This document shows, piece by piece, positions 1 to 64,000 of a stretch of DNA of 64,000 nucleotides. The notes under the pieces are model-generated. The model saw nothing but the letters and a program-made list of their open reading frames with translations, made no database searches and was not told where the DNA came from. Origin of the DNA: an uncultured Erysipelotrichaceae bacterium (GTDB taxonomy: Bacteria; Bacillota_I; Bacilli_A; RF39; UBA660); the NCBI GenBank assembly GCA_902775285.1, contig CACYLI010000002.1, positions 82,756-146,755 of the forward strand, given 5' to 3'. The number at the start of each line of letters is the position of its first letter. Within the stretch, counting starts at the first letter, position 1. The position numbers were made by a program, and so were the translations under genes.

Positions 1-106
1 TCATATTGTTTTGATTTTATTTTACATTCTTTTAAATAACCTTTTAATAGTGGCACACTTAATTGTGGCATGTTAAATGCTGTTCCTGGTAAAGTATATA
101 GATAAA

Positions 107-1180
107 TCATTGTATTATTTCCTTTACACGTTTTATTATTTCTTGAGAAAATTTCTCATTGTTAACCCAAATTTTAATAAATAGAACAATTTCATCAAAC
201 TTTTGAATACCTGCTAAATCATTTAAATTGTCATATACTTTATTCATTAGTTCACTATCATTAAAGATTATAGATATAAAATTAGCATCAGATTTAATAA
301 TTTCAATGCCTTTTAGATTTTTCAAAGAATCATATATCAAATTTCTATTACTTTTTATATATTCTCTAGTATCAACAAATGCTTTTAATATTTTATTATC
401 ATTTAATAAAGATACAAAGAAATTTTCTGAATAAGAAGTAACTGAATGAGGTGGGATAATTGTATTTCTTAACCCATCTATATTTTTTATTGTAACCATA
501 TATCCTGTTCTATAACCAGATGCAAGAAATTTTTTTGAAAATGATCTAAATATTATAACCCTATCATTTTTTAAACAAATATCAAGTAATCCATTTTCAT
601 TATCAGAATAATCAATATATGCTTCATCTATAACTAAAGTCCCTTTAAATATATCCAATATATTTTTTATCTGTTTTTTTGTAAACATTTCACCATTAAA
701 CCATCTTGGTGATGATATACATAATAAATCCTTATTACTTGTTTTAATTTTTTTTAAGTTTTTAATGAATTCTTCTGTATGAATTCCTTTTACAAATATT
801 ACCTTTTTATTATTTAAAAAAGCGGTTCTTTTATATAGGGAAAATTCTATATCAGGTAATATAACATTATCCCAAATTGTTAATCCAACTATTGCATTAA
901 TAAATTGACTAATACCTGCTCCTACATATATATAATCTTTTTTTACATTTATATAATTTGAAATAGCATTAACAAGTGGATCTTCTAATGGAAATGCTAA
1001 ATTATAATTAAAATCTCCATTTGCATTCTGCTTAAAATGTTTTATTTCCCACTTTCTTAATAATTTATTATTTTGCCATATTGATGCCATATTCCATTCA
1101 CCCCTTTCTACAAATAATAGCGCACATTGCAGGATTAAACTCTGGTATATCATGTGATATCCATTTCTTCTTAATATCAA
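107..1180 (-). CDS. PLP-dependent aminotransferase, class I/II (HisC/CobD-like)
   Basis: 357 aa; FRSFSKKF motif typical of the PLP-lysine of HisC-family aminotransferases; overall length and layout fit. Confidence 0.55.
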   Translation of the reverse strand: MILRRNGYHMIYQSLILQCALLFVERGEWNMASIWQNNKLLRKWEIKHFKQNANGDFNYNLAFPLEDPLVNAISNYINVKKDYIYVGAGISQFINAIVGLTIWDNVILPDIEFSLYKRTAFLNNKKVIFVKGIHTEEFIKNLKKIKTSNKDLLCISSPRWFNGEMFTKKQIKNILDIFKGTLVIDEAYIDYSDNENGLLDICLKNDRVIIFRSFSKKFLASGYRTGYMVTIKNIDGLRNTIIPPHSVTSYSENFFVSLLNDNKILKAFVDTREYIKSNRNLIYDSLKNLKGIEIIKSDANFISIIFNDSELMNKVYDNLNDLAGIQKFDEIVLFIKIWVNNEKFSQEIIKRVKEIIQ

Positions 1181-1793
1181 AATTATTAACTAACAATTCT
1201 TGTTCAAAAGTTTTCCAATTTACAACTTTACAAGAAGTTGCGGCAATATTAATTTCTTTTTTGTTATTAACAACAACTCTTTTAACATCATCAAATGCAT
1301 TGTTAATATCAGTTTCATACATTTTTTCTCCATCACCCATTGAAGCAATTAATGCTATTCCATTTGGTTTTAAGTGATCATATATGAATTTATAAAATTT
1401 ATTTCTGTGTTCTTCCATAACAAACATATGAATAACTGCTATTGAATAAATAAAGTCATATTTTTGATTTAATGTATCTTCAATAATATCTAATTGTTTA
1501 AATCTATTATTATATTTATAATTTGACAATTCTTTACATTTCTTTATTGCTGTATCTGAATAGTCAATAGCCATTACATTATAATTTTTATTTAAAAGAA
1601 ATATTGCATCTCGTCCTTCACCACAACCAATTTCTAATATTTTTTCTTTATTTGAAATTTTATTATTTAATATTGTTTCAATAACATCAGGACTTGGATT
1701 TTTTGATGACCATAAATAATCATTTTCATATACCTGCTTATATCTTTTTTCATAAGCTTTATAATAATCTAATTTACACTTTTCTTTTTTCAT
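1098..1793 (-). CDS. class I SAM-dependent methyltransferase
   Basis: LEIGCGEGRD glycine-rich SAM-binding motif I; 231 aa; paralog of the ORF at 5341-5940. Confidence 0.7.
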   Translation of the reverse strand: MKKEKCKLDYYKAYEKRYKQVYENDYLWSSKNPSPDVIETILNNKISNKEKILEIGCGEGRDAIFLLNKNYNVMAIDYSDTAIKKCKELSNYKYNNRFKQLDIIEDTLNQKYDFIYSIAVIHMFVMEEHRNKFYKFIYDHLKPNGIALIASMGDGEKMYETDINNAFDDVKRVVVNNKKEINIAATSCKVVNWKTFEQELLVNNFDIKKKWISHDIPEFNPAMCAIICRKG

Positions 1794-1927
1794 ATAACCA
1801 CCAAACCTTGTTATATTATATCAACAAAAAAGGGACTTTAAAACAAGGCCCTCCTCCTCCACAAATGCTATGAATCAATTTTTCATTTATTTTATTACTA
1901 TTTTTATAAAAAATCAATATTTTATTT

Positions 1928-2311
1928 TTATTTAAACTTCTTTATTGATACAACAACATCATTAGCAGAAGCTATTGCAATTCCTTTTAATAATGTTTCA
2001 ACATTAACTTTACTTCCTTCTTCAATAAATATTTGTGTTCCACCCATTCCAGCTGCATTTTTAGAAATATTCACTTCATCTTTTAATGAAATACTACCAT
2101 TTTCTAATTTTTCCATTAAAAGTAATAAAGTCATTATTTTAGTCATACTAGCTGGACTTCTTTTAGTATTTTTTTCTTTTTCATAAAGAATTTTACCTGT
2201 AGATGTTTCAACTAATATAGCAGCCTTTGCAGATGGAGCCAAATCTATACTTTCTGCATTAATTTTCATAATAAATACTAATGATAAAATAATAAATAAA
2301 ATTTTTTTCAT
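1928..2311 (-). pseudogene. truncated D-alanyl-D-alanine carboxypeptidase (PBP5/DacF-like), N-terminal remnant
   Basis: Signal peptide, SxxK active-site motif (SMTK) and SxN motif (SAND) are present. The ORF stops after 127 aa; full-length homologs are about 380-430 aa. The KTG box and C-terminal domain are missing, and only 134 nt separate it from the next gene. Confidence 0.6.
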
Positions 2312-2391
2312 ATACTCACCTATTAAAGAATATGAAAAAATAAAAAAATAATTAATAAAAAAGGTTTTTACTTTTTGTAAAAACCTATGTA

Positions 2392-3186
2392 TTATTTTTC
2401 TTTTTGAATTGATTCAACTATTTTTTTAACAGCTTCAGCATTTCCATTACCTTGTCTAAATGAATCAATCATTTCAATTGGAACACAGAATATTAATGTA
2501 TTAGATTGATCTGATGATACATCATTAATTGTAGATAATGTTCTTAAATGTAAAGCTCCAGGAGTTGAAGCCATAGTTTTTGCAGCTTCTGCTAAATTTT
2601 TTGCAGCTTCAGTCTCACCTTGAGCTTTTGTAATAACAGCCATTTTTTCTCTTTCAGCTTCTGCTACTTTAGCTATAACTCTCTTCATATCTTCTGGAAG
2701 AGTAATGTCTTTTAATTCAACATTTTCTACTTTGATTCCCCAAGGATCTGTAGCAGCATCAATTATTTTACATATTTCTTCAGATAATTTTTCTCTTTCA
2801 GAAAGTAAATCATCTAAAGTAACTGAACCAACTGCATTTCTCATTGTAGTTTGAGCTAATTGACTAACAGCAAAATAGAAATTTTCAACTTCTAATACAG
2901 CTTTAGCAGCATCAAAAATCTTATAGTAAATAACTGCATTAATTCTAACTGAAACATTATCTTTTGTAATTGCATCTTGTTCAGGAACATCAACAACTTT
3001 TGTTCTTATATCAACTTTTTTATATGTTTCAATTATTGGTAATATAAGTCTCCATCCTGGATTTAGTATTTTAACAAATTTACCTTTGCTAAACTTAATT
3101 CCCCTTTCATATTCATTAATTTGAACAATACTTCTAAGTAATATCACTACTACAATAAAAATAATAAATCCTAACGCAACGTCCAT
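2392..3186 (-). CDS. SPFH/band 7 family protein (stomatin-like)
   Basis: N-terminal TM helix followed by an SPFH domain (…RTKVVDVPEQDAITKDNV…AVSQLAQTTMRNAVG…) and a C-terminal coiled coil. Confidence 0.75.
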   Translation of the reverse strand: MDVALGFIIFIVVVILLRSIVQINEYERGIKFSKGKFVKILNPGWRLILPIIETYKKVDIRTKVVDVPEQDAITKDNVSVRINAVIYYKIFDAAKAVLEVENFYFAVSQLAQTTMRNAVGSVTLDDLLSEREKLSEEICKIIDAATDPWGIKVENVELKDITLPEDMKRVIAKVAEAEREKMAVITKAQGETEAAKNLAEAAKTMASTPGALHLRTLSTINDVSSDQSNTLIFCVPIEMIDSFRQGNGNAEAVKKIVESIQKEK

Positions 3187-3242
3187 AATAGTTCTCCTTT
3201 CAATATAATTATACTACATAAAAAGAATAATACAATTAAATA

Positions 3243-3566
3243 TTATTCTTCTTTATCGCATTTTCTTTCTATTTGATAATTATCATTAAATAAACCTTTT
3301 GAATAAACAACACTTTTTATACAATACTTATTAATTATCTCAGGTAATATATATTCACCATCAATTAAGTCTTTTGAATAAATAACTACTGATTTGCTAA
3401 TTTTAGGTGTTAAACCTTTATCAGCTATATATTTTCTTGTTATTTCTTTAATATTTGATTCTACTTTCATATAATTTCTATCTTGATTTTTAAATCCTAT
3501 CAATAAAAGTAAAACCATTAAAAGCATAATTACAGTTGCCCATAAAACCATTAATTTACTACTCAT
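3243..3566 (-). CDS. hypothetical membrane protein
   Basis: Hydrophobic N-terminal helix; overlaps the upstream ORF by 8 nt; no recognisable motif. Confidence 0.4.
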   Translation of the reverse strand: MSSKLMVLWATVIMLLMVLLLLIGFKNQDRNYMKVESNIKEITRKYIADKGLTPKISKSVVIYSKDLIDGEYILPEIINKYCIKSVVYSKGLFNDNYQIERKCDKEE

Positions 3567-3969
3567 ATTCTTCCCTATATCCTGTAGTTTTATAAGTACT
3601 ACATCTTATATATGAAACTGCATTTCCGCCATTTACTATCATAGAGTATCCCTTACATTCTCTATTTCTATTATCAAATATGGAAGTCATATAACCCTTA
3701 TTTTTAAGTGTATCTACACTAACAATTACTGTATCCATATTATTATAATATAAATCATTATAGTACCTTTTAGCAGCATCTGATACTGTTTTTTCTAAAG
3801 AAACAAAATCAAAATCTTTTTCTCTCGTATAATTTATTGGATCCAAAACTTCATCTCTTCTACCAAATATACCCATTCTATGAAGAAGAATAGTTGAAAC
3901 AAGAATACAAATTACAAATAATAAAACAAATGCTAATTCAGCTCTTAATCCCCATCCATGTTTATTCAT
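3559..3969 (-). CDS. hypothetical membrane protein (weak TadE/pseudopilin-like N-terminus)
   Basis: N-terminal RAELAFVLLFVICILV hydrophobic segment; sits where ffh would be expected after ylxM. Confidence 0.4.
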   Translation of the reverse strand: MNKHGWGLRAELAFVLLFVICILVSTILLHRMGIFGRRDEVLDPINYTREKDFDFVSLEKTVSDAAKRYYNDLYYNNMDTVIVSVDTLKNKGYMTSIFDNRNRECKGYSMIVNGGNAVSYIRCSTYKTTGYREEYE

Positions 3970-4008
3970 ATACTATAATCTCCTAACACAATAATTATAC
4001 ATCAATTT

Positions 4009-4299
4009 TTATAATAATTGAAGTATTTCATTTCTAGTTTTTTCGTCTAAACTCTTAACAATTTCTTTAATTTTTTCATTTTTTACATATAGATTTAGTT
4101 TATTTTCATAATTATTTAATTTTTTACTTATATTATTTAAATATTTTCCAACATAAGATTTACTTACTTCAAAGTTATCAGCTATTTCTTGCAAACTATA
4201 ATCTTCATAATAATAATTTTCAAAATAACTCTTTTCTCTTTGAGTTAATAAGCAATTATATATTTCATATAATGCTAAAATATATTCTCTTTCTTTCAT
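4009..4299 (-). CDS. ylxM: UPF0122/YlxM putative DNA-binding protein (SRP operon-associated)
   Basis: 96 aa with a sigma-70 region-4-like HTH (LTQREKSYFENYYYEDYSLQEIADNFEVSKSYV); immediately downstream of ftsY, as in Firmicutes. Confidence 0.7.
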   Translation of the reverse strand: MKEREYILALYEIYNCLLTQREKSYFENYYYEDYSLQEIADNFEVSKSYVGKYLNNISKKLNNYENKLNLYVKNEKIKEIVKSLDEKTRNEILQLL

Positions 4300-5327
4300 T
4301 AAAACTCCTTAAATAAACCATATATGTATTTTTCTATATCAAATGGTATTAAATCTGTTTCTTTTTCACCAAGACCTACAAATTTAACTGGTATATCAAC
4401 TAATTCTTTTATAGCAAGTACTATTCCACCTTTAGCAGTTCCATCTAGTTTTGTAAGAACTATTCCAGTTATATTAGTTATTTCTTTAAAACTTTTAGCT
4501 TGACTAATTCCATTTTGACCAGTAGTTGCATCTATTACAAGTAGAGTTTCACAGGGTTCACCCTCTATAATTTCATTTATAACTCTATTCATTTTTTCAA
4601 GTTCTTTCATTAAATTTACTTTATTTTGAAGTCTTCCTGCTGTATCAATTAATACTACATCATAGTTTTCACTCTTTGCTTTATTTAATCCATCATATAT
4701 TACAGCAGATGGATCAGTTCTATCATCTCCATAAAAATCTACATTAATTCTACTTGCCCATTCTTTTAATTGATTTACTGCCCCTGCTCTAAAAGTATCA
4801 CCGGCAATTAGCATAATCTTTTTACCATCTTTTTTTAAATTATATGCAATTTTAGCTATGCTTGTTGTTTTTCCTACTCCATTTACACCAACAAACAATA
4901 CAACATTTGTTTTTCCATCTACGATATTTAGTTTTGAAGATAAAATATCTCCATCAACATAAATCATAAATAATTCATCTACAATAACTTCTTTTAGATA
5001 TTCAAAATCTTCAATATGTTCTTCTTTAACACGACGCTTTAATCTATCAACAAAATCCATTACAGTATTAACACCAATATCTGCAGTTATTAAAATTTCC
5101 TCTAATTCATCATAAAAATCATCACTTATTTTTGTATATTTAATACCAAGTATTGATAATTTGTTTACAAAATTATCTCTTGATTTAGACAAACCATCTA
5201 CATACTTTACAGTCTCATTAATCTCTTTTTCTTCTTCTTCAGTTACACTAGTTTTTTTCTCTTCTATTTTTTCTTTTATTTCTTCTTGTTTACTAAAAAC
5301 TTTTTTAAGTTTATCAAATAATCCCAT
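4299..5327 (-). CDS. ftsY: signal recognition particle receptor FtsY
   Basis: SRP GTPase motifs GVNGVGKTT, DTAGR and TKLDGTAKGG; acidic N-terminal region. Confidence 0.9.
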   Translation of the reverse strand: MGLFDKLKKVFSKQEEIKEKIEEKKTSVTEEEEKEINETVKYVDGLSKSRDNFVNKLSILGIKYTKISDDFYDELEEILITADIGVNTVMDFVDRLKRRVKEEHIEDFEYLKEVIVDELFMIYVDGDILSSKLNIVDGKTNVVLFVGVNGVGKTTSIAKIAYNLKKDGKKIMLIAGDTFRAGAVNQLKEWASRINVDFYGDDRTDPSAVIYDGLNKAKSENYDVVLIDTAGRLQNKVNLMKELEKMNRVINEIIEGEPCETLLVIDATTGQNGISQAKSFKEITNITGIVLTKLDGTAKGGIVLAIKELVDIPVKFVGLGEKETDLIPFDIEKYIYGLFKEF

Positions 5328-5340
5328 ATTATCACATCCT

Positions 5341-5940
5341 TTATTTAGTCTTCTTTAAAATAAAATTATTCCAATACTTCGTTTCATTAGGATTACTTAC
5401 TGATTTAGACATATAAATTAATTCTATATCCATTCCTGATTCATATGTTAGTTTCTCAACATCACTTACTTTCATATAATTATAATATCTTCCGTCAGGA
5501 GTAATCTCCACACCTTCACCATTTTTTAATGCAATAAACATATGTCCAGAGTCTTTCAATGAATCTCTTAATCTTATTAAAGTGTCTAACATTTTAGACT
5601 TATCCACATGTAAGAGTGAAGCACATGCCCAAACTCCATCATAACAATTTTTATCATTAAAATCTTCAAAGTTCATACATCTAACATTTAGTCCTGTATA
5701 TTCTCTTGCTAATTTACATAATTCTTCTGAACCATCTAATGCACTAACTCTATAACCTTTATTTTTAAAATATAATGAATCTCTTCCACTTCCACATCCA
5801 AAGTCTAATATTTTTCCACCTCTAGGAACAAAATGTAAAAATTCTTCATATTGTCTTGACATATCAGCATTAACAGTTATATCAAAATAATGTTTTGCAA
5901 ACTTATTATAATAATCTAATGTATTCATAATATATACCAC
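5341..5940 (-). CDS. class I SAM-dependent methyltransferase
   Basis: ILDFGCGSGRD motif I; 199 aa; paralogous to 1098-1793. Confidence 0.7.
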   Translation of the reverse strand: MVYIMNTLDYYNKFAKHYFDITVNADMSRQYEEFLHFVPRGGKILDFGCGSGRDSLYFKNKGYRVSALDGSEELCKLAREYTGLNVRCMNFEDFNDKNCYDGVWACASLLHVDKSKMLDTLIRLRDSLKDSGHMFIALKNGEGVEITPDGRYYNYMKVSDVEKLTYESGMDIELIYMSKSVSNPNETKYWNNFILKKTK

Positions 5941-5973
5941 CCTTAGTTATAATTATAATATAAATAATCTATT

Positions 5974-6002
5974 TTGACAAATAAAGATATTTTTGTTATA
6001 AT
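5974..6002 (+). promoter_or_regulatory. sigma-A type promoter for rnj
   Basis: TTGACA (5974-5979), 17-nt spacer, TATAAT (5997-6002); RBS-like aggaaa upstream of the ATG at 6042. Confidence 0.5.
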
Positions 6003-6041
6003 TAGCATTACTGATTTAACTTTTCGAAAGGAAATGATTTT

Positions 6042-7718
6042 ATGAATAGTAAAAATGGAGAGACTTTAGTCTGCGCTTTAGGTGGTCTTGGTGAAGTTGG
6101 AAAAAACATGTATGTTGTAATGCATGAAGATGAACTTTTTATAATAGATTGTGGTGTAATGTTCCCAGAAGATGATTTAATGGGTATTGATTATGTTCTA
6201 GCAGACTATACAGTTTTAAAAAATATGCAAGATAAAATAAAGGGATTAATTATTACTCATGGTCATGAAGATCATATAGGTGGTATTCCATTCCTTTTAC
6301 AAAATATTAACATTCCTGTTATTTATGCACCTAATATAGCAGGTAAATTAATTAGAAATAAAGTATCTGAAAGAAATATACCTTTACCAAAAATGATAAC
6401 AGTTAATGAGGATTTAATAATTAAAACTAAACATTTTAATATTGAATTCTTTACAACTACTCACTCTATTCCAGATTCTTTTGGAATGGCTATTAAAACT
6501 AAAAATGGTACTATCGTTGAAACTGGAGACTTTAAATTTGATTTAACTCCTATTGGACCAGTAGCTAATATGGGTAAAATGGCCAGAATTGGAAATGAAG
6601 GAGTTACACTTCTTTTAAGTGATTCAACTAATGCTTTACTTCCAGGTTTTTCAAATAGTGAATCTGTTGTTGATGAGGCTCTTGGTGAAATATTTGCTGA
6701 AAATACAACATCAAGAATAATTCTTGCTACATTTGCAAGTAATATATATAGACTTACTCATATAGTTGAAACTTGTAAAAAATATGGAAGAAAAGTTGTA
6801 GTATTTGGAAGAAGTATGAATACTAATATAGATATAGCTATAGAATGTGGATATATTAAAGATAAAGATTTATTTATAAATAGTGATGAGGCTAATAGAA
6901 TGGATCCTTCTAAGGTATGTTTACTATGCACAGGTTCTCAAGGTGAACCACTAGCAGCTCTTTCTAGAATAGCAAATGGAAATGATAGAAATATTACATT
7001 GATGCCAGAAGATACAGTAATATTTTCATCTTCACCTATTCCAGGCAATGCAATGTCAATAAATAGAATAATAAACAAACTTTATTTAAAAGGCGCTAAA
7101 GTATATACAAACGCAAGTGAATCAAATGTTCATACAAGTGGACATGCTAGACAAGATGAATTAAAACTATTATTTAGATTAATTAAACCAAAATATTTTA
7201 TGCCAATGCACGGAGAATATAGAATGTTATCAGCTCATGCTTCTCTAGCAACATTATGTGATGTAAAAGAAGAAAATACTTTTATAAACAAAAATGGTGA
7301 TATTCTTGCTATTAAAGATAACAGAGTTTATAGAAAAGGTTCAATTCCAATAAATGATATATATGTAGATGGAAGTAGAATTGGCGATGTTGGAATTTCT
7401 ATAATAAAAGATAGAAAGATTATGTCAACTGATGGAGTTTTACTAGTAATACTAAATTTAGATATAGAAAATAGAAAAATGCTACTAGAGCCAAATATCA
7501 CTACAAGAGGATTTGTAGTTGTTAATGATAATCAAGAATTAATTAAGAAAATTCAAGATAAAACAAATATTATTACATTAAATGAACTTGAAAAAGATCA
7601 TTTTAGTCTAACTGATTTAAAAAACAGAATAATATTAGAAATTAATTCTTATGTTATTGAACTTACTGGTAGAAGACCTATTATTATTCCAATGATTTTA
7701 GAAATTAAAAAGCATTAA
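6042..7718 (+). CDS. rnj: ribonuclease J
   Basis: Metallo-beta-lactamase HGHEDHIGG motif, beta-CASP and C-terminal domains; 558 aa. Confidence 0.9.
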   Translation: MNSKNGETLVCALGGLGEVGKNMYVVMHEDELFIIDCGVMFPEDDLMGIDYVLADYTVLKNMQDKIKGLIITHGHEDHIGGIPFLLQNINIPVIYAPNIAGKLIRNKVSERNIPLPKMITVNEDLIIKTKHFNIEFFTTTHSIPDSFGMAIKTKNGTIVETGDFKFDLTPIGPVANMGKMARIGNEGVTLLLSDSTNALLPGFSNSESVVDEALGEIFAENTTSRIILATFASNIYRLTHIVETCKKYGRKVVVFGRSMNTNIDIAIECGYIKDKDLFINSDEANRMDPSKVCLLCTGSQGEPLAALSRIANGNDRNITLMPEDTVIFSSSPIPGNAMSINRIINKLYLKGAKVYTNASESNVHTSGHARQDELKLLFRLIKPKYFMPMHGEYRMLSAHASLATLCDVKEENTFINKNGDILAIKDNRVYRKGSIPINDIYVDGSRIGDVGISIIKDRKIMSTDGVLLVILNLDIENRKMLLEPNITTRGFVVVNDNQELIKKIQDKTNIITLNELEKDHFSLTDLKNRIILEINSYVIELTGRRPIIIPMILEIKKH

Positions 7719-7736
7719 TAATTTAATGCTTTTATT
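7707..7736. terminator. bidirectional rho-independent terminator
   Basis: aaaaagcattaa-taat-ttaatgcttttt hairpin flanked by A and T runs, between convergent rnj and the CPBP protease gene. Confidence 0.55.
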
Positions 7737-9162
7737 TTTTTATTAAATATAATTCAGAATTCTTTATTATAAAATAATCATTATTTGATGAAATCATATA
7801 AGGATACTTAGTATTAGTATTATCAAGTGTAGCATATCCTAAACTATTTATTTCAGGCAATTCAAATATTTTGAATGACTCTTTAAATTTTTCTAAATAA
7901 TCACTTCCCTGTTCTAAATTATCTTTAGTTATAAAATCACTATAGTAAATAGTAGTTTCATTTTCACTAGTTTGTACAACAAATAAGTAATTATTTTCAT
8001 TCTCTAATAATTCAAAATTAACTACATCATTATATTTTAACTTTGTTTCATAATCATTTATTTCATTTTTAATAGAAATAGTATTATCACTATTTAAAGT
8101 AAACTTATAATTAAATAATTCTGTAGTTTTATCTAATTCATTAGTTGTTTCTATTTCTTTTTCATATTCTATTTCATATTCGTTATAGTATGGAAAATGA
8201 AGTGTATAGTCTTTATTTTTTTCTATTTCATTATAAGAGTAACATACTTTATATTCAGAATACTCTGGAACAAAGTTCTCAAGTGGTATAAATAATGAAA
8301 AGAATAATATAACAATTGCTGTTACTATTCTATTATCATTACTTTTACTTGGTTTTTTATCTGGAAAATTAGTTTTTCTAAGAACAAGTACTGCAGATAA
8401 AATCCATATAGCACTTATTAAAATAATACCAATTCCATTTACAATTGTAACCCCAAGTGTTGGATCATTATATGTACAATCTTTAATAAGATTCATTTCT
8501 CCAATTATAATGGCTGCATCATACATAGCATGAAGACATATAACTGACCATATATTTTTTGTCTTATAATATATACTTCCAAGTAATATTCCTAAAGCAG
8601 TAGCATTGATTATTTGTAAAATAGTTTCAAATAAACTTTGCATATATATATTTGTAATATGCATTAATCCAAAAACTAATGAAGAAAGTACTATAGATAA
8701 AATAACACTTCTCTTATTTTCTGAATATCTTTCAATAAATTCATTTTGAATCCATCCTCTACATAAAAATTCTTCTGCTATACCAATTAATATACAAAAT
8801 ATTATTACATTTATAAATTTAGATAATGAAAATGAAGTCAAACTACTAATACTTGAAAATAAATTTAATGCTGTAATTACAAGCATAGGTACTGCAAGTT
8901 TAACACCATTTATAAATTTTTCTTTTTTATTAGTAAATACATATGCATTATTAAATAAAAGCATAACTATCAAAACAGACAAAGCATAAAACATCTCTGT
9001 TATTAATTCAGAACCATATTTATTAATAAATGATGATTGAGTTACAATATTAGCAAAAATTATTAATCCTAAATCTATAATTATAAAAATTAAAAACATC
9101 CATAAAAAGAAAAGATATATGGATTTTTTCTTTTTTCCCGTTTCTTCTTCCATACTAGCCAC
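7732..9162 (-). CDS. CPBP family intramembrane metalloprotease (CAAX protease-like) with a long extracellular C-terminal domain
   Basis: EEFLCRGW…FGLMH CPBP motifs within multiple TM helices; about 230 aa C-terminal extension. Confidence 0.7.
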   Translation of the reverse strand: MASMEEETGKKKKSIYLFFLWMFLIFIIIDLGLIIFANIVTQSSFINKYGSELITEMFYALSVLIVMLLFNNAYVFTNKKEKFINGVKLAVPMLVITALNLFSSISSLTSFSLSKFINVIIFCILIGIAEEFLCRGWIQNEFIERYSENKRSVILSIVLSSLVFGLMHITNIYMQSLFETILQIINATALGILLGSIYYKTKNIWSVICLHAMYDAAIIIGEMNLIKDCTYNDPTLGVTIVNGIGIILISAIWILSAVLVLRKTNFPDKKPSKSNDNRIVTAIVILFFSLFIPLENFVPEYSEYKVCYSYNEIEKNKDYTLHFPYYNEYEIEYEKEIETTNELDKTTELFNYKFTLNSDNTISIKNEINDYETKLKYNDVVNFELLENENNYLFVVQTSENETTIYYSDFITKDNLEQGSDYLEKFKESFKIFELPEINSLGYATLDNTNTKYPYMISSNNDYFIIKNSELYLIKK

Positions 9163-9207
9163 CCTCTATTCTGATAATAATTATACAATAAAAAATAAAT
9201 CATAACA

Positions 9208-9232
9208 ATAAAAAAAGCTCAAATATGAGCTT
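9208..9232 (-). terminator. rho-independent terminator downstream of tRNA-Ala
   Basis: aagctca-aatat-tgagctt hairpin followed, on the minus strand, by a T run. Confidence 0.5.
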
Positions 9233-9243
9233 AAATATCAATT

Positions 9244-9320
9244 TGGTGGAGAATGTGGGACTTGAACCCGCGACCTCCTGCGTGCAAGGCAGATGCTCTA
9301 GCCAACTGAGCTAATTCCCC
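9244..9320 (-). tRNA. tRNA-Ala (anticodon TGC)
   Basis: Reverse complement reads GGGGAATTAGCTCAGTTGGCTAGAGCATCTGCCTTGCACGCAGGAGGTCGCGGGTTCAAGTCCCACATTCTCCACCA. Cloverleaf is intact, the G3:U70 alanine identity pair is present, the anticodon loop is CTTGCAC, and CCA is encoded. Confidence 0.9.
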
Positions 9321-9396
9321 AAAAGGTAGGCACTTGATAACAATCAAGCATATTAATACTACCATAAACACTAAAGATAAGTCAAGCAAAATTTGC

Positions 9397-10347
9397 CTAT
9401 TTAGTTAAAAAATTCATTATTTCTAGGGCTAATTTAACACTATCATGTCTTATTACTTCCTCTTCTATTTTTACAAGAGGTCTTTTTATATTTGTAATTT
9501 TTATATTTTTATCATCTATTTCAACTAAATCTTTTTGTTCTAATGTTTCATATTTTCTTTGGACACTCTTACTTATTTTTTCATTATTTGTAATAACACA
9601 TTCTATTTTTCTATTACCTAGATAACTATTTAATAAGTTTATATGATCACTTACTTTAAAACCATCTGTTTCCCCTGGTTGACTCATAATATTACAAACA
9701 TAAATTATTTTAGCATTACTTTCATCAATTGCTTTTATTACATCTTTACATAATAAGTTTGGTATTATACTTGTATAAATACTTCCCATGCTTAATATAA
9801 TTGCATCTGCATTTTTAATAGATTTTACAACATCTTTATTAACCTTAGGATTCTTTTTATAATATACTCTTTTAATTTTTTTATCACATAATGTAATATT
9901 ATGTTCTCCTTCTACAATACTTCCATCTTCCATTTCTCCCATTAAAGTTACATTGTCATCTGTTAAAGGTAAAACAGAACCTTTTAAATTAAGTATTTTA
10001 GTTATTTGTTTGATTCCTTCAGACATACTACCAAAAATATCAATTAGTGCAGTAAGCATAATATTTCCAACTGTATGTCCATCAAAATCACCATTTGTTT
10101 CAAATCTATAATTTACTAATTTTCCAATAATATCTTCAGTTTCAGATAAAGCTATTAAAACTCTTCTTATATCTCCCATAGCAGGAACATTAAATTCACG
10201 TCTTAACTTACCTGTACTTTTTCCATCATCACATACGCTTACAACAGCAGTTATATTAAATGGAAATCTTTTAAGACCACTTAATAATACTGATTGCCCA
10301 GTTCCTCCACCAAGTACAACTATTTTTTTATCATCCATTTTTTTCAC
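9397..10347 (-). CDS. yvcK: YvcK/UPF0052 family gluconeogenesis factor (CofD-like)
   Basis: VVLGGGTGQSVLLSGLK…VVSVCDDGKSTG motifs. Confidence 0.8.
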   Translation of the reverse strand: MKKMDDKKIVVLGGGTGQSVLLSGLKRFPFNITAVVSVCDDGKSTGKLRREFNVPAMGDIRRVLIALSETEDIIGKLVNYRFETNGDFDGHTVGNIMLTALIDIFGSMSEGIKQITKILNLKGSVLPLTDDNVTLMGEMEDGSIVEGEHNITLCDKKIKRVYYKKNPKVNKDVVKSIKNADAIILSMGSIYTSIIPNLLCKDVIKAIDESNAKIIYVCNIMSQPGETDGFKVSDHINLLNSYLGNRKIECVITNNEKISKSVQRKYETLEQKDLVEIDDKNIKITNIKRPLVKIEEEVIRHDSVKLALEIMNFLTK

Positions 10348-10475
10348 CTCTAAAGTAACTATACATATAAATATGTCTTTTCTAATGCTATTATACTAAA
10401 AAAAATTAAAATTAAGAATAATTATTTATCAATTATATCATTTATGATAAAATGTTTATAATAAGGAGATAAGAA

Positions 10476-11036
10476 ATGGATTACGTTTATGATGAAGATT
10501 ATAGTTACACAACTACGGGTTCCGATTATTTTTCAAATAATGAAAGTCCAGAAGTTAATTCAACTGTTTTAGTAACAACTTTAATTATTTCTCTTGTAAT
10601 ATTTATTTTTGCAATTGCTATAATGTGGAAAATATTTACAAAAGCCGGTCAGAAAGGTTGGAAATCAATTGTTCCAATTTACAACATGTATGTATTATTT
10701 ACTATATCTGGACTTAAAGGTTGGTTAATTTTTATTCCTATTGTAAATGGTATTTTTTCACTAGTTTGTTACTTCAAACTAGCCAAATCATTTGGTAAAA
10801 GTGCTGGATTTGCACTTGGAATATTATTCTTACCAGTTATTTTCTTACCAATGCTTGCATTTGGTAAAAGTGAATACATTGGTCCTAATGGAGAAAAACA
10901 AAATAGTACAAATACAGAAACTATAAACAATAATGCAGAGTCAAATTCTGTAACATCAAATCCAGTAAATGTTTCTGATTTAAATCAAGTAGGAACACCT
11001 ACTGAACAAAATGTAAATCAAAATAATAATTTATAG
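10476..11036 (+). CDS. small polytopic membrane protein (DUF5684-like)
   Basis: 3-4 TM helices with an N/Q/T-rich C-terminal tail. Confidence 0.45.
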   Translation: MDYVYDEDYSYTTTGSDYFSNNESPEVNSTVLVTTLIISLVIFIFAIAIMWKIFTKAGQKGWKSIVPIYNMYVLFTISGLKGWLIFIPIVNGIFSLVCYFKLAKSFGKSAGFALGILFLPVIFLPMLAFGKSEYIGPNGEKQNSTNTETINNNAESNSVTSNPVNVSDLNQVGTPTEQNVNQNNNL

Positions 11037-11043
11037 TAAATTA

Positions 11044-11078
11044 AAAGATGAAGATTATTCTTCATCTTTTTTTTCTGC
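11044..11078 (+). terminator. rho-independent terminator
   Basis: aaagatgaaga-ttat-tcttcatcttt hairpin plus T run; overlaps the recA stop codon on the opposite strand. Confidence 0.5.
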
Positions 11079-12083
11079 CTTTTTATCATCACTATTATCA
11101 TTAAATAAGTCATTTCTAACTTTTTCTTCTATTTCTTTATATAATGCTGGATTATTTTTAAATACAAGTTTTACATTTTCTTTTCCTTGACCAATCTTTT
11201 CCCCTTTATAACTAAACCAAGCACCACTTTTATCAATAATACCAATATTAGATGCTATATCAATTACTTCCCCAGTTTTTGAAATTCCTTCTCCATACAT
11301 TATTTCTACTTCTGCTGTTTTAAATGGAGGTGCTACTTTATTTTTAACAACTTTAATTACAGTTTTATTACCAACTACATCACCATTTACTTTAATTTGT
11401 TCACTTCTTCTTACATCTAATCTAATTGTTGAATAAAACTTTAATGCCCTTCCACCAGGTGTTGTTTCAGGATTTCCAAAAAGAATTCCAACTTTTTCTC
11501 TTAATTGATTTATAAATATACAAATAGTATTTGTTTTATTAATAATACCACTCAATTTTCTTAAAGCTTGTGACATAAGTCTCGCCTGAAGTCCTACATG
11601 TGAATCTCCCATTTCTCCTTCAATTTCAGCTTGTGGAACTAATGCAGCAACACTATCAATAACAATAATACTCATTGCTTCACTTCTAACTAATGCTTCT
11701 ACTATTTCTAAAGCTTGTTCTCCAGTATCAGGTTGGCTTAATAATAATTCATCAGTATTTACACCTAATTTTTTTGCATAAACTGGATCTAATGCATGCT
11801 CTGCATCTATAAAAGCAGCTCTTCCACCATTCTTTTGAACTTCTGCAATTGCATGTAAAGCAATAGTTGTTTTACCACTTGATTCAGGTCCAAACACCTC
11901 AATTATTCTTCCCTTTGGATATCCTCCAACTCCAAGTGCTTGATCCAGTGCTAAAGATCCACTTGAAACTACATCTATATTCTTAACGCCCTTTTCTCCT
12001 AATTTCATTATAGCGCCTTTACCAAATTGTTTTTCGATATCAGCAAGTACTTGATCTAAAGTTTTATCTTTTTCTTTTTTCAT
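11055..12083 (-). CDS. recA: recombinase RecA
   Basis: GPESSGKTT Walker A, L1/L2 loops and the conserved RecA core. Confidence 0.95.
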
Positions 12084-12106
12084 AAGTATTCTCCTTCAAT
12101 AATCTA

Positions 12107-12135
12107 ATTTTAAAACATTTTATTTTCTTTGTCAA
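12107..12135 (-). promoter_or_regulatory. sigma-A promoter for recA
   Basis: On the minus strand: TTGACA (plus coords 12130-12135), 17-nt spacer, TAAAAT (12107-12112); AGGAG RBS before the ATG. Confidence 0.45.
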
Positions 12136-12145
12136 TAACTTTTTA

Positions 12146-12159
12146 CAAACTTTTGTTTG
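12146..12159. promoter_or_regulatory. putative LexA (SOS/Cheo-like) box upstream of recA
   Basis: CAAACttttGTTTG palindrome directly upstream of the -35. It differs from the Gram-positive GAAC-N4-GTTC consensus by one position per half-site. Confidence 0.3.
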
Positions 12160-12288
12160 CTAATAATTAAATTATTAATTCTACAATGTTTTCATTATTA
12201 TTTTTTTCTAAAAAAAAGATAATAAAAATAGTTTTTTTACTTAAATTATTGATTAAAAAAATAAAAACAATAACTTTTAAAGTTATTG

Positions 12289-12897
12289 TTATTTTGTTAA
12301 AAACTTTTTGTTTTTTGTATAATACTCTATTCCACTAATAATTGATAATATAGTTGCTATCATTATTAAAACTCTAGCTGGATATACATTAAATAGTGAA
12401 AATGGTAAATTGTAAAACAATAATAAAGTAATACCTATAAGCATAAACACAGTTTTTACTTTTCCAGTATTTGAAGCTCCTACTGCTCCATTTTTTTGAC
12501 CAGCAACCATTTTAATTGAATCTACTATAATATCTCTAGATACAATTACAACTGGAATAATAGCACTAATGTGGCCTTCAACTGCTAATATGATTAAAAC
12601 ACCATTAACTAATAATTTATCAGCAATTGCATCTAAAACTTTTCCAAAATCTGTTACTAAATTATACTTTCTAGCTAAATATCCATCTAAGAAATCTGTT
12701 ACAGACGCAATTAAGAAAATGATGCCACATATTAAATATTTACTATCAATAATAAATTTTCCATTAACATCTATTTCTGGAAAACTAATTCCTATTCTAT
12801 TTAAAGGAAAAATCATAATAACCAATAATAATATAGACAAGACAATTCTACAAATAGTTATTTTATTTGGAACATTCATATTAATACATCCTTTCAT
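12289..12897 (-). CDS. pgsA: CDP-diacylglycerol--glycerol-3-phosphate 3-phosphatidyltransferase
   Basis: CDP-alcohol phosphatidyltransferase motif DFLDGYLARK…DAIADK. Confidence 0.85.
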   Translation of the reverse strand: MKGCINMNVPNKITICRIVLSILLLVIMIFPLNRIGISFPEIDVNGKFIIDSKYLICGIIFLIASVTDFLDGYLARKYNLVTDFGKVLDAIADKLLVNGVLIILAVEGHISAIIPVVIVSRDIIVDSIKMVAGQKNGAVGASNTGKVKTVFMLIGITLLLFYNLPFSLFNVYPARVLIMIATILSIISGIEYYTKNKKFLTK

Positions 12898-13372
12898 TAA
12901 TATAATTAATACCCATAGTATTTATTTGTTTATCTGTTACATACTTAACAATTAAAATAAGTAATACAATAACTACTATTAAAGATACAACATAAATGAT
13001 AATATACTTAATATTCTTATTATTCTTTCTTTTAATTGTATATGGTGAAACAATTTTATTTTCTTCATTCTTACTTTCAAGTATTTTTATTTCTCTTGTT
13101 TGCTCTAATATATCATCAATAGGTATTCTAGATGTATAACCAAACATAAAATCATTAAATTGATCCATTATATCATCTTCATCAAGATTTAAATACTTAG
13201 CATACTTTTTAACTGTTTCTTTTAGAAAAAAAACATCTTTAAAAGCATTAATATTACCATCTTCTAAGTTTTCTAATTGACTTTCAGTTATATTTAAATC
13301 TTTTATTACTTCTTCTATCGAAATACCTATTGTCTCTCTAGCTTCTTTAAAGCTTTGACCAATTTCTTTCAT
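12881..13372 (-). CDS. RodZ-like HTH (XRE family) membrane protein
   Basis: N-terminal XRE HTH and a C-terminal TM helix; located upstream of pgsA, as ymfM/rodZ is in Bacillus. Confidence 0.6.
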   Translation of the reverse strand: MKEIGQSFKEARETIGISIEEVIKDLNITESQLENLEDGNINAFKDVFFLKETVKKYAKYLNLDEDDIMDQFNDFMFGYTSRIPIDDILEQTREIKILESKNEENKIVSPYTIKRKNNKNIKYIIIYVVSLIVVIVLLILIVKYVTDKQINTMGINYINERMY

Positions 13373-13394
13373 AGTTTAATTCTCCTAAAAAAAA

Positions 13395-13744
13395 TAATAA
13401 TTCTTAATAAGCCATGTTCTGTACCTAAAAGGTGACAAACATTTATCTAGGGATTACTCCCTCCCTTACTCCTTTATTAATTCATTCGTAAGAGTTCCCC
13501 TACCAAATTTGGGTTTCTCACTCGCGGGGTTTACCTCGTTCCACAATTGTTATTCCTAACAATCTCGTCTCTATGGCACTTTTATACCTACTTTAATCAG
13601 TTCTTGATTATTTCGGAGCCGTTAGTATAAATATACTACCTAAGGTTATTTTTTCCCTTAGCACGAACATTACCATCCATTCCAGGATGAGTGAGCATGG
13701 ACTTTCCTCTACATAATATGCAGCGTTTGTCTAAAGAATTATTC
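13395..13744 (-). ncRNA. rnpB: RNase P RNA (type B, Firmicute)
   Basis: Reverse complement contains GTAGAGGAAAGTCCATGCTC, GGTAAACCCCGCGAGTGAGAAACCCAAATTTGGTAGGGGAAC and ACAGAACATGGCTTA. P1 helix AATAATTCTT pairs with AAGAATTATT. Sits next to gpsB, as in Bacillus. Ends are approximate to within about 5 nt. Confidence 0.85.
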
Positions 13745-14107
13745 TCCGTATACTACTTTTTCTAGATCACTAATTCTTTTTAGTAAATCAACATTAGTGA
13801 CTCCTTTATTAGATCCAGCTATATCAAGAGATGCCTTTAAATTTCTAATTTCAGCTTTTAATTTAGCATTATCTGCTTCCAAAGTTTTAATCTCTGTTAC
13901 TAATCTTTTTGTTGTTGCTTCAAAATCAACATAATCCTTAATTATCATATCAAGAAATTGATCTACTTCCTGTGGTCTGTATCCCCTAGCATCTATTTTA
14001 AAATCTTTTTCTAGTATTTCTCTAGCTGTTAGAAATCTTTTATCTTCGTACATCTTTTTTAGCCTCTCTTCCAGTCTAATTATATTACAATTGGCTCTTT
14101 TAGTCAA
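13739..14107 (-). CDS. gpsB: cell cycle protein GpsB (DivIVA domain)
   Basis: DivIVA N-terminal domain (DFKIDARGYRPQEVDQFLD) plus coiled coil; 122 aa. Confidence 0.8.
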   Translation of the reverse strand: MTKRANCNIIRLEERLKKMYEDKRFLTAREILEKDFKIDARGYRPQEVDQFLDMIIKDYVDFEATTKRLVTEIKTLEADNAKLKAEIRNLKASLDIAGSNKGVTNVDLLKRISDLEKVVYGE

Positions 14108-14260
14108 TAAAAGAGCAAACTATCTTAATTTGCTCTCTATACTTAATATACTATAATTTAATTCTTTATCAATCTCTTTAAAATAATAATTTATATTTTT
14201 TTTCATATTTTTAGAATAATACAAACAAATTATTATTTCATTAAAATCGACAAAAATAGA

Positions 14261-14974
14261 TTATTTATTTAATTCATCTTTAAAATAATCAATTATTTTA
14301 CTAAAATCATTTTCATCAACATTACTAATCTTAATTCCATAATGAATAATCTTATCATCATAATTTATTATTTTGTTAATACCTGAATAATCTACTAAAA
14401 CTTTAACTATTCTATTAGGATAATGAACTATTTCAAATTTCATAATATTATCATATGTTAACTCAATATTTGTATTAAACAATAAATTATATTCATTAAT
14501 ATAGTCAGAATAAGTAATACTACATATACTCTTAGCATTATTAACATATTCTAAATGACAATATTTAATAATATTTTTTATTAATCTAATATCATAATAA
14601 TTATCATTTATTTTTTCTTTATCAATTTTAGTTAGTTTTACTGTATCAGCATCCACTTCATAATAATTATCTTGATATTCTAAATATCCTTTACTATCTA
14701 TTTCATAAAGAACTACATTTGCATCAGTAGAATATTCTATATTAGTCATTTTATTATTAATACTTTTCTCTATTTCTAAAGTATAATTATTATTAACTTT
14801 ATCAAATAAAGCAATTAATTCTTCTTTTGTAATATCTTTTTTAGGTATTTTATAGCCTTTTTTATTACTAGAAAAAATAATAAATACTAACATTAAAGAT
14901 AATATTAAAACTATTAATATTCCTTTTAATATATTCTCTTTAATTCCTATTTTTTCACTTACCTTATTTAACAT
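14261..14974 (-). CDS. hypothetical membrane-anchored protein
   Basis: N-terminal TM helix; no recognisable motif. Confidence 0.4.
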   Translation of the reverse strand: MLNKVSEKIGIKENILKGILIVLILSLMLVFIIFSSNKKGYKIPKKDITKEELIALFDKVNNNYTLEIEKSINNKMTNIEYSTDANVVLYEIDSKGYLEYQDNYYEVDADTVKLTKIDKEKINDNYYDIRLIKNIIKYCHLEYVNNAKSICSITYSDYINEYNLLFNTNIELTYDNIMKFEIVHYPNRIVKVLVDYSGINKIINYDDKIIHYGIKISNVDENDFSKIIDYFKDELNK

Positions 14975-15897
14975 ATTTCCCCTATTAATTTTTCATTCTT
15001 TTTTCCATTTAAATAATCTCTTGCACTCATTTCTTTTTTTCCACTAGGTTTTAATCTAGTAATGATTATTTCCTTATCTTTACATTTAATACCTATACCA
15101 TCTTTATAAAGGTTAGTAATTTCTCCTATATGTCCACTAACTTCATTTCCTATTTTAGATTCACATACTTTAACTATTTCACCCTTAATAATAGTATAGC
15201 TAACTGGAAATGGATACATTCCTCTTATGTGATTAAACACTTCTCTTGCTGTTTTATTAAAATCTAATTTTTCTTCTTCTCTTTTTATATTATAAGCAAA
15301 TGTAACCTCTTTTTCATCCTGTTTTATTCTATTATTTGTATTATTAAAAATACTAGGAAGTGTTTCTAATAATAATTTACTACCTAAAATACTTAATTTA
15401 TCATGAATACTACCGACATTATCAGAATCTAATATATCTATACTTTCTTGAGATATAATATCTCCATCATCCATACCTGGTGCCATATACATAATAGTAA
15501 TACCTGTTTTTTTATATCCATCTATTATAGCTTTATGTAAAGGACTACCTCCTCTTAATTTAGGAAGTAAAGATGCGTGAACATTAATAGCCTTATATTT
15601 AGGAGTTTCAAGTAAAATAGTAGGTATTATTTGTCCATAAGCACAAGTTATAATAATATCAGGATTATAATCAAGAATTTTCTGATAATCTTCTCTAATT
15701 TTATTAGGTTGAAATACATCAATATTGTTTTTTAATGCAATTTCTTTAACAGGAGAAAACTTCAATTCATGATGTCTACCAACATATGAATCTGGTTGAG
15801 TTACTACCAAAACTACATTAGTTTCTTTTATTAACATTTCAAGTACATTTATACTAAATTCAGGAGTACCCATAAATACTACTCTTTTATCTTTCAT
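14968..15897 (-). CDS. fmt: methionyl-tRNA formyltransferase
   Basis: Formyltransferase fold (VVFMGTPEFS, HASLLPKLRG); 309 aa. Confidence 0.9.
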   Translation of the reverse strand: MKDKRVVFMGTPEFSINVLEMLIKETNVVLVVTQPDSYVGRHHELKFSPVKEIALKNNIDVFQPNKIREDYQKILDYNPDIIITCAYGQIIPTILLETPKYKAINVHASLLPKLRGGSPLHKAIIDGYKKTGITIMYMAPGMDDGDIISQESIDILDSDNVGSIHDKLSILGSKLLLETLPSIFNNTNNRIKQDEKEVTFAYNIKREEEKLDFNKTAREVFNHIRGMYPFPVSYTIIKGEIVKVCESKIGNEVSGHIGEITNLYKDGIGIKCKDKEIIITRLKPSGKKEMSARDYLNGKKNEKLIGEIC

Positions 15898-15920
15898 AAT
15901 GCTTCACCTCCTAAATTATA

Positions 15921-18077
15921 TTAAATATTAATGTTAATATCAATATTAATATCTTTCTTATCTATTTTGTTTATTTCATTTAATACTTTATAAAGTATCT
16001 CTGTTTTTTTATACTTTATCATAATATTAAATCTATATTTACCATTTAATTTAACTATACTTGAAACACTTGGTCCTAAAATAATATAATCATCGCTTAA
16101 ATTATTATCTAAATATTTTTTTATTCTATTTGCTTCATTACCAGCTGTATTAAAGTCACTACTACCAATTAAAATATTACAAATATAATAATATGGTGGA
16201 TATTTAAGACTTTTTCTAATATTCATTTCATATTTAAAAAATTCATTATAATCATTTAATAAAACACATTTATAAACATAATTACTTGGATTATATGTCT
16301 GAATTATAACTTTACCAGGTAAACTAAATCTTCCTACTCTACCTGCTGTTTGACTTATTAATTCATAAGTTCTTTCTGAACTTCTAAAATCTGGAATAGA
16401 AAGAGATGTATCAGGATTAATAATCCCAACTAAACTCACATTTTTAAAATTAAGTCCTTTAGATATCATTTGAGTTCCAACTAAAATATCATAATTTCCA
16501 CTTTCGAATTCTTTAATTAATTTTTGATGAGAATTTTTTGTACTAGTAGTATCAGCATCCATTCTAAGAACTTTTGTATTATATTTTTTTTCAATTAAAC
16601 TTTGTAATTTTTCTGTTCCTAGTCCTAAATCTTTTATAGCATTTTCTTTACAATTAGGACATATATCACTTTTTTTAGTTCTATATCCACAATAATGACA
16701 AGAATATGATTCACTACTTTTATGATATATTAAAGAAATATCACAATTAGGACATTTATAAACATAACCACAATTTGTACATGATAAAAATGTCGAGTAA
16801 CCTCTTCTATTTAGTAATAATATAACCTGTTCTTTTCTAGATAATGCGCTTCTAATCTCATTATCTAATGTTTGACTTATTATATAATTATGCTTTTTAG
16901 CTTCTATTTCCATATCAACTATTTCAATTTTTGGAAAATTTCCACTAATTCTTTTATCTAAGTTTATTAAATGTAAGACATTCTTTTTACCTCTTGCATA
17001 TTCCTCTAAAGAAGGAGTAGCGCTTCCAAGCACAACTTTAGCATGATTATATTCTCCCCTTTTATATGCTATATCTATAGCATTATATTTTGGTGTACTT
17101 TCTTGTTTATAAGTTTGACTTTGACATTCATCTATTATTATTAATCCAATATTCTTTAATGGTGAAAAGATAGCACTTCTTGCCCCAACTACTATTTTAA
17201 CCTTATCATTCATTATTTTTCTATATTCATCGTATTTTTCTCCTTCACTAAGAGAACTATGAAATACAGCTACATCTTCTTTAAAAACACTTTTAAATCT
17301 AGCAACTATTTGAGGTGTTAATGATATTTCAGGAACTAAAACAATAGATGTTTTATTATTCTTAATGTTTTTCTTTATTAAATCAATATATACTTCAGTT
17401 TTACCACTACCAGTTACACCATATAATAAGAATTTATTATCTTTACTATTTAATATTTCATTACTAGCTCTTTCTTGTTCTATAGTTAACTTTATATCTT
17501 TTGATTTTTCTTCTTCTATATATACTTCTCTATTAACTTCATATTTTTCTTCTAAAACTATTTTCTTATTAATTAAACTAGCTAATGAAGGACAATTAAT
17601 ATCTTTTTTTAATAATTCTTTTTCTTTTAATAATTCTATTATTTCAATTTCTTTTTTATTTCTTTTATGTTCTAAAATATATTCTTCGTAGTTAACTTCT
17701 CTATTTAAATAAACTTTAACTTCATATTTTTTATTAATATTAGTTTTAATAGAGGCTTTTAATGCCTTGGGTAACATTATTTGATAACAACTAATTAAAT
17801 TACATAATAAAGATTTACTCATATATTTACCTAATTCGAGTAATTCCTTATTTAAATAAAAATCACTATCTTGTATTTTAATTATTGTTCTATATTTTAA
17901 ATCTTCATTTATATTATTATGTATATTTAAAACAAAACCTTCTACTTCTTTAGAAGCAAAAGGAACTATTACTTTATGACCAATTTTAATTATTTCTTTT
18001 AAATCATCTGGTACATAATAATCAAATACTTTATTTAGTGATTTAACTGAATATTCAATTATTACACTAGCTAACAT
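15921..18077 (-). CDS. priA: primosomal protein N' (PriA helicase)
   Basis: Walker A LYGVTGSGKTEVY, DEAD-like box, Cys4 zinc-finger cluster and C-terminal domain. Confidence 0.9.
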   Translation of the reverse strand: MLASVIIEYSVKSLNKVFDYYVPDDLKEIIKIGHKVIVPFASKEVEGFVLNIHNNINEDLKYRTIIKIQDSDFYLNKELLELGKYMSKSLLCNLISCYQIMLPKALKASIKTNINKKYEVKVYLNREVNYEEYILEHKRNKKEIEIIELLKEKELLKKDINCPSLASLINKKIVLEEKYEVNREVYIEEEKSKDIKLTIEQERASNEILNSKDNKFLLYGVTGSGKTEVYIDLIKKNIKNNKTSIVLVPEISLTPQIVARFKSVFKEDVAVFHSSLSEGEKYDEYRKIMNDKVKIVVGARSAIFSPLKNIGLIIIDECQSQTYKQESTPKYNAIDIAYKRGEYNHAKVVLGSATPSLEEYARGKKNVLHLINLDKRISGNFPKIEIVDMEIEAKKHNYIISQTLDNEIRSALSRKEQVILLLNRRGYSTFLSCTNCGYVYKCPNCDISLIYHKSSESYSCHYCGYRTKKSDICPNCKENAIKDLGLGTEKLQSLIEKKYNTKVLRMDADTTSTKNSHQKLIKEFESGNYDILVGTQMISKGLNFKNVSLVGIINPDTSLSIPDFRSSERTYELISQTAGRVGRFSLPGKVIIQTYNPSNYVYKCVLLNDYNEFFKYEMNIRKSLKYPPYYYICNILIGSSDFNTAGNEANRIKKYLDNNLSDDYIILGPSVSSIVKLNGKYRFNIMIKYKKTEILYKVLNEINKIDKKDINIDININI

Positions 18078-18600
18078 AATTACCTCTTAAATATGGATTA
18101 TTTTTTAATTCATAATCTACACTTGTTTTATCTCCATGACCTGGATAAATAATAATATCTTTATTAAGTAATTTAAATTTTTTCAAACTAGATATCATTA
18201 TATTTTCATTTTTCATATCATAATTACCTATAGTTTCTTTAAATACAAAATCTCCTGTAAACATTACTTTGTCTTTTTCAAAAAGAAATGAAATACTATC
18301 CATAGTATGACCATAATTTTCAATTATTTTAAAATTAAACTCATTTAATTTTTCAATTCTATTTTCATTATTTACTACTATGCATTTATATTTATTAACA
18401 ATATCATTTAAAGCTCCAATATGATCAAAATGAGAATGTGTTATTAATACTCCAACTACATTTAACTTTAATTCTTCTATTTTGGCAATTATTCTATTAC
18501 TTTCACTTCCTGGATCTATTATTAAAGCATTTTTATTATAGTATAATATATAGCAATTTTCTTCTAAATAACCATTTACTATACATATAACATTTAACAT
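18067..18600 (-). CDS. MBL-fold metallo-hydrolase
   Basis: HSHFDHIG metallo-beta-lactamase motif; 177 aa. Confidence 0.7.
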   Translation of the reverse strand: MLNVICIVNGYLEENCYILYYNKNALIIDPGSESNRIIAKIEELKLNVVGVLITHSHFDHIGALNDIVNKYKCIVVNNENRIEKLNEFNFKIIENYGHTMDSISFLFEKDKVMFTGDFVFKETIGNYDMKNENIMISSLKKFKLLNKDIIIYPGHGDKTSVDYELKNNPYLRGNYVS

Positions 18601-19163
18601 ATTTCATCTCCATTTTCATCAAACATATCAAGTAAACTATCAAGTCTATTTAAAACTCTATACCCTTTAGATTCCATTTCTTTAGAAAATCTTACTGATA
18701 TTCCTCCAGCTTCTTCCCATTCTTTTAGATTTCCAGAAAAATCATCTACCAAAATTGCTCCTTCGCTATGAACCATTTTAGTTTTAGATACACTTTTAGG
18801 TACTATTATTATAGTAATATCATCTTTAAAATGTCTTCTTAAATATTTTATTTTAACAACACCTTCATCCAATGAATTAACATGTGAAAGAAATGCAACT
18901 TCAAATCTTTTACTATCTAATATTTTATTAATACATTCAATTGAATCATTTAAAATATTTTTATCTTTAATAATAGTTCTAAAATCAAAAGATCCAAACA
19001 CTTTTCTTATTTGTTCTTCATTATCTAATGTTACATTATTCTTTTCTAGTTCATTATATAATAAAGGAATTGTATCCATTACTACACCATCAAAATCGAT
19101 ATATAATCTTCTCATAATATTACCTCTTACTAATAATATAATAATTTGTATTAATTTTGTCAA
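18594..19163 (-). CDS. HAD-like 5'(3')-deoxyribonucleotidase family protein
   Basis: YIDFDGVVMDT HAD motif I; the true start is probably the internal Met, about 16 codons in. Confidence 0.5.
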   Translation of the reverse strand: MTKLIQIIILLVRGNIMRRLYIDFDGVVMDTIPLLYNELEKNNVTLDNEEQIRKVFGSFDFRTIIKDKNILNDSIECINKILDSKRFEVAFLSHVNSLDEGVVKIKYLRRHFKDDITIIIVPKSVSKTKMVHSEGAILVDDFSGNLKEWEEAGGISVRFSKEMESKGYRVLNRLDSLLDMFDENGDEIC

Positions 19164-19193
19164 ACAATATAAAAAAATGTAAACATATTTTGT

Positions 19194-20618
19194 TTACATT
19201 TTAATATACTCACCATCTAATGAAAAACTCTTTGTATCAGTTATTTTAACATCAACTATTTGACCTATTAATGATTTGTCTCCTTTAATATTAACAAGTT
19301 TCATATTTTCAGTATAACCACATACTTTATTTTTATCTTTATCACTTAAAGATACTACTAAACATTTGACTATTGTATCTTTCATTTTTCTATTTGCTTC
19401 ATTACTATATTTATTAACTACTTCATTTAATCTATGTAGTCTATCCATTTTAACTTCTTCACTTACTGTTTCTTTCATTAAAGCAGCTGGTGTATTTTCA
19501 CGAGGAGAAAAGGCAAATGTAAAAGCTCCGTCAAATTTACACTCATTTACTAAATCAAGAGTATCATTAAAATCTTCTTCACTTTCACCAGGAAAACCTA
19601 CTATTATATCTGTTGTAATACTAGCATTTTTAACTTTAGTACGAATAGAATTATATAATTTCAAATATTCTTCTTTTGTATATCTTCTATTCATAAGTTT
19701 TAATATTTTGTTACTACCTGATTGAAGTGGTAAATGTATATAAGGCATAATATTATCATGACTAGCAATTACATCAACCATTTCATCAGTAAAATCCCAT
19801 GGATGAGAAGTTACAAATCTAATTCTTTCAATTCCAATATCACTAACATCGCTAAGCAAATTCGCTAAATTATAATCATCATATATATCTTTACCATAGG
19901 CATTTACATTTTGTCCAAGTAAAGTTACTTCTTTATAACCACTACTTTTTAGTTTTTTAACTTCTTCTATTATTGATTCTTTAGTTCTACTTCTTTGACT
20001 ACCCCTAGTATAAGGAACTATACAATAAGTACAAAACTTATCACAGCCATAAATAATATCAACCCATGCGCTATATTTACTTTCCCTTATTACTGGAATA
20101 TTTTCAATAATATCTCCTTCATAACTTAATACTTCTATTTGTTGTTTATGAGTTTCAATTTCTTTTAAAATTATATTTAGTAAATTATCTAAATTGTGTG
20201 TTCCACATACAAAATCAACATAACTATATTTTTTTAATATTTCATTAACAACTACTTCTTCTTGTGCCATACATCCACATATACCAACAAGTAAATCTTT
20301 ATTAGTTGTATCTTTTATATGTTTTAAAACACCTAAAAAACCAAAAACTTTATCATGAGCATTTTCTCTAATTGCACAAGTATTTAATATAACAATATCA
20401 GCGCTCTCAACTGTATCAGTTCTTTTATATCCTACGCTTTCAAGCATTCCACATATTTTTTCAGAATCATGTTCGTTCATTTGACATCCATAAGTTCTTA
20501 CAAAATATTTTTTATTTTTACCAAACTTATTTTGTACACTTTCATATTCTAAAACTTTAGTGTTATTTGTGTGTCTTTTCTTTGCTTCAATCATATTTGG
20601 TTTTTTCATACATCTCAA
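19194..20618 (-). CDS. miaB: tRNA-i6A37 methylthiotransferase MiaB
   Basis: MTTase N-terminal domain (YFVRTYGCQMN), radical-SAM CxxxCxxC (CDKFCTYC) and a TRAM domain. Confidence 0.85.
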   Translation of the reverse strand: MRCMKKPNMIEAKKRHTNNTKVLEYESVQNKFGKNKKYFVRTYGCQMNEHDSEKICGMLESVGYKRTDTVESADIVILNTCAIRENAHDKVFGFLGVLKHIKDTTNKDLLVGICGCMAQEEVVVNEILKKYSYVDFVCGTHNLDNLLNIILKEIETHKQQIEVLSYEGDIIENIPVIRESKYSAWVDIIYGCDKFCTYCIVPYTRGSQRSRTKESIIEEVKKLKSSGYKEVTLLGQNVNAYGKDIYDDYNLANLLSDVSDIGIERIRFVTSHPWDFTDEMVDVIASHDNIMPYIHLPLQSGSNKILKLMNRRYTKEEYLKLYNSIRTKVKNASITTDIIVGFPGESEEDFNDTLDLVNECKFDGAFTFAFSPRENTPAALMKETVSEEVKMDRLHRLNEVVNKYSNEANRKMKDTIVKCLVVSLSDKDKNKVCGYTENMKLVNIKGDKSLIGQIVDVKITDTKSFSLDGEYIKM

Positions 20619-20707
20619 CTCCGTTTCATATTATAACACATTTTATAAATAGTTGTATTATTTATTTAAATATGATAAAATAACCACTACTTTTAAAGGA
20701 GTTTGTT

Positions 20708-21103
20708 ATGAATGAATTTGATTATAGAACTAAATGTAGATGTATTTTTATATTAACTATGGATTTATTAGAAGGAATTGATACTGAAATAGATATGGAT
20801 TTCTTTAATCAGTTAAGATATTTCTTTAATGAAAAGTTTAAAGAAGATTTTAATACTTATTATAAATATTCTAAACTACTTTTATATATTAGTATTAATC
20901 ATGGAAAAGTAGAAGCTTATGAAAATGAAAAAACAATAAATGATTTATATAGATTAATGAATATTGTAAATAATCAAGATAATCTATTAAAACTTTATAA
21001 TGAAATAGACCAAAATGATATAAATATTATTAGTGAACTTGCTACTGAGTTCATTGAATTTAATGATACAATGTATGATAATTATTCAAGAATTATACAA
21101 TAA
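20708..21103 (+). CDS. hypothetical protein
   Basis: 131 aa; no recognisable motif. Confidence 0.35.
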   Translation: MNEFDYRTKCRCIFILTMDLLEGIDTEIDMDFFNQLRYFFNEKFKEDFNTYYKYSKLLLYISINHGKVEAYENEKTINDLYRLMNIVNNQDNLLKLYNEIDQNDINIISELATEFIEFNDTMYDNYSRIIQ

Positions 21104-21104
21104 A

Positions 21105-21136
21105 AAAAGATGTTAATAACTAGTTAACATCTTTTT
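21105..21136. terminator. bidirectional rho-independent terminator
   Basis: aaaaagatgttaa-taactag-ttaacatcttttt between convergent ORFs. Confidence 0.55.
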
Positions 21137-23087
21137 ACTTTTCTATATCCTTTAATTCAAATATAATATCTCTTAATTCAGTAGCTCTTTCAAAATCTAG
21201 TTTACTTGCAGCTTCTCTCATTTCCACTTCAAGTTTAGATACCATCTCATTTATTTCTTTCTTAGAGTATTTTTTCTTTTCTATTTTTTCTTCTTCTACT
21301 TCATTTGTTATAGCTTCACTAATAGGTTTAACAACTGTTTTAGGAGTAATATTATGTTCTTTATTATACTTTTCTTGTATTCTTCTTCTTCTACTTGTTT
21401 CATCTATAGCTGTTTTCATAGCATCACTCATAGTATCAGCATACATTATTACTTTTCCATTTTCATTTCTTGCTGCACGTCCAATAATTTGAATTAAACT
21501 TCTATCACTTCTTAAAAATCCTTGTTTATCAGCATCCATTATACATATCAAAGACACTTCAGGTATATCCAATCCTTCACGAAGTAGATTTATTCCAACT
21601 ACAATATCTACTTTTCCAAGTCTTAAATTTCTTATAATATTAAGTCTTTCTAAAGTTTTAATTTCATTATGTAGATATGTTACTTTATAACCTAGTTCTT
21701 TTAAATAAGAAGTCAATTCTTCACTCATTCTTATAGTAAGTGTAGTAATTAATACTCTTTCATTCTTTTCAATTCTCTTATTTATTTCTTCTAAAATACT
21801 ATCTATTTGATTCTTTGTTGGTTTTACTTCAATTATTGGATCTAATAATCCAGTAGGTCTAATAATTTGTTCAATTGGTTTACCACTAAGTTCTAGTTCA
21901 TAATCCCCTGGAGTTGCTGAAACATAAATTGTTTGGTTTAATTTACTTCTAAATTCATCAAATTTTAAAGGTCTATTATCTAATGCACTTGGAAGTCTAA
22001 ATCCATAATCAACAAGAGTTTGTTTTCTCATATGATCCCCATTATACATTCCTCTAACTTGAGGAAGAGTAACATGGCTTTCATCAATCATCAAAAGAAA
22101 ATCACTAGGAAAAAAATCAATTAAAGTAGTTGGTGTTTCCCCTGCATCTCTTAAGCTTAAATGTCTACTATAATTCTCTATGCCATGACAAAATCCAGTT
22201 TCTTTTAGCATTTCTAAGTCATATAATGTTCTTTCTTTTAATCTTTGTTCTTCTAAAAGTTTTCCTTCTTCATGAAGTTCTTTTAATCTCATAACAAGTT
22301 CTTTTTCAATTCTAGAAGTAGCTTCTTTCATTTTTTCATCACTAGTCACAAATAAAGAAGCTGGAAAAATGCTTATAGTTTTAACACTTGATATATTTCT
22401 TCCAGTAAGTGGTTCAAATAATGATATTTTTTCTATTTCATCATCAAACATTTCTATTCTTATACCACTCTTTTTTTCACCAATTGGTATAAGTTCAATT
22501 ACATCTCCATTTACTCTAAATGTACCACGTTTAAAATCAATTACACTTCTTTCATACTGCATACCAACAAGTTTTTCTAATATTACATCTCTATCTATTA
22601 TTTGTCCAACATATAGATTTAACATCTTATTGATATATTCTTCTTTTTCTCCAATATTATAAATACAAGAAACACTTGATACTATTATAGTATCTCTTCT
22701 ATCAATTATTGCAGCAGTTGCAGCATGACGTAGTTCATCTATTTCATCATTTATAGATGAATCTTTTTCAATATATAAATCCTTACTCGGAACATATGCT
22801 TCTGGTTGATAATAATCATAATATGAAACAAAATACTCCACTTTATTATTAGGAAATAATTCTTTAAATTCAGCATATAATTGACCAGCAAGTGTTTTAT
22901 TATGAGCAAGAACTAAAGTAGGTTTATTTACTTTTGCTATAACATTTGCCATAGTAAAAGTTTTACCAGTTCCCGTAGCACCTAAAAGAACTTGATCTTT
23001 TTTACCATCAAGTATACCTTTAACTAATTCATCTATAGCTTCTATTTGATCACCAGCAGGTGTATATTTACTAACTAAATCAAACAT
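21135..23087 (-). CDS. uvrB: excinuclease ABC subunit B
   Basis: ATGTGKTFT Walker A, helicase motifs, C-terminal UVR domain; 650 aa. Confidence 0.95.
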
Positions 23088-23234
23088 ATTTATCTCCCAT
23101 AAATCATAAATATTTTAACATTTAATTATATTTAAAACAAGATAAACAAAAAGTGCTATAAATTTTAATTAAAAGAAATATTTAAAAATAATAATATTTG
23201 TGATAAAATACTTTTAGAAAGGAGCTTTTGTATT

Positions 23235-23666
23235 ATGGGTAATTATGGATTAGGTAATGGATATGGTTTAGGTAATGGATATTCTACTACAACTAATTTA
23301 TTAGAAGGATCAATGGGTTCTACTGTATGGGGAATTGTTTCATTAATACTAGCACTTATTGGTTGCTTTGTTGTTTATTTCTTATTTGTAGTAAAAAAAG
23401 ATAATCCTAAACAAAAATTCCTAGTATGGTTAAAAGAATTCTTAAGTTTTAAGAAAATGCTTATTGAACCAATCTTAAAAATATCTTATTTATTCTTTGC
23501 TATTTTTATTACTTTAGGTTCATTTGCATTAATAGGAACTAGTTTCTTATCATTCTTATTAACTTTAGTATTTGGAAATCTTATTTTAAGAATATGCTAT
23601 GAAGCAATGCTTATGATGATAATGATTTGGAAGAATACTTCTGAAATTAATAAGAAATTAAAATAA
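23235..23666 (+). CDS. small membrane protein (DUF4282-like) with an N-terminal GNGYGL tandem repeat
   Basis: Two TM helices; an 18-nt tandem repeat encodes GLGNGY x2 at the N-terminus. Confidence 0.45.
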   Translation: MGNYGLGNGYGLGNGYSTTTNLLEGSMGSTVWGIVSLILALIGCFVVYFLFVVKKDNPKQKFLVWLKEFLSFKKMLIEPILKISYLFFAIFITLGSFALIGTSFLSFLLTLVFGNLILRICYEAMLMMIMIWKNTSEINKKLK

Positions 23667-23669
23667 TCT

Positions 23670-23698
23670 CTTTTTAAGAGATTTTTTTATTGTACATA
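23670..23698 (+). terminator. rho-independent terminator
   Basis: aatctctt-ttt-aagagatt hairpin plus T7 run. Confidence 0.45.
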
Positions 23699-24069
23699 TT
23701 TATATTTACTACACTTAATATATTATTATTTTCATCTTTTATTTCTACTTTATAAAAGCCAATTGTTTTTCCTTCTTTAAGTATAAAAGCTTCAGCATAA
23801 ATCTTACCTTCACTTACATTTCTTAAATAACTGATATTGGAGTCTAGTGTAACTGGAGTAAATCCATTCATTGTAGATAATAGTCCAGCACAAGTATCAG
23901 CAAGACCAAATAAAATGCCCCCATGAACTATTGAATATGGATTAAGTCCATTTTTTTTGACTTTATATTCCAATATACATTTTTTATTGTTTAATTCTAT
24001 TATTTTAAATTCATTATTCTTTATGAATCCAGTATCAGATTCTTTTATTTCTTTTATTTTATCTTCCAT
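23674..24069 (-). CDS. PaaI-family hotdog thioesterase
   Basis: SIVHGGILFGLADT hotdog active-site region. Confidence 0.75.
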   Translation of the reverse strand: MEDKIKEIKESDTGFIKNNEFKIIELNNKKCILEYKVKKNGLNPYSIVHGGILFGLADTCAGLLSTMNGFTPVTLDSNISYLRNVSEGKIYAEAFILKEGKTIGFYKVEIKDENNNILSVVNINMYNKKIS

Positions 24070-24433
24070 TATAATCTCCTAAAGTCTCTCTTTTTATCCA
24101 TGTCATTATAACTTTTACTATGTAATCAACTTCTTTTTCACTTAATTCTTTATTTTTTTCTATATGATGTATTCTTTCTAAACAACCCCTACAACAACAT
24201 CCACATGCATGTTGTGCTACAAAAACAGGATGAACCTGCTTCATTGGAGTTTGTTTACCATCATTTTTAATTATTAAGGGTTTTAATCTTCTATTAATAA
24301 AATCATATGCATCTTTTTCTATTTTATCTAATCCTTTTTCAAGAGTATATGTTTTCATTTTATTATTTAAGTGAAAACTACCTCTAAATTTTGTTTTACT
24401 TAAACTATCTAATAATTTTTCTATATTATTCAT
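24059..24433 (-). CDS. hypothetical Cys-rich protein (DUF4186-like)
   Basis: HPVFVAQHACGCCCRGCLERIHH motif. Confidence 0.4.
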   Translation of the reverse strand: MNNIEKLLDSLSKTKFRGSFHLNNKMKTYTLEKGLDKIEKDAYDFINRRLKPLIIKNDGKQTPMKQVHPVFVAQHACGCCCRGCLERIHHIEKNKELSEKEVDYIVKVIMTWIKRETLGDYNGR

Positions 24434-24992
24434 TTTTTTTAGTTAATACCGGAAATGTTTTAATTTTCAAATCCTCTCTCATTGATTGAGTACTAATAGT
24501 ATTATTTTTCATATAATTATACCAATCAATATATTTAAAATTACCATTACTTTTTTTATATACTTCTATAGTATTTTCTTTTAAGTTTTTTAAATCTTTA
24601 TAATCATTTTCTTTTTCAATAACTGGTTTAAAAATATTATAGTATTCATTTTTATTCCATTTACCTAAGAAAGTTACATCTAATACTTCTTTATCACTTT
24701 CAATCCATGTATGTTTAAACTTTTTATCAATAAAACTACTTAAATATCCCTCACATAATTTATATTTCTTATTATCTAAAAATATCATTAAATAATTTGA
24801 AAATAAATAAGATTTACCAATACTATAACTAGAACATAATGCATCAAAATAATTATCCATATTTGGATCATATTTATTTTTATGAGTTTTTAATTTATCT
24901 ATTAATTCTTTATCATAAGGTTTTACATTACCATTTTGAATACTTTCATAAAAACTCTTATAAACTAATAATTCTTCTTTACTGCATAACAT
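24426..24992 (-). CDS. hypothetical protein
   Basis: 188 aa; overlaps its neighbour by 8 nt, which suggests an operon with 24059-24433. Confidence 0.4.
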   Translation of the reverse strand: MLCSKEELLVYKSFYESIQNGNVKPYDKELIDKLKTHKNKYDPNMDNYFDALCSSYSIGKSYLFSNYLMIFLDNKKYKLCEGYLSSFIDKKFKHTWIESDKEVLDVTFLGKWNKNEYYNIFKPVIEKENDYKDLKNLKENTIEVYKKSNGNFKYIDWYNYMKNNTISTQSMREDLKIKTFPVLTKKNE

Positions 24993-25042
24993 ATTTTATT
25001 CACCATAATTATTTTATCATTTAATTAAAAAAAATTAAAGAA

Positions 25043-25231
25043 TTATAATGTATATTCTTTAATTTCATAATCACTTAAATCAAATCCATTTTGAAGAGCT
25101 ATTCTAACAACTTCTTTATCACTACAATTTTCTACTTTTATTAAATCCATCATAGCCACTTTATTAAAGCTCATCGCAGAACCAAAATAATTAATCAAGT
25201 CACTTCTTAAACTATCTATATCTATCGTCAT
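25043..25231 (-). CDS. small hypothetical protein
   Basis: 62 aa; no recognisable motif. Confidence 0.3.
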   Translation of the reverse strand: MTIDIDSLRSDLINYFGSAMSFNKVAMMDLIKVENCSDKEVVRIALQNGFDLSDYEIKEYTL

Positions 25232-25287
25232 ATTCCCTCCATTTGGCTAATATTATAATACATTAAAAGATAATTCTCAACAAAGAA

Positions 25288-25926
25288 TTATCTTTCTTTT
25301 TTATTTGCTTTTATCTTTCTAATAATTAGATTAATATCAAAAACTATTAAAGTAATTAATAAAGAAATACTAGAAAATCTTAAAAAATTTATCAATAAAG
25401 ATGTATCTTTTAAGAAAAATGTCTTTTCCCCTAATAAATAACTAAAGAAATCAGTTTTATTAATTGATATTATTCCATAAATATATATTAATAAATGTAA
25501 TACTATTGCTACTATTTTGTTTTTTAGAAATTTCATTTTAATTAACATTTGATTTAGATTAAGTCCTAAATGAGCTCCCATTACTAATAATCCAAAATAT
25601 GACGTCATAATATGAAGTTTTGATATTGTCATGTTATACTTACCTATAAATGTAAACAAATATTGACTAATTAAAATACCAAATATTATAGTTGAAAAAA
25701 TACATAAGAATAGTAATACATTTACTAATAAGAGAACTATCCTACTTGCATTATATTTTCCCTTAAATATGTTTTTTAAATAATTTCTATTTAATATTAA
25801 ATGGGTAATTATAACAATTAATAATAAAGATCCAATTATTTCATGTAATAATGGAGTCATATAAACTCTTGAATATTCTATTATTAATAAAACAAATAAT
25901 AATATATCTACAATTATCTTAATCAT
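25288..25926 (-). CDS. polytopic membrane protein (DUF4405-like)
   Basis: 5-6 TM helices; abuts the flavodoxin lipoprotein gene (2-nt gap). Confidence 0.45.
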   Translation of the reverse strand: MIKIIVDILLFVLLIIEYSRVYMTPLLHEIIGSLLLIVIITHLILNRNYLKNIFKGKYNASRIVLLLVNVLLFLCIFSTIIFGILISQYLFTFIGKYNMTISKLHIMTSYFGLLVMGAHLGLNLNQMLIKMKFLKNKIVAIVLHLLIYIYGIISINKTDFFSYLLGEKTFFLKDTSLLINFLRFSSISLLITLIVFDINLIIRKIKANKKER

Positions 25927-25927
25927 A

Positions 25928-26566
25928 CTAGTACCCTAATGACTTTAACCATTCAATAGTTTGTTTTTTTCCATCTTCACTTCTTGCTACTTTACCAGAT
26001 AAATATAAACCTTTTTCTATAACATTTGATGATGTTAGTTTATTTTTAATAGTTTTATATGTTCCAGCATTACCACTTCCTTCATGAGTATTAAAAGGAA
26101 TTATAGTTTTATTAGATAAATCATATTTTTCCATAAAAGTATTCATTATCATAGGTAAATTTCCACACCAAATAGGATATCCTAAAAAGACTGTATCATA
26201 TTCATCTAGATTTGTTATTTCATTTGCCATTTCAGGTCTTGCATTATTATTTAATTCTTTATTAGCTCTTTTTTTAGCTTCATCATATGAATCAGAATAT
26301 GGTTCTTTTGGTAATATTTCAAATGAATCACATTTTAGATAATCAATAATATAAGAAGCCATCATAGCTGTATTACCAACATCTACTCTACCAACAGAAT
26401 AGTTTTCTCCTGCTCTACTAAAGTAAATAACTATAGCTTTTTGATAATTTACTTTTTCTACATTTTGATTTTCAATTTGTTTTTCACTTTCTTTTTCCTT
26501 ACAACCAGTTAATAAGAATAATCCAACTAGTAACAATGCTACTATTTTTATAGATACTCTTTTCAT
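25928..26566 (-). CDS. flavodoxin-like lipoprotein
   Basis: Lipoprotein signal (LLTGC) followed by a flavodoxin-like fold (AIVIYFSRAGENY…). Confidence 0.6.
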   Translation of the reverse strand: MKRVSIKIVALLLVGLFLLTGCKEKESEKQIENQNVEKVNYQKAIVIYFSRAGENYSVGRVDVGNTAMMASYIIDYLKCDSFEILPKEPYSDSYDEAKKRANKELNNNARPEMANEITNLDEYDTVFLGYPIWCGNLPMIMNTFMEKYDLSNKTIIPFNTHEGSGNAGTYKTIKNKLTSSNVIEKGLYLSGKVARSEDGKKQTIEWLKSLGY

Positions 26567-26575
26567 TCATCCTCC

Positions 26576-27334
26576 TTATACACAAGTATATCCACCATCA
26601 ATTGGTAAAATTACTCCTGTAACATAACTAGCTTCATCACTAGCTAAGAATATAGCACCTGCATTTAGTTCACCTTCATGACCATATCTTTGCATAGGTA
26701 CTGTTGATTTCATATAAGCTTGAAAATCTTCTGTATCAAGAACTGCTTTAGTAAGTTCTGTTTCAAAATAACCAGGACATATTGCATTACATGTAATATT
26801 ATATTTAGCAAGCTCTGCAGCTACTGCTCTAGTAAAGTTTACAACTCCACCTTTACTTGAATGATATGCAACTGTTCCCATTGCAGTATTTCCTACTAAG
26901 CCATACATAGATGCAATATTAATAATTCTTCCATAATTATTTTTCTTCATAATATTTGCAAATGCACGAGTCATTTTAAATACTGATGTTAAATCTGTTG
27001 CAATAGTAAAATCCCATTCACTATCTTCCATATCTAGAACACCTTTATCTTTTGATGATCCAGCACAGTTAACTAAAATGTCTACACGACCAAATTCTTT
27101 TTCTGTTTCCTTAGCAGCATTGTTAATATCTTCTGTACTTGTTACATCACATTTAATAGCAAGAACTTTAGTGTTTTTTTCTTCCAATTCTTTCTTAAGT
27201 TCTTCTAAACGTTCCATTCTTCTTGCTAATATTACTAATGAAGCACCTTGACTAGCAAATGCTCTAGCCATTTGTCTTCCTAGTCCACTAGAAGCACCTG
27301 TAATAACAGCTACTCTATTTTTTAAATCAAACAT
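26576..27334 (-). CDS. SDR family oxidoreductase (FabG-like)
   Basis: TGASSGLG Rossmann motif and YxxxK catalytic motif. Confidence 0.85.
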   Translation of the reverse strand: MFDLKNRVAVITGASSGLGRQMARAFASQGASLVILARRMERLEELKKELEEKNTKVLAIKCDVTSTEDINNAAKETEKEFGRVDILVNCAGSSKDKGVLDMEDSEWDFTIATDLTSVFKMTRAFANIMKKNNYGRIINIASMYGLVGNTAMGTVAYHSSKGGVVNFTRAVAAELAKYNITCNAICPGYFETELTKAVLDTEDFQAYMKSTVPMQRYGHEGELNAGAIFLASDEASYVTGVILPIDGGYTCV

Positions 27335-27389
27335 TGTATCACTCTCCTAATTATATTGTACCATATAAAAAAGGAAATCTCTTCCTTTT

Positions 27390-28307
27390 TTAGTTTTTAT
27401 TTACATAATTAATTGCTTCACTTGCTCCTATTGCTCCATCACTAGTTGCAGTTACAAGTTGTCTTAAACTTTTGGTTCTAGCATCTCCTGATACAAATAT
27501 ACCATCTATATTTGTATGAGTAGTTTCATCAGAGATGATATAACCATAGTCATCCATATCAATTAGTCCTTTAAACATTTGTGTTTCTGGAGTTCTTCCA
27601 ATTGCAATAAATAGTCCTGATACTTCTATTCTTGAAATGTTGCCATCATTATTTTTAATATCAATTGATTCTAAACATGTGTCTCCATTTAATGATACAA
27701 CATTACTATTGTAAACTACTTCTATATTGGTTTTTGATAATAATTCTTTTATATTTTTATCATCAGCGCTAAATTTGTCTTTTCTAATAATTATATAAAC
27801 TTTGTTTGCTATATTACTTAAATAAATAGCATCCTCAACAGCAGTATTTCCACTACCTACTACACCTACTTCTTTTCCTTTATAAAAAGCTCCATCACAC
27901 GTAGCACAATATGAAATTCCTTTTCCTATAAAATCATTTTCCTTTTTAATTCCAAGATTTTTATTTTTGGCTCCTACTGCTATAATGATACTTTTTGTTT
28001 TATATGTATTTTTTGATGTAATAACTTCTTTATAATCTTTATTATCAATTATTTTTTCTACTCTTTCAAATTTAAATTCTGTTCCTAAATTCTTAGCTTG
28101 ATTATATAGTTTTGTTGCAAAATCAAACCCAGAAATATGTTCTTCAACTGGATAATTTTCAATATCTAGTGTGTTTATTATTTGTCCACCATAACTATTT
28201 GCCTCTAAACATAAAGTTTTTTTATTATTTCTTCTTGCATAAATAGAAGCACTCATTCCCGCAGGACCAGCACCAATTATAATAATATCATACATATTAT
28301 TCACCAA
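27390..28307 (-). CDS. trxB: thioredoxin-disulfide reductase
   Basis: FAD GAGPAG motif, CATC redox disulfide, NADPH GxGxxA motif. Confidence 0.9.
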   Translation of the reverse strand: MVNNMYDIIIIGAGPAGMSASIYARRNNKKTLCLEANSYGGQIINTLDIENYPVEEHISGFDFATKLYNQAKNLGTEFKFERVEKIIDNKDYKEVITSKNTYKTKSIIIAVGAKNKNLGIKKENDFIGKGISYCATCDGAFYKGKEVGVVGSGNTAVEDAIYLSNIANKVYIIIRKDKFSADDKNIKELLSKTNIEVVYNSNVVSLNGDTCLESIDIKNNDGNISRIEVSGLFIAIGRTPETQMFKGLIDMDDYGYIISDETTHTNIDGIFVSGDARTKSLRQLVTATSDGAIGASEAINYVNKN

Positions 28308-28608
28308 TAAAACTATTCAAGTCTTCTTTAGACATAAATCCTACGCTTCTATTTACTTCTTTACCATCTTTAAATAGAATTAGACATGGTATTGACATTA
28401 TTCCATATTCACTAGATAATTCATCTTCTTCATCAGTATCAATTGATACAAATTTAACATCTCTTCTTTCATCAGATAATTCTTCTAATATTGGTGCAAG
28501 CATCTTACATGGTCCGCACCATGTTGCATTAAAATCTACAAGAACAGTTTCTTTAGATTTTAAAACTTCACTTTCAAAATTTTCTTTTTTACCATTAATA
28601 ATTGCCAT
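28297..28608 (-). CDS. trxA: thioredoxin
   Basis: WCGPC active site; 103 aa. Confidence 0.85.
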   Translation of the reverse strand: MAIINGKKENFESEVLKSKETVLVDFNATWCGPCKMLAPILEELSDERRDVKFVSIDTDEEDELSSEYGIMSIPCLILFKDGKEVNRSVGFMSKEDLNSFIGE

Positions 28609-28609
28609 A

Positions 28610-29053
28610 TTAACTCTCCTTTTCTAAATTAATTAATATTTTATATAAAATTTTATATAGCTCTAATGATTCATCTTCATTAATACCTAATTGTTTATAT
28701 ATACATTCAGGTATATCTTTAGCTTTTTGAATGAGTTTTTCCCCAGATTCAGTAATACTTAAATTTAGATTTCTTTCATCAGTTTTACTTCTCTTTCGAA
28801 TTATATATCCTTTTTGTTCAAGCCTTTTTAATAATGGAGTTAAAGTACTTGAATCAAGTAATAATGTTTTTCCTAAAGTACGAACATTAGAAGTTTTATT
28901 TTGAAAGAAGTATAACATTACTATATATTGTGTATAAGTTAAATCTAAACTATTCAAATATGGAGTATACTTTCTAATAATTTCTTTTGAACAAAGATAT
29001 AATGGAAAACATAATTGATTATCTAATCTTAGTGTTTTATATTCATCATCCAT
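28610..29053 (-). CDS. MarR family transcriptional regulator (OhrR-like)
   Basis: Winged HTH; N-terminal Cys; leads the gpx-trxA-trxB block. Confidence 0.7.
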   Translation of the reverse strand: MDDEYKTLRLDNQLCFPLYLCSKEIIRKYTPYLNSLDLTYTQYIVMLYFFQNKTSNVRTLGKTLLLDSSTLTPLLKRLEQKGYIIRKRSKTDERNLNLSITESGEKLIQKAKDIPECIYKQLGINEDESLELYKILYKILINLEKES

Positions 29054-29055
29054 TA

Positions 29056-29616
29056 TTAACTTAAAAGCTCCTTTATATCATTTTCTAATAAATCAGGGTT
29101 TTCAATTGGACTAAGTCTCTTAACAACTTTTCCATCTTTATTAACCAAAAACTTTGTAAAGTTCCAAACTATATCTCCTTTATTTTTACAAGTATTACTA
29201 ATTTTAGTTATTCCTTTCATGACCATTTTATTTTTCATGCCATTTATTTCATCATCTTGAATTTCACTTTTTAATAATGTAAATAGTTTATCTTCATTTT
29301 CACCATTTACATCTATTTTAGCAAATTGATCAAAAGTAGTTTGATATTTAGATGTACAAAATTCATGAATTTCATTATCATCTCCAGGAGCTTGATGTCC
29401 AAATTGATTACATGGAAAATCTAATATTTCAAATCCTTTTTTATTATACGTTTTATATAATCTTTCTAAAGATTCATATTGAGGAGTAAAACCACATCCA
29501 GTAGCTGAATTAACTATCAATAATACTTTCCCCTTATAATCACTTAATTTAACCATATCCCCTTTTCTAGTTTTAACACTTAAATCATAAATATTCATAT
29601 TATATATTCCTTTCAT
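29056..29616 (-). CDS. gpx: glutathione peroxidase
   Basis: GCGFTPQY…FPCNQFG GPx signature. Confidence 0.85.
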   Translation of the reverse strand: MKGIYNMNIYDLSVKTRKGDMVKLSDYKGKVLLIVNSATGCGFTPQYESLERLYKTYNKKGFEILDFPCNQFGHQAPGDDNEIHEFCTSKYQTTFDQFAKIDVNGENEDKLFTLLKSEIQDDEINGMKNKMVMKGITKISNTCKNKGDIVWNFTKFLVNKDGKVVKRLSPIENPDLLENDIKELLS

Positions 29617-29652
29617 TTGTGTACAAACTAATTGTATCAGATTTAATTATAT

Positions 29653-30243
29653 TTAACAATAATCTTTAAAATCTTTTTCTATTTGTGGAGCAAGTATTCC
29701 TTTTCTTAAAAATATTATTTTATTATCTTCTATTTTTATTAACGTGGAAGCAACATCACTTAAAATTCCATCATCTTTAATATATGATACTTTATTTTTT
29801 AATTCTTTATCCAGCATATCAATGCTTGTTATTACTTTTTCATTTGTTATATTTGCACTACTAGATATTAATGGTTTTCCAAATTTTTCTATTACTTCTC
29901 TTAAATAATTATTATCTGGCATTCTTATACCAATATATTCACTATTTTTAGTTAACTCATCATTAATTTTATTATTCTTTTTAAATAATATTGTTAATGT
30001 ATTAGGCCAGTATGCATCAATTATTCTTTTTTGTAAATCATTTATTTCACTTACATATTCTTTTAGCATTTCTAAAGAAGACACTACTATTAAATGAGGT
30101 TTATTACTATGTTTAGCATCATCTACATTCTTTATTGCTTTTATATTAGTAGCATCAGCAAATATTCCATAAACTGTATCACTTGGTAATATAGCAATTT
30201 CTCCTTTATTTAAAACATCAATTAATTCTTCCATATTCTTCAC
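29653..30243 (-). CDS. tsaC: L-threonylcarbamoyladenylate synthase (Sua5/YrdC/YwlC family)
   Basis: YrdC-domain motifs (ILPSDTVYG…); 196 aa. Confidence 0.8.
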   Translation of the reverse strand: MKNMEELIDVLNKGEIAILPSDTVYGIFADATNIKAIKNVDDAKHSNKPHLIVVSSLEMLKEYVSEINDLQKRIIDAYWPNTLTILFKKNNKINDELTKNSEYIGIRMPDNNYLREVIEKFGKPLISSSANITNEKVITSIDMLDKELKNKVSYIKDDGILSDVASTLIKIEDNKIIFLRKGILAPQIEKDFKDYC

Positions 30244-30267
30244 CTACTTATATTATACATAAAATAT

Positions 30268-30295
30268 ATAAAAAAATAGTACTAAATATACTATT
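30268..30295 (-). terminator. rho-independent terminator of the three-gene unknown operon
   Basis: aatagta-ctaaata-tactatt hairpin overlapping the stop codon, followed on the minus strand by a T7 run. Confidence 0.5.
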
Positions 30296-31241
30296 TCTTT
30301 ATTTTAACTAATTCCTTTTTAAATCCAGCTTTTGCTTTTTCTATATCAATTTTATCTTCCAAATTTAAATATTCAATAACATTTTCAAAATCTTCTACTA
30401 AATCATATCCCCTGATTCCCATTTTTGATGGTTGATCAAAATAAATGTCTCTATTACTAAATTTTAAAAAATCTTGTGTAAAACTTTTATTACATTTATT
30501 ACCATATCCACTACCCCAATAGTTTCTAAAATCCATTGTTTCCATTACTCTAAATATAATTCTTCTAAAGAATTCTATATGGCATAAAGCTTTATATAAA
30601 TTATTCATTCTAATCTTTTCGCCATGATTCTTTATTTTTACAACAGTATATTCTATTTCATCATCTAAATAGCTTAATTCAAATGCTTCCAATTCTACAT
30701 TATATCCTGCATTCTCTAAAGCTTTAATTATATTTGCAATTATTTTTGTTCTGTTTATAACTTGACTTTCTTTGGTATATCCATTATATGAAATTAAAAC
30801 ATATATTTTTATAAATTTAGTTTTTTTTGTTCTTTGTAAATCATCAAAACATAATGGATCTCCAGCAGAATAAGCTGGTATATTTAAATGTCCTCCACTA
30901 ACTGTTTTAACTATTTCATATTTTGAAGACTCTTTTAACATAGCATTTGATAAGCTTTTTTCAAATTCTAAAAATTCATTATATTGTTGACCCTCTGGTT
31001 TAAGTAAGTCTTGTAATGCTTCATAATAAGGTTTTCCTGCTATGTCAATCGGACATTCTTCGCTTTGTAATATTGGAAACACTTGATCATTTGTTGGAGG
31101 ATTACTAATCAAATAATTATAAAGACTTGTAAAGCTATTAAATCTAGCTGTATGTAATGTATATTTTTTACCTAAAACTATTACATCTTTAGGTTCAAAC
31201 ATTACATTAGGATGATTAATATAGTTATTAGGTAAACTCAT
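30291..31241 (-). CDS. hypothetical protein (third gene of the unknown operon)
   Basis: 316 aa; no recognisable motif; starts 12 nt after the AAA_5 gene. Confidence 0.5.
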   Translation of the reverse strand: MSLPNNYINHPNVMFEPKDVIVLGKKYTLHTARFNSFTSLYNYLISNPPTNDQVFPILQSEECPIDIAGKPYYEALQDLLKPEGQQYNEFLEFEKSLSNAMLKESSKYEIVKTVSGGHLNIPAYSAGDPLCFDDLQRTKKTKFIKIYVLISYNGYTKESQVINRTKIIANIIKALENAGYNVELEAFELSYLDDEIEYTVVKIKNHGEKIRMNNLYKALCHIEFFRRIIFRVMETMDFRNYWGSGYGNKCNKSFTQDFLKFSNRDIYFDQPSKMGIRGYDLVEDFENVIEYLNLEDKIDIEKAKAGFKKELVKIKK

Positions 31242-31253
31242 AATTTCTCCTTT

Positions 31254-33452
31254 CTATCCACGTGGATGATTACAACGATAAATTAAATTTTTTGCAAGTG
31301 TTATTTCATCCATATCATTATTATCAATCATAGATTCTGTTAATTTACATTCTTCTTTTATGTTGTACATTTTTCTTATTTGAGCTGATATAAATGATAA
31401 ATAATCATCATCTTTTTTCTGAGTAAATTTTTCTCTTATTATTTGATCTGCACTCTTACTATTATGATTTAAAAACTTAACAATACATGATCCATCACGA
31501 GTTGTTATCATACCAGGTGTAACTGGATAACCTGCTTGTGATGCAGATAAATCACAAGCTATTCTAAAGTTCTTAAATAATCCATACCAAGCGGTATATT
31601 TTCCAAATATTCTTTCTTCTAATCTAGGATCATATGTAGAATTTTTAAATGTTAACCTTTGTTGAATAGCTTCATCCATTTTTTCACGAGCATTATGTAT
31701 TTCATTTTCACCATCACCATTTGTATTACCACCAGCAATTATTCTAAAATTAGGATTAACTGGTACTGTTAATGTTTCAGCAAATGTTACATATCTTTTT
31801 TTATTAGGATTATCTACAGTAGCTTTCATTTCATCATATAAAACTCTAATAGCAACTTGAGTTTCTGCTTTTCCATTATCAAGTTCATCAAAAGAAAGTA
31901 ATTTTCCATAAAGAAGTGAAATAAAAGCTTGAGTTGCTCTAAATCTACCATGAGGATCAGTATAAGCCATTACACTATATACATTTGTTATAGGACCATT
32001 TTCTGCATAGTCTATTCCTAAAAGACTAGCAACTTGTTCAAACATATGTGTTTTTCCACTTCCACTAGGTCCATATAAATAAACCCAATCTCCTTCTATA
32101 ACATCAACTAAAACTTCATCTATAATACTGTGAAATAATTCTCCATTTTTTTCTCTTCTCTTTTTTTCTTTCATTATTTCTTCAAAACGCACATCAAATG
32201 GAATACTTGTATCAAAAGCACGTACTAATTTATCATTAATTTGACCTTCTGGAATTACAACTCTTTGATTATCTGGAATTATTTGTTTATCAAATCCTGG
32301 AATAATAATACTTGGATATGTACTTGTATTTACTCCACTTACTTCAACAACTTGTTCACCATTAGCTGGTCTAGATAATAATACTTCTTTTACAGTGGCA
32401 CTTTTAGCAGCATCTTCTATTATTTTTCTTAATTGTGGTTCATTTTGCATATAATTTTTTAATGAATCAACACTTTCTTCTGCAGCTTTTTTAATTTTTA
32501 ATAAATCTGAAGTGGTTGTATTATTAATACTTTGAGCATATATTTTTATATTCTTAATACTTTCAGTTGTATCTTTTAGAATACTATTAAATATTTGATC
32601 ACTACTATTTTTTAATGATTGCTCTAATTCTAATAAATATTCATCTAATTTTTCTACAATAGATTTTTTAGCAATTTCTATTTCAGTTTCAAGTTTATTT
32701 AAAGCATTATTACTTGTTTCATTAATTGAACTAATACCTTTTGCTGTTAATATTTTTACTCTTTCATCATATGCATCTAATCTTTGTTGCATGTTTTCAA
32801 GTCTAACAATCATAGCTTCAGCACGTCTTGCATTATCTGAAATAGTAGCTAAACTTTTTTCATCTAATGGATAAACTCCACATCTCTTTTTAGCCTCAAT
32901 CAACCTTTCTCTACTAAATGTTTCTAAATCTCCTACTACATTTTTTATATCTTTTATATATGATAATATTTCTTTTTTTAATATATTTTCATTTATACAA
33001 TAAGGACTAACACTAATAGCATAATCTAAAATATTTGCTTTTAATTTTTTTAATTCACTATCGCTATCTATAATATTCATTATTTGTTCATAGTCCATTC
33101 TACTATCAAATATTGAATAAAATTCTTTTATTGGTTCATAATCTCCAATAATTAGTGAATTTTTTATTCCATCATAACCAGGTGTTTCTTTGCCTTCAGG
33201 TAACATAAATTTAATACTATCAATTATATTTAAAAATTTTTCATTATATATTCCATCTATAGATGAATCTATATCATATTCACCATTAACAAATTTTAAT
33301 ATAATAGCATTCATTAATTCAAAATCAATAAAATCATTATTTCTTGTTCCATTCTTAACACCATTAACATAATTAATTAAATATCCTTGAAAATCATAAC
33401 TAATTTTTGTTGAAGATTTAATTGCTTTTAATAATTTTCTATATTCTTCCAT
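31254..33452 (-). CDS. AAA_5 (MoxR/McrB-clade) ATPase with a long N-terminal coiled-coil region
   Basis: Walker A GPSGSGKT, Walker B LLSFDELDNG, sensor-1 region PNFRIIAGGNTNG and an arginine-containing QQRLTF helix, matching the dynein-related AAA_5 layout. The first 430 aa or so are heptad-rich. Confidence 0.6.
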   Translation of the reverse strand: MEEYRKLLKAIKSSTKISYDFQGYLINYVNGVKNGTRNNDFIDFELMNAIILKFVNGEYDIDSSIDGIYNEKFLNIIDSIKFMLPEGKETPGYDGIKNSLIIGDYEPIKEFYSIFDSRMDYEQIMNIIDSDSELKKLKANILDYAISVSPYCINENILKKEILSYIKDIKNVVGDLETFSRERLIEAKKRCGVYPLDEKSLATISDNARRAEAMIVRLENMQQRLDAYDERVKILTAKGISSINETSNNALNKLETEIEIAKKSIVEKLDEYLLELEQSLKNSSDQIFNSILKDTTESIKNIKIYAQSINNTTTSDLLKIKKAAEESVDSLKNYMQNEPQLRKIIEDAAKSATVKEVLLSRPANGEQVVEVSGVNTSTYPSIIIPGFDKQIIPDNQRVVIPEGQINDKLVRAFDTSIPFDVRFEEIMKEKKRREKNGELFHSIIDEVLVDVIEGDWVYLYGPSGSGKTHMFEQVASLLGIDYAENGPITNVYSVMAYTDPHGRFRATQAFISLLYGKLLSFDELDNGKAETQVAIRVLYDEMKATVDNPNKKRYVTFAETLTVPVNPNFRIIAGGNTNGDGENEIHNAREKMDEAIQQRLTFKNSTYDPRLEERIFGKYTAWYGLFKNFRIACDLSASQAGYPVTPGMITTRDGSCIVKFLNHNSKSADQIIREKFTQKKDDDYLSFISAQIRKMYNIKEECKLTESMIDNNDMDEITLAKNLIYRCNHPRG

Positions 33453-34750
33453 TATTTATCCCCCTTAATTAAAGATAATGCTTTATTTTCATTTACTAAA
33501 TCTGTATTAAATAAAACACTGTCATTATTTATACTAATCAATTTATCTTTATTTACTTCATCTAATTTACTCTTAAATATATGATAAAAATATTTATTTT
33601 CTAAAAATTCTTGATAATATGCATCAGGATATCTTGTATCAAGAAATGCTGTTTCAATTGCATAAATATTATCTGTTTTAGATATACAGAAACACATTGT
33701 ATTTTTAATTGCATCATCTAAAACAACACTTTCAGTATTCAAAGAAGAACTAATTCTTTTATATGTCTTTGAATAATTCTCTTTTTTAATAAAGCCATTA
33801 TCATTTACATTTATATACATAGAATAAGTTTTAATGATCTTTTCTACAGAATTCAAATCATAAATACTATTATTTATTCCATATAAGCTTCCCCATGGCA
33901 AATAAAACCATTTAAAATTAGTTTCATTATCTAAATCTGTAATATTTTTATATATATTTTCACACTCTTTTAAATCTTTATTGTCATAGAATAAATTTAA
34001 ATAATTCTTACTTATACTAATAATTTGTTTCACTTTTTCATTATTAGTAAGATAAGTATATTCACAATTTAATTCTTTATTATTCATAAACACATTAATT
34101 CTATCATTTAAAAATCTTATATTAATTTCAAGTGGACTCTTTAATAAACCACTGACTATAAATGTATAATCATTATCACTATTTCTACTAAAAAGAATAT
34201 TTATAACTTTATTAAGTCCATTTACACTAGCATAGCTAATAAAAGAATCTCTATATCCTTGTATATCATTATTTAGAATTACTTTTTTATTCGTTTTATT
34301 AAATAAATCTTCTATATGATATTTAATAATTGGAAAAAGTAATTTAACTTCATCAATTTGAAATAGTAAACTATTATCATATGAGAATTTATCATTATAA
34401 AATTCATATATACTATTTAATTCTGTTAATTTCCCATTTTCTAAAATGTTTTTAGTATGATTATCTATTTTTATAGTACCTCTCATTTTAAATGGATCTG
34501 TTAATTTATCTTCTATAATATTATTTTTTTCATCATTATATACTTCTGTTACTTTCTTAACAAAAGAATAAAAATACTTCTCTCTTGATGATAAAGATAA
34601 CATCTTACCATGATCATAATAAACCGTTAACAATGGGATTAATTCTATCTTAGAAGAAGATACTACTCTTAAATTATCTATATTAATACTTTCTATATTC
34701 CTAATATTATATATTTTTATTAAAGTATCTGATATACCATAAACTTGCAT
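33452..34750 (-). CDS. hypothetical protein (first gene of the unknown operon)
   Basis: 432 aa; its stop overlaps the start of the AAA_5 gene (translational coupling). Confidence 0.5.
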   Translation of the reverse strand: MQVYGISDTLIKIYNIRNIESINIDNLRVVSSSKIELIPLLTVYYDHGKMLSLSSREKYFYSFVKKVTEVYNDEKNNIIEDKLTDPFKMRGTIKIDNHTKNILENGKLTELNSIYEFYNDKFSYDNSLLFQIDEVKLLFPIIKYHIEDLFNKTNKKVILNNDIQGYRDSFISYASVNGLNKVINILFSRNSDNDYTFIVSGLLKSPLEINIRFLNDRINVFMNNKELNCEYTYLTNNEKVKQIISISKNYLNLFYDNKDLKECENIYKNITDLDNETNFKWFYLPWGSLYGINNSIYDLNSVEKIIKTYSMYINVNDNGFIKKENYSKTYKRISSSLNTESVVLDDAIKNTMCFCISKTDNIYAIETAFLDTRYPDAYYQEFLENKYFYHIFKSKLDEVNKDKLISINNDSVLFNTDLVNENKALSLIKGDK

Positions 34751-34776
34751 ATAACCCCCCTTACAAAGTGATGTGT

Positions 34777-34785
34777 ATTATATCA
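34777..34785 (-). promoter_or_regulatory. extended -10 promoter (TGaTATAAT) of the unknown operon
   Basis: TGnTATAAT on the minus strand about 25 nt upstream of a G-rich RBS (aagggggg) and the ATG at 34750. Confidence 0.4.
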
Positions 34786-34792
34786 TTTTTTA

Positions 34793-34820
34793 ATAAAAAA
34801 AGCAATATATACTATTGCTT
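34793..34820 (-). terminator. rho-independent terminator of the prs-like gene
   Basis: aagcaata-tatac-tattgctt hairpin overlapping the stop, then a T7 run on the minus strand. Confidence 0.5.
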
Positions 34821-35945
34821 AAATTTAAGTTCTAATTTTTTAACAGACTCACTTCTATCTCTTAATATATCTGAAATAGATAAGTCATTATGAATTCTAT
34901 ATATTATTTGAGCTAATTCTTTTGAACAATCACATACATGCAACCATTCTTTATCTTTATATACTTGAGGTATATAAGATAAATTTGTTGTATAAATTCC
35001 ATCAAATTTCTTCTGATCAAAATATTCATCAAATAACATTATTCCCTTAGTAAACAAAGTATATGTCACTATTACATAAATATGTTCTATATTTCTATTT
35101 TTAAGTTCATCTATTACATCTAAAATACTACCACCACTTGAAATCATATCATCTATTACAATAGCAGTTTTTCCTTTTAAATCATTGTTACCAGAATAAT
35201 CATGAGAAAGAATTGGATATTTGCCATCTACTAAACGATTATAATCTCTTTGTTTAACAAAACTTCCTGCTTCTCTATTAATGAATTCTGAATTAAATGA
35301 ATTTAAATAAACCATTCTTCTTCCAGCAGCACCATTATCCGGAGCCACAAATACCATATTCTTAAGTTCACTTACATCTAAATCATCAATGAATGAATCT
35401 AAAATAACATCAGTTGCTAAAAAATTATTAAATTCCATATTATGCACAGCATGTTCTACTCCTTGATCATGAGCATCAAATGTATTAAAACTTTTAATTT
35501 TACTTATATTATCTAATTCTCTTAGATTTTCTCCACAAGTTAGATTTTCTCTTGTATTTCTTCTATGTTGTCTTCCAGCATATAATAAAGGCATTACAAT
35601 ATTTAATTTTTCTGCATGACAACAACATGCTCCTATACCATCTTTTAATTGCATCATTAAATCATTAGGACTTGTATGATTAATAAGTCCATGCATATTA
35701 TATTCTACTGAATAATTTCCAATATCAGTTAATAAAAACACATCTTTTCCTCTAACAGTTTCTGTTATTTCAACTTTCAAATGTCCATCATCAAAAAAAT
35801 TTTCTTTAATAGGAACTATAAAAGTATTTTCATCTTTATTTAAATTATATATGTCTAATAAGTGTTCATCTACTTTATTTCCTAACTCACGAGCACTTTC
35901 AAAAACCATTAGTCTTAATTTTTCGTTTGATACTTGATTTTTCAT
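34812..35945 (-). CDS. prs: ribose-phosphate pyrophosphokinase-like protein (divergent, extended)
   Basis: Prs motifs align: VEITETVRGKDVFLL, PLLYAGRQHRR and the PRPP-binding loop VIDDMISSGGS. At 377 aa it carries insertions, including a GACCCH cluster. Confidence 0.65.
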   Translation of the reverse strand: MKNQVSNEKLRLMVFESARELGNKVDEHLLDIYNLNKDENTFIVPIKENFFDDGHLKVEITETVRGKDVFLLTDIGNYSVEYNMHGLINHTSPNDLMMQLKDGIGACCCHAEKLNIVMPLLYAGRQHRRNTRENLTCGENLRELDNISKIKSFNTFDAHDQGVEHAVHNMEFNNFLATDVILDSFIDDLDVSELKNMVFVAPDNGAAGRRMVYLNSFNSEFINREAGSFVKQRDYNRLVDGKYPILSHDYSGNNDLKGKTAIVIDDMISSGGSILDVIDELKNRNIEHIYVIVTYTLFTKGIMLFDEYFDQKKFDGIYTTNLSYIPQVYKDKEWLHVCDCSKELAQIIYRIHNDLSISDILRDRSESVKKLELKFKQ

Positions 35946-36048
35946 AAAACCTCCATAAAAAAAGAGTACCCAAAAAATACTCTTTATTAATCAAATATAA
36001 TGTAACTAAAATATATCATATAATCACATCCAAGATTAGAATAACATT

Positions 36049-37095
36049 TTAAATACTTTTTTTCAAGCTTAATTGTTTTTCTTCTTCATTTACAGCTTCA
36101 AAATCTATATAATTAGCTGGTATTAAAATATTATTTAATTTATTTTTAATATCTTCTATACTCATTCCTTTTACTCTAGCTGCTCCTGAATGTTCATTTC
36201 CACCACCACCAAAAAGTTTCATTATTTTAGAAACATCTATAATACCTTTGCTTCTTGCACTAATTGAAACAGTTTCTTCATCAATATATGCAATAGCAAA
36301 AGTAGCATTCACTTGATATTTAAGTAAATAATCAGAAGCTTTTGCTATATCTTCTATATCATATGTTTTACCACTATCATCTCTATCACTTGCAATTGCA
36401 AATATATATGTTGGAAAAATAGTATTATCAACAAGTCTTTGTATTGCTCTATCATGATCAAAATCTTCTAAAAACATATTATTAGCAACCATAGAGTCTG
36501 CTCCTCTACTAGTAAGTTTAGCTGCTACACTAAATGTTTCAGTACTTACATTTTTGGTAAGTCTATTTGTATCTAACATAATACCAGCAAGTAAATAATT
36601 AGCATGATCTTTTGTAATCTTAACTCCATTTAAAAATAATAATCTACTTACTTCTTCACATGCACTAGACATTTTTTCATCAATAAATAAATATGGTGTT
36701 TTAATTGTATTATTATCAGTTTTATGATGATCAAGTATAAAAATATCATTAAAATCACTTAAATACTTAGTTACTGAAATAAGATTTGTTTTATTAACAT
36801 CAACTGCAATCATTAAACTTTTATCTGTTATATAATTTGGTATATCACTAGCTTTAATAAAATCAAATTCATTTTTTACATCTTCTATTACTTTCCTAGT
36901 AGCTGATTCTATTTTTTCTATATCATCATCTACTACAATAAAACTCCTTTTTTTATTCTTTTTACATATTAATGACATTCCAATTGAAGCACCAAGCGCA
37001 TCCATATCTGGTCTATTATGTGGAATAATAAACACTCTGTCATTATCATTTAATAGTTTATCAAGACATTCCTTGATATTCCTACTATCTTGCAT
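36049..37095 (-). CDS. nrnA: DHH/DHHA1 phosphoesterase (NrnA-like nanoRNase/pAp phosphatase)
   Basis: PHNRPDMDALGASIG, DHHK motif and a C-terminal GGGH DHHA1 motif. Confidence 0.8.
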   Translation of the reverse strand: MQDSRNIKECLDKLLNDNDRVFIIPHNRPDMDALGASIGMSLICKKNKKRSFIVVDDDIEKIESATRKVIEDVKNEFDFIKASDIPNYITDKSLMIAVDVNKTNLISVTKYLSDFNDIFILDHHKTDNNTIKTPYLFIDEKMSSACEEVSRLLFLNGVKITKDHANYLLAGIMLDTNRLTKNVSTETFSVAAKLTSRGADSMVANNMFLEDFDHDRAIQRLVDNTIFPTYIFAIASDRDDSGKTYDIEDIAKASDYLLKYQVNATFAIAYIDEETVSISARSKGIIDVSKIMKLFGGGGNEHSGAARVKGMSIEDIKNKLNNILIPANYIDFEAVNEEEKQLSLKKSI

Positions 37096-37113
37096 ATTTA
37101 ATGCTCTCCTTCA

Positions 37114-37144
37114 TAAAAAAATATTATCATTTTAAAAATGATAA
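37114..37144 (-). terminator. rho-independent terminator
   Basis: Perfect 9-bp palindrome ttatcattt-taa-aaatgataa followed by a T run on the minus strand. Confidence 0.5.
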
Positions 37145-37148
37145 CATT

Positions 37149-37176
37149 ATTATACAATTTGCGTTTTAATTGTCAA
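37149..37176 (-). promoter_or_regulatory. sigma-A promoter for nrnA
   Basis: On the minus strand: TTGACA, 16-nt spacer, TATAAT. Confidence 0.45.
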
Positions 37177-37212
37177 TTTGACAAAAAATTAAAAATGTGA
37201 TAGTTAATCCTT

Positions 37213-37596
37213 TTATTTCAATTTGTCAAATATAATCTTTAAATCTCTTTTATCTTTTGGTCTATTAAGTTTCTGTTTTAAAAGAATTAAATCAGTTAGT
37301 TTAATTACAGGAAAACATTCTATATATTCTTTATTTCTTTTATAATTATTATTTCCAAAACTAATTATATCATCAATTAAATAAGTATCATTTTCCATAT
37401 TTTCAAGAACACAATTATATGTTTTTAATAGTTCAGTTTTATATTCTTTAGTAGTAGCTATATCTATATTAGGAGTTTCTTCTTTAAATCCATATAATAC
37501 CATTGCTGCTCCATTTATAACTAAATACTTTTTAGGATTAAAATTATACTTCTTTAAATATTTTATAATATCTTTTCTATTCATTTTTTCCACCAT
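37213..37596 (-). CDS. small nucleotidyltransferase-fold protein (MNT-like)
   Basis: GAAMVLYG…NIDIA matches the pol-beta NTase hG[GS]…DhD signature; 127 aa. Confidence 0.4.
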   Translation of the reverse strand: MVEKMNRKDIIKYLKKYNFNPKKYLVINGAAMVLYGFKEETPNIDIATTKEYKTELLKTYNCVLENMENDTYLIDDIISFGNNNYKRNKEYIECFPVIKLTDLILLKQKLNRPKDKRDLKIIFDKLK

Positions 37597-37635
37597 AATA
37601 ATTTTAACATAATTAAAAAAAATAAAAAACAGTTT

Positions 37636-38175
37636 TCACTGTTTATCTTTTAAATAATCCTCATTTACTCCATCTTCAATCTCTGAATCAATATCTTTTT
37701 CATCTATAATAATATCATAATCTTCTTCATTATTAGATACTGGTATTCTAATCTTTTGGTCTCCTACTATCTCAATGCCAAGTTCTTTAGAAATAGTATA
37801 TTTAATTGTTCTATTATCATTACTTACATCTATACAACTTGGATTTTTAAGACTTCTTACTATTATATCTGATTCATCACCTACACTTGCATTATCTTTT
37901 ACTCTAACATGTACTTTTTCTTCATAAAACATTTTATTACTTATAACATCAGTTTTAGTATTGTTTTCATAACTATACCATATATTAATATCATAACTTC
38001 CACTTATTTTTATATAATCCCCAACTTTTTCACCCTTTAATTTATGATTAATCACCCAACAACCTAAAACGGTATCTATATCTCTATCTACACTTACTTC
38101 ATAATCATTTTTAAATGTTTTTTTACCTTTACCTATTATAGCTTTAGTAACTATTTCTTTATAATTATTAAACAT
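37636..38175 (-). CDS. cotE: spore coat morphogenetic protein CotE
   Basis: Aligns with B. subtilis CotE (EIVTKAIIGKGKKTF, GCWVINHK, YDINIWYSYENNTKTDV) and has an acidic C-terminus. The start was moved to the internal Met, which has a strong AGGAGGG RBS; the track ORF extends 17 codons further upstream. Confidence 0.8.
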   Translation of the reverse strand: MFNNYKEIVTKAIIGKGKKTFKNDYEVSVDRDIDTVLGCWVINHKLKGEKVGDYIKISGSYDINIWYSYENNTKTDVISNKMFYEEKVHVRVKDNASVGDESDIIVRSLKNPSCIDVSNDNRTIKYTISKELGIEIVGDQKIRIPVSNNEEDYDIIIDEKDIDSEIEDGVNEDYLKDKQ

Positions 38176-38217
38176 GACAAATACCCTCCTATAATAAAAT
38201 ATGTAAATTATTTTTAT

Positions 38218-39642
38218 TTGCCACAATACATTATTATTTTATTTTTATTACATAATAATATTATGAATATAGTAAAAGAATTATATAAAAATAAAGAACA
38301 TATGATAGATCTTCAAATAAAAGAAGTTCCTTTTAATAATGATAAAATTTATGTAATAAATATTCAAAGTGTTTCTTCTTCTAATCTTACTAATGAATAT
38401 ATACTTGAATACTTTTCAAAACTTAATATAAGTAAAAAAAGATTTATTAATATTAAAAAAGATATTTTAAAAAGTATTCCATCTATAAGTTATATAGTAA
38501 TAAATGAAAAAGATATATATGATTATTTATTTGAAGGATTTACGATTCTAATATATAAAGATAATATACTTGCTTTTGAAACTAAAGCAAATCTAGATAG
38601 AAGTATTAGCGAACCCACAAGTGAACCTACTGTTAAAGGACCAAAAGATTCTTTTAATGAAAACTATAATATTAATATTGGTTTAATTAGAAAAAGAATC
38701 AAAAATAAAAACTTATATATAGACGAAATAATACTTGGTACTAAAACAAATACAAGAATAAGTATTATGTACTTAAATGATATAGTAGATAAAAAACTAC
38801 TTAATGATGTTAAAAATAAGATTAAAAATATTAAAACAGATAAAATATTAGATACTTATTATATAAAAGAATTAATTAAAAATGAAAATAAAACTCTATT
38901 TCCTACTATTAAATCTACGGAAAAGCCAGACACTATATCTAAAGTTCTAACAGAAGGAAAAATCTGTATACTTTCAGAAAACTCAAATAGTGTTTTAATC
39001 ATACCAACATTTTTTTTAGATTTTTTTTACAATCAAGAAGATAATTATCAGAAAAAGTTTTTTACTTATTTTGTATTATTTATAAGACTTTTAGCTTTTT
39101 TTATAACAATATTTGCACCTGCTATTTATTTATCTTTAATCACATATGATCAACAAATGTTGCCTACTGACTTATTAATAAGTTTTTCAAATCAAAGAGC
39201 AAATGTTCCATTTCCTGCTTTAATTGAAGCATTTATACTAATGTTTACTTTTGAAATTCTATATGAAGCTGATGCACTAACTCCTTCATCTAGAGGTACA
39301 TCTCTTTCTGTATTAGGAGCCTTAATATTAGGTGATGCTGCAGTATCAGCTGGAATAGTTTCTCCTATAATGGTAATAGTTGTTGCTATAACGGCAATTT
39401 CTTCAATATTCTTTGCATACCATGATTTTCAATCATTTATTAGACTTTATAGATATTTTTTAATGTTACTAGCTTCTGTTTTTGGAATAATTGGAATACT
39501 TTTTGGATTCTTACTAATAATAACAAAACTATGTAATCTTAAATCATTTGGTAAACCATTTTTAATAAATATCGCTCCTCTAATACAAAACAAGAATAAA
39601 AAATCATTAATTATTCAAAATACAAATAAAGGTGATATATGA
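38218..39642 (+). CDS. gerAA: spore germination protein, GerA family A subunit
   Basis: GerA A-subunit C-terminal membrane-domain motifs (PSSRGTSLSVLGALILGDAAV…). Confidence 0.85.
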   Translation: MPQYIIILFLLHNNIMNIVKELYKNKEHMIDLQIKEVPFNNDKIYVINIQSVSSSNLTNEYILEYFSKLNISKKRFINIKKDILKSIPSISYIVINEKDIYDYLFEGFTILIYKDNILAFETKANLDRSISEPTSEPTVKGPKDSFNENYNINIGLIRKRIKNKNLYIDEIILGTKTNTRISIMYLNDIVDKKLLNDVKNKIKNIKTDKILDTYYIKELIKNENKTLFPTIKSTEKPDTISKVLTEGKICILSENSNSVLIIPTFFLDFFYNQEDNYQKKFFTYFVLFIRLLAFFITIFAPAIYLSLITYDQQMLPTDLLISFSNQRANVPFPALIEAFILMFTFEILYEADALTPSSRGTSLSVLGALILGDAAVSAGIVSPIMVIVVAITAISSIFFAYHDFQSFIRLYRYFLMLLASVFGIIGILFGFLLIITKLCNLKSFGKPFLINIAPLIQNKNKKSLIIQNTNKGDI

Positions 39643-40691
39643 AAAAAATATTATTAATACTTTCAATATTTTTACTAACAGGTTGTTATGATTATACAGA
39701 AATAAATAAATTAGCTATTATTAGTGGGATGATAATAGATTATCAAGATAATGAGTATGTTATAACTAGTCAAGTAATTCAAAATGAAAAAGAATCAAAT
39801 ATAAGAGTTGTTACTACAAAAGGAAAATCAATTGATGAATGTGTATCTAAAATATCTAAGTCTTTAAATAAAAATATTTTTATATCTCATTTGAAAGTAT
39901 TATTATTAACTGAAAGTATTATAAAAAATGATATTGAATATGAAGATTATTTCTTAAGAAATTCTAAATCAAAAATGAATTATTATGTATATTATATTGA
40001 TGATAAATATAAAGATAAAATATTTTTAAACAATATTAATGATAAAGCTTCTTCTTTATATTTAAAAGATTTAACTGATTTTAATAATGATATATACTCT
40101 TCTTCTAATAAACTTACCTTTTTAGACTTAATGTATAAAAAACTAAACTATGGAATAGAACCAATATATCCAAATATTACTATGGAAGATAAAAATATTT
40201 CTTTAAATGATTTAGTCTTATTTAAAAATAATGAAAAAATAACACTAAATAATGAAGAAAGTATTTTTTATAATATTATTACTAATAATACAAATAAAAC
40301 TACTTTAACAATACCGTGTGATAATGATAACTTTTCAATAGAATTAAATAATATTAAAACTAAATACAAATGGAATAATAAATTTAATATTAATATAAAA
40401 TTTGATGCTAAAATAAATAGTTATAATTGTAAATATAAATTACAAAACAATAAAACTACAAATAAATTAAGTAAACTAGTAAATAATTATATAAATAAAA
40501 AAAGTAAAGATGTTGTAAATATTGCTGTAAATAATAAAATAGATTTTATTGGTATTGGTAACTATATATATAAACATGATAGTAAATATTTTGATTTTAA
40601 AAAAAATGATTGGAATGATCACCTAGATAAGATTAATATAAAAATAAATACAGATTCCATAATTAAATCTATAGGAGAAATGAGAAAATGA
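39639..40691 (+). CDS. gerAC: spore germination protein, Ger(x)C lipoprotein subunit
   Basis: Lipobox LLTGC; C-subunit size; overlaps the A and B genes by 4 nt each. Confidence 0.8.
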   Translation: MKKILLILSIFLLTGCYDYTEINKLAIISGMIIDYQDNEYVITSQVIQNEKESNIRVVTTKGKSIDECVSKISKSLNKNIFISHLKVLLLTESIIKNDIEYEDYFLRNSKSKMNYYVYYIDDKYKDKIFLNNINDKASSLYLKDLTDFNNDIYSSSNKLTFLDLMYKKLNYGIEPIYPNITMEDKNISLNDLVLFKNNEKITLNNEESIFYNIITNNTNKTTLTIPCDNDNFSIELNNIKTKYKWNNKFNINIKFDAKINSYNCKYKLQNNKTTNKLSKLVNNYINKKSKDVVNIAVNNKIDFIGIGNYIYKHDSKYFDFKKNDWNDHLDKINIKINTDSIIKSIGEMRK

Positions 40692-41770
40692 ATGAAGAAA
40701 AAATAAATAGTTTTGGAGTATTTACTATAATTACTTCTCTTACCAGCTCTGCATTATATGGTATATTCACTTCATATATGTTAAATAAAGCAAGAAATGC
40801 TTCAGTAATTTCTATATTAATTGGAACAATATTAGTATTAATAATAGCTAAAATAATATTAAATTTTTTTTATAAATATCCTAGTTTAACTTATACGGAG
40901 AAAATAAAAAAAATACATAAGCACTATAAAATAATAGCTATTATTTCTGTTTTATGTTCTACACTTGGTTACATCTTATTTACATATAGGTTAACATCTT
41001 TTATGTCAACACAATATCTAGTTAACACTCCAAGAATTCTTATTTCTATTCTAATATTATTTATTACTTTTTATATTGCAAGTAATGGAATTGAAACAAC
41101 TATTAGAGTATCAACTATTACTTTTTATATATCAATGTTTATTTTTTTATTTGACTTATTTAGTTTAGTTAATCAAATAAAAATAGATAATATTTTACCT
41201 TTATTAAATACCTCCTATAGTAATATATTTATTTCATCAATTACTTTTGCTTTTTATTTTACTATTCCTATAACAAATATTTATTCATTCAAATTAAATC
41301 AAATAGTAGACAAAAATAAGTTTAAAAAGTATTATTATTTATCAATTATTTTATCCCTTCTAATAGCTATTATTTCAATATTTACTACTATTGGTATATC
41401 TGGTATTAAAATAAATGAATTATTTGATTATCCAATATATACCCTTTTAAAAAGAATTAAACTTTTTTCATTTTTAGATTCTCTAGAAAATGTTAGTATT
41501 ATGCTTTGGATATTATTTATTATTAATACATCTAATATGTCTTTATTATTTATTTTTAATACTATAAAAGAAACTTTCAATTTAAATAAAAAGAAAAGTA
41601 ATATTATAAATATATTAATTATTATTTTTTCTTTTATAATATCTAATTTTGTATTATTTAATAATAATTATAGTGAAACATATAATTATATATGGATACC
41701 CTTTTCAATTCTTTTTATTATTTTCATTCTAATAATTTATTCTCAAATAAAAGATAGATTAAATAAATAA
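40688..41770 (+). CDS. gerAB: spore germination protein, GerAB permease-like subunit
   Basis: About 10 TM helices, APC-superfamily-like; third gene of the A-C-B operon. Confidence 0.8.
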   Translation: MNEEKINSFGVFTIITSLTSSALYGIFTSYMLNKARNASVISILIGTILVLIIAKIILNFFYKYPSLTYTEKIKKIHKHYKIIAIISVLCSTLGYILFTYRLTSFMSTQYLVNTPRILISILILFITFYIASNGIETTIRVSTITFYISMFIFLFDLFSLVNQIKIDNILPLLNTSYSNIFISSITFAFYFTIPITNIYSFKLNQIVDKNKFKKYYYLSIILSLLIAIISIFTTIGISGIKINELFDYPIYTLLKRIKLFSFLDSLENVSIMLWILFIINTSNMSLLFIFNTIKETFNLNKKKSNIINILIIIFSFIISNFVLFNNNYSETYNYIWIPFSILFIIFILIIYSQIKDRLNK

Positions 41771-41771
41771 T

Positions 41772-43394
41772 CTATCTTTTTAATACAGTTTCTTTAGATA
41801 CAATTGCATCTTTTAAATTAACCATTGTAGATAAATTTTCATCAAGTTTACTTCCAGTTAAATTAACTCCTTTATAATTCGACCAATCATAAATGTTTAC
41901 ATCATCAAACTTTGCATATTCTGCTGATTTTCCATATACTTTTTGAAGATTTATAACAGCATTTGAATCTCTAAAATCTATATATCTTATATCTACATTA
42001 GAAAAATCAATTAATGATAAATCTAAAAATTTAAGTATTGGAATAAAACCACTTCTTATTTTTAAATGATCATCTTCTTTTTCAAATAATACACTTTCTT
42101 TTATTTGAATAGAATGTAATAATTCTTTAACTTCATTTCCTTCATTATTACTAAGACTTGAAATCTCTTTATTTAGTGTTTTAATTAAAGAAGCAATTTT
42201 TTCAATATTATCTTTATTTACTTTTTCTTTTTCTGTTTTAATAGCTTTAAATTTACTAGCTTTTTGCTTAGCTTCTTTTTCTATATGTATTTGTTTCATA
42301 TAATCAATATTAGCTAACTCTTCTGTACACTGTACAACTACTTTATCAATTCTATTACACAATGTATTAATAAGTTTTTCATATTTTTTCTTTTCTTTAT
42401 CATTTAAATCCATTTGTTTTAAATATTTTCTTAAAGCTATTTTATATTTTGATAAATTGATTAAATTATGATATATGTTACCATACTCATCAACATCAAA
42501 AAATGCATATACATTAAAAATCTCTGAAAGAGCAGCTATTCCTATTAAAAGTAATATAGTTAAACATACTATAAGTATAGTTTCTAAAACGAATAAAAAA
42601 GGATCAACATCAGTAGTTCTACCGATTATATCTTCATTAAATATTTCAAAATTAGCTACTCTATATTCACCTTGTGGAATATTTGCAAATTCACTTTCAC
42701 TAACTAATCTAGTATCTATTGGTTCAAGTGAACTTAAGTCTATACTATTTAATTGATCAGAAGTTATACTTTTTCCATTTTCTATAACGTATGTTTCTTG
42801 TAATCTAAATCCACTATTATCATTAGCAGAATATACTTTTATCGTAAGATTATCACTATGATTTCTATCATATTTTATAGATTCTTCACTTTTTCCATCA
42901 GAACTAACTGTATATTCTATAACTTGTGGAGAATTAAAAGTATAACGAGCAAGTTCTTTTTCAGCAAATATACCCGCACCAATAGGCAATAATGTTATAA
43001 GAGCTCCTATAGTCGATCCAATTACAGCATGATAATCAACATATCTTTTATCATATTGTGGTCTATTTTTTTCTAATTCTTTTTTCTCATCTTTAGTTTC
43101 CATTAAACTAGTTCTATTCTCTTTAAGTTGTTTAGTTAAATCAGTTAATAATGCATTAAAAGTATTAAGTTTAATAATATATTCTTCAATCAAACCTTGT
43201 TCAAATAATAATCTTATACCTTTATCTGATAATACTTCATATCTAAGCATATCATATAATGTATATAAATCTTTAGTATCATAACCTTCAATAGTCATTA
43301 GTCTTAAACTATCATTTATACTATTTAAAAACTTCTTTATAACAGCATGATGATTCTCATAATCACTATACTCTAAAGCTGTTTCACTATTCAT
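41772..43394 (-). CDS. hypothetical membrane protein with a pentapeptide-repeat-like stretch and coiled coil
   Basis: Single central TM helix, coiled-coil N-terminal region, one more TM helix and a NVDIRYIDFRDSNAV… repeat-like segment. Confidence 0.4.
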   Translation of the reverse strand: MNSETALEYSDYENHHAVIKKFLNSINDSLRLMTIEGYDTKDLYTLYDMLRYEVLSDKGIRLLFEQGLIEEYIIKLNTFNALLTDLTKQLKENRTSLMETKDEKKELEKNRPQYDKRYVDYHAVIGSTIGALITLLPIGAGIFAEKELARYTFNSPQVIEYTVSSDGKSEESIKYDRNHSDNLTIKVYSANDNSGFRLQETYVIENGKSITSDQLNSIDLSSLEPIDTRLVSESEFANIPQGEYRVANFEIFNEDIIGRTTDVDPFLFVLETILIVCLTILLLIGIAALSEIFNVYAFFDVDEYGNIYHNLINLSKYKIALRKYLKQMDLNDKEKKKYEKLINTLCNRIDKVVVQCTEELANIDYMKQIHIEKEAKQKASKFKAIKTEKEKVNKDNIEKIASLIKTLNKEISSLSNNEGNEVKELLHSIQIKESVLFEKEDDHLKIRSGFIPILKFLDLSLIDFSNVDIRYIDFRDSNAVINLQKVYGKSAEYAKFDDVNIYDWSNYKGVNLTGSKLDENLSTMVNLKDAIVSKETVLKR

Positions 43395-43461
43395 ATTATC
43401 ACCATTATAATTTTAACAAATTTAAAATTTTTTGTAAAATAAAAAGCTTAAAATAAAGCTT

Positions 43462-43956
43462 TTATTTTTTCAATTTAATTTGTCTACATTTTCTTTCAAT
43501 GTAATCTTCCATTTCCAAATCATCATATAATTCTATTTCAGCCTCATGATAACTACTATTATATCTTGTTTTTCTAAGTATTTTTCCATTTTTAAAAACA
43601 AATTCATCTACTACACTATATTCATTATTATCATATAAAACATCATTACATCTATATACATTAGTTTTAATAAATATTTTATTTCCTACCCTTACTATAT
43701 CTCCATATATCATTCTATTCTCATCATCATTATAAGTAGCTCCATCAAATCTAATATAGTTACTTTCTTTTGACAAATGTAAAAATAATAAATCAAAATT
43801 ACAATAAGAATTTTTATTTAATGAAACTTCACTTTCATCAACATCTTTAGTATGTAATATTAAATTAATACAATAATTTCTTTCTTCTATTGTCATATTT
43901 TTATATGGAAAATATTGTTCTAATAATAATTCATCATAATTATTCATGTTTTTCAC
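43462..43956 (-). CDS. hypothetical protein
   Basis: 164 aa; not RimM despite the position after rpsP-KH. Confidence 0.4.
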   Translation of the reverse strand: MKNMNNYDELLLEQYFPYKNMTIEERNYCINLILHTKDVDESEVSLNKNSYCNFDLLFLHLSKESNYIRFDGATYNDDENRMIYGDIVRVGNKIFIKTNVYRCNDVLYDNNEYSVVDEFVFKNGKILRKTRYNSSYHEAEIELYDDLEMEDYIERKCRQIKLKK

Positions 43957-44024
43957 CCCTTCTGTGTCTTATGTATAATAACATATTATAAATAAAAATT
44001 CAATAAAAAAGAGTATTTCTACTC

Positions 44025-44267
44025 CTAAAATGAATCTATATTTACTTTAACTTTTTTATTTCCTTCATTATAAGCTTTAGCTTGTATTAAAGTTTTAATA
44101 CTATTAGCTATCTTACCTCTTTTACCAATTACTCTACCCATATCTTCTTCAGAAACAACAATTTCAATTACTACTTCATCATCGCTATCAAATTGTTGTA
44201 CCTTTACTAGATCTGGTTCTTTAACTAGTTTTTTTACTATTAATTCAGAAAATTCAACTAAATTCAT
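44025..44267 (-). CDS. KH-domain RNA-binding protein (YlqC/UPF0109)
   Basis: GRVIGKRGKIANSIKTLI KH motif; follows rpsP. Confidence 0.8.
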   Translation of the reverse strand: MNLVEFSELIVKKLVKEPDLVKVQQFDSDDEVVIEIVVSEEDMGRVIGKRGKIANSIKTLIQAKAYNEGNKKVKVNIDSF

Positions 44268-44536
44268 TATTTATTTTTTTTAGAATTATGGAATTCTTCC
44301 ATAACACCTACTTCACTTAGTATATTCTTAGCTGTATCTGTAGGTTGAGCACCTTTCTTAAGCCAATCTAATGCAGATTCTTTATTAACATTATATTTTT
44401 CTGCTTCTAAAGGCATATAAGTTCCAATAGATTCAATAACATTACCATCTCTTTTAGCTCTTGAATCAGCTACTACTAAACGATAATATGGTCTTTTTTT
44501 AGCTCCCATTCTTTTTAGTCTAATTTTAACTGCCAT
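44267..44536 (-). CDS. rpsP: 30S ribosomal protein S16
   Basis: [31 protein letters not shown]. Confidence 0.9.
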
Positions 44537-44571
44537 TTATAAGTCTCCTTCCTTCATTCAATAATATTACT

Positions 44572-44612
44572 ATAAATAAAAAGATATGTCAACCTTTTTT
44601 TGTTTACATATC
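44572..44612 (-). terminator. weak rho-independent terminator after the HAD hydrolase gene
   Basis: Imperfect hairpin gatatgtaaac…ttgacatatc plus T run on the minus strand. Confidence 0.3.
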
Positions 44613-45195
44613 ATTTATTATTTTTAAACTTATAATCTTTTTTATATGTGAATAACTTGTTACCTTCTACTACATATGCTGTTTTTGCAAGTTTTAATAC
44701 TGGAATATCTTTTGATGAATCTCCATATGCACATAGTATTTCACTATCTGAATATAACTCTTTAATTCTTTTGACTTTTTCTTCACCTTTACAGTTTTTT
44801 CCAATTATTTTACCATTAGAATCAGTATTTGTTGCTATTACATGCTTTATTCCTAACCTTTTAGCAAATTGTTTAATCCACAAATCATATGATGCAGTAA
44901 CTATTACATCTGCTTCACTTTTTCTTGATAAATAAAATGGTTTAATCTTTTTCATATGAGAATCAACAAAATTATTTATAAATTTTGGATAGTTATTTAT
45001 CTTATATATAAATGAAAGTAAAGTTTCTTTTACTTCTTCAAATGAAATGTAACCTTTTTTATTTAATAACCTAGCTTTTTTCAAAGATTTTAAAACTATG
45101 GAAGGATAATGTAATAAACCATATATTACGATATCTTTACAAGAATCCCCATTATAAATAGTTCCATCAAAATCATAAATATTCACATTTTTCAC
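44611..45195 (-). CDS. HAD-IB family hydrolase
   Basis: IYDFDGTIY motif I, GDSSKD motif IV. Confidence 0.65.
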   Translation of the reverse strand: MKNVNIYDFDGTIYNGDSCKDIVIYGLLHYPSIVLKSLKKARLLNKKGYISFEEVKETLLSFIYKINNYPKFINNFVDSHMKKIKPFYLSRKSEADVIVTASYDLWIKQFAKRLGIKHVIATNTDSNGKIIGKNCKGEEKVKRIKELYSDSEILCAYGDSSKDIPVLKLAKTAYVVEGNKLFTYKKDYKFKNNK

Positions 45196-45196
45196 C

Positions 45197-45943
45197 CTAT
45201 TGCTCTTGTCTCATAAATTCTTCATATTTAGTCATAATCTTTTCAGGATCTCCTTCATCCCTGATTAATCCTTCATGTAACCAAATAACTTTATCACATA
45301 ATTCTACTATTGTTTTAGTACTATGTGAAACAATAACAACTGTTCTATTAGAATCATTAATTAATTCTTTCATTTTATTATAACTTTTTTCTTTAAAATG
45401 AACATCTCCAACACTTAATACTTCATCTATTAACATTATATCTGTTTCAAGTATAGCTGTAATAGAAAATGCAAGTTTAGAGTACATTCCTGATGAATAA
45501 CTTCTAACAGGTCTATATACAAATTCTCCAAGTTCTGAAAACTCTATTATTTCATCAACTTTTTTATCGATTTCTTCTTTAGTATATCCAAGTAACATAC
45601 CACTTAAATAAATATTTTCATATCCAGTTAATTGTTTTTGAAAACCTACTCCAATTGAAAGTAAAGAAATTGTATTTTTATGTAAATTAATACTTCCTTT
45701 ATCAGGAGAAAAAATTCCTGCAATTGCTCTTAATAAAGTGGATTTACCACTACCATTTTTTCCACATATACCAAGTATTTGACCTTTTGGTATCTCAAAT
45801 GTAACACCTTTTATAGCTTTAAATATTTTTCCACTGCCTTTTCCTTTAATACCATTTTTCTTTAAGGAAAACCTATTCATATCTCTATAATACACATGTA
45901 AGTCATTTACTGATATTGCTATTTCTTTATTATTATTCTTCAT
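45197..45943 (-). CDS. tagH: teichoic acid/polysaccharide ABC exporter ATP-binding protein
   Basis: Walker A GKNGSGKST, ABC signature SSGM, Walker B; paired with an ABC-2 permease. Confidence 0.8.
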   Translation of the reverse strand: MKNNNKEIAISVNDLHVYYRDMNRFSLKKNGIKGKGSGKIFKAIKGVTFEIPKGQILGICGKNGSGKSTLLRAIAGIFSPDKGSINLHKNTISLLSIGVGFQKQLTGYENIYLSGMLLGYTKEEIDKKVDEIIEFSELGEFVYRPVRSYSSGMYSKLAFSITAILETDIMLIDEVLSVGDVHFKEKSYNKMKELINDSNRTVVIVSHSTKTIVELCDKVIWLHEGLIRDEGDPEKIMTKYEEFMRQEQ

Positions 45944-46782
45944 TATCTCATCACCTTTACATATGTATTTTCATATTTATAAATTGTATTAATACCAAGA
46001 ATACACAATAATATACTTATAAAGAACCATATAAGTGTCCACATTCCTACTGGAGCACTACTATAAATAAGTACATTTCTTAAATTATAAATAAAATTTG
46101 CTAAAGGATTTAAATCTAATAATAAAGTTCTATAAACTACATTATGTACTCTCGTACTCAAATCAAAGAATACACCTGTTAAGTAAAAAACCATTCTAAG
46201 AGCAATATTAGTTAAATTTGTTAAATCTTCTACAAATACTCCAACATGCATCATTAAACATGATACACCAAATGTAAATAAAATAACTGTAACCATTATT
46301 GGAAAGAACCAAAGTATATTCCAAGTAATTGGTACTTTATAAAAAATCATAAAAACACCAACTAATATAAATGAAACAAACATTTTAAACATGTTTACTC
46401 CCATTTTAGTAAATAATAATACAAACTTTGGTAAATAAACCTTAGTAACTGTATCTCTATTATTACTAATAAGCTTAACACTAGCTACTACCATCTTATT
46501 AAAGAAATTCCATACACTAAGGCCTATAAAAACAAATATAGGAAAATACTCAACTTTTGATTTAAATATTACACCTGCTATAAACATATAAATTAACATA
46601 AAAGCAAGTGGTTCTAAAATCATCCAAGTCCAACCTAAATATGAATTTATAATTTCTGTTTTTAATTCAGATTTTGATGCATATAGAATATAATTTTTAT
46701 ACTTTTTTAAATCTTTAAAAAATCTTTTCATTTTTTCTCCTTCAAGTAAATATATTTTATCATATATAGAAATTATAATCAA
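45943..46782 (-). CDS. tagG: ABC-2 type permease (TagG/Wzm-like)
   Basis: Six TM helices; overlaps tagH by 1 nt. Confidence 0.75.
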   Translation of the reverse strand: MIIISIYDKIYLLEGEKMKRFFKDLKKYKNYILYASKSELKTEIINSYLGWTWMILEPLAFMLIYMFIAGVIFKSKVEYFPIFVFIGLSVWNFFNKMVVASVKLISNNRDTVTKVYLPKFVLLFTKMGVNMFKMFVSFILVGVFMIFYKVPITWNILWFFPIMVTVILFTFGVSCLMMHVGVFVEDLTNLTNIALRMVFYLTGVFFDLSTRVHNVVYRTLLLDLNPLANFIYNLRNVLIYSSAPVGMWTLIWFFISILLCILGINTIYKYENTYVKVMR

Positions 46783-46806
46783 TTTAAAAAAACCTTAAAA
46801 GGTTTT

Positions 46807-47265
46807 TTATTTTTTTATTTTTCTTGTTTTAGTTCCTGGTTCAGGAATTTGATCTACTCCATTAATTGGTTCTTGTAAACCTAAATCTCTTTTGATTTTA
46901 GTTGTTGAAATTCCTTCAGTTCTATCTAAATAAATAACTTCACAATAGTCTTTTAGATAATCAAATCTATCACTTCCTGCCCAATCACTTCCCATAACAA
47001 CTGTATCAACATGATATTCTTTAACATCATTAATTTTTTGTTCCCAGTTTTCTTCTGGAATAACTAAATCAACGTATCTAATTGCTTCTAACATTTTCTT
47101 CCTTGTTTCATAATTATGATATGCTTTTTTTCCTTTAATATCATTAAATTCATCAGTTGAAACAGCAACTATTAAATAATCTCCTAAAGCTTTTGCTCTT
47201 TGTAATAATCTAATATGACCATAGTGTAATAAATCATATGTTCCATATGTTAAAATTCTTTTCAT
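46807..47265 (-). CDS. tagD: glycerol-3-phosphate cytidylyltransferase
   Basis: GTYDLLHYGH (H)xGH motif; 152 aa; near-canonical TagD. Confidence 0.9.
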   Translation of the reverse strand: MKRILTYGTYDLLHYGHIRLLQRAKALGDYLIVAVSTDEFNDIKGKKAYHNYETRKKMLEAIRYVDLVIPEENWEQKINDVKEYHVDTVVMGSDWAGSDRFDYLKDYCEVIYLDRTEGISTTKIKRDLGLQEPINGVDQIPEPGTKTRKIKK

Positions 47266-47312
47266 GCACTACCTCCTAAAACTAGTTTATCATATTTATT
47301 CTTTTTATACAA

Positions 47313-50300
47313 TTATTCTTCCATTTTTGTCTTATATGAAATACAATCTGCTATTAAACTAAATCTTTCATAATCATTATCAAGCATACATCTAATTAAT
47401 TCTCTTTTATGTGCAAGAACAACATCTTTAAAATAGATATAATCTCTTCTTTCATCAAAATATTTTCTATATAATTCAAATATCTTCTTTTTATCTTTAT
47501 CACTATAATAACAGAAGAATTTAGCAAATATATACATATCATGATTAATTGCATGAGTTACATAATACGCTTTATATTTATCCATTGCTAGATTAAATAT
47601 TTTGATCATCTTATCAATTCTTTCATTTACTTGATCAAATGTATATTTTGTAGTTATGGATGAATTATTTCCATAATTAATCCAGTTATAAACATCTCTA
47701 TTTACTATACCAATTCTATCAAAATACTTATAAATCTGTGCCATAAATAAATTATCTTCAAACATTCCTTTTTCAAATCTAATATTTGATTTTCTAAGTT
47801 CTTCTAAATTATATATTTTACATGTAGATATTGTATCAGAAAGTAATAAGATTCTATTTTCCATAGTATTAATAGAAGATTTTTTATATAAATTTTTAAA
47901 CCAGAAAGATAATTTTCTTTCTTTGTATTTATATTTTCTGCATCTTCCACCTACTACATTTAGTTTATGTTTTTCTGCATAATCAACTAAATAATTAAGT
48001 GCATATTTACACATAGTATCATCTGAATCAATAAAGAAAACATACTTTCCACGTGCTTTTTCTATTCCATAATTTCTAACAAGTCCTGGTCCTTCATTTT
48101 CTTTTTTAAAATACTTAACATTTTTATATTTTTTACAAATATCTCTTGGATCTTGATCACAACCATCATTTATTAGTAGCACTTCGTTATTTTTATATCC
48201 AGATTTTTTAATAGATTTAAGTAGCGCTTCAACAGTATCAATATTATTGTAAAAAGGTACTATTATTGAAACTAATGGGTATTTTTTATGTTTAAATAAA
48301 TTTTTAATTTTATATTTTAAACAATTAAAATACATTAATCCATCAAATACAATTTTTTTATTATTTTTTGCAAATTGATAACAATGTTTTTTTACAAAAC
48401 TAATACCAAATTTAATAACTTTTCTTTTTTGTTTAACAAGGAAATTTTTTAATTTAGTTTTTGTTTGTTTTGGAGGAATATTATCTAAAGATTCAACTTC
48501 ATCAAATAGTTTTATCCACCTATTAACAATTGTATCATTTGAAAATCTATTAATTATTTTATTAAAATCTTTTTTATCAAATTCACCATTATTTAATCTT
48601 TTTACAAATTCATTTATGTTAGAAGTTTCAATTAGATTAACACAACTATAATCTTTAAATTCGCTTGCTGCTGTAAAAGAATTATATAAATAAATTGGTA
48701 CTCCATAATTAGCACTTTCTAGTATAGTTAATGGAAAACCTTCTGTTAAACTTGTAAGGATTATACCTTGTTTGTCTTTATACATTTCATCTTTATTATC
48801 ACAATATCCATGAACAATTACTCTTTTTTCTAGTCCTAATTCTTTTATTTTGTTTTCATATTCACTTCTTAGTTTTCCATCTCCATAAACATGAAGTTTA
48901 TAATTCTTATTAAGATTTTTATTTTTAAATATTTCTAATGTATCAAAAATATTCTTATCTAAATCAAGTCTAGAGATAAATGCAAATTCATTATTATTTT
49001 TGTAATAATTCTTAATATTTTTAAAAGTATATGAATTTTCCATAAATCCTAGTTTTTCTTTTACTTCATCATTTACTTTACTTCCAAGTAATTTAGCATT
49101 TCCTTCTGTCAATAACAATAGTTTTTTATAATTATAAAGACTAAAATTATTTAATTCTTTTAAATGCCATGTATAAATATTCTTACTAATAATATCTTTA
49201 GTATCCCCATGAAACATTAATATATTATTTTTATTATTTAAATATCTTTCAAATCTTTTATGAGCTCCGAATTGACATGAAATTACATAACCATCAGTAT
49301 TTTCAAGAATTGGAATAATATTTTCTGAATCTTTATCGAAAGATAATTTAACATCAATTAATCCTTCTTTATCAAACTCATAAAAGTCTTTATTACTTGT
49401 TGAATATCTTCTATTAGCTATTACAAATATTCTTGAATTATATTTTGATTTAAATTCTCTTGATAAATTCATAACAAAAGTATTAATACCACCAATTTCA
49501 TTTAATTCATTTATAAGAAATATAATATCTTTTGTTTTTCTAGTACTTTTATCAAAATTTAATTTACTAACTAATTCTTTAGTAGAATCTTTCTTTTGAT
49601 GAGGATAAAAAGTCTTTTTTATTCTAGATAAATTTTTAGTATCAATTGACTTATCAATAATAGAAAGTAAATCTTTTTCATTAGTAACTATATATTTATT
49701 ATCTACATAGTCTTCTAATTTAAACATAAAACCTCTATCTTTTTCATATTCTTCTTTATCATATTGATAAAAAATCATAGGTTTATCTAATATAGAATAA
49801 TCAAAAAATAAACTTGAATAATCACTTATTAACAAATCACAAATACAAAGCAAATCATTTACACAAGGATAACTTGTTAAATCAATAACATTACCATCAC
49901 TTACTAAAGTATTTAAATAATGTAATTTTGTTACTATTATCCATTCATCTTTATCTTTATTAAGTTTATTTAATAATTTTGATGAATCAAATGGTAATTT
50001 ATAACTACCTTTTACTCTATATGTAGGAGCAAATAATAATATTTTTTTATCCTTTGGTAAACCAAGTCTTTCTTTTATTTCATCTTTTTCTTTTTCACTT
50101 TTAAATATTGAGTCTGTTCTAGAAACAGCAGTTTCTAGTATTTCTCCTCTATAAAGCATTGACTTTCTTAAAAATTCTTCTGTATAAAATTTACAAGGAG
50201 ATACCATTAAATCTATTCCTTCAGCATATTCTAGCGTATCTAATATTGTCTTTTTATCTAAATCGATAAACATTTTTTTATATGGGATTCCATGCCATAC

Positions 50301-50570
50301 GCTAACTCTTTTTTGTGTATCACAAACTCTAGTTTTGAAATTTATACTTCCTGCATCAATTATATAGTCTGCTACTAGTTTTAGATATAAAGTATATGGA
50401 TTCTTTTTATTTAAATATTTAACATTATCAACTTCTTTTTCTTCACTATCATAAATAACATATACATCAAAATCATCTTTATAATACTTTATAAAGTTTT
50501 CAATATCACCCATTACTTTAGAATTATAAGCAGATGGAATAAGTACAAGTTTTTTCTTATATTCAGTCAT
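47313..50570 (-). CDS. multidomain teichoic acid synthase: CDP-glycerol glycerophosphotransferase + GT4 + GT2 fusion
   Basis: N-terminal Glyphos_transf (VSVWHGIPYKK), central GT4 (EGFPLTILESANYGVPIY), C-terminal GT2 (PLVSIIVPFYNN…INDGCDQD); 1085 aa. Confidence 0.75.
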   Translation of the reverse strand: MTEYKKKLVLIPSAYNSKVMGDIENFIKYYKDDFDVYVIYDSEEKEVDNVKYLNKKNPYTLYLKLVADYIIDAGSINFKTRVCDTQKRVSVWHGIPYKKMFIDLDKKTILDTLEYAEGIDLMVSPCKFYTEEFLRKSMLYRGEILETAVSRTDSIFKSEKEKDEIKERLGLPKDKKILLFAPTYRVKGSYKLPFDSSKLLNKLNKDKDEWIIVTKLHYLNTLVSDGNVIDLTSYPCVNDLLCICDLLISDYSSLFFDYSILDKPMIFYQYDKEEYEKDRGFMFKLEDYVDNKYIVTNEKDLLSIIDKSIDTKNLSRIKKTFYPHQKKDSTKELVSKLNFDKSTRKTKDIIFLINELNEIGGINTFVMNLSREFKSKYNSRIFVIANRRYSTSNKDFYEFDKEGLIDVKLSFDKDSENIIPILENTDGYVISCQFGAHKRFERYLNNKNNILMFHGDTKDIISKNIYTWHLKELNNFSLYNYKKLLLLTEGNAKLLGSKVNDEVKEKLGFMENSYTFKNIKNYYKNNNEFAFISRLDLDKNIFDTLEIFKNKNLNKNYKLHVYGDGKLRSEYENKIKELGLEKRVIVHGYCDNKDEMYKDKQGIILTSLTEGFPLTILESANYGVPIYLYNSFTAASEFKDYSCVNLIETSNINEFVKRLNNGEFDKKDFNKIINRFSNDTIVNRWIKLFDEVESLDNIPPKQTKTKLKNFLVKQKRKVIKFGISFVKKHCYQFAKNNKKIVFDGLMYFNCLKYKIKNLFKHKKYPLVSIIVPFYNNIDTVEALLKSIKKSGYKNNEVLLINDGCDQDPRDICKKYKNVKYFKKENEGPGLVRNYGIEKARGKYVFFIDSDDTMCKYALNYLVDYAEKHKLNVVGGRCRKYKYKERKLSFWFKNLYKKSSINTMENRILLLSDTISTCKIYNLEELRKSNIRFEKGMFEDNLFMAQIYKYFDRIGIVNRDVYNWINYGNNSSITTKYTFDQVNERIDKMIKIFNLAMDKYKAYYVTHAINHDMYIFAKFFCYYSDKDKKKIFELYRKYFDERRDYIYFKDVVLAHKRELIRCMLDNDYERFSLIADCISYKTKMEE

Positions 50571-51819
50571 TCTTTATTATCTCCTTTAATACTCGTTTAC
50601 TTGAATCTTTATCATCTAAATAATTAAATCTTTTATTAAATAATTCATATTTTGTTTTATATTTTTTCCAATAATTATTAATATTTTTTATTTCTTTATA
50701 CAAATCTTCTTCACTCTCTACTATTGGACCAGGAAGTTCATCTAAATCAATATAAAAATCTCTTGCATTATTCTTATAATCCTCTAAATCATACATATAA
50801 AATAACATAGGTCTTTTTAAATTAGCATAATCAAAGAATACACTTGAATAGTCAGTTATTATCATATCAGCAAGTATATATAAATCATTAATATCACTAT
50901 AATCTGATACATTATATATGAATCCTTCATATTTACTTAAATCAATTATTTCAGCTACTAAATAATGTGTTCTAAATAATACAATATACTCTTTACCAAA
51001 TAATTTTTTAAATCTATCAAAATCAAGAGCAAGATTATAACTATAACCAGTACCCACTTTATATTGATCATCTCTCCATGTAGGTGCATATAATATTATT
51101 TTCTTATCTTCTGGTATATTTAACTCTTCTTTTAATTTTTTAACATATTTTTGATCATAAGAAAACAATATATCATTTCTAGGATACCCTGTTTCTAAAA
51201 TACAATTATCTTTTCCAATTTTCTTTAAATTAAATGCACTAATATACTTTTCTGTAACAAATCTTGATGGTGAAACCATATATTTATACCTTTTAGCATC
51301 ATATTCATAAAGACGAGTCCATTCTTTTACAGTATGAATTGCATTTTTTCCTTTAACTTCAATATCAAAACCTAGTCTTTTTAAAGGAGTTCCATGCCAA
51401 CATTGAACATAATTTTGATTTTGTTTTGGAACTATATAATCTGGAAGTCTAGATGGTGTAAACCAATACTTAGCACTAGCATAAGCTTTTTTATATTCAT
51501 CACTATCATATTTAACAACTTTAGTATTTTTATTATTTTCAAGAAATTTAAATTTTTCTGGGTCTTTAAATGCCCATATAAATTTAAAATCTTTATATTC
51601 TTTATTATTTAACATTTCTAAATAAATATACTTTGGACTATCACAATATTTTCTACCATTAAAAGCCTCAAATACACATAATTTATCATCAACTTTATAC
51701 TTTCTATAAAATTTCATATAATTAGCTTTTAATAATTTTGTTCTAGTACTAGTAGCTAGTTCTCTTAACAAAACACTTTTTCTGATAACATCAACTGTAT
51801 ATTGTCTCACTTTATTCAT
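50563..51819 (-). CDS. tagF: CDP-glycerol glycerophosphotransferase (TagF/TagB family)
   Basis: CWHGTPLKRLGFD Glyphos_transf motif. Confidence 0.8.
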   Translation of the reverse strand: MNKVRQYTVDVIRKSVLLRELATSTRTKLLKANYMKFYRKYKVDDKLCVFEAFNGRKYCDSPKYIYLEMLNNKEYKDFKFIWAFKDPEKFKFLENNKNTKVVKYDSDEYKKAYASAKYWFTPSRLPDYIVPKQNQNYVQCWHGTPLKRLGFDIEVKGKNAIHTVKEWTRLYEYDAKRYKYMVSPSRFVTEKYISAFNLKKIGKDNCILETGYPRNDILFSYDQKYVKKLKEELNIPEDKKIILYAPTWRDDQYKVGTGYSYNLALDFDRFKKLFGKEYIVLFRTHYLVAEIIDLSKYEGFIYNVSDYSDINDLYILADMIITDYSSVFFDYANLKRPMLFYMYDLEDYKNNARDFYIDLDELPGPIVESEEDLYKEIKNINNYWKKYKTKYELFNKRFNYLDDKDSSKRVLKEIIKND

Positions 51820-51820
51820 A

Positions 51821-52942
51821 TTATTCCTCCATACATTTAAATATTAAATCTACTATTTTCTGAGTACTACTTCCATCTTGAACATCTATATATTTATTTT
51901 TATATTTATATAACACTTCCATATCATATTTATCTTTATCTAAAAAGCTACATAAATCATGGGCATCTTTAAATACACAGCCTTTCATTTCTTTATATAA
52001 ATCTATATTAATACCATTGTTTTTTTGATATTTTTCATAATCAAATACATAGTAAAGTGTTTTCTTATTAATAATAGCTGCTTCTATTGCAATACCACTA
52101 TAATCAGTGATTACATAATCACTTACACAAAGTAAATCTAATGCACTATATTTTTCACAAGATAATACTTGATCATTTGTTTTTAAATCTTGTCTTGCAT
52201 GTGATTTTACAATTAAATTATATTTATTAAAATCAATATTTTTAATTAATTCAATTGTTTTATCATCATTAGTAGTTCTAAAAGTTGGTGCATATAAAAC
52301 ATTTTTCTTCTTATTTAAAATTGGATAATCTTTTAATATTTTATTTTTTAATTTTTTCTCATTTTTAAGTAAATAATCCATTCTAGGTAATCCATAATTT
52401 AAAAAATATTTTTCACTATATCCGAAAGCTTCACTAAAATACTTTGTCATTTCTTTGCTTCCAGAAATAATATAATCATAATTACCATGCATATTTAGTA
52501 TTTTAGCTTCTTTAATATCTCTACCACTAGTATTACCTACTGATTGATATGCAAATTTCTTAATTGCACCCATAGAATGCCATATTTGAATTATTTTTAA
52601 ACTTTTTTTATGGTGTACTACAGATATAGCAGGAACAAAAGAATCAGTTACACATACTTTAGCATTAGCTAAATTACATAAACAACTTAAAGTATATTTA
52701 ATATTACCAAAAAAATCTTCTGTTATAGAAGTCACTCTCTTGCATAAAAATACACACTTAATATTTTTGTTTTCTTCTTTTAGTTTTTCTTCTAAAAGTT
52801 TAATATCAAGTGTTTTTTTAGAATCTAATCTACTAATGAACACAACTTTATTATTATCAACTTTTTTAAATTTCATAAAAAAGTAAATAAATCTACATCC
52901 ATATTTTATTAAATAATTTATTACTGCCATTAAATCCTCCAT
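51821..52942 (-). CDS. tagB: CDP-glycerol glycerophosphotransferase (TagB-like)
   Basis: IWHSMGAIKKF motif; 373 aa. Confidence 0.7.
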   Translation of the reverse strand: MEDLMAVINYLIKYGCRFIYFFMKFKKVDNNKVVFISRLDSKKTLDIKLLEEKLKEENKNIKCVFLCKRVTSITEDFFGNIKYTLSCLCNLANAKVCVTDSFVPAISVVHHKKSLKIIQIWHSMGAIKKFAYQSVGNTSGRDIKEAKILNMHGNYDYIISGSKEMTKYFSEAFGYSEKYFLNYGLPRMDYLLKNEKKLKNKILKDYPILNKKKNVLYAPTFRTTNDDKTIELIKNIDFNKYNLIVKSHARQDLKTNDQVLSCEKYSALDLLCVSDYVITDYSGIAIEAAIINKKTLYYVFDYEKYQKNNGINIDLYKEMKGCVFKDAHDLCSFLDKDKYDMEVLYKYKNKYIDVQDGSSTQKIVDLIFKCMEE

Positions 52943-53007
52943 GTAAGGTTTATATTTTCATTTTAATATATTTTACTTTTTATATCAAGTTTTATGCATA
53001 AATGACA

Positions 53008-53976
53008 TCACTTTTCAATTAAAAATTTTAATATTTCTTCTTTTTCTTTTTTATGTGTAATTATATTATAAATTAAGTTAATAATTGGCATTTTAACATT
53101 CTTTTTCTTAACAAGTTTATGAATAGATTTTAAAGTATACATTCCTTCTACTGTAGTATTATTTAAATAATGATTTATTTCCTCTTCACTAGCACCTTTT
53201 CCTATTAAATAACCAAAACTAAAATTTCTTGAAGTTTTTGAAGTACAAGTCATTAAAATATCTCCAAATCCTGCAAATGAAAGAATTGTTTTCTTCTTTC
53301 CTCCTAAAGCATGAATTAATTCTTTTATATCATTTAAACTTTCAGTTAAGAATAATGCTCTTGTAGAATCAGTTACTCCCATACCTTCAAGTATACCTGA
53401 TGCAATAGCCATAACATTTTTAACACTAGCACATATTTCTACACCAACTATATCTTTACTTCTTCTAAACTTAGTTGTATCATTTTCAAAACAACATCTA
53501 ACTATTTTTTCTAAAGAGTTATACTTTGTAGCAAGACTTAATCCAACAGGTGAATCTTTAACAATATCATCTGCAAAAGTTGGTCCTGAAATAATAGCTA
53601 TTTTATTAGTACAATATTTTTTAAAAACATCATGTAAAAACAAACAAGTATCTTGTTGTATACCCTTAGTAGCAATTAAAATAGGAGTACTCTTTTTCAG
53701 ATTATCTTTTATTTTAATAACTGTTTCTTCAAATGCATAAGCAGGTACTGCAAAAACAATTAAGTCTTTTCCATTAATGCATTCAAATAAATCACTTGTA
53801 AAATTTATACTATCTGGTATTTTATAGTTTTTTAAACGTGAAGATACTCTTGTTTTTTCTAATATTTCTTTTTCTTCTTCTCTTCTAGCCCATAAGCAAA
53901 CATTATTATTATTCTTGGCTGCTATACTAGCTAAAGCAATACCATATGCTCCACTACCTAAAATACCAATATTCAT
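53008..53976 (-). CDS. gpsA: NAD(P)H-dependent glycerol-3-phosphate dehydrogenase
   Basis: MNIGILGSGAYG Rossmann N-terminus; GpsA length. Confidence 0.85.
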   Translation of the reverse strand: MNIGILGSGAYGIALASIAAKNNNNVCLWARREEEKEILEKTRVSSRLKNYKIPDSINFTSDLFECINGKDLIVFAVPAYAFEETVIKIKDNLKKSTPILIATKGIQQDTCLFLHDVFKKYCTNKIAIISGPTFADDIVKDSPVGLSLATKYNSLEKIVRCCFENDTTKFRRSKDIVGVEICASVKNVMAIASGILEGMGVTDSTRALFLTESLNDIKELIHALGGKKKTILSFAGFGDILMTCTSKTSRNFSFGYLIGKGASEEEINHYLNNTTVEGMYTLKSIHKLVKKKNVKMPIINLIYNIITHKKEKEEILKFLIEK

Positions 53977-54046
53977 AAATTCACATCCTATATAAAAATT
54001 TTAATATAAAAAATTATTTATATCAATACAAATTAAAAAAGTTGAA

Positions 54047-55105
54047 TTATTCAACTTTCTTTTTATCAAAAATTATATTCGTCTTAAGTATTAAATATAA
54101 AACAATAAATACTAATATTACATAGCAAACAATAACTGTTTTCTTATCTCCTAAAACATAAAATATAGTTGTTGCTGAGAATAAAATGTTAATAGCATAA
54201 ATAATTAATAAAGTACTTGTTTTATTAAATTTCTTTAAAAATTGATGATGTATATGTTCTTTATCAGCATGATCTATTTTTTGCCCTTTAAGTTTTCTTC
54301 TGATTATTGCAAATAAAGTATCCATAATTGGAATAGCAAGTAAAAATGCGGGAATGATTAGTGAAGTCAAAGTTGTTGTTTTAAATCCAAGTAAGAAAAT
54401 TACAGAAATCATAAAACCTGAAAAAGTACTTCCAGCATCTCCTTGATATATTCTAGCTGGTGGAAAATTATGAACTAAATAACCAAGAGTACTACCTAAC
54501 ATAATTAAACTAAGTATTACATCAAGTCCTCCAAATTTGTTTAATATAAATCCTATAATTGCTATCGTTAAAAAATATATTGAAGAAATACCTGCACAAA
54601 GACCATCTAAACCATCTATTAAATTAATAGCATTAATTATTGCTACTATTATTAGCATTGTTAAGAATGGAGACAAAACTCCAAAATTTAAAGTTAAACC
54701 AAATAATGTTGCTTTAGTAAGTTTAAGTCCTCCATAAAATACTACAATTGATGCGACAACTATCTGTACAATTACTTTATATTTATTTGGCATTGGTGTT
54801 TCACTCTTTGTCATATCATCAAATAATCCCAAAAGCATTATCAAAAATGATGAAATCAAAATAGAAAGCATCAAATTATTCTTAGGAGCAAATAACATAT
54901 ATCCAAGTAAAAATGCTAAAAATATTCCAATTCCTCCAAGTAATGGCATAGGTTTTGTATGTATCTTTCTTTTGTCATTAGGAATATCTAATACTTTTAA
55001 AAATACAGCTACTCTCTTCATCATCTCAACAAACATTAAAGAAGCTAAAAAAGTAACACCTACTATTAAGAATATATTATGTCCATTTATCTCAAAATGT
55101 TCCAT
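54047..55105 (-). CDS. tagO: undecaprenyl-phosphate N-acetylglucosamine-1-phosphate transferase (GT4 MraY/WecA family)
   Basis: Polytopic; DGLDGL motif; NFPPARIYQGDAGS. Confidence 0.85.
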   Translation of the reverse strand: MEHFEINGHNIFLIVGVTFLASLMFVEMMKRVAVFLKVLDIPNDKRKIHTKPMPLLGGIGIFLAFLLGYMLFAPKNNLMLSILISSFLIMLLGLFDDMTKSETPMPNKYKVIVQIVVASIVVFYGGLKLTKATLFGLTLNFGVLSPFLTMLIIVAIINAINLIDGLDGLCAGISSIYFLTIAIIGFILNKFGGLDVILSLIMLGSTLGYLVHNFPPARIYQGDAGSTFSGFMISVIFLLGFKTTTLTSLIIPAFLLAIPIMDTLFAIIRRKLKGQKIDHADKEHIHHQFLKKFNKTSTLLIIYAINILFSATTIFYVLGDKKTVIVCYVILVFIVLYLILKTNIIFDKKKVE

Positions 55106-55191
55106 AGAATCACTTCCTTAAAGATATTATAAAACAATATTATTAAAATATCTATAAATTTTTTATGAAAGAAAAACCTGTATAAAACAGG

Positions 55192-57186
55192 TTACATTTT
55201 CTTTTTAGTTTTTTCTAATCTTTGAACCAATAAAACTAAATTATCTCTTGTTAATTTTTCATTTCCTCTATAATTTCTAATTGAATCACCTATTCTTAAT
55301 CCATAAAAATATTCATCACTAATTTCAGGAAAATCATCTCTATTGAATCTATCTCCATTTTCTTTAACAAATCTCATATTTTCAATTGGATAAAGATTGT
55401 TTCTACCGCGTGATGTTAACAAACCATTAGCAAAAACATTAATATGGTTTTTAGTAATTATATTACATACATCTACTTCTTCATATACTATTTTACTGTC
55501 AATTAACGAAATAACTTCACCTTTACTATTTATTGTAGTTGTTCCAATTTTCATCTTTGAGCAAGATATAAAGCTATTATCATCACAACTAAATATTCTA
55601 TGGTCACCAATTACTTTTAATGTGCTTCCATCACTAAATGTCAATAAAAGATAATTTGATGATTTTTCTTCTTTCATAATCCACAACACTTCAGCCCAAA
55701 CGTAACATCCTTTATCAAAATCCCATGATAATACTAAATCATCATATGTTATATCTTTAAGTTTTTTCTTAACTTTTTTCTTCTTCTTTCTATCGTATAC
55801 ATCAATTTCCATATCTCCACTTAAGCAAGTAACAAATGTAGCGTGAGAATAGCATCCATTACTACTATCTTTTACTAAATCACTTATATAAACATCTTGA
55901 TAACTTAATTTATGCTGATTTAAACAATATATAGAATTATTTCCATTATTACAATCTGAAGAAGGTTTGTCATAAATGTAAAACTTTTCTTTTGTATTAT
56001 AATTACTATTGTTTTTAAAGCATTCCCCTGCTGTTTGATAATTCTTACAAGTTACATTACTAGTAACACCTTTCACATTAATATATGATAATGTTGAAAA
56101 ATAGCAAACATTTACATCTTCAATTTTAGTCCATTGAATATTAAGTGTATTTTCAGAACAATTATTACAAATCGATACACCAGACACATAATAATCTGAC
56201 ACAGAATTGTTTAATGTATCTATATAGGTTTGAAATGTATTATTATCTACCCAAGGTCCTGTAAATGATTCATTAACAGAAAAAGAATCTGCATAAAAGA
56301 ATTCATTTTCTACCAAACCACAATTTCTAATATCATCCGACATTTCAGCTCTAATAACTGCTCTGTTATATCCAAAACCAGCATTCAAATATGTAGTCTT
56401 TCTATAATCTGTATCTAAGTATTTATTCTTTGTTAAATCATATCTATGTTCTGCTAAATCAGATTTTTTTAATTCAAATTTTAAATCATGATTTCCTTGA
56501 TAAATCCAATAAATTCTGTAATAAGATGAATCTGTAAAACAATTGGATTTTGCTAGATTAACTCTAATAGCTAGTTGTCTATTATTCCCAGAATTTAATA
56601 AGTCTGTAGTATGAATTGTATAAGCATCATATTTATATCCATCATCTATTCCATTTATATAAACTGATTTTACATCTCCTGATGTAGAAAAACTTCCTCT
56701 ATCAGTAACTAATTTATACTTAATAGTTGGTTTTCCAATATATGGACCATTTCCATCTATTTTAACTTTTTCATCTTCATCCAATTCAGAAACTCTTTGT
56801 ATATCAGTTATATTTTCTATTTTTAGTCCAGTACCATCATAACTGTATTGAAATGTTCCATCTGTTGCATAATACTTAGTAATTTTACCACTTTGATTTA
56901 ATTTAATATAGTATTCTAGTTCACTTCTACCGGTTAAATCAAGACTATTAGTACATCCATTTTTGCATCTTGAATATATTCTTTCACCACTATTAAACAT
57001 AGAATCTTGAATCCATGTTTGTTCGGCTGTTTTAAATACTTCTTTGACTTCTGTTGTAAAACTATTTTCTTTTGCAGTATTAAACATATTCATAACATTT
57101 GGTAGTGCTATTATTACTAAAATTGCAAGTATAGCTATTACTGCAAGTAACTCAACTAATGTAAATCCTTTTTTCATATATATCAC
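55192..57186 (-). CDS. type IV prepilin-like protein with a large Cys-rich ectodomain and a C-terminal Hint (BIL/hedgehog-intein-like) domain
   Basis: N-terminus MKKGFTLVELLAVIAILAIL is a class III prepilin signal (G-1, F+1, E+5). Residues about 454-592 carry Hint blocks: CLSGDMEIDV (A), TLKVIGDHRIF (B), NHINVFANGLLTS (F/G). A 72-aa tail follows. Confidence 0.65.
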   Translation of the reverse strand: MIYMKKGFTLVELLAVIAILAILVIIALPNVMNMFNTAKENSFTTEVKEVFKTAEQTWIQDSMFNSGERIYSRCKNGCTNSLDLTGRSELEYYIKLNQSGKITKYYATDGTFQYSYDGTGLKIENITDIQRVSELDEDEKVKIDGNGPYIGKPTIKYKLVTDRGSFSTSGDVKSVYINGIDDGYKYDAYTIHTTDLLNSGNNRQLAIRVNLAKSNCFTDSSYYRIYWIYQGNHDLKFELKKSDLAEHRYDLTKNKYLDTDYRKTTYLNAGFGYNRAVIRAEMSDDIRNCGLVENEFFYADSFSVNESFTGPWVDNNTFQTYIDTLNNSVSDYYVSGVSICNNCSENTLNIQWTKIEDVNVCYFSTLSYINVKGVTSNVTCKNYQTAGECFKNNSNYNTKEKFYIYDKPSSDCNNGNNSIYCLNQHKLSYQDVYISDLVKDSSNGCYSHATFVTCLSGDMEIDVYDRKKKKKVKKKLKDITYDDLVLSWDFDKGCYVWAEVLWIMKEEKSSNYLLLTFSDGSTLKVIGDHRIFSCDDNSFISCSKMKIGTTTINSKGEVISLIDSKIVYEEVDVCNIITKNHINVFANGLLTSRGRNNLYPIENMRFVKENGDRFNRDDFPEISDEYFYGLRIGDSIRNYRGNEKLTRDNLVLLVQRLEKTKKKM
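55411..55827 (-). other. Hint domain coding segment within the pilin-like gene
   Basis: The Cys1 codon is at 55825-55827. The terminal HN of canonical inteins is replaced by TS, so only N-terminal thioester chemistry is expected. Confidence 0.55.
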
Positions 57187-57312
57187 CTATTCTATAAATC
57201 CATTATATATAAATTTAACAGATTATACAATTATAACAATTGTTTTTTTTAAAAAAACAATATGTAAACCATGTAAAATTATAGATTATATAATGAAAAA
57301 TATGTAATATTT

Positions 57313-57321
57313 TGTTATAAT
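57313..57321 (+). promoter_or_regulatory. extended -10 promoter (TGtTATAAT) for the SH3b-dockerin gene
   Basis: TGnTATAAT about 35 nt upstream of a strong RBS (GGGAGGAAAG) and the ATG at 57357. Confidence 0.4.
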
Positions 57322-57356
57322 AAAATAGATAAAATGACAATGGGAGGAAAGAAGAT

Positions 57357-59630
57357 ATGAAAAAATTAACTTTTTTAATTATTTTTTTAACTATTCTATT
57401 CTTTTTAATCCCACTAAAAATTAATGCTAGTTATGATGCAATTATAAGTGGTAATACAGTTAGAATTCGTTTGCTTCCAGGTACAGAAAATACTGCTTTA
57501 TATACAGTTAATTCAGGTACATCAATTACCTTACCTGATAAAACTTTATATTCAGGTACTGGATGCAGTGCTAAATGGTATAAAGTTAATTATAAAGATA
57601 AAACTGGTTATGTATGCTCTACTTATGTAAAATTTGTTGATAATACTTTTACTGGAATAAATGTTGTTGATTGGACTTCAAGAGTAAATGCTAATAATGT
57701 TGCTTGTAGAAGTGGTGCTAATAAATCATATAGTGTACAAGATACTCTATCTTTAGGGGTAAATGTTAGAATTATTTCTACAGTTGATTCTTCTAACTCA
57801 GGATGTTCAACTGATAAATGGCATAAAATTCAATATTATGGAAATAAAACTGGTTATATTTGTTCTCAATATGTAACAACTAAATCAGATATAATAGCAA
57901 ATGATGAAGAATATTCAAAATCTCTTAAAGCTCTTGGATTTACTGATTCTTATATTCCATATCTAACATATCTACATAATAAATATCCTAATTGGGTTTT
58001 TATAGCTAAAAAAACAGATTCAAATTTTTCAGTAGCGGTAAGTAGCGAAGAAGGAAAAAATTATATGCAAACAACAAATAATAATTATCGTACTTCTTCT
58101 ACTCCTGCTGAAGGTAGTTCATGGTTTAAAGCTAATACTGGAGTAATAGCATTTTATATGGATCCTAGAAACTTTTTAAGTGAAGAAAGAATATTCATGT
58201 TTGAAAAATTAGATTATTCTAATGAATTTGAAGAAAAATATCCATCTATGATTAAAGCTATTTTTGGAAATGGAAAACTATCAGATGACATGTATACAGT
58301 TCCAATCTTTAATGCAGGAAAAATAAATAAAATAAGTCCTGTTCATATAGCAAGTAGAATTAAACAAGAAGTAACTGCTAATGGAAGTGATTCTACAAAT
58401 GGAACAGAATTTACATTTAAAGGAAAAAAATATAGTGATTATTATAATTTCTTTAATATCGGAGCTTATGAAGAAACAATAGACGGAGTTAAATACTCTG
58501 CTATCACAAGAGGTCTTGCATATGCAGCTAAATTAGTAAGAAATACTGGAAGTTTATGGAATAACATTGAAACTGCTATAGTTGAAGGAAGTAATTTCCT
58601 AGCAAATGGATATGTAAATAATGGACAAGGAACACTTTATTATCAAAAATTCAATGTATCTCCTGATGCTTATTATTCAAGATATACTCATCAATATATG
58701 ACAAATGTTCAAGCACCTGCAACTGAAGGTAATTCAACTTATAATTCTTATAAAAAAGCTGGTATTTTATCTGAACCTTTAATATTTGAAATACCAGTTT
58801 ATAACAATATGCCATTATACACTTCTCTACCTGCTTCAGGTGATAATAATACAAATTTAAAATCACTAAATATTGAAGGATACTCACTTACTCCTAATTT
58901 TGATAGTGATATATTAACTTATGAATCTTATGTTTCTTCAATTACTAATGAATTAAATGTAACTGCTACTACGGAAAGTTCAAAAGCTAGTATTAGTGGT
59001 ACTGGAAAAATATCTTTAAATGAAGAAGATAATGATATTACAATAACTGTAACTGCACAGACAGGTGAAACTAAAAACTATGTTATAACAATTAAAAAAG
59101 TAACAGATAATACAGTTAGTGAAAAACCTATAATTAATAATCAAAATGAAAATAATACAGATACAAATCCTACTAATAATAACACTAATAATACAACTGC
59201 TACAAATATTTCAACTATTCTTAATAATGCAGCTCTAACTATAAATGGTAGTAATATTACAAATATAAAATATAATACTTCTGCTTCTATAATTCAAAAT
59301 AATATTATTAGATCAGGAGCTCAAAGTATTAATATAACAGATTCAAAAGGAACAAATATTTCTGGAAGTACTTATATATCTACTGGTAGTAAATTAACTA
59401 TTAATACAACTAATGAAACTAATACTTATACTTTTATTATTAAAGGTGATACTTCTGGTGATGGACAAATTTCAATACTAGATTTATTACAAGTTCAAAA
59501 ACATATTAAAGGAGATAAAAAATTATCAAATGAATATTTATTATCTGCTGATACTTCAGGAGATGGTAAAGTTACAATATTAGATTTATTACAAGTTCAA
59601 AAGCATATTAAAGGAGACAAAAAATTATAG
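57357..59630 (+). CDS. secreted SH3b-domain cell-wall-associated protein with a cadherin-like beta-sandwich domain and a C-terminal type I dockerin
   Basis: Signal peptide; two SH3b-like repeats (…AKWYKVNYKDKTGYVCSTYV… and …DKWHKIQYYGNKTGYICSQYV…); cadherin-like domain (NLKSLNIEGYSLTPNFDS…ITIKK); two dockerin calcium-binding segments (GDTSGDGQISILDLL and ADTSGDGKVTILDLL). Confidence 0.7.
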   Translation: MKKLTFLIIFLTILFFLIPLKINASYDAIISGNTVRIRLLPGTENTALYTVNSGTSITLPDKTLYSGTGCSAKWYKVNYKDKTGYVCSTYVKFVDNTFTGINVVDWTSRVNANNVACRSGANKSYSVQDTLSLGVNVRIISTVDSSNSGCSTDKWHKIQYYGNKTGYICSQYVTTKSDIIANDEEYSKSLKALGFTDSYIPYLTYLHNKYPNWVFIAKKTDSNFSVAVSSEEGKNYMQTTNNNYRTSSTPAEGSSWFKANTGVIAFYMDPRNFLSEERIFMFEKLDYSNEFEEKYPSMIKAIFGNGKLSDDMYTVPIFNAGKINKISPVHIASRIKQEVTANGSDSTNGTEFTFKGKKYSDYYNFFNIGAYEETIDGVKYSAITRGLAYAAKLVRNTGSLWNNIETAIVEGSNFLANGYVNNGQGTLYYQKFNVSPDAYYSRYTHQYMTNVQAPATEGNSTYNSYKKAGILSEPLIFEIPVYNNMPLYTSLPASGDNNTNLKSLNIEGYSLTPNFDSDILTYESYVSSITNELNVTATTESSKASISGTGKISLNEEDNDITITVTAQTGETKNYVITIKKVTDNTVSEKPIINNQNENNTDTNPTNNNTNNTTATNISTILNNAALTINGSNITNIKYNTSASIIQNNIIRSGAQSINITDSKGTNISGSTYISTGSKLTINTTNETNTYTFIIKGDTSGDGQISILDLLQVQKHIKGDKKLSNEYLLSADTSGDGKVTILDLLQVQKHIKGDKKL
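59433..59627 (+). repeat. dockerin duplicated-segment coding region (two near-identical stretches of about 55 nt)
   Basis: The nucleotide-level repeats at about 59470-59530 and 59575-59630 both encode ILDLLQVQKHIKGDKKL. Confidence 0.6.
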
Positions 59631-59638
59631 GAGTAAAT

Positions 59639-61111
59639 ATGAAAAAAGTATACAAATATTTATTAATTGGTTTAATAATGCTGTTTTCCAATATATCACT
59701 ATTAAAAGCAGCTTCTGCAAGTATATCGGTATCATCTTCTACAAGTAAAATAGTTGTTGGTAACTCATTTACTGTTACTATTAAAGTATCATCTTCTAAT
59801 ACACTTGGTACCTGGGAATTTACTCCTAGTTATGATACTTCTAAATTTAAACTTACAAGTGGACAAACAAGTGTAGTAGATTATGGAGATGGTAAAACTA
59901 AATCAAAAAGCTATACATATAAATTTAAAGCTATTGGTACAGGTAGTGGCACAATTTCTGTTAAAAGTTATGGTGTAATTGACTATAATTCAGAATCAAA
60001 AATGAGTGTATCAGTTAGCTCTAAAACAATAAATGTAATAACACAATCTCAATTAGAAGCATCTTATTCAAAAAACAATAATTTAAAAAGTTTAAGTATA
60101 GAAGGTCTTACATTATCACCTGCTTTTAATGCTAATACTACAAAATATACTGTTAGTGCTAATGCCAATACAACAGTAGTCAATGTAAAAGCAAGTGTTC
60201 AAGATTCAAAATCTAAAGTATCTGGTACAGGAAAACATAATGTATATGAAGGTGAAAATAAAATAAATGTTACTGTAACAGCTCAAAATGGAAGTACTAA
60301 AACTTATACAATAATTGTTAATGTAGTAGATCCAAATCCAATTGAAGTAACATTAAATAATCAAAAATATACTGTTGTAAAAAGAGAAAGTAATTTAGAT
60401 ACTCTTGAAGGTTTTGATAAAACTACAGTTGATATTAATAATCAAAAAATACCTGCCCTATTTAATGAACTTAATAATCTTACACTAATTGGTCTAAAGA
60501 ATACTGAAGGTGATATATCATTATATACATATAATAAAGAGAATAATACTTATAACTTATATAATGATACTATTCTAGAACAAATGAAATTAATATTTCT
60601 TGATATAGATAAAGAAATAAATAATTTAAAAAAAGAAGTAATTAAAATAGATGATATAGATATAATATCTCTTAAATATAATGATCAATATATTGTAAAA
60701 GCTAGAAACTTTAAAACTGGTGAAGATGGCTATTATATATATGATAAAGAAACAAATACTGCTATTAGATATATAGAAAATGTAGAAAAAAAAGATAATA
60801 CAGATGAAAAATATAAAAAACAAATTCTTGGTTATAAAAAAATGATAGTACTTCTTGGTGTAGAAACTGTTATAATAATATGTATTCTTATATGTATATT
60901 ATTTACTAAAATGAGAAAAAATAAAAAGAGAAGAAAATTATTACAAGCAAAAATTGAAGAAGAAAGAATTAAAGAAGAAGAACTAAAAAAACAAGAAGTA
61001 TTAGTTAAAAAGAAAGAAAAAAAGAAAACTACTAATAAGAATAATAAAAGAAAAAAGAAAGAAGTGCTAAAAAATGAAGAAAGTAAAGAAGAACAAAAAG
61101 AAAATATTTAA
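59639..61111 (+). CDS. membrane-anchored cohesin-like scaffold protein with a cadherin-like domain and a charged cytoplasmic tail
   Basis: Signal peptide; cohesin-like beta-sandwich (VGNSFTVTIKVSSSNTLGTWEFTPSYDTSKFKL…); cadherin-like domain paralogous to that of the upstream gene; TM helix (IVLLGVETVIIICILICILF); K/E-rich C-terminal tail. Confidence 0.55.
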   Translation: MKKVYKYLLIGLIMLFSNISLLKAASASISVSSSTSKIVVGNSFTVTIKVSSSNTLGTWEFTPSYDTSKFKLTSGQTSVVDYGDGKTKSKSYTYKFKAIGTGSGTISVKSYGVIDYNSESKMSVSVSSKTINVITQSQLEASYSKNNNLKSLSIEGLTLSPAFNANTTKYTVSANANTTVVNVKASVQDSKSKVSGTGKHNVYEGENKINVTVTAQNGSTKTYTIIVNVVDPNPIEVTLNNQKYTVVKRESNLDTLEGFDKTTVDINNQKIPALFNELNNLTLIGLKNTEGDISLYTYNKENNTYNLYNDTILEQMKLIFLDIDKEINNLKKEVIKIDDIDIISLKYNDQYIVKARNFKTGEDGYYIYDKETNTAIRYIENVEKKDNTDEKYKKQILGYKKMIVLLGVETVIIICILICILFTKMRKNKKRRKLLQAKIEEERIKEEELKKQEVLVKKKEKKKTTNKNNKRKKKEVLKNEESKEEQKENI

Positions 61112-63098
61112 AACAATAATATGTTTATTATTGATGTTTCTTTTATTTTTAGGAGTATTATTAGATAGCTATGCTCTATTCCTATATGATGAAGTTGAAA
61201 CATTACTTAGAATACTTGGTGCTTCAATTACAATTTATTTATTTATATTTTTATCATATTTATTACTTAGAAGTATTAAAAAAGGAAAAATTGCTTTTAT
61301 AATACCATTTTTAATAAGTATTATAGTATTAGTAGTTGAAGGTGGACTTTATTATTATTTAAACAAGCTTTATACTTCAATTGATGATTTCAGTGACAAT
61401 AAAGCAATGAAATATACTGCTTTAGTTACATATGATAAATCATTAAATAGTTATAAAGACTTAGATAATAAAAAAATTGGAGTTACCAATGATAAAACTG
61501 ATTATGAAGGAAATATTCTTGCTCAAGAAGCAATAGAAGAACTTCATTTAACTGTAGCTAATGAAATAGTTGTATTTGATTCAACTTTAGAAGAATTATA
61601 TGCACTTAAAAATAAAGAAATAGATGCTGGATTCTTTAGTAGAAATTATGTTGATATGTTCTACTCTATGGAAGATTTTGAAGATATTGAAGAAGAAACA
61701 AAAGTTATCTATGAAAAAGAAAAAGAATATACTGATACAGAAGAGGAAATAAAAAGTGAAGGTGCTTCATTAAACAAACCATTTAGTATGTTGTTTATTG
61801 GTGTTGATTCATCAAAAGATGGTGTTACCTCTGGTTATAATGCTGATGTATTATTATTAGCTACGTTTAATCCAAAAACCTTAAGAGCTACTCTTACTTC
61901 TGTTCCAAGAGACATGTATTTAAAAACAGCTTGTTCAAATGGAACATATAGAAGAATAAATACGACTACTTGGGGAAGTTCTTCTTCCTGTGCAGTTCAA
62001 ACAATTGAAAGAATGTTTGGAGTTAATATTGATTATTATGCAAAAGTTAATTTTAAGGGAGTTGTTCAACTAGTAGATGCAGTTGGTGGAATTGATGTAA
62101 ATGTTGACTACCCTATTTGTGAACAAAATAGTAGTAGACAATGGGGAGCAAATACACAATACATTAAGTCTGGTCTTCAACATCTAAATGGTGAACAAGC
62201 TCTAGCATTTGCAAGAAATAGACATAAACCTAATGATGGAAGTAAAACTGGAAAAGCTATGGCAAAGTATTGCCCTACTTGGACAGGTGGTTCAAGAAAT
62301 GATTATACAAGAGGAAAAAATCAAATGAAAGTTATTCTAGGAGTTGTAAATTCAGCTACTAAAATGACTAATCCAAATGATGTTGTGGGTGTACTTGATA
62401 AAATTAAAAAGAATTTTCAAACAAATATTAAATCAAAAGATTTATTATCATTATATAATTTAGCAAAATCAATAGTTGTATCAGATAATACAAATTTAGT
62501 AAATGTACAAAGAATGCAATTAAGCGGACATAGTGCTTGGGGAAAAATATATGAACCTACTTCTAAAAGTTACCCAGCTGTAATTATTCCATATAATGGA
62601 AGTATTAGTGATATTAAAAAAGAAATAAAAGCTAATCTTAATAACTCAACAACTAGTGGAGCAAAAAGCATTAAATTTGATATAAATAACTTATATAAAG
62701 ATACTATAATTGGTCAAGGTAAATATTCTGCTTCATCAATACCAACTTTAAAAGACTTATCTAAATATTCAGTAGATGGAATTAAAAACTATGCTTCATC
62801 TAATCATTTAACTCTTAGATTTATAGATAGTTCAAATGGTCAAGAAGTTAATATTAATGATTTTAGTGAATATTCATTTCATTATCAAAAAGAACATAAA
62901 GATATTATATTAGATCAACTAAGTAATTTAACTATTTATGTTAAAAAGAAAGCAGTAGTGACACCTACTACTAATAATCAAACTAATACAAATACTAATA
63001 CTAATACTGATAATACAAAAGAGGAAGTTAAAGAAGAAGTAAAAGAAGAAGAAAAACCAACACCTGATCCTACTCCAACAGAAACAAATACACAATAA
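61074..63098 (+). CDS. LCP family (LytR-CpsA-Psr) phosphotransferase with extended N- and C-terminal regions
   Basis: N-terminal TM helix; LCP core (ADVLLLATFNP…LTSVPRDMYL…VNFKGVVQLVDAVGGIDVNV…LNGEQALAFARNRH); 674 aa. Confidence 0.85.
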   Translation: MKKVKKNKKKIFKTIICLLLMFLLFLGVLLDSYALFLYDEVETLLRILGASITIYLFIFLSYLLLRSIKKGKIAFIIPFLISIIVLVVEGGLYYYLNKLYTSIDDFSDNKAMKYTALVTYDKSLNSYKDLDNKKIGVTNDKTDYEGNILAQEAIEELHLTVANEIVVFDSTLEELYALKNKEIDAGFFSRNYVDMFYSMEDFEDIEEETKVIYEKEKEYTDTEEEIKSEGASLNKPFSMLFIGVDSSKDGVTSGYNADVLLLATFNPKTLRATLTSVPRDMYLKTACSNGTYRRINTTTWGSSSSCAVQTIERMFGVNIDYYAKVNFKGVVQLVDAVGGIDVNVDYPICEQNSSRQWGANTQYIKSGLQHLNGEQALAFARNRHKPNDGSKTGKAMAKYCPTWTGGSRNDYTRGKNQMKVILGVVNSATKMTNPNDVVGVLDKIKKNFQTNIKSKDLLSLYNLAKSIVVSDNTNLVNVQRMQLSGHSAWGKIYEPTSKSYPAVIIPYNGSISDIKKEIKANLNNSTTSGAKSIKFDINNLYKDTIIGQGKYSASSIPTLKDLSKYSVDGIKNYASSNHLTLRFIDSSNGQEVNINDFSEYSFHYQKEHKDIILDQLSNLTIYVKKKAVVTPTTNNQTNTNTNTNTDNTKEEVKEEVKEEEKPTPDPTPTETNTQ

Positions 63099-63126
63099 AA
63101 AAGTTCACATTTGTGAACTTTTTTAT
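63097..63126. terminator. bidirectional rho-independent terminator
   Basis: aagttcaca-tt-tgtgaactt hairpin flanked by A and T runs, between convergent genes. Confidence 0.5.
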
Positions 63127-63737
63127 TCTCCTTTAATTATATATAACTTTCCATTATCTTTAATCATTGTAAGAGTAATACTCTTTTCATATTTTAAATC
63201 TTCAACATATTCCCAATTAAGTAATACTTTATAAGCATCATATTCTTCACTTTTATAAGTTACTTTAACTTCTTCTATGTTAGTTACATTTACTTCTTTT
63301 ACTTCTGGTAACTTTTGTGTTCTTTTACCATCTAGATTATTTTCAACATTTTTATATAATGTAGCACCCATATTTTCTTTAAAGTTTTCTTTCAAATCTT
63401 TATGTAAATATTCAAGACCACCAATATCAGTACCAGTTAATTTATTATTAAGCGTAAATACGTCGATTACAAACAATTTAGAAAGCAATTCAGCATACTT
63501 ATTATAATTTATACTATCTTCATTTAAAGTCTTTTCTAACTCCTTAAAAGTACTACTAAAAAGTTTCCCATCACTTTCTTTTAAAGTATAGCCGTATAAC
63601 TCTAAACTTCTTAATTGTTTAGTAGCTGTTTTTGGTTTTAAAATACTATTATATCCAGTGTATATTGTAAAACCAAATAAACAAATACCAATTATTATAA
63701 ATATTATAATTATTAAAACATCTAACTTTTTTTTCAT
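63123..63737 (-). CDS. hypothetical membrane-anchored protein
   Basis: N-terminal TM helix; 204 aa. Confidence 0.4.
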   Translation of the reverse strand: MKKKLDVLIIIIFIIIGICLFGFTIYTGYNSILKPKTATKQLRSLELYGYTLKESDGKLFSSTFKELEKTLNEDSINYNKYAELLSKLFVIDVFTLNNKLTGTDIGGLEYLHKDLKENFKENMGATLYKNVENNLDGKRTQKLPEVKEVNVTNIEEVKVTYKSEEYDAYKVLLNWEYVEDLKYEKSITLTMIKDNGKLYIIKGE

Positions 63738-63946
63738 TTATTACACTCCCCTATTTTAGCTCCTTCTTTTCTAATTAAATCATGTACAATTATTCCATTA
63801 GATACCTCTAATATATTATCTGCATATTCCTTTAAATTATTTATATAATCACTATCAATTGGTTCTTCAGTAAATGCAATGTATTCATCATTTAAATCAC
63901 TATAATAAACTTTATCTGTTAAAACATTTCCATTAGGAAAAACCAC
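63734..63946 (-). CDS. small hypothetical protein (may extend beyond the window)
   Basis: 70-aa ORF overlapping the downstream gene by 4 nt. Confidence 0.3.
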   Translation of the reverse strand: MVFPNGNVLTDKVYYSDLNDEYIAFTEEPIDSDYINNLKEYADNILEVSNGIIVHDLIRKEGAKIGECNK

Positions 63947-64000
63947 AATTTTTTCATGACTACTAAAAATATCATTACCTAAAGAATATTTTTCTTTAAA

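Follow-up and report, generated by a model that had tools for sequence, protein, structure and literature searches.

The gene on the minus strand at 55192..57177 (assigned from the open reading frame, sequence reading, and a database twin) encodes, in a spore-forming low-GC bacterium of gut type, a modular prepilin ending in a Hint domain and a conserved tail (Hint+tail); positions are those of the window, the whole stretch of 64,000 nucleotides that was analysed. The protein is best read as a modular pilin whose Hint+tail probably removes itself at Thr450/Cys451. The Hint+tail is a unit of its own, a large unnamed family spread across many surface-protein carriers, and its standing, judged by sequence comparison, as a general C-terminal unit beyond pilins is the new point. 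What the analysis shows is the architecture, the fold, that the catalytic residues are conserved, and how the unit is distributed.

An uninterrupted open reading frame occupies 55192..57186 of the minus strand. Since a ribosome-binding site (AGGTGA, 57183..57188, minus strand, sequence reading) precedes an ATG at 57177 with a 5-nt spacer, and the called GTG at 57186 lies inside that site, the ATG is likely the true start, giving a product of 661 aa; the database twin (P0001, ~100% identical) is called from the same ATG. Of the 664 aa given by the sequence-only reading, the reading frame was retained and the start was moved, so that Cys454 of that numbering becomes Cys451, and the "about 20 cysteines" mentioned there came to 17 when counted. 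The stop codon (TAA, 55192-55194, minus strand) is overlapped by an intrinsic terminator (hairpin and T-run, 55175..55193, minus strand), identified from the sequence and by a terminator search that returned 2 sites against 0.2 expected, and a GT4 glycosyltransferase gene follows. No pilus-machinery genes were found in the 64-kb window, either among the ~40 ORFs scanned or by motif search, in agreement with what had been said of pilus assembly genes from the sequence.

There is a vanishingly small likelihood that the gene owes its form to an error of assembly or a frameshift, or that it holds a genuine mobile intein. The only point in favour of an artefact is the unusual size of the protein. 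Fusion of a pilin gene and a Hint gene by assembly or frameshift error, named beforehand as a way in which the proposal could fail, was rejected because the homologue check recovered the order pilin-middle-Hint-tail in over 30 relatives that are independent of one another and come from different samples; a full-length ortholog (P0002, 59% identity) lies in a different genomic context, and the gene has one ribosome-binding site and one terminator.

The N-terminus reads MKKG followed by FTLVELLAVIAILAILVIIALP: a short, basic leader has Gly as its last residue, after which come Phe+1, Glu+5, and a hydrophobic stretch of ~20 residues. N_methyl (Pfam) reaches 28.3 bits and TIGR02532 reaches 28.6 bits, above their respective cut-offs of 21.2 and 16.3, bearing out the class III signal sequence (MKKG/FTLVE) proposed earlier, and on these sequence grounds prepilin peptidase is predicted to remove the leader (57166..57177, minus strand) by a cut after Gly4. 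The pilin-type head (residues 1-140; 56758..57177, minus strand; AF2 and profile search) was modelled by AF2 as an alpha1 helix (residues 7-59) and 4 strands with pLDDT 87-98, and its profile, with E values as low as 5e-11, matches alpha1 of many type IV pilins of solved structure. The head thus has the pilin fold, a long alpha1 packed on an antiparallel beta-sheet, the sheet as predicted by the model. Hundreds of paralog-like proteins bearing other C-terminal modules share the head at 55-78% identity. By definition, a modular pilin begins with a pilin module and continues with at least one module of another kind (PMC8179133); here the pilin module of residues 1-140 is followed by two middle domains (M1 and M2) and the Hint+tail.

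M1 (residues 145-330; 56188..56745, minus strand) was delimited by sequence comparison, AF2 not being confident in this region. It is common to the short Hint-less pilins P0031, P0032, P0036, P0055, and P0079, which end shortly after M1, so the head-M1 combination is viable without a cap. M2 (residues 331-450; 55828..56187, minus strand; AF2 and comparison) is Cys-rich, with 8 Cys and pLDDT ~66-94, and was found only directly upstream of the Hint module; its last residue, Thr450, is the predicted new C-terminus. A fold search with the full-length model returned Hint matches only, and none for the head, M1, or M2.

The Hint fold (residues 451-589; 55411..55827, minus strand) was located by Pfam, the family profile, AF2, fold search, and alignment. 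Its best Pfam match, at 25.2-28 bits (E 2e-6 to 1e-5), is the Hint model (the Hedgehog Hint model), below the cut-off of 29.7 bits. The family profile matches solved BIL and intein chains, with BIL2 of BUBL as the closest solved relative. Foldseek searches with the AF2 model of the Hint+tail (pLDDT 93.4, pTM 0.88) gave E values of 3e-9 to 1e-6 and TM scores on the target of 0.77-0.86, with BIL2 of Tetrahymena BUBL, a C. thermocellum BIL, the gp41-1 intein, and Hedgehog 1AT0 as best matches, and Hedgehog 6TYY also among the fold matches. The Pfam and structure checks proposed with the sequence-only reading thus confirmed its Hint fold, by a match under the Pfam cut-off and strong fold matches to BILs, inteins, and Hedgehog.

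The residues expected of the Hint superfamily are in place. The N-terminal nucleophile of block A is Cys451 (55825-55827, minus strand; motif CLSGDMEIDV), the block-B His is His526 (55600-55602, minus strand; motif TLKVIGDHRIF), and the terminal block NHINVFANGLLTS (residues 577-589, within the Hint fold, minus strand) has no His-Asn; the predicted cleavage junction runs from ...HATFVT, ending at residue 450, into CLSGDMEIDVYDR, starting at Cys451. All of the Hint motifs quoted earlier were recovered, but not the Thr of TxxH in block B, which is replaced by Val or Ile while the His is kept. Cys1 is present in 103/103 aligned representatives and the block-B His in 142/142, and both are invariant across subgroups, including 30/30 pilin-type members; 'ILTS' is 96-99% conserved among family representatives. 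The block G region reads 'NVFANGLLTS', and the domain ends in ...LLTS-R-G.

This ending, the absence of a host protein around the Hint, and a C-terminal segment that is the conserved tail set the protein apart from inteins. No homing endonuclease or C-extein was found in it by Pfam or alignment, and it has neither His-Asn nor a conserved +1 nucleophile; a genuine mobile intein was rejected on these four counts, and the earlier judgement that this is not a true intein stands. With His-Asn and the +1 nucleophile missing, only the N-terminal Hint reaction is possible, and this, together with the fold matches, supports the BIL/Hog-like, N-terminal-only Hint that had been suggested.

Inside the Hint fold lies a Lys-rich beta-hairpin, DRKKKKKVKKKLKD (55753..55794, minus strand; alignment and AF2), which bacterial members of the pilin-type subgroup conserve and viral members lack. 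Its DNA has mixed AAG/AAA codons and no long homopolymer, and phase variation through the Lys run was rejected on the mixed codons and on a run of at most 6 consecutive A's. A catalytically dead Hint, retained as a structural unit for binding or oligomerisation, could use such a hairpin to bind anionic wall polymers, and this reading, which we consider quite improbable, gains from the strongly basic character and conservation of the hairpin, from teichoic-acid genes that adjoin the gene in the window, from the sub-threshold Pfam score, from the missing Thr of TxxH, and from an Arg in place of the Cys that is essential in Hedgehog. It is opposed by the invariance of Cys1 and the block-B His in all subgroups, which is hard to explain without catalysis, and by the fact that N-terminal cleavage by BILs and inteins needs no downstream Cys (PMC4031507). 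The adjacency to teichoic-acid genes is not kept either: the relatives' loci L002 and L003 lack this setting, and no conserved gene neighbourhood was found there.

The tail (residues 590-661; 55195..55410, minus strand; alignment and AF2) carries the near-invariant motifs NNxY, MKF, and GLRxxE, and its residues N155, Y157, K163, K166, R189, and E192 (alignment numbering) are 92-99% conserved. It is conserved from Firmicutes to giant-virus MAGs, and a Gaeavirus match to the Hint+tail extends through it. The 72 aa after the Hint were correctly noted from the sequence, but they are not a separate short C-terminal piece: the tail belongs to the autoprocessing unit, is conserved, and was modelled with high confidence in one chain with the Hint core (pTM 0.88). 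These properties bear on whether the Hint might free the tail as an effector, as in polymorphic toxins, where HINT is known as a releasing protease upstream of toxin domains (PMC3482391). Two pilin-headed relatives (P0069 and P0083) do carry PT-HINT or intein-type Hints ending in His-Asn, but in the present protein no Asn is available to sever the tail from the Hint, with which it models confidently, the variable region lies upstream of the Hint and not downstream, the tail is conserved and not polymorphic, and the gene is followed 3' by the terminator and the glycosyltransferase gene, with no immunity-like gene. Release of a toxin is accordingly very unlikely, and the echo of polymorphic toxins heard in the sequence-only reading fails.

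Arg590 falls where inteins have their terminal Asn and Hedgehog has C143. At this position ~60% of the wider family have Cys (N to C spacing +6, the same register as C143), and most canonical-prepilin members have Arg or Gln. Hedgehog processing requires Cys at the equivalent position, where it forms a branched thioester (PMC12054796); since the present protein has Arg590 there, the subgroup with Arg or Gln might, by analogy, be slower, differently resolved, or inactive.

The main rival to self-cleavage is thioester-mediated ligation, in which the tail would act like the sterol/adduct-recognition region (SRR/ARR) of Hedgehog and present a specific acceptor for the Thr450 thioester (an amine or hydroxyl of the wall or of teichoic acid, a lipid or sugar, or another protein through one of its lysines), leaving the pilin ectodomain, and in phages the fibre tip, covalently attached via its C-terminus. 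A Hint with a conserved extension of ~70 aa and no Asn is the Hog layout (PMC2362128, PMC12054796). The Cys in the C143 register in the majority of the wider family, the high conservation of the six tail residues listed above, and BUBL BIL2 as closest solved relative point the same way. For BUBL BIL2, conjugation of the ubiquitin-like flank on its N-terminal side to targets has been proposed. Ligation is nevertheless rather unlikely here. The tail has no detectable homology to the Hedgehog SRR (hhalign to Drosophila HhC aligned blocks A-B only, with a probability of 7% and E 0.005), and its many charges make it unlike a lipid; by inspection, the position of the Hedgehog general base D46 is Lys or Gln, and the pilin-Hint protein has Arg and not Cys at the C143 equivalent. 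A second covalent anchor would bring no obvious gain to a pilin already anchored at its N-terminus, and the acceptor cannot be named. We regard it as unlikely that the Hint+tail is a prokaryotic and viral counterpart of Hog, with the tail as an adduct-recognition region guiding the thioester-activated C-terminus of pilins, adhesins, and phage fibre tips to a defined acceptor, a nucleophile of the cell wall or of a glycan, lipid, or protein. Were this so, surface fibres would have a sortase-independent chemistry of covalent attachment, and the family, with Cys in the C143 register and no Asn, would be a candidate for an evolutionary step from inteins to the autoprocessing domains of Hedgehog or the reverse.

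Clustering at 50% identity gave about 3,500 clusters of Hint+tail, nearly always at the extreme C-terminus: the module ends at most ~10 aa from the C-terminus in nearly all of ~140 diverse representatives, and it is C-terminal in essentially all of the viral ORFs examined. The carriers are pilins, Sec-secreted proteins of LRR/DUF285/Kelch/YadA type, and tail-fibre proteins, with the carrier domains Mtd_N, Kelch, YadA_head, LRR_5, He_PIG, Flg_new, DUF285, collagen, and fn3/Laminin_G. Tail-fibre proteins with Hint+tail occur in 98 IMG/VR viral loci, and at one locus (L045) a Hint-capped collagen-like protein (5574-8576 of that locus) lies within a phage tail-fibre gene cluster. A tblastn search of the module against 50,697 GenBank phage records gave no match, and P0244 has a tail-fibre-like N-terminus in a cellular-looking genomic context; the phage link therefore rests on the IMG/VR contigs. 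No model in Pfam, NCBIfam, or PHROG reaches its curated cut-off for the Hint+tail or covers the tail, public databases hold no names for the family members, and a literature search found no paper describing the family. The same search found no description of a Hint on a pilin scaffold, as had been supposed, with the caveat that the arrangement is no one-off, the Hint+tail being widespread on many carriers, phage tail fibres among them.

For the preferred reading of self-removal, we infer cleavage, its timing, any chaperone role, and incorporation into a pilus. The class III signal would lead to membrane insertion, prepilin peptidase would take off MKKG, and the pilin head would allow display by a type IV filament, most likely at its tip, or retention in the membrane, with M1 and M2 exposed outward. 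The Hint+tail would act as a single-turnover autoprocessing module: Cys451, aided by His526, would attack the Thr450 carbonyl in an N-S acyl shift, and the thioester would be resolved by water or a small nucleophile, yielding a mature pilin-ectodomain of ~51 kDa ending in Thr450 and a free basic Hint-tail fragment of ~25 kDa. Asn cyclisation, C-terminal cleavage, and splicing are not possible. Since phage tail fibres, collagen-like fibres, and LRR/Kelch/YadA-type adhesins are capped by this unit too, its general role is most likely to serve extracellular fibres and adhesins as a C-terminal cap for maturation or folding that removes itself, in functional parallel to the intramolecular chaperone domain Peptidase S74; a folding-chaperone role is suggested only by analogy. 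The polar residues that hardly vary in the tail (N, Y, K, R, E) look more like those of a binding or catalytic site than of a passive cap, a feature that favours ligation. The sub-gathering Pfam Hint score, the lack of visible pilus machinery in the 64-kb window, and Arg590 in place of the Hedgehog Cys also count against the preferred reading.

Should the prediction prove right, the extracellular fibres of bacteria, phages, and giant viruses are matured by a very large Hint subfamily that has no name, and the task of the S74 tailspike chaperone would have been solved a second time by unrelated chemistry. Modular pilins would gain a self-processing class, annotators a handle on the C-termini of many unannotated tail-fibre and adhesin proteins, and a small self-cleaving tag, dependent on Cys and able to fold outside the cell, would become available. 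The Cys, Asn, and Arg variants at the intein-Asn/Hedgehog-C143 position form a natural series for tracing how the chemistry of Hint domains diverged between inteins, BILs, and Hedgehog.

Among known systems, BILs (2LWY of C. thermocellum; 6TMM/6Y75 of BUBL BIL2) are the best structural and sequence matches of the Hint module, and share with it a Hint in secreted or variable proteins, an N-terminal Cys, and no C-extein +1 nucleophile; by this likeness, cleavage-dominated chemistry would be expected. Type A BILs have a C-terminal His-Asn as in inteins, and type B BILs have no block-G similarity (PMC4031507). The present module fits neither published definition, since it has Thr-Ser-Arg at the His-Asn position (in the family, Thr-Ser and then Arg, Gln, or Cys) and keeps a block G ('FANGILTS' in the family), its 'NVFANGLLTS' aligning with block G of BIL2 and inteins except for the last two residues. 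BILs are also internal and have no conserved C-terminal extension of ~70 aa, whereas the Hint+tail is strictly C-terminal.

Hedgehog and Hog proteins resemble the Hint+tail in fold (1AT0, 6TYY), in supplying the best Pfam model, in C-terminal placement in a secreted protein, in an N-terminal reaction only, in a region of ~70 aa after the Hint, and, in the wider family, in a Cys in the C143 register. They differ in that the tail does not align by hhalign to the SRR/ARR, the region with motifs J, K, and L that follows the Hint in Hog, and in the catalytic pair, where the D46 position is Lys (WIMK; Lys or Gln in the family) and the C143 register is Arg590; the Hint+tail also lacks the Thr of TxxH, and its carriers are prokaryotic and viral. 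PT-HINT resembles it as a releasing protease in secreted multidomain proteins, the HN-type Hints of P0069 and P0083 included, but the present protein has a conserved tail, no variable toxin, and no immunity gene.

Peptidase S74 is unrelated in fold and chemistry, using a Ser-Lys dyad where the Hint+tail is a Cys/His Hint, and the Pfam model Peptidase_S74 gave no match to the pilin-Hint protein at E<=1. The likeness is one of position and use: S74 is likewise a self-removing single-turnover domain at the extreme C-terminus of phage fibres and modular pilins (the latter as IPR012902-IPR030392), with the same carrier spectrum. Modular pilins of large size were already known as a class, and some carry this other self-cleaving domain; pilin-S74 (self-cleaving tailspike chaperone) is the sixth most common modular-pilin architecture (PMC8179133). 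No Hint or intein module is among the 264 modular-pilin architectures catalogued in the text and supplement of that study (PMC8179133). As in PilB and PilC of Streptococcus sanguinis, a small pilin module bears grafted functional modules in a monoderm, and the conserved head with variable cargo follows the idea of 'carrier + effector', but the prediction for the present protein is that its last module is shed and not displayed.

The pilin gene lies in an uninterrupted open reading frame on the minus strand (55192..57186), and the GTG start assigned by the ORF lister falls within a Shine-Dalgarno sequence, AGGTGA (57183-57188), separated by a 5-nt spacer from an ATG at 57177. The product is therefore 661 aa long, replacing the 664 aa counted from GTG in the sequence-only reading, and opens MKKGFTLVELL, as does its database twin (P0001). 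Residues are numbered on the 661-aa product; the earlier numbering runs 3 higher. A hairpin with a T-run (55175-55193) overlaps the stop codon. That the gene is an assembly or fusion artefact is essentially excluded.

The window has a G+C content of ~24% and belongs to the chromosome of a spore-forming, low-GC Firmicute, since it carries genes for RNase P class B, RecA, UvrB, RNase J, spore germination and teichoic-acid synthesis. The RNase P RNA (13403-13738, minus strand, 255.8 bits) is of the class typical of low-GC Gram-positives, and one tRNA was found (9247-9320, minus strand). The GerA/GerAC (GerC)/GerB spore-permease operon (38218-41770, plus strand) runs against most of its neighbours, lies where the window's G+C is lowest (18-21%) and shows the organism to be a spore former despite the 'uncultured Tenericutes' label on a relative's contig. 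Divergent from the pilin gene, 57357-59630 (plus strand) encodes a secreted protein of 757 aa that combines two SH3_3 domains and a cadherin-like domain with a type I dockerin at its C-terminus, which is unusual outside cellulosomes; the gene after it (59639-61111) specifies a cadherin-like domain, a TM segment and a tail rich in K and E. A wall teichoic-acid-type cluster lies on both sides (47313-55105, minus strand; 61074-63098, plus strand) and includes a 1,085-aa protein that by inspection is a putative fusion of TagF-like and GT2-like regions, a 418-aa ORF (50563-51819), a 373-aa CDP-glycerol glycerophosphotransferase (51821-52942, Pfam Glyphos_transf), GpsA, a GT4 (TagO/WecA-like) transferase and an LCP ligase; its adjacency to the pilin gene is not kept in relatives. 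Three minus-strand ORFs, 33452-34750, 41772-43394 and 14261-14974 (432, 540 and 237 aa), gave no Pfam match at E<=1e-4.

The class III N-terminus claimed from the sequence was upheld, and the prepilin head is real beyond motif level: Pfam N_methyl and TIGR02532 each exceed their curated cut-offs, AlphaFold gives one long helix (residues 7-59) followed by four strands at pLDDT 87-98, and a head-only profile matches alpha1 of many solved type IV pilins (E 5e-11 to 1e-3). The head (~140 residues, 56758-57177) is 55-78% identical across >2,000 database proteins (2,131 matches), which diverge completely after it into DUF285, BspA-type LRR, DUF6273 and other modules, and in some other genomes head genes stand in tandem arrays of 6-7 (loci L002, 3671-13966, and L003, 3556-7176). 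The head belongs to a lineage-specific expansion, and the arrays resemble a cassette system displaying variable adhesin modules. This arrangement fits the published modular-pilin concept, namely a conserved pilin carrier with grafted modules in >1,200 proteins and 264 architectures (PMC8179133).

Analysis of the middle region by BLAST and jackhmmer separated two domains, M1 (145-330) and M2 (331-450), neither with a Pfam family match, and M1 was modelled by AlphaFold without confidence. M1 also occurs in short pilins that lack Hint and finish soon after it, and M2, with 8 cysteines, was seen only where the Hint module follows directly, in one protein with a Sec signal and 24 with a pilin head, so that the gene looks, from these sequence comparisons, like a head-M1 unit joined to an M2-Hint-tail cassette. 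The search for homologues thus yielded further pilin-Hint fusions. The whole protein has 17 cysteines, against about 20 estimated previously. Pilin heads have acquired Hint at least twice, since two pilin-headed relatives (P0069, P0083) carry a different, intein/PT-HINT-type Hint ending His-Asn (VHNAS, AHNGI), followed by a short tail only.

For the C-terminus, Pfam Hint was sub-threshold on the single window sequence (25-28 bits, cut-off 29.7) and matched 21 of 30 family members, and the family profile found BIL2 of Tetrahymena BUBL, a solved domain, together with an archaeal intein. Residues 441-661 as modelled by AF2 (pLDDT 93.4, pTM 0.88) gave Foldseek matches to BIL2, the C. thermocellum BIL, gp41-1, other mini-inteins and Hedgehog 1AT0/6TYY (E 3e-9 to 1e-6, TM on target 0.77-0.86), with a query-normalised TM of only ~0.55 because the last ~70 residues lack a counterpart in the matched structures. 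A Gaeavirus protein (giant-virus MAG) matches over 213 columns, tail included. As modelled, the C-terminus is a Hint fold with an integral tail, as the sequence-only reading had proposed for the Hint part. Cys1 and the block-B His are invariant across the family, and its terminal block, FANGILTS, places Thr-Ser at the His-Asn site of inteins, with Arg590 at the terminal Asn position of the window protein; the earlier judgement that this is not a true intein therefore holds. Splicing and C-terminal cleavage through Asn cyclisation are thereby excluded, leaving the N-S acyl shift at Thr450|Cys451 as the sole chemistry still open to the domain. A strongly basic hairpin, DRKKKKKVKKKLKD, is kept in the bacterial pilin-type subgroup and missing from viral members; a homopolymer tract at the DNA level was ruled out for it.

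An exhaustive profile search with Hint+tail returned 3,497 clusters (50% identity) when the limit was E<=1e-3, of which 693 reached E<=1e-30. The module almost always ends within ~10 residues of the C-terminus, in carriers of 400-4,587 aa with Mtd_N, Kelch propellers, YadA head repeats, BspA LRR, He_PIG, Listeria-Bacteroides repeats or DUF285, among others. N-termini were classed for 141 representatives as canonical prepilin (9), GITLIAL-type variant prepilin (15), SMxEMLGV type (2), Sec/TM-like (51), lacking a hydrophobic N-terminus (57) or fragments (7). The variant class III-like N-terminus, KGITLIALV(I/V)TI..LLILAG, has Ala for Glu at +5, straddles the N_methyl threshold (21.9 and 21.0 bits, threshold 21.2) and occurs on many carriers (P0157, P0158, P0163, P0170, P0172, P0176-P0180, P0189, P0191, P0194, P0203, P0214, P0255). 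No PHROG or NCBIfam model covers Hint+tail, Pfam Hint gives sub-threshold matches over the Hint part alone, and public sources hold no name for its members. Hint+tail is a distinct, widespread, unnamed Hint class, the pilin fusion is one context among several, and the window gene is not a unique oddity.

In IMG/VR, 98 Hint+tail loci were found, among them giant-virus MAGs and contigs >500 kb, again with the module at the ORF end and a classical block A, C[LF]x[KAE]GTxI[TA]. Carriers there are collagen-like tail fibres, fn3/Laminin_G virion proteins and proteins matching tail-fibre PHROGs; at one locus in clear phage context (L045), a Hint-capped collagen-like protein lies directly upstream of two more tail-fibre genes. 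The phage link rests on uncultivated viral contigs, because the module is absent from GenBank records of cultured phages and one carrier whose N-terminus is fibre-like (P0244) has a cellular-looking context. After 'ILTS', at the intein-Asn position, 10 of 73 viral ORFs (L004-L083) have Asn and 35 Cys; the family thus covers intein-like, Hedgehog-like and neither-type C-terminal junctions.

Because carriers are extracellular fibres or adhesins, the module is always last in the chain and its chemistry is conserved, Hint+tail on the window protein is probably a self-removing C-terminal maturation cap. It would act as a single-turnover N-terminal autoprocessing domain, and the predicted cleavage would give a mature pilin-ectodomain of ~51 kDa (pI 5.2) and a Hint-tail fragment of ~25 kDa (pI 8.5); the former may be incorporated into a pilus, the tail may have a role of its own, and the cap may act in chaperoning or trimerisation. 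The main rival, Hedgehog/BUBL-like thioester transfer to an acceptor picked by the tail, has in its favour polar tail residues conserved at 92-99% and a Cys in the register of Hedgehog C143, which forms a branched thioester (PMC12054796), in ~60% of non-pilin members; it is unlikely here, as no alignment of the tail to the Hedgehog SRR was obtained, Lys stands at the D46 position, and the C143 position is Arg in the window protein and Cys in only 4 of 39 canonical-prepilin members. That Arg replacement leaves a slim chance for an uncleaved, structural Hint, against which stands the invariance of Cys1 and His in the pilin-type subgroup.

No literature linking Hint, BIL or intein domains to prepilins was found, nor any description of tail fibres capped by Hint, and the accessible portion of the modular-pilin census lists no Hint architecture (PMC8179133), in agreement with the earlier remark that the fusion is undescribed on a pilin scaffold. 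Toxin release by Hint is essentially excluded, and the polymorphic-toxin analogy falls with it, since the protein differs from PT-HINT toxins in their defining features. The same is true for inteins, BIL-A, BIL-B and Hog, so that the suggested BIL/Hog likeness stands for the fold and fails for class membership. The window protein belongs to the Hint superfamily and to the modular pilins. It is likewise distinct from Peptidase S74, the chaperone of phage tailspikes that acts intramolecularly and cleaves itself; S74 provides a published precedent for the cap and ranks 6th by frequency among the modules of modular pilins, with 29 proteins (PMC8179133).

Follow-up and report, generated by a model that had tools for sequence, protein, structure and literature searches.

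A cohesin-dockerin gene pair that probably tethers a peptidoglycan hydrolase to the membrane in uncultured gut Bacilli

Why should a gene for a secreted protein with a C-terminal dockerin adjoin one for a membrane protein that begins with a cohesin, next to teichoic acid genes and an LCP-family ligase gene? The question was raised by a sequence-only reading of the window (the whole 64-kb stretch of DNA analysed), which saw in the two genes, here A and B, a minimal surface-display pair. The observation was confirmed and its interpretation is largely supported. A and B are best explained, with a probability of about two in three, as a dedicated one-to-one cohesin-dockerin pair, through which a peptidoglycan hydrolase is tethered on the outside of the cytoplasmic membrane. 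If this is true, the "plug and socket" of cellulose-degrading complexes serves the cell's own wall hydrolase.

Layout and conservation of the locus

The ORFs of A, B and the LCP ligase were found where the sequence-only reading had placed them (Table 1), in DNA that is AT-rich as it had said (about 24% G+C). The ligase assignment was borne out by Pfam (PF03816, 119 bits) and by matches to the NCBIfam LCP models, and the ligase ORF shares 38 nt with the end of gene B. Genes for TagO-like, GpsA, three TagF-like, TagD and TagGH-like proteins lie 5' of A and B together with a prepilin-Hint gene. Most related loci have 7-15 nt between A and B, and two have -4 nt (82 rows, whose outliers include gaps of 73 and 371 nt, with upstream DNA cut short, and one extraction artefact); to judge from sequence, translation of B appears to be coupled to that of A. 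A, B and the ligase gene look like one operon adjoining the teichoic acid locus. The hairpin at its 3' end is terminator-like on both strands. Upstream of A, a consensus scan returned a promoter-like site with 10 of 12 consensus matches, the sole TG-extended one on the + strand; it is a consensus match only, and such sites are not enriched in this AT-rich DNA relative to shuffles.

Table 1. Positions (in the window) and properties of the features of the A-B locus
Feature	Position	Strand	Description
Promoter-like site	57293..57321	+	ATGAAA and TG-extended TATAAT spaced by 17 nt; 36 nt before gene A
Gene A	57357-59630	+	ORF, 757 aa; predicted secreted dockerin-bearing peptidoglycan hydrolase
Signal peptide of A	57357..57428	+	aa 1-24, MKKLTFLIIFLTILFFLIPLKINA/SY; predicted from the translation
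Two SH3b (SH3_3) cell-wall-binding domains	57429..57926	+	aa 25-190; Pfam PF08239
GH73-type N-acetylglucosaminidase domain (predicted)	57927..58832	+	aa 191-492; putative catalytic Glu338, Tyr447
Cadherin-like beta-sandwich of A	58860..59096	+	aa 502-580; PF12733, 33.2 bits
Asn/Thr-rich linker and strand-like region	59199..59432	+	about aa 615-692; abuts the dockerin
Type I dockerin	59433..59627	+	aa 693-757; two 22-residue segments; PF00404
RBS AGGAG	59629..59633	+	overlaps TAG stop of A; ATG of B follows after 5 nt; read from the sequence
Gene B	59639-61111	+	ORF, 490 aa; predicted type I membrane protein with cohesin
Signal peptide of B	59639..59707	+	aa 1-23, …NISLLKA/AS; predicted from translation and family alignment
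Short cohesin domain	59708..60049	+	aa 24-137; PF00963 on the isolated domain
Cadherin-like beta-sandwich of B	60086..60322	+	aa 150-228; PF12733, 34 bits
Orphan all-beta extracellular domain	60329..60778	+	aa 231-380; followed by juxtamembrane helix, aa 389-401
Transmembrane helix of B	60842..60907	+	aa 402-423, MIVLLGVETVIIICILICILFT; Glu409 invariant; from the translation
Lys/Glu-rich cytoplasmic tail of B	60908..61108	+	aa 424-490; from the translation
LCP-family glycopolymer ligase gene	61074-63098	+	ORF, 674 aa; third in the apparent operon
Palindromic hairpin, A/T runs on either side	63094..63127	.	end of the LCP gene; 15-pair stem AATAAAAAAGTTCACAAATGTGAACTTTTTTATT; terminator scan

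Relatives of B are encoded in 352 species-level genomes, 80 of which were examined for neighbourhood. The cohesin gene was directly preceded by a dockerin gene in all 80 of these species-representative genomes, at identities down to 37%, and a still more distant family member likewise has a dockerin gene immediately upstream. The examined genomes are those of uncultured gut Bacilli, one RF39-family genome among them; related genomes are mostly MAGs that bear the labels uncultured Bacilli, Tenericutes or Mycoplasmatota (some labels differ), and one complete relative genome measures 1.49 Mb. The A-B pair is a lineage-wide trait of uncultured, AT-rich gut and rumen Bacilli of the RF39 type. The possibility that the adjacency is incidental, which had been raised with the first reading, is answered by this constancy and by the co-change of recognition positions described below. 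The LCP link is looser than the A-B pairing: of the 63 related loci with sufficient DNA, 39 have the ligase gene immediately 3' of B, and in 17 the link is absent. Of the proposed cell-surface assembly neighbourhood, the teichoic acid and prepilin-Hint genes were found upstream as described, and the pilin-Hint gene falls outside the conserved neighbourhood.

Domains of the two proteins

The translation of A begins with a basic N-terminus, a hydrophobic core and an A-x-A-like site, as expected of a Sec-type secreted protein. The SH3b repeats that follow were recovered by Pfam (SH3_3 twice; 58.4 bits for the full-length protein, 65.9 bits in two stretches for the isolated segment) and were found in 63 of the 75 homologous loci having enough upstream DNA. 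A phmmer search of PDB sequences aligned aa 255-482 with the Staphylococcus aureus Atl glucosaminidase (6fxo, E 2.8e-7) and with AtlE (4pi7, E 1.3e-5); no Pfam family, PF01832 included, matched the catalytic domain even at E<=10. In the 4pi7 alignment the Glu of the ALVETGNG motif stands opposite Glu338, and 4pi8, which has Ala at the catalytic Glu position, is aligned one residue out of register, its Ala facing A341. E338 and N450 are conserved in 100% and Y447 in 99% of 77 homologues, and the domain was found in 77 of 77 loci. From its match to the Atl and AtlE glucosaminidases, the central domain, previously read as a possible hydrolase, is predicted to be a GH73-type peptidoglycan hydrolase. 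Neither A nor B was seen to contain a cellulosomal CAZyme module, in agreement with the first reading, and the cadherin-like domains of the two proteins are paralogous as it had proposed (45% identity over 82 aa, E 4e-22).

The two-segment type I dockerin described at the C-terminus of A was verified by Dockerin_1 (PF00404; aa 696-751, 46.6 bits against a cut-off of 22.9, profile positions 1-56 of 57) and by matches to the PDB dockerins 4uyp_B, 2ccl_B and 5lxv_B. The dockerin is symmetric, with calcium loops DTSGDGQISILD and DTSGDGKVTILD and the helix LDLLQVQKHIKG twice, and it is the most conserved module of A. Relatives of A in the database number 2364, nearly all of which, among the matches listed, carry PF00404 and PF08239. 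A region just before the dockerin, presumably beta-rich from its strand-like sequence, had been overlooked in the earlier reading; it leads directly into the first calcium loop (…TYTFIIKGDTSGDG), and the isolated segment (about aa 615-692) matched no Pfam family.

Near the signal peptide site of B, A24 and A27 are invariant in the family alignment. A Pfam scan of full-length B reported only the Cadherin-like domain and missed the cohesin. When the N-domain was isolated (aa 24-140), PF00963 was matched at 25.5 bits (E 1.7e-5), 1.4 bits above the gathering score of 24.1, over profile positions 8-64 of 139 and with BatD nearly equal. All 43 of 43 N-domain relatives matched PF00963 at E<=10 (best 2.3e-7), and one family member scored 31.7 bits over profile positions 11-119. 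The top five matches in a profile search of PDB sequences were cohesins (E 0.05-0.8), and the family profile found P0365, a Pfam-verified scaffoldin with four cohesins and a dockerin, at E 4.5e-20. An AF2 model of the N-domain (pLDDT 97) was compared with the PDB by Foldseek, giving 6kgf, 2w1n, 2jh2, 2xdh, 2vo8, 4dh2 and others at E 1.5e-6 to 1e-3; more than half of the 50 matches listed at E<=1e-3 are cohesins (TM 0.65-0.72), and TRAP-beta and CLIPPER domains also rank among the top matches. The domain is atypically short for a cohesin (about 115 aa against 140-170). The cohesin that the sequence-only reading had named, and had considered might fail such comparisons, thus holds up by both profile and fold.

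The remainder of B carries the membrane anchor. L406, E409 and L417 of the transmembrane helix are invariant across 55 relatives, the tail keeps its composition among relatives while varying in length and sequence, and at least 831 database relatives share the layout. The term "anchoring scaffoldin" was right as to signal peptide, cohesin, transmembrane helix and charged tail and is overstated, since B has one cohesin, a transmembrane anchor instead of SLH or sortase attachment, and an additional orphan domain. This third extracellular domain (aa 231-380), overlooked before, was modelled by AF2 with 13 strands (pLDDT 87); it matched no Pfam family, and the PDB and BFVD gave nothing significant, their best matches standing at E 0.12 and E 0.025 respectively.

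Pairing of dockerin and cohesin, and its explanation

Co-variation was examined in about 80 related pairs, whose changes are not independent. Dockerin positions 10/11 are identical between the two segments in 55 of 63 homologues, across 10 non-IL residue pairs. By MI-APC, the top-10 partners of positions 10, 11 and 17 in each segment include 6-9 cohesin columns, where 3.1 are expected, and most other variable dockerin columns are near the expected 3. Cohesin E119 changes 12 times on a tree of the GH73 domain, 11 of them on branches with dockerin recognition changes (binomial p 9.6e-6). Of the 12 B columns that co-change best, ten fall within the cohesin domain (51, 58, 81, 83, 92, 94, 96, 114, 119 and 139). 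Coupling to the cohesin is strongest at dockerin helix positions 10, 11, 15-18 and 21; coupled cohesin columns 59, 81, 83, 92, 94, 96 and 119 lie on strands 3, 5 and 6 of the model and in the loop before strand 8. Strands 8-3-6-5 form the dockerin-binding face in solved type I complexes, and the coupled columns, as placed on the model, would lie on this canonical face. With under 100 bp between the dockerin and cohesin coding regions, recombination might produce co-change at the level of whole domains, and all dockerin columns show a baseline odds ratio of about 1.2.

With the pairing kept in every related genome examined, the membrane cohesin probably holds the cell's own wall hydrolase. The dockerin of A would bind the 8-3-6-5 sheet of the B cohesin in a calcium-dependent manner, and either of its two equivalent helices might bind (a dual binding mode). 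Since B is anchored through its C-terminal helix, the cohesin would be held some 10-15 nm above the membrane, within the wall, where it could keep the glucosaminidase near newly made peptidoglycan, limit its loss by diffusion, and confine cleavage to turnover of the own wall or daughter-cell separation. Co-expression with the LCP ligase beside teichoic acid genes may couple the tethered enzyme to wall maturation. RF39-type orders are predicted to be walled although most of their lyt/cwl endopeptidases and PBPs are gone (PMC10868615), a picture that a tethered, conserved autolysin would fit.

The tether could be real and yet serve to digest foreign peptidoglycan or wall debris, for antagonism ("lyticome") or to supply muropeptides to a lineage whose peptidoglycan precursor pathway is incomplete. 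For dockerin-fused lysozymes and other wall hydrolases in cellulosome producers of the rumen and gut, a role as attack devices has been proposed (PMC6487960; PMC6403190), RF39, ML615J-28 and the RFN20 family CAG-631 are predicted to have gaps in de novo peptidoglycan synthesis and may need scavenged muropeptides (PMC10868615), and A does have SH3b wall-binding domains. Such repeats, or other wall-binding ones, are however carried also by GH73 enzymes of the type of Atl and AtlE, which are typical autolysins; B, with its C-terminal transmembrane anchor and just three small outside domains, would place the cohesin within or under the own wall and not beyond it; and the LCP ligase as operon partner and the teichoic acid neighbours point to self-wall assembly. 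We consider use on foreign or scavenged wall material unlikely.

It is quite improbable that A and B are linked in function without cohesin-dockerin binding, the N-domain of B being a generic Ig-like or BatD-like beta-sandwich and the dockerin merely a calcium- or wall-polymer-binding module, or one whose partner is another domain. The marginal, partial Pfam match with BatD almost level, its loss in the full-length scan, a length some 25-50 residues under that of solved cohesins and the non-cohesin beta-sandwiches among the fold matches would suit such a reading. Against it stand the cohesin majority among the Foldseek matches, the reach of the family profile to a multi-cohesin protein and the 31.7-bit member, the strict adjacency and best-conserved status of the dockerin, and the concerted variation of its segments with position-specific co-change that maps to one cohesin region. 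Very improbable, finally, is a larger network in which several enzymes share B as a general anchor at the membrane and A is one pairing of many, as suggested by Ruminococcus transmembrane-anchored single cohesins that serve many dockerin proteins (PMC13463774) and by extra candidate partners for a single cohesin in C. lentocellum (PMC13487519), given that no dockerin-type loop besides those of A was found in six frames of the window and no other dockerin motif within 0.94 Mb of flanks from the 80 genomes, that adjacency is invariant and translation apparently coupled, that specificity positions co-change lineage-specifically with the B cohesin, and that the relatives are mostly Bacilli, Tenericutes or Mycoplasmatota MAGs, the complete one of 1.49 Mb.

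Comparison with known systems

The one-to-one membrane tether proposed for A and B is most readily set beside ClcC/ClcD of Cellulosilyticum lentocellum, the products of adjacent genes (Clole_2599 and Clole_2598) with one cohesin and one dockerin, which form a heterodimer reported to enhance cellulase activity on cellulose and show that the cellulosome principle can work minimally, as an adjacent one-to-one pair (PMC13487519). Unlike that pair, A is a predicted GH73-type peptidoglycan hydrolase and B a transmembrane-anchored protein of the wall zone, their binding is inferred, and they are widespread in an uncultured lineage (80 of 80 genomes examined; B relatives in 352 species-level genomes). 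A peptidoglycan-cleaving module joined to a type I dockerin, as in A, is also found in the cellulosomal lysozyme of Ruminococcus champanellensis (PMC6403190) and in the dockerin-lysozymes ("lyticome") of rumen metagenomes (PMC6487960). Those enzymes of cellulosome producers, described with lysozyme-type modules, are part of large systems of many cohesins and many dockerins, and their proposed role is an attack on other bacteria. A has a GH73-type domain with SH3b repeats, a single, probably dedicated membrane cohesin and a WTA/LCP neighbourhood.

Single-cohesin proteins of Ruminococcus resemble B in that a C-terminal transmembrane helix holds the cohesin at the bilayer, but the systems they are part of, of the cellulosome or amylosome type, comprise tens of dockerin proteins (PMC13463774). 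B differs in its additional cadherin-like and orphan domains and its one adjacent, co-evolving partner. Cohesins of Clostridium perfringens (2w1n, 2jh2, 2vo8) and Archaeoglobus fulgidus (2xdh), which rank with the best structural hits for the B N-domain at only 10-17% sequence identity, likewise show the fold outside plant cell-wall degradation. The C. perfringens modules, from glycoside hydrolase/toxin complexes, join secreted enzymes to each other and are not known to tie an autolysin to a membrane anchor.

Among solved structures, staphylococcal Atl and AtlE are nearest to the catalytic domain of A, which keeps their catalytic Glu and Y-x-T-[DN] motif; like A they are secreted and equipped with wall-targeting repeats. 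For Atl, targeting depends on repeat domains of its own that bind wall polymers, and in contrast to A it is not known to carry a dockerin or a protein anchor. A parallel in principle, by analogy alone, is FtsEX with CwlO, PcsB or RipC: there too a dedicated membrane partner holds a secreted peptidoglycan hydrolase. FtsEX, an ABC-type complex that activates through coiled-coil hydrolases, has no known sequence or fold kinship with A and B, which a passive, calcium-dependent plug of cohesin and dockerin would couple.

Domain content of the two proteins

The secreted protein A carries, behind its signal peptide, two SH3b domains (both SH3_3 in Pfam), a GH73-type domain, a cadherin-like beta-sandwich (aa 502-580, 33.2 bits in Pfam), an Asn/Thr-rich linker, a small unassigned region without a Pfam match when scanned alone, and a type I dockerin. 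The central domain of about 300 residues, which the sequence-only reading had put forward as a possible hydrolase, proved to be of GH73 type: among PDB sequences (phmmer), the Atl glucosaminidase of S. aureus (6fxo) matched aa 255-482 with an E of 2.8e-7, and AtlE (4pi7 and 4pi8) matched the domain with an E of about 1e-5. In the 4pi7 alignment, Glu338 of A is aligned with the Glu of the AtlE motif ALVETGNG; in 4pi8, Ala replaces the motif Glu, and the alignment is shifted by one residue, with the Ala opposite A341. Both the catalytic glutamate and the aromatic motif of the Y-x-T-D type used to assign GH73 membership were found, and in homologues from other genomes E338, Y447 and N450 are conserved at 100%, 99% and 100%, respectively (n=77). 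PF01832 (Glucosaminidase) was not matched, either in the full-length scan or when aa 191-492 were scanned alone, which gave no Pfam family at E<=10, and the catalytic domain is accordingly placed in a divergent GH73-type subfamily. Judged from its sequence, A is a putative autolysin, a GH73-type N-acetylglucosaminidase. No database names were found for A or for the cohesin-bearing membrane protein B.

The C-terminus of A is the two-segment type I dockerin predicted earlier. Dockerin_1 (PF00404, cut-off 22.9 bits) matched aa 696-751 at 46.6 bits over profile positions 1-56 of 57, and both calcium loops are present (DTSGDGQISILDLLQVQKHIKG and DTSGDGKVTILDLLQVQKHIKG); loop positions 1, 5 and 12 are Asp. 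The domain consists of two repeats of about 22 residues, in which a helix follows an EF-hand-like calcium loop, and weak EF-hand Pfam matches fell on the same residues. It is the best conserved module of A (mean column conservation 0.66, versus 0.59 for the catalytic domain). Positions 10/11 vary by lineage (IL, SL, ML, MV, VL, IV, II, AL, IR, PL and IK) and are the same in both segments of one protein in 55 of 63 homologues, a two-fold symmetry of recognition residues such as a type I dockerin with a dual binding mode should show.

Scanned at full length against Pfam and NCBIfam, B gave a cadherin-like domain and no cohesin, and as a single sequence it found no match among PDB sequences. Taken alone, these searches would speak against the cohesin proposed from the sequence; four further tests contradict them. 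Scanned in isolation, aa 24-140 matched PF00963 (Cohesin) at 25.5 bits (E 1.7e-5, profile positions 8-64 of 139), a marginal score beside the gathering score of 24.1 bits and one nearly equalled by BatD; Cohesin was matched by 43 of 43 aligned B relatives at E<=10 (best 2.3e-7), and one relative reached 31.7 bits over profile positions 11-119. The top five matches of a B-domain profile among PDB sequences were cohesins, with weak E values of 0.05-0.8. The AlphaFold2 model of the isolated domain (pLDDT 97, pTM 0.88, 10 strands) resembles the nine-stranded flattened beta-sandwich (jelly-roll) of solved cohesins, and cohesins made up more than half of its 50 listed Foldseek matches in the PDB at E<=1e-3. 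They include CohA2 of C. acetobutylicum (6kgf, E 1.5e-6, TMq 0.70), three C. perfringens cohesins, the A. fulgidus cohesin, OlpC, OlpA, ScaB and ScaC, with A. thermocellus and R. flavefaciens among the source species, the best spanning E 1.5e-6 to 1e-3 and TMq 0.57-0.72, with a few TRAP-beta and CLIPPER domains interspersed. Finally, the B-domain profile matched a database protein (P0365, E 4.5e-20) in which Pfam finds four cohesins (114 bits) and a dockerin. These four results identify the N-terminal domain of B as a genuine but short cohesin, 117 aa (about 115) versus 133-175 aa for solved cohesins, of a class missed by standard full-length Pfam annotation; with the isolated-domain score above its cut-off and the model resembling solved structures, the predicted cohesin withstood both HMM and structure comparison.

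Against 1.84 billion representative proteins, the B-domain profile matched 1095 clusters at E<=1e-3, of which 288 reached E<=1e-10. In nearly all listed matches the domain is N-terminal, and most of the proteins are 430-600 aa long, the rest being shorter and apparently partial. A 2579-aa protein (P0352; 17 short stretches, E 7e-21) was considered as a giant scaffoldin and rejected: it is a TPS-secreted repetitive protein with no Pfam cohesin and with many incongruous, repeat-driven Pfam matches. The profile match is probably false and due to the repeats, which calls for caution in profile searches with the Ser/Thr-rich B domain.

The cadherin-like domain of B (aa 150-228, 34 bits in Pfam) is 45% identical to that of A (E 4e-22), in agreement with the paralogy noticed earlier. 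A third extracellular domain (aa 231-380) is all-beta, with pLDDT about 87-90 over 150 residues, and matched no Pfam family and no fold significantly in the PDB (best E 0.12) or BFVD (best E 0.025). It holds two similar hairpin motifs, GDISLYTYNKENNTYNLY and GEDGYYIYDKETNTAIRY, vaguely like cell-wall-binding repeats. A juxtamembrane helix, a TM helix and a Lys/Glu-rich tail follow. Within the TM helix (LLGVETVIII), Glu409 is invariant in 55 relatives, as are L406 and L417, and a charged residue buried there suggests an intramembrane partner. Of the earlier description of B as an anchoring scaffoldin, the cohesin and the membrane anchor stand and the class does not: a scaffoldin was taken to have several cohesins, many dockerin-bearing plant-polysaccharide enzymes and an SLH or sortase anchor, whereas B combines a single cohesin with a TM anchor, and A, the sole dockerin protein across the window and its flanks, belongs to the peptidoglycan hydrolases.

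Gene neighbourhood and conservation of the pair

The open reading frames of A, B and the LCP gene were recovered as the sequence-only reading had described them, in a window of about 24% G+C. The LCP ligase assignment of the gene overlapping the 3' end of B was confirmed by PF03816 (119.2 bits) and TIGR00350 (97.8 bits, cut-off 62.3). Its product has an unusually long multi-TM region of about 200 aa ahead of the catalytic domain.

Features in and around the apparent A-B-LCP operon (positions in the window)
Feature	Position	Strand	Description
Lowest-G+C region	38001-42000		G+C 0.18-0.21, GC skew near zero
Three ORFs	38218-41770	+	coincide with the low-G+C region, in an otherwise minus-strand gene array
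Prepilin-Hint gene	55192-57186	-	664 aa, between tagO and A
Promoter-like site	57293-57321		TG-extended -10
A	57357-59630	+	ORF, 757 aa
B ribosome-binding site			AGGAG, overlapping the A stop codon TAG
B	59639-61111	+	ORF, 490 aa
Third extracellular domain of B	60329-60778		aa 231-380
TM helix of B	60842-60907
Glu409 of B	60863-60865
LCP gene	61074-63098	+	674 aa, 38-nt overlap with the end of B
LCP C-terminus	62990-63095		low-complexity Thr/Asn/Glu/Lys/Pro-rich tail ending TNNQTNTNTNTNTDNTKEEVKEEVKEEEKPTPDPTPTETNTQ
Palindromic hairpin	63094-63127		after the LCP gene, A/T runs either side
Membrane-anchored protein gene	63123-63737	-	204 aa, no Pfam family, tail-to-tail with the LCP gene

A full set of glycerol-phosphate teichoic acid proteins (TagGH-like ABC transporter, TagD, three TagF-like proteins, GpsA and TagO) is encoded upstream on the opposite strand. 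At its N-terminus, the prepilin-Hint protein matches the prepilin methylation motif (PF07963, 28.3 bits) and several NCBIfam pilin models; its C-terminus resembles a Hint/intein module (PF01079, 25.2 bits, under the 29.7 cut-off). Both the teichoic acid locus and the pilin-Hint gene had been counted as parts of a cell-surface neighbourhood, and both are present upstream; the latter is absent between tagO and A in three related loci (L002-L004, one with a small unannotated ORF) and so looks like an insertion. A small gene for a prepilin-like protein (N_methyl) lies directly 3' of the cohesin gene in a distant locus (L085). The counterpart of the 204-aa gene adjoins an LtaS-type lipoteichoic acid synthase in related loci L001-L004, which makes the WTA/LCP/LtaS/autolysin neighbourhood a wall-polymer island. 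GC skew in the window tracks the coding strand and is positive at 6-8 kb and 58-62 kb. A phage endolysin/lysis cassette was considered for A and B and rejected, as both proteins have signal peptides, the genes are chromosomal, are syntenic beside tagO across 80 genomes and have no phage genes on either side.

At least 831 database relatives share the layout of B, and relatives occur in at least 352 genomes in a scan with one genome per species. Loci were compared in the best 80 of the 352, mostly MAGs labelled uncultured Bacilli, Tenericutes, Mycoplasmatota or Erysipelotrichaceae, with some other labels and with Clostridium sp. CAG:524 and CAG:1000 (GTDB assigns family CAG-1000 to order RF39; PMC8035907). 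A dockerin segment was encoded directly upstream of the cohesin gene in 80/80 loci, which speaks against the earlier doubt that the adjacency might be incidental. The upstream gene carried a GH73 domain in all 77 loci with enough DNA and SH3b domains in 63 of 75, and the intergenic gap was 7-15 nt in most loci; in a more distant database member (P0390), too, a GH73-dockerin protein is encoded directly upstream. The LCP gene was directly downstream in 39 of 63 loci, elsewhere in the locus in 7 and absent from the locus in 17. The invariant core is the dockerin-autolysin and the membrane cohesin.

Co-variation and the proposed tether

From the observed domain identities, topology signals, operon-like layout, conservation and co-variation, we infer, with a probability of roughly 0.7, that A and B form a cohesin-dockerin tether holding a wall-binding N-acetylglucosaminidase at the membrane. 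A would be exported, and its dockerin would plug, with calcium, into the cohesin of B, which its C-terminal helix would anchor in the membrane; A would thereby be kept in the inner wall zone and serve turnover or cell separation, and the pair would be expressed together with the teichoic-acid-attaching ligase. Such a tethered autolysin fits RF39-type orders, for which a cell wall and the loss of most lyt/cwl hydrolases and PBPs are predicted (PMC10868615). A real tether could also be used for degrading foreign peptidoglycan, in antagonism or muropeptide scavenging, as the 'lyticome' literature (PMC6403190, PMC6487960) and a predicted muropeptide dependence (PMC10868615) would favour; TM anchoring beneath the cell's own wall and the LCP/WTA context speak against that use, which appears unlikely.

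That the genes are linked without any cohesin-dockerin binding is considered quite improbable, and co-variation bears on this. APC-corrected mutual information was calculated between dockerin and B columns for the 80 pairs. For dockerin positions 10, 11 and 17 in both segments, 6-9 of the ten best partners were in the cohesin domain versus 3.1 expected; most other variable dockerin columns were near the expected 3, with a few raised (e.g. second-segment position 8). Dockerin IR pairs with D/N at cohesin 119 and F/Y at 122, AL with L at 94, and S or M at position 10 with replacement of W59 by I or V. By parsimony on a tree from the GH73 domain, 26 of 152 branches carry changes in dockerin positions 10, 11 and 17. 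On these branches fall 35.1% of the changes in the cohesin domain, compared with 24.6% of those in the cadherin-like domain of B and 26.7% of those in the C-terminal one. Of 12 changes at cohesin E119, 11 are on dockerin-change branches (binomial p 9.6e-6, background 0.287, 370 columns; the sequences are related, so such nominal p-values overstate independence). The cohesin domain holds 10 of the 12 best co-changing B columns. The dockerin columns preferring it most are helix positions 18, 17, 21, 11, 10, 16 and 15, with calcium-loop and linker columns mostly lower (odds ratios about 0.7-1.45).

In solved type I complexes, the dockerin-binding sheet of the cohesin is the region of strands 3, 5, 6 and 8. 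Several of the coupled cohesin residues (59, from mutual information, and 81, 83, 92, 94, 96 and 119) are on model strands 3, 5 and 6 and the loop before strand 8, and by this mapping of strand numbers they would sit on that sheet. The dockerin and cohesin coding regions lie <100 bp apart, so recombination could give co-change at the level of domains; the position-specific pattern inside the dockerin goes beyond what linkage explains. The two calcium loops of A are the sole dockerin-type loops in the window (six frames), no further dockerin motifs were found in 0.94 Mb of flanking DNA of the 80 genomes, and it is very improbable that A and B are one pairing inside a larger cohesin-dockerin network.

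Under the preferred reading of a membrane tether for the cell's own autolysin, at least 352 species of uncultured Bacilli from gut and rumen, RF39 included, would fasten a peptidoglycan hydrolase to a membrane protein by a strictly conserved one-to-one plug. If the binding is true, this would be a new mechanism among the few by which Gram-positive bacteria confine potentially lethal autolysins, and a handle on the cell-wall biology of a major uncultured lineage predicted to be without most classical hydrolases and PBPs. It would also provide naturally diversified cohesins of ~115 aa with matched dockerin specificities (IL, SL, AL, IR and others) that could serve as orthogonal protein connectors. 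A bolder and distinctly tentative extension is that RF39-type reduced-genome gut Bacilli took over the plug as the main way to position and restrain their principal autolysin, replacing wall-polymer targeting or FtsEX-type control; B might then be more than a passive anchor, its orphan domain, membrane Glu409 and charged tail coupling autolysin placement to division or wall synthesis and to LCP-mediated teichoic acid attachment.

Comparison with known systems

Cohesin-dockerin pairing is familiar above all from cellulosomes, whose assembly it underlies. In the searchable literature, there was no report of a dedicated one-to-one pair linking a GH73 autolysin with a membrane protein among wall-assembly genes, no paper combining RF39 with dockerin, and nothing relevant on Tenericutes or Mollicutes with cohesin and dockerin. 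Dockerin-fused lysozymes occur in Ruminococcus and rumen metagenomes (PMC6403190, PMC6487960), and TM-anchored single cohesins are known (PMC13463774). C. lentocellum has a minimal adjacent cohesin-dockerin pair that was verified experimentally (PMC13487519), and the non-cellulosomal cohesins of C. perfringens and A. fulgidus are among the structures matched by the B domain. Each ingredient is thus known; what appears to be new is their combination, which a large uncultured lineage keeps throughout and which includes a type of cohesin overlooked in routine annotation.
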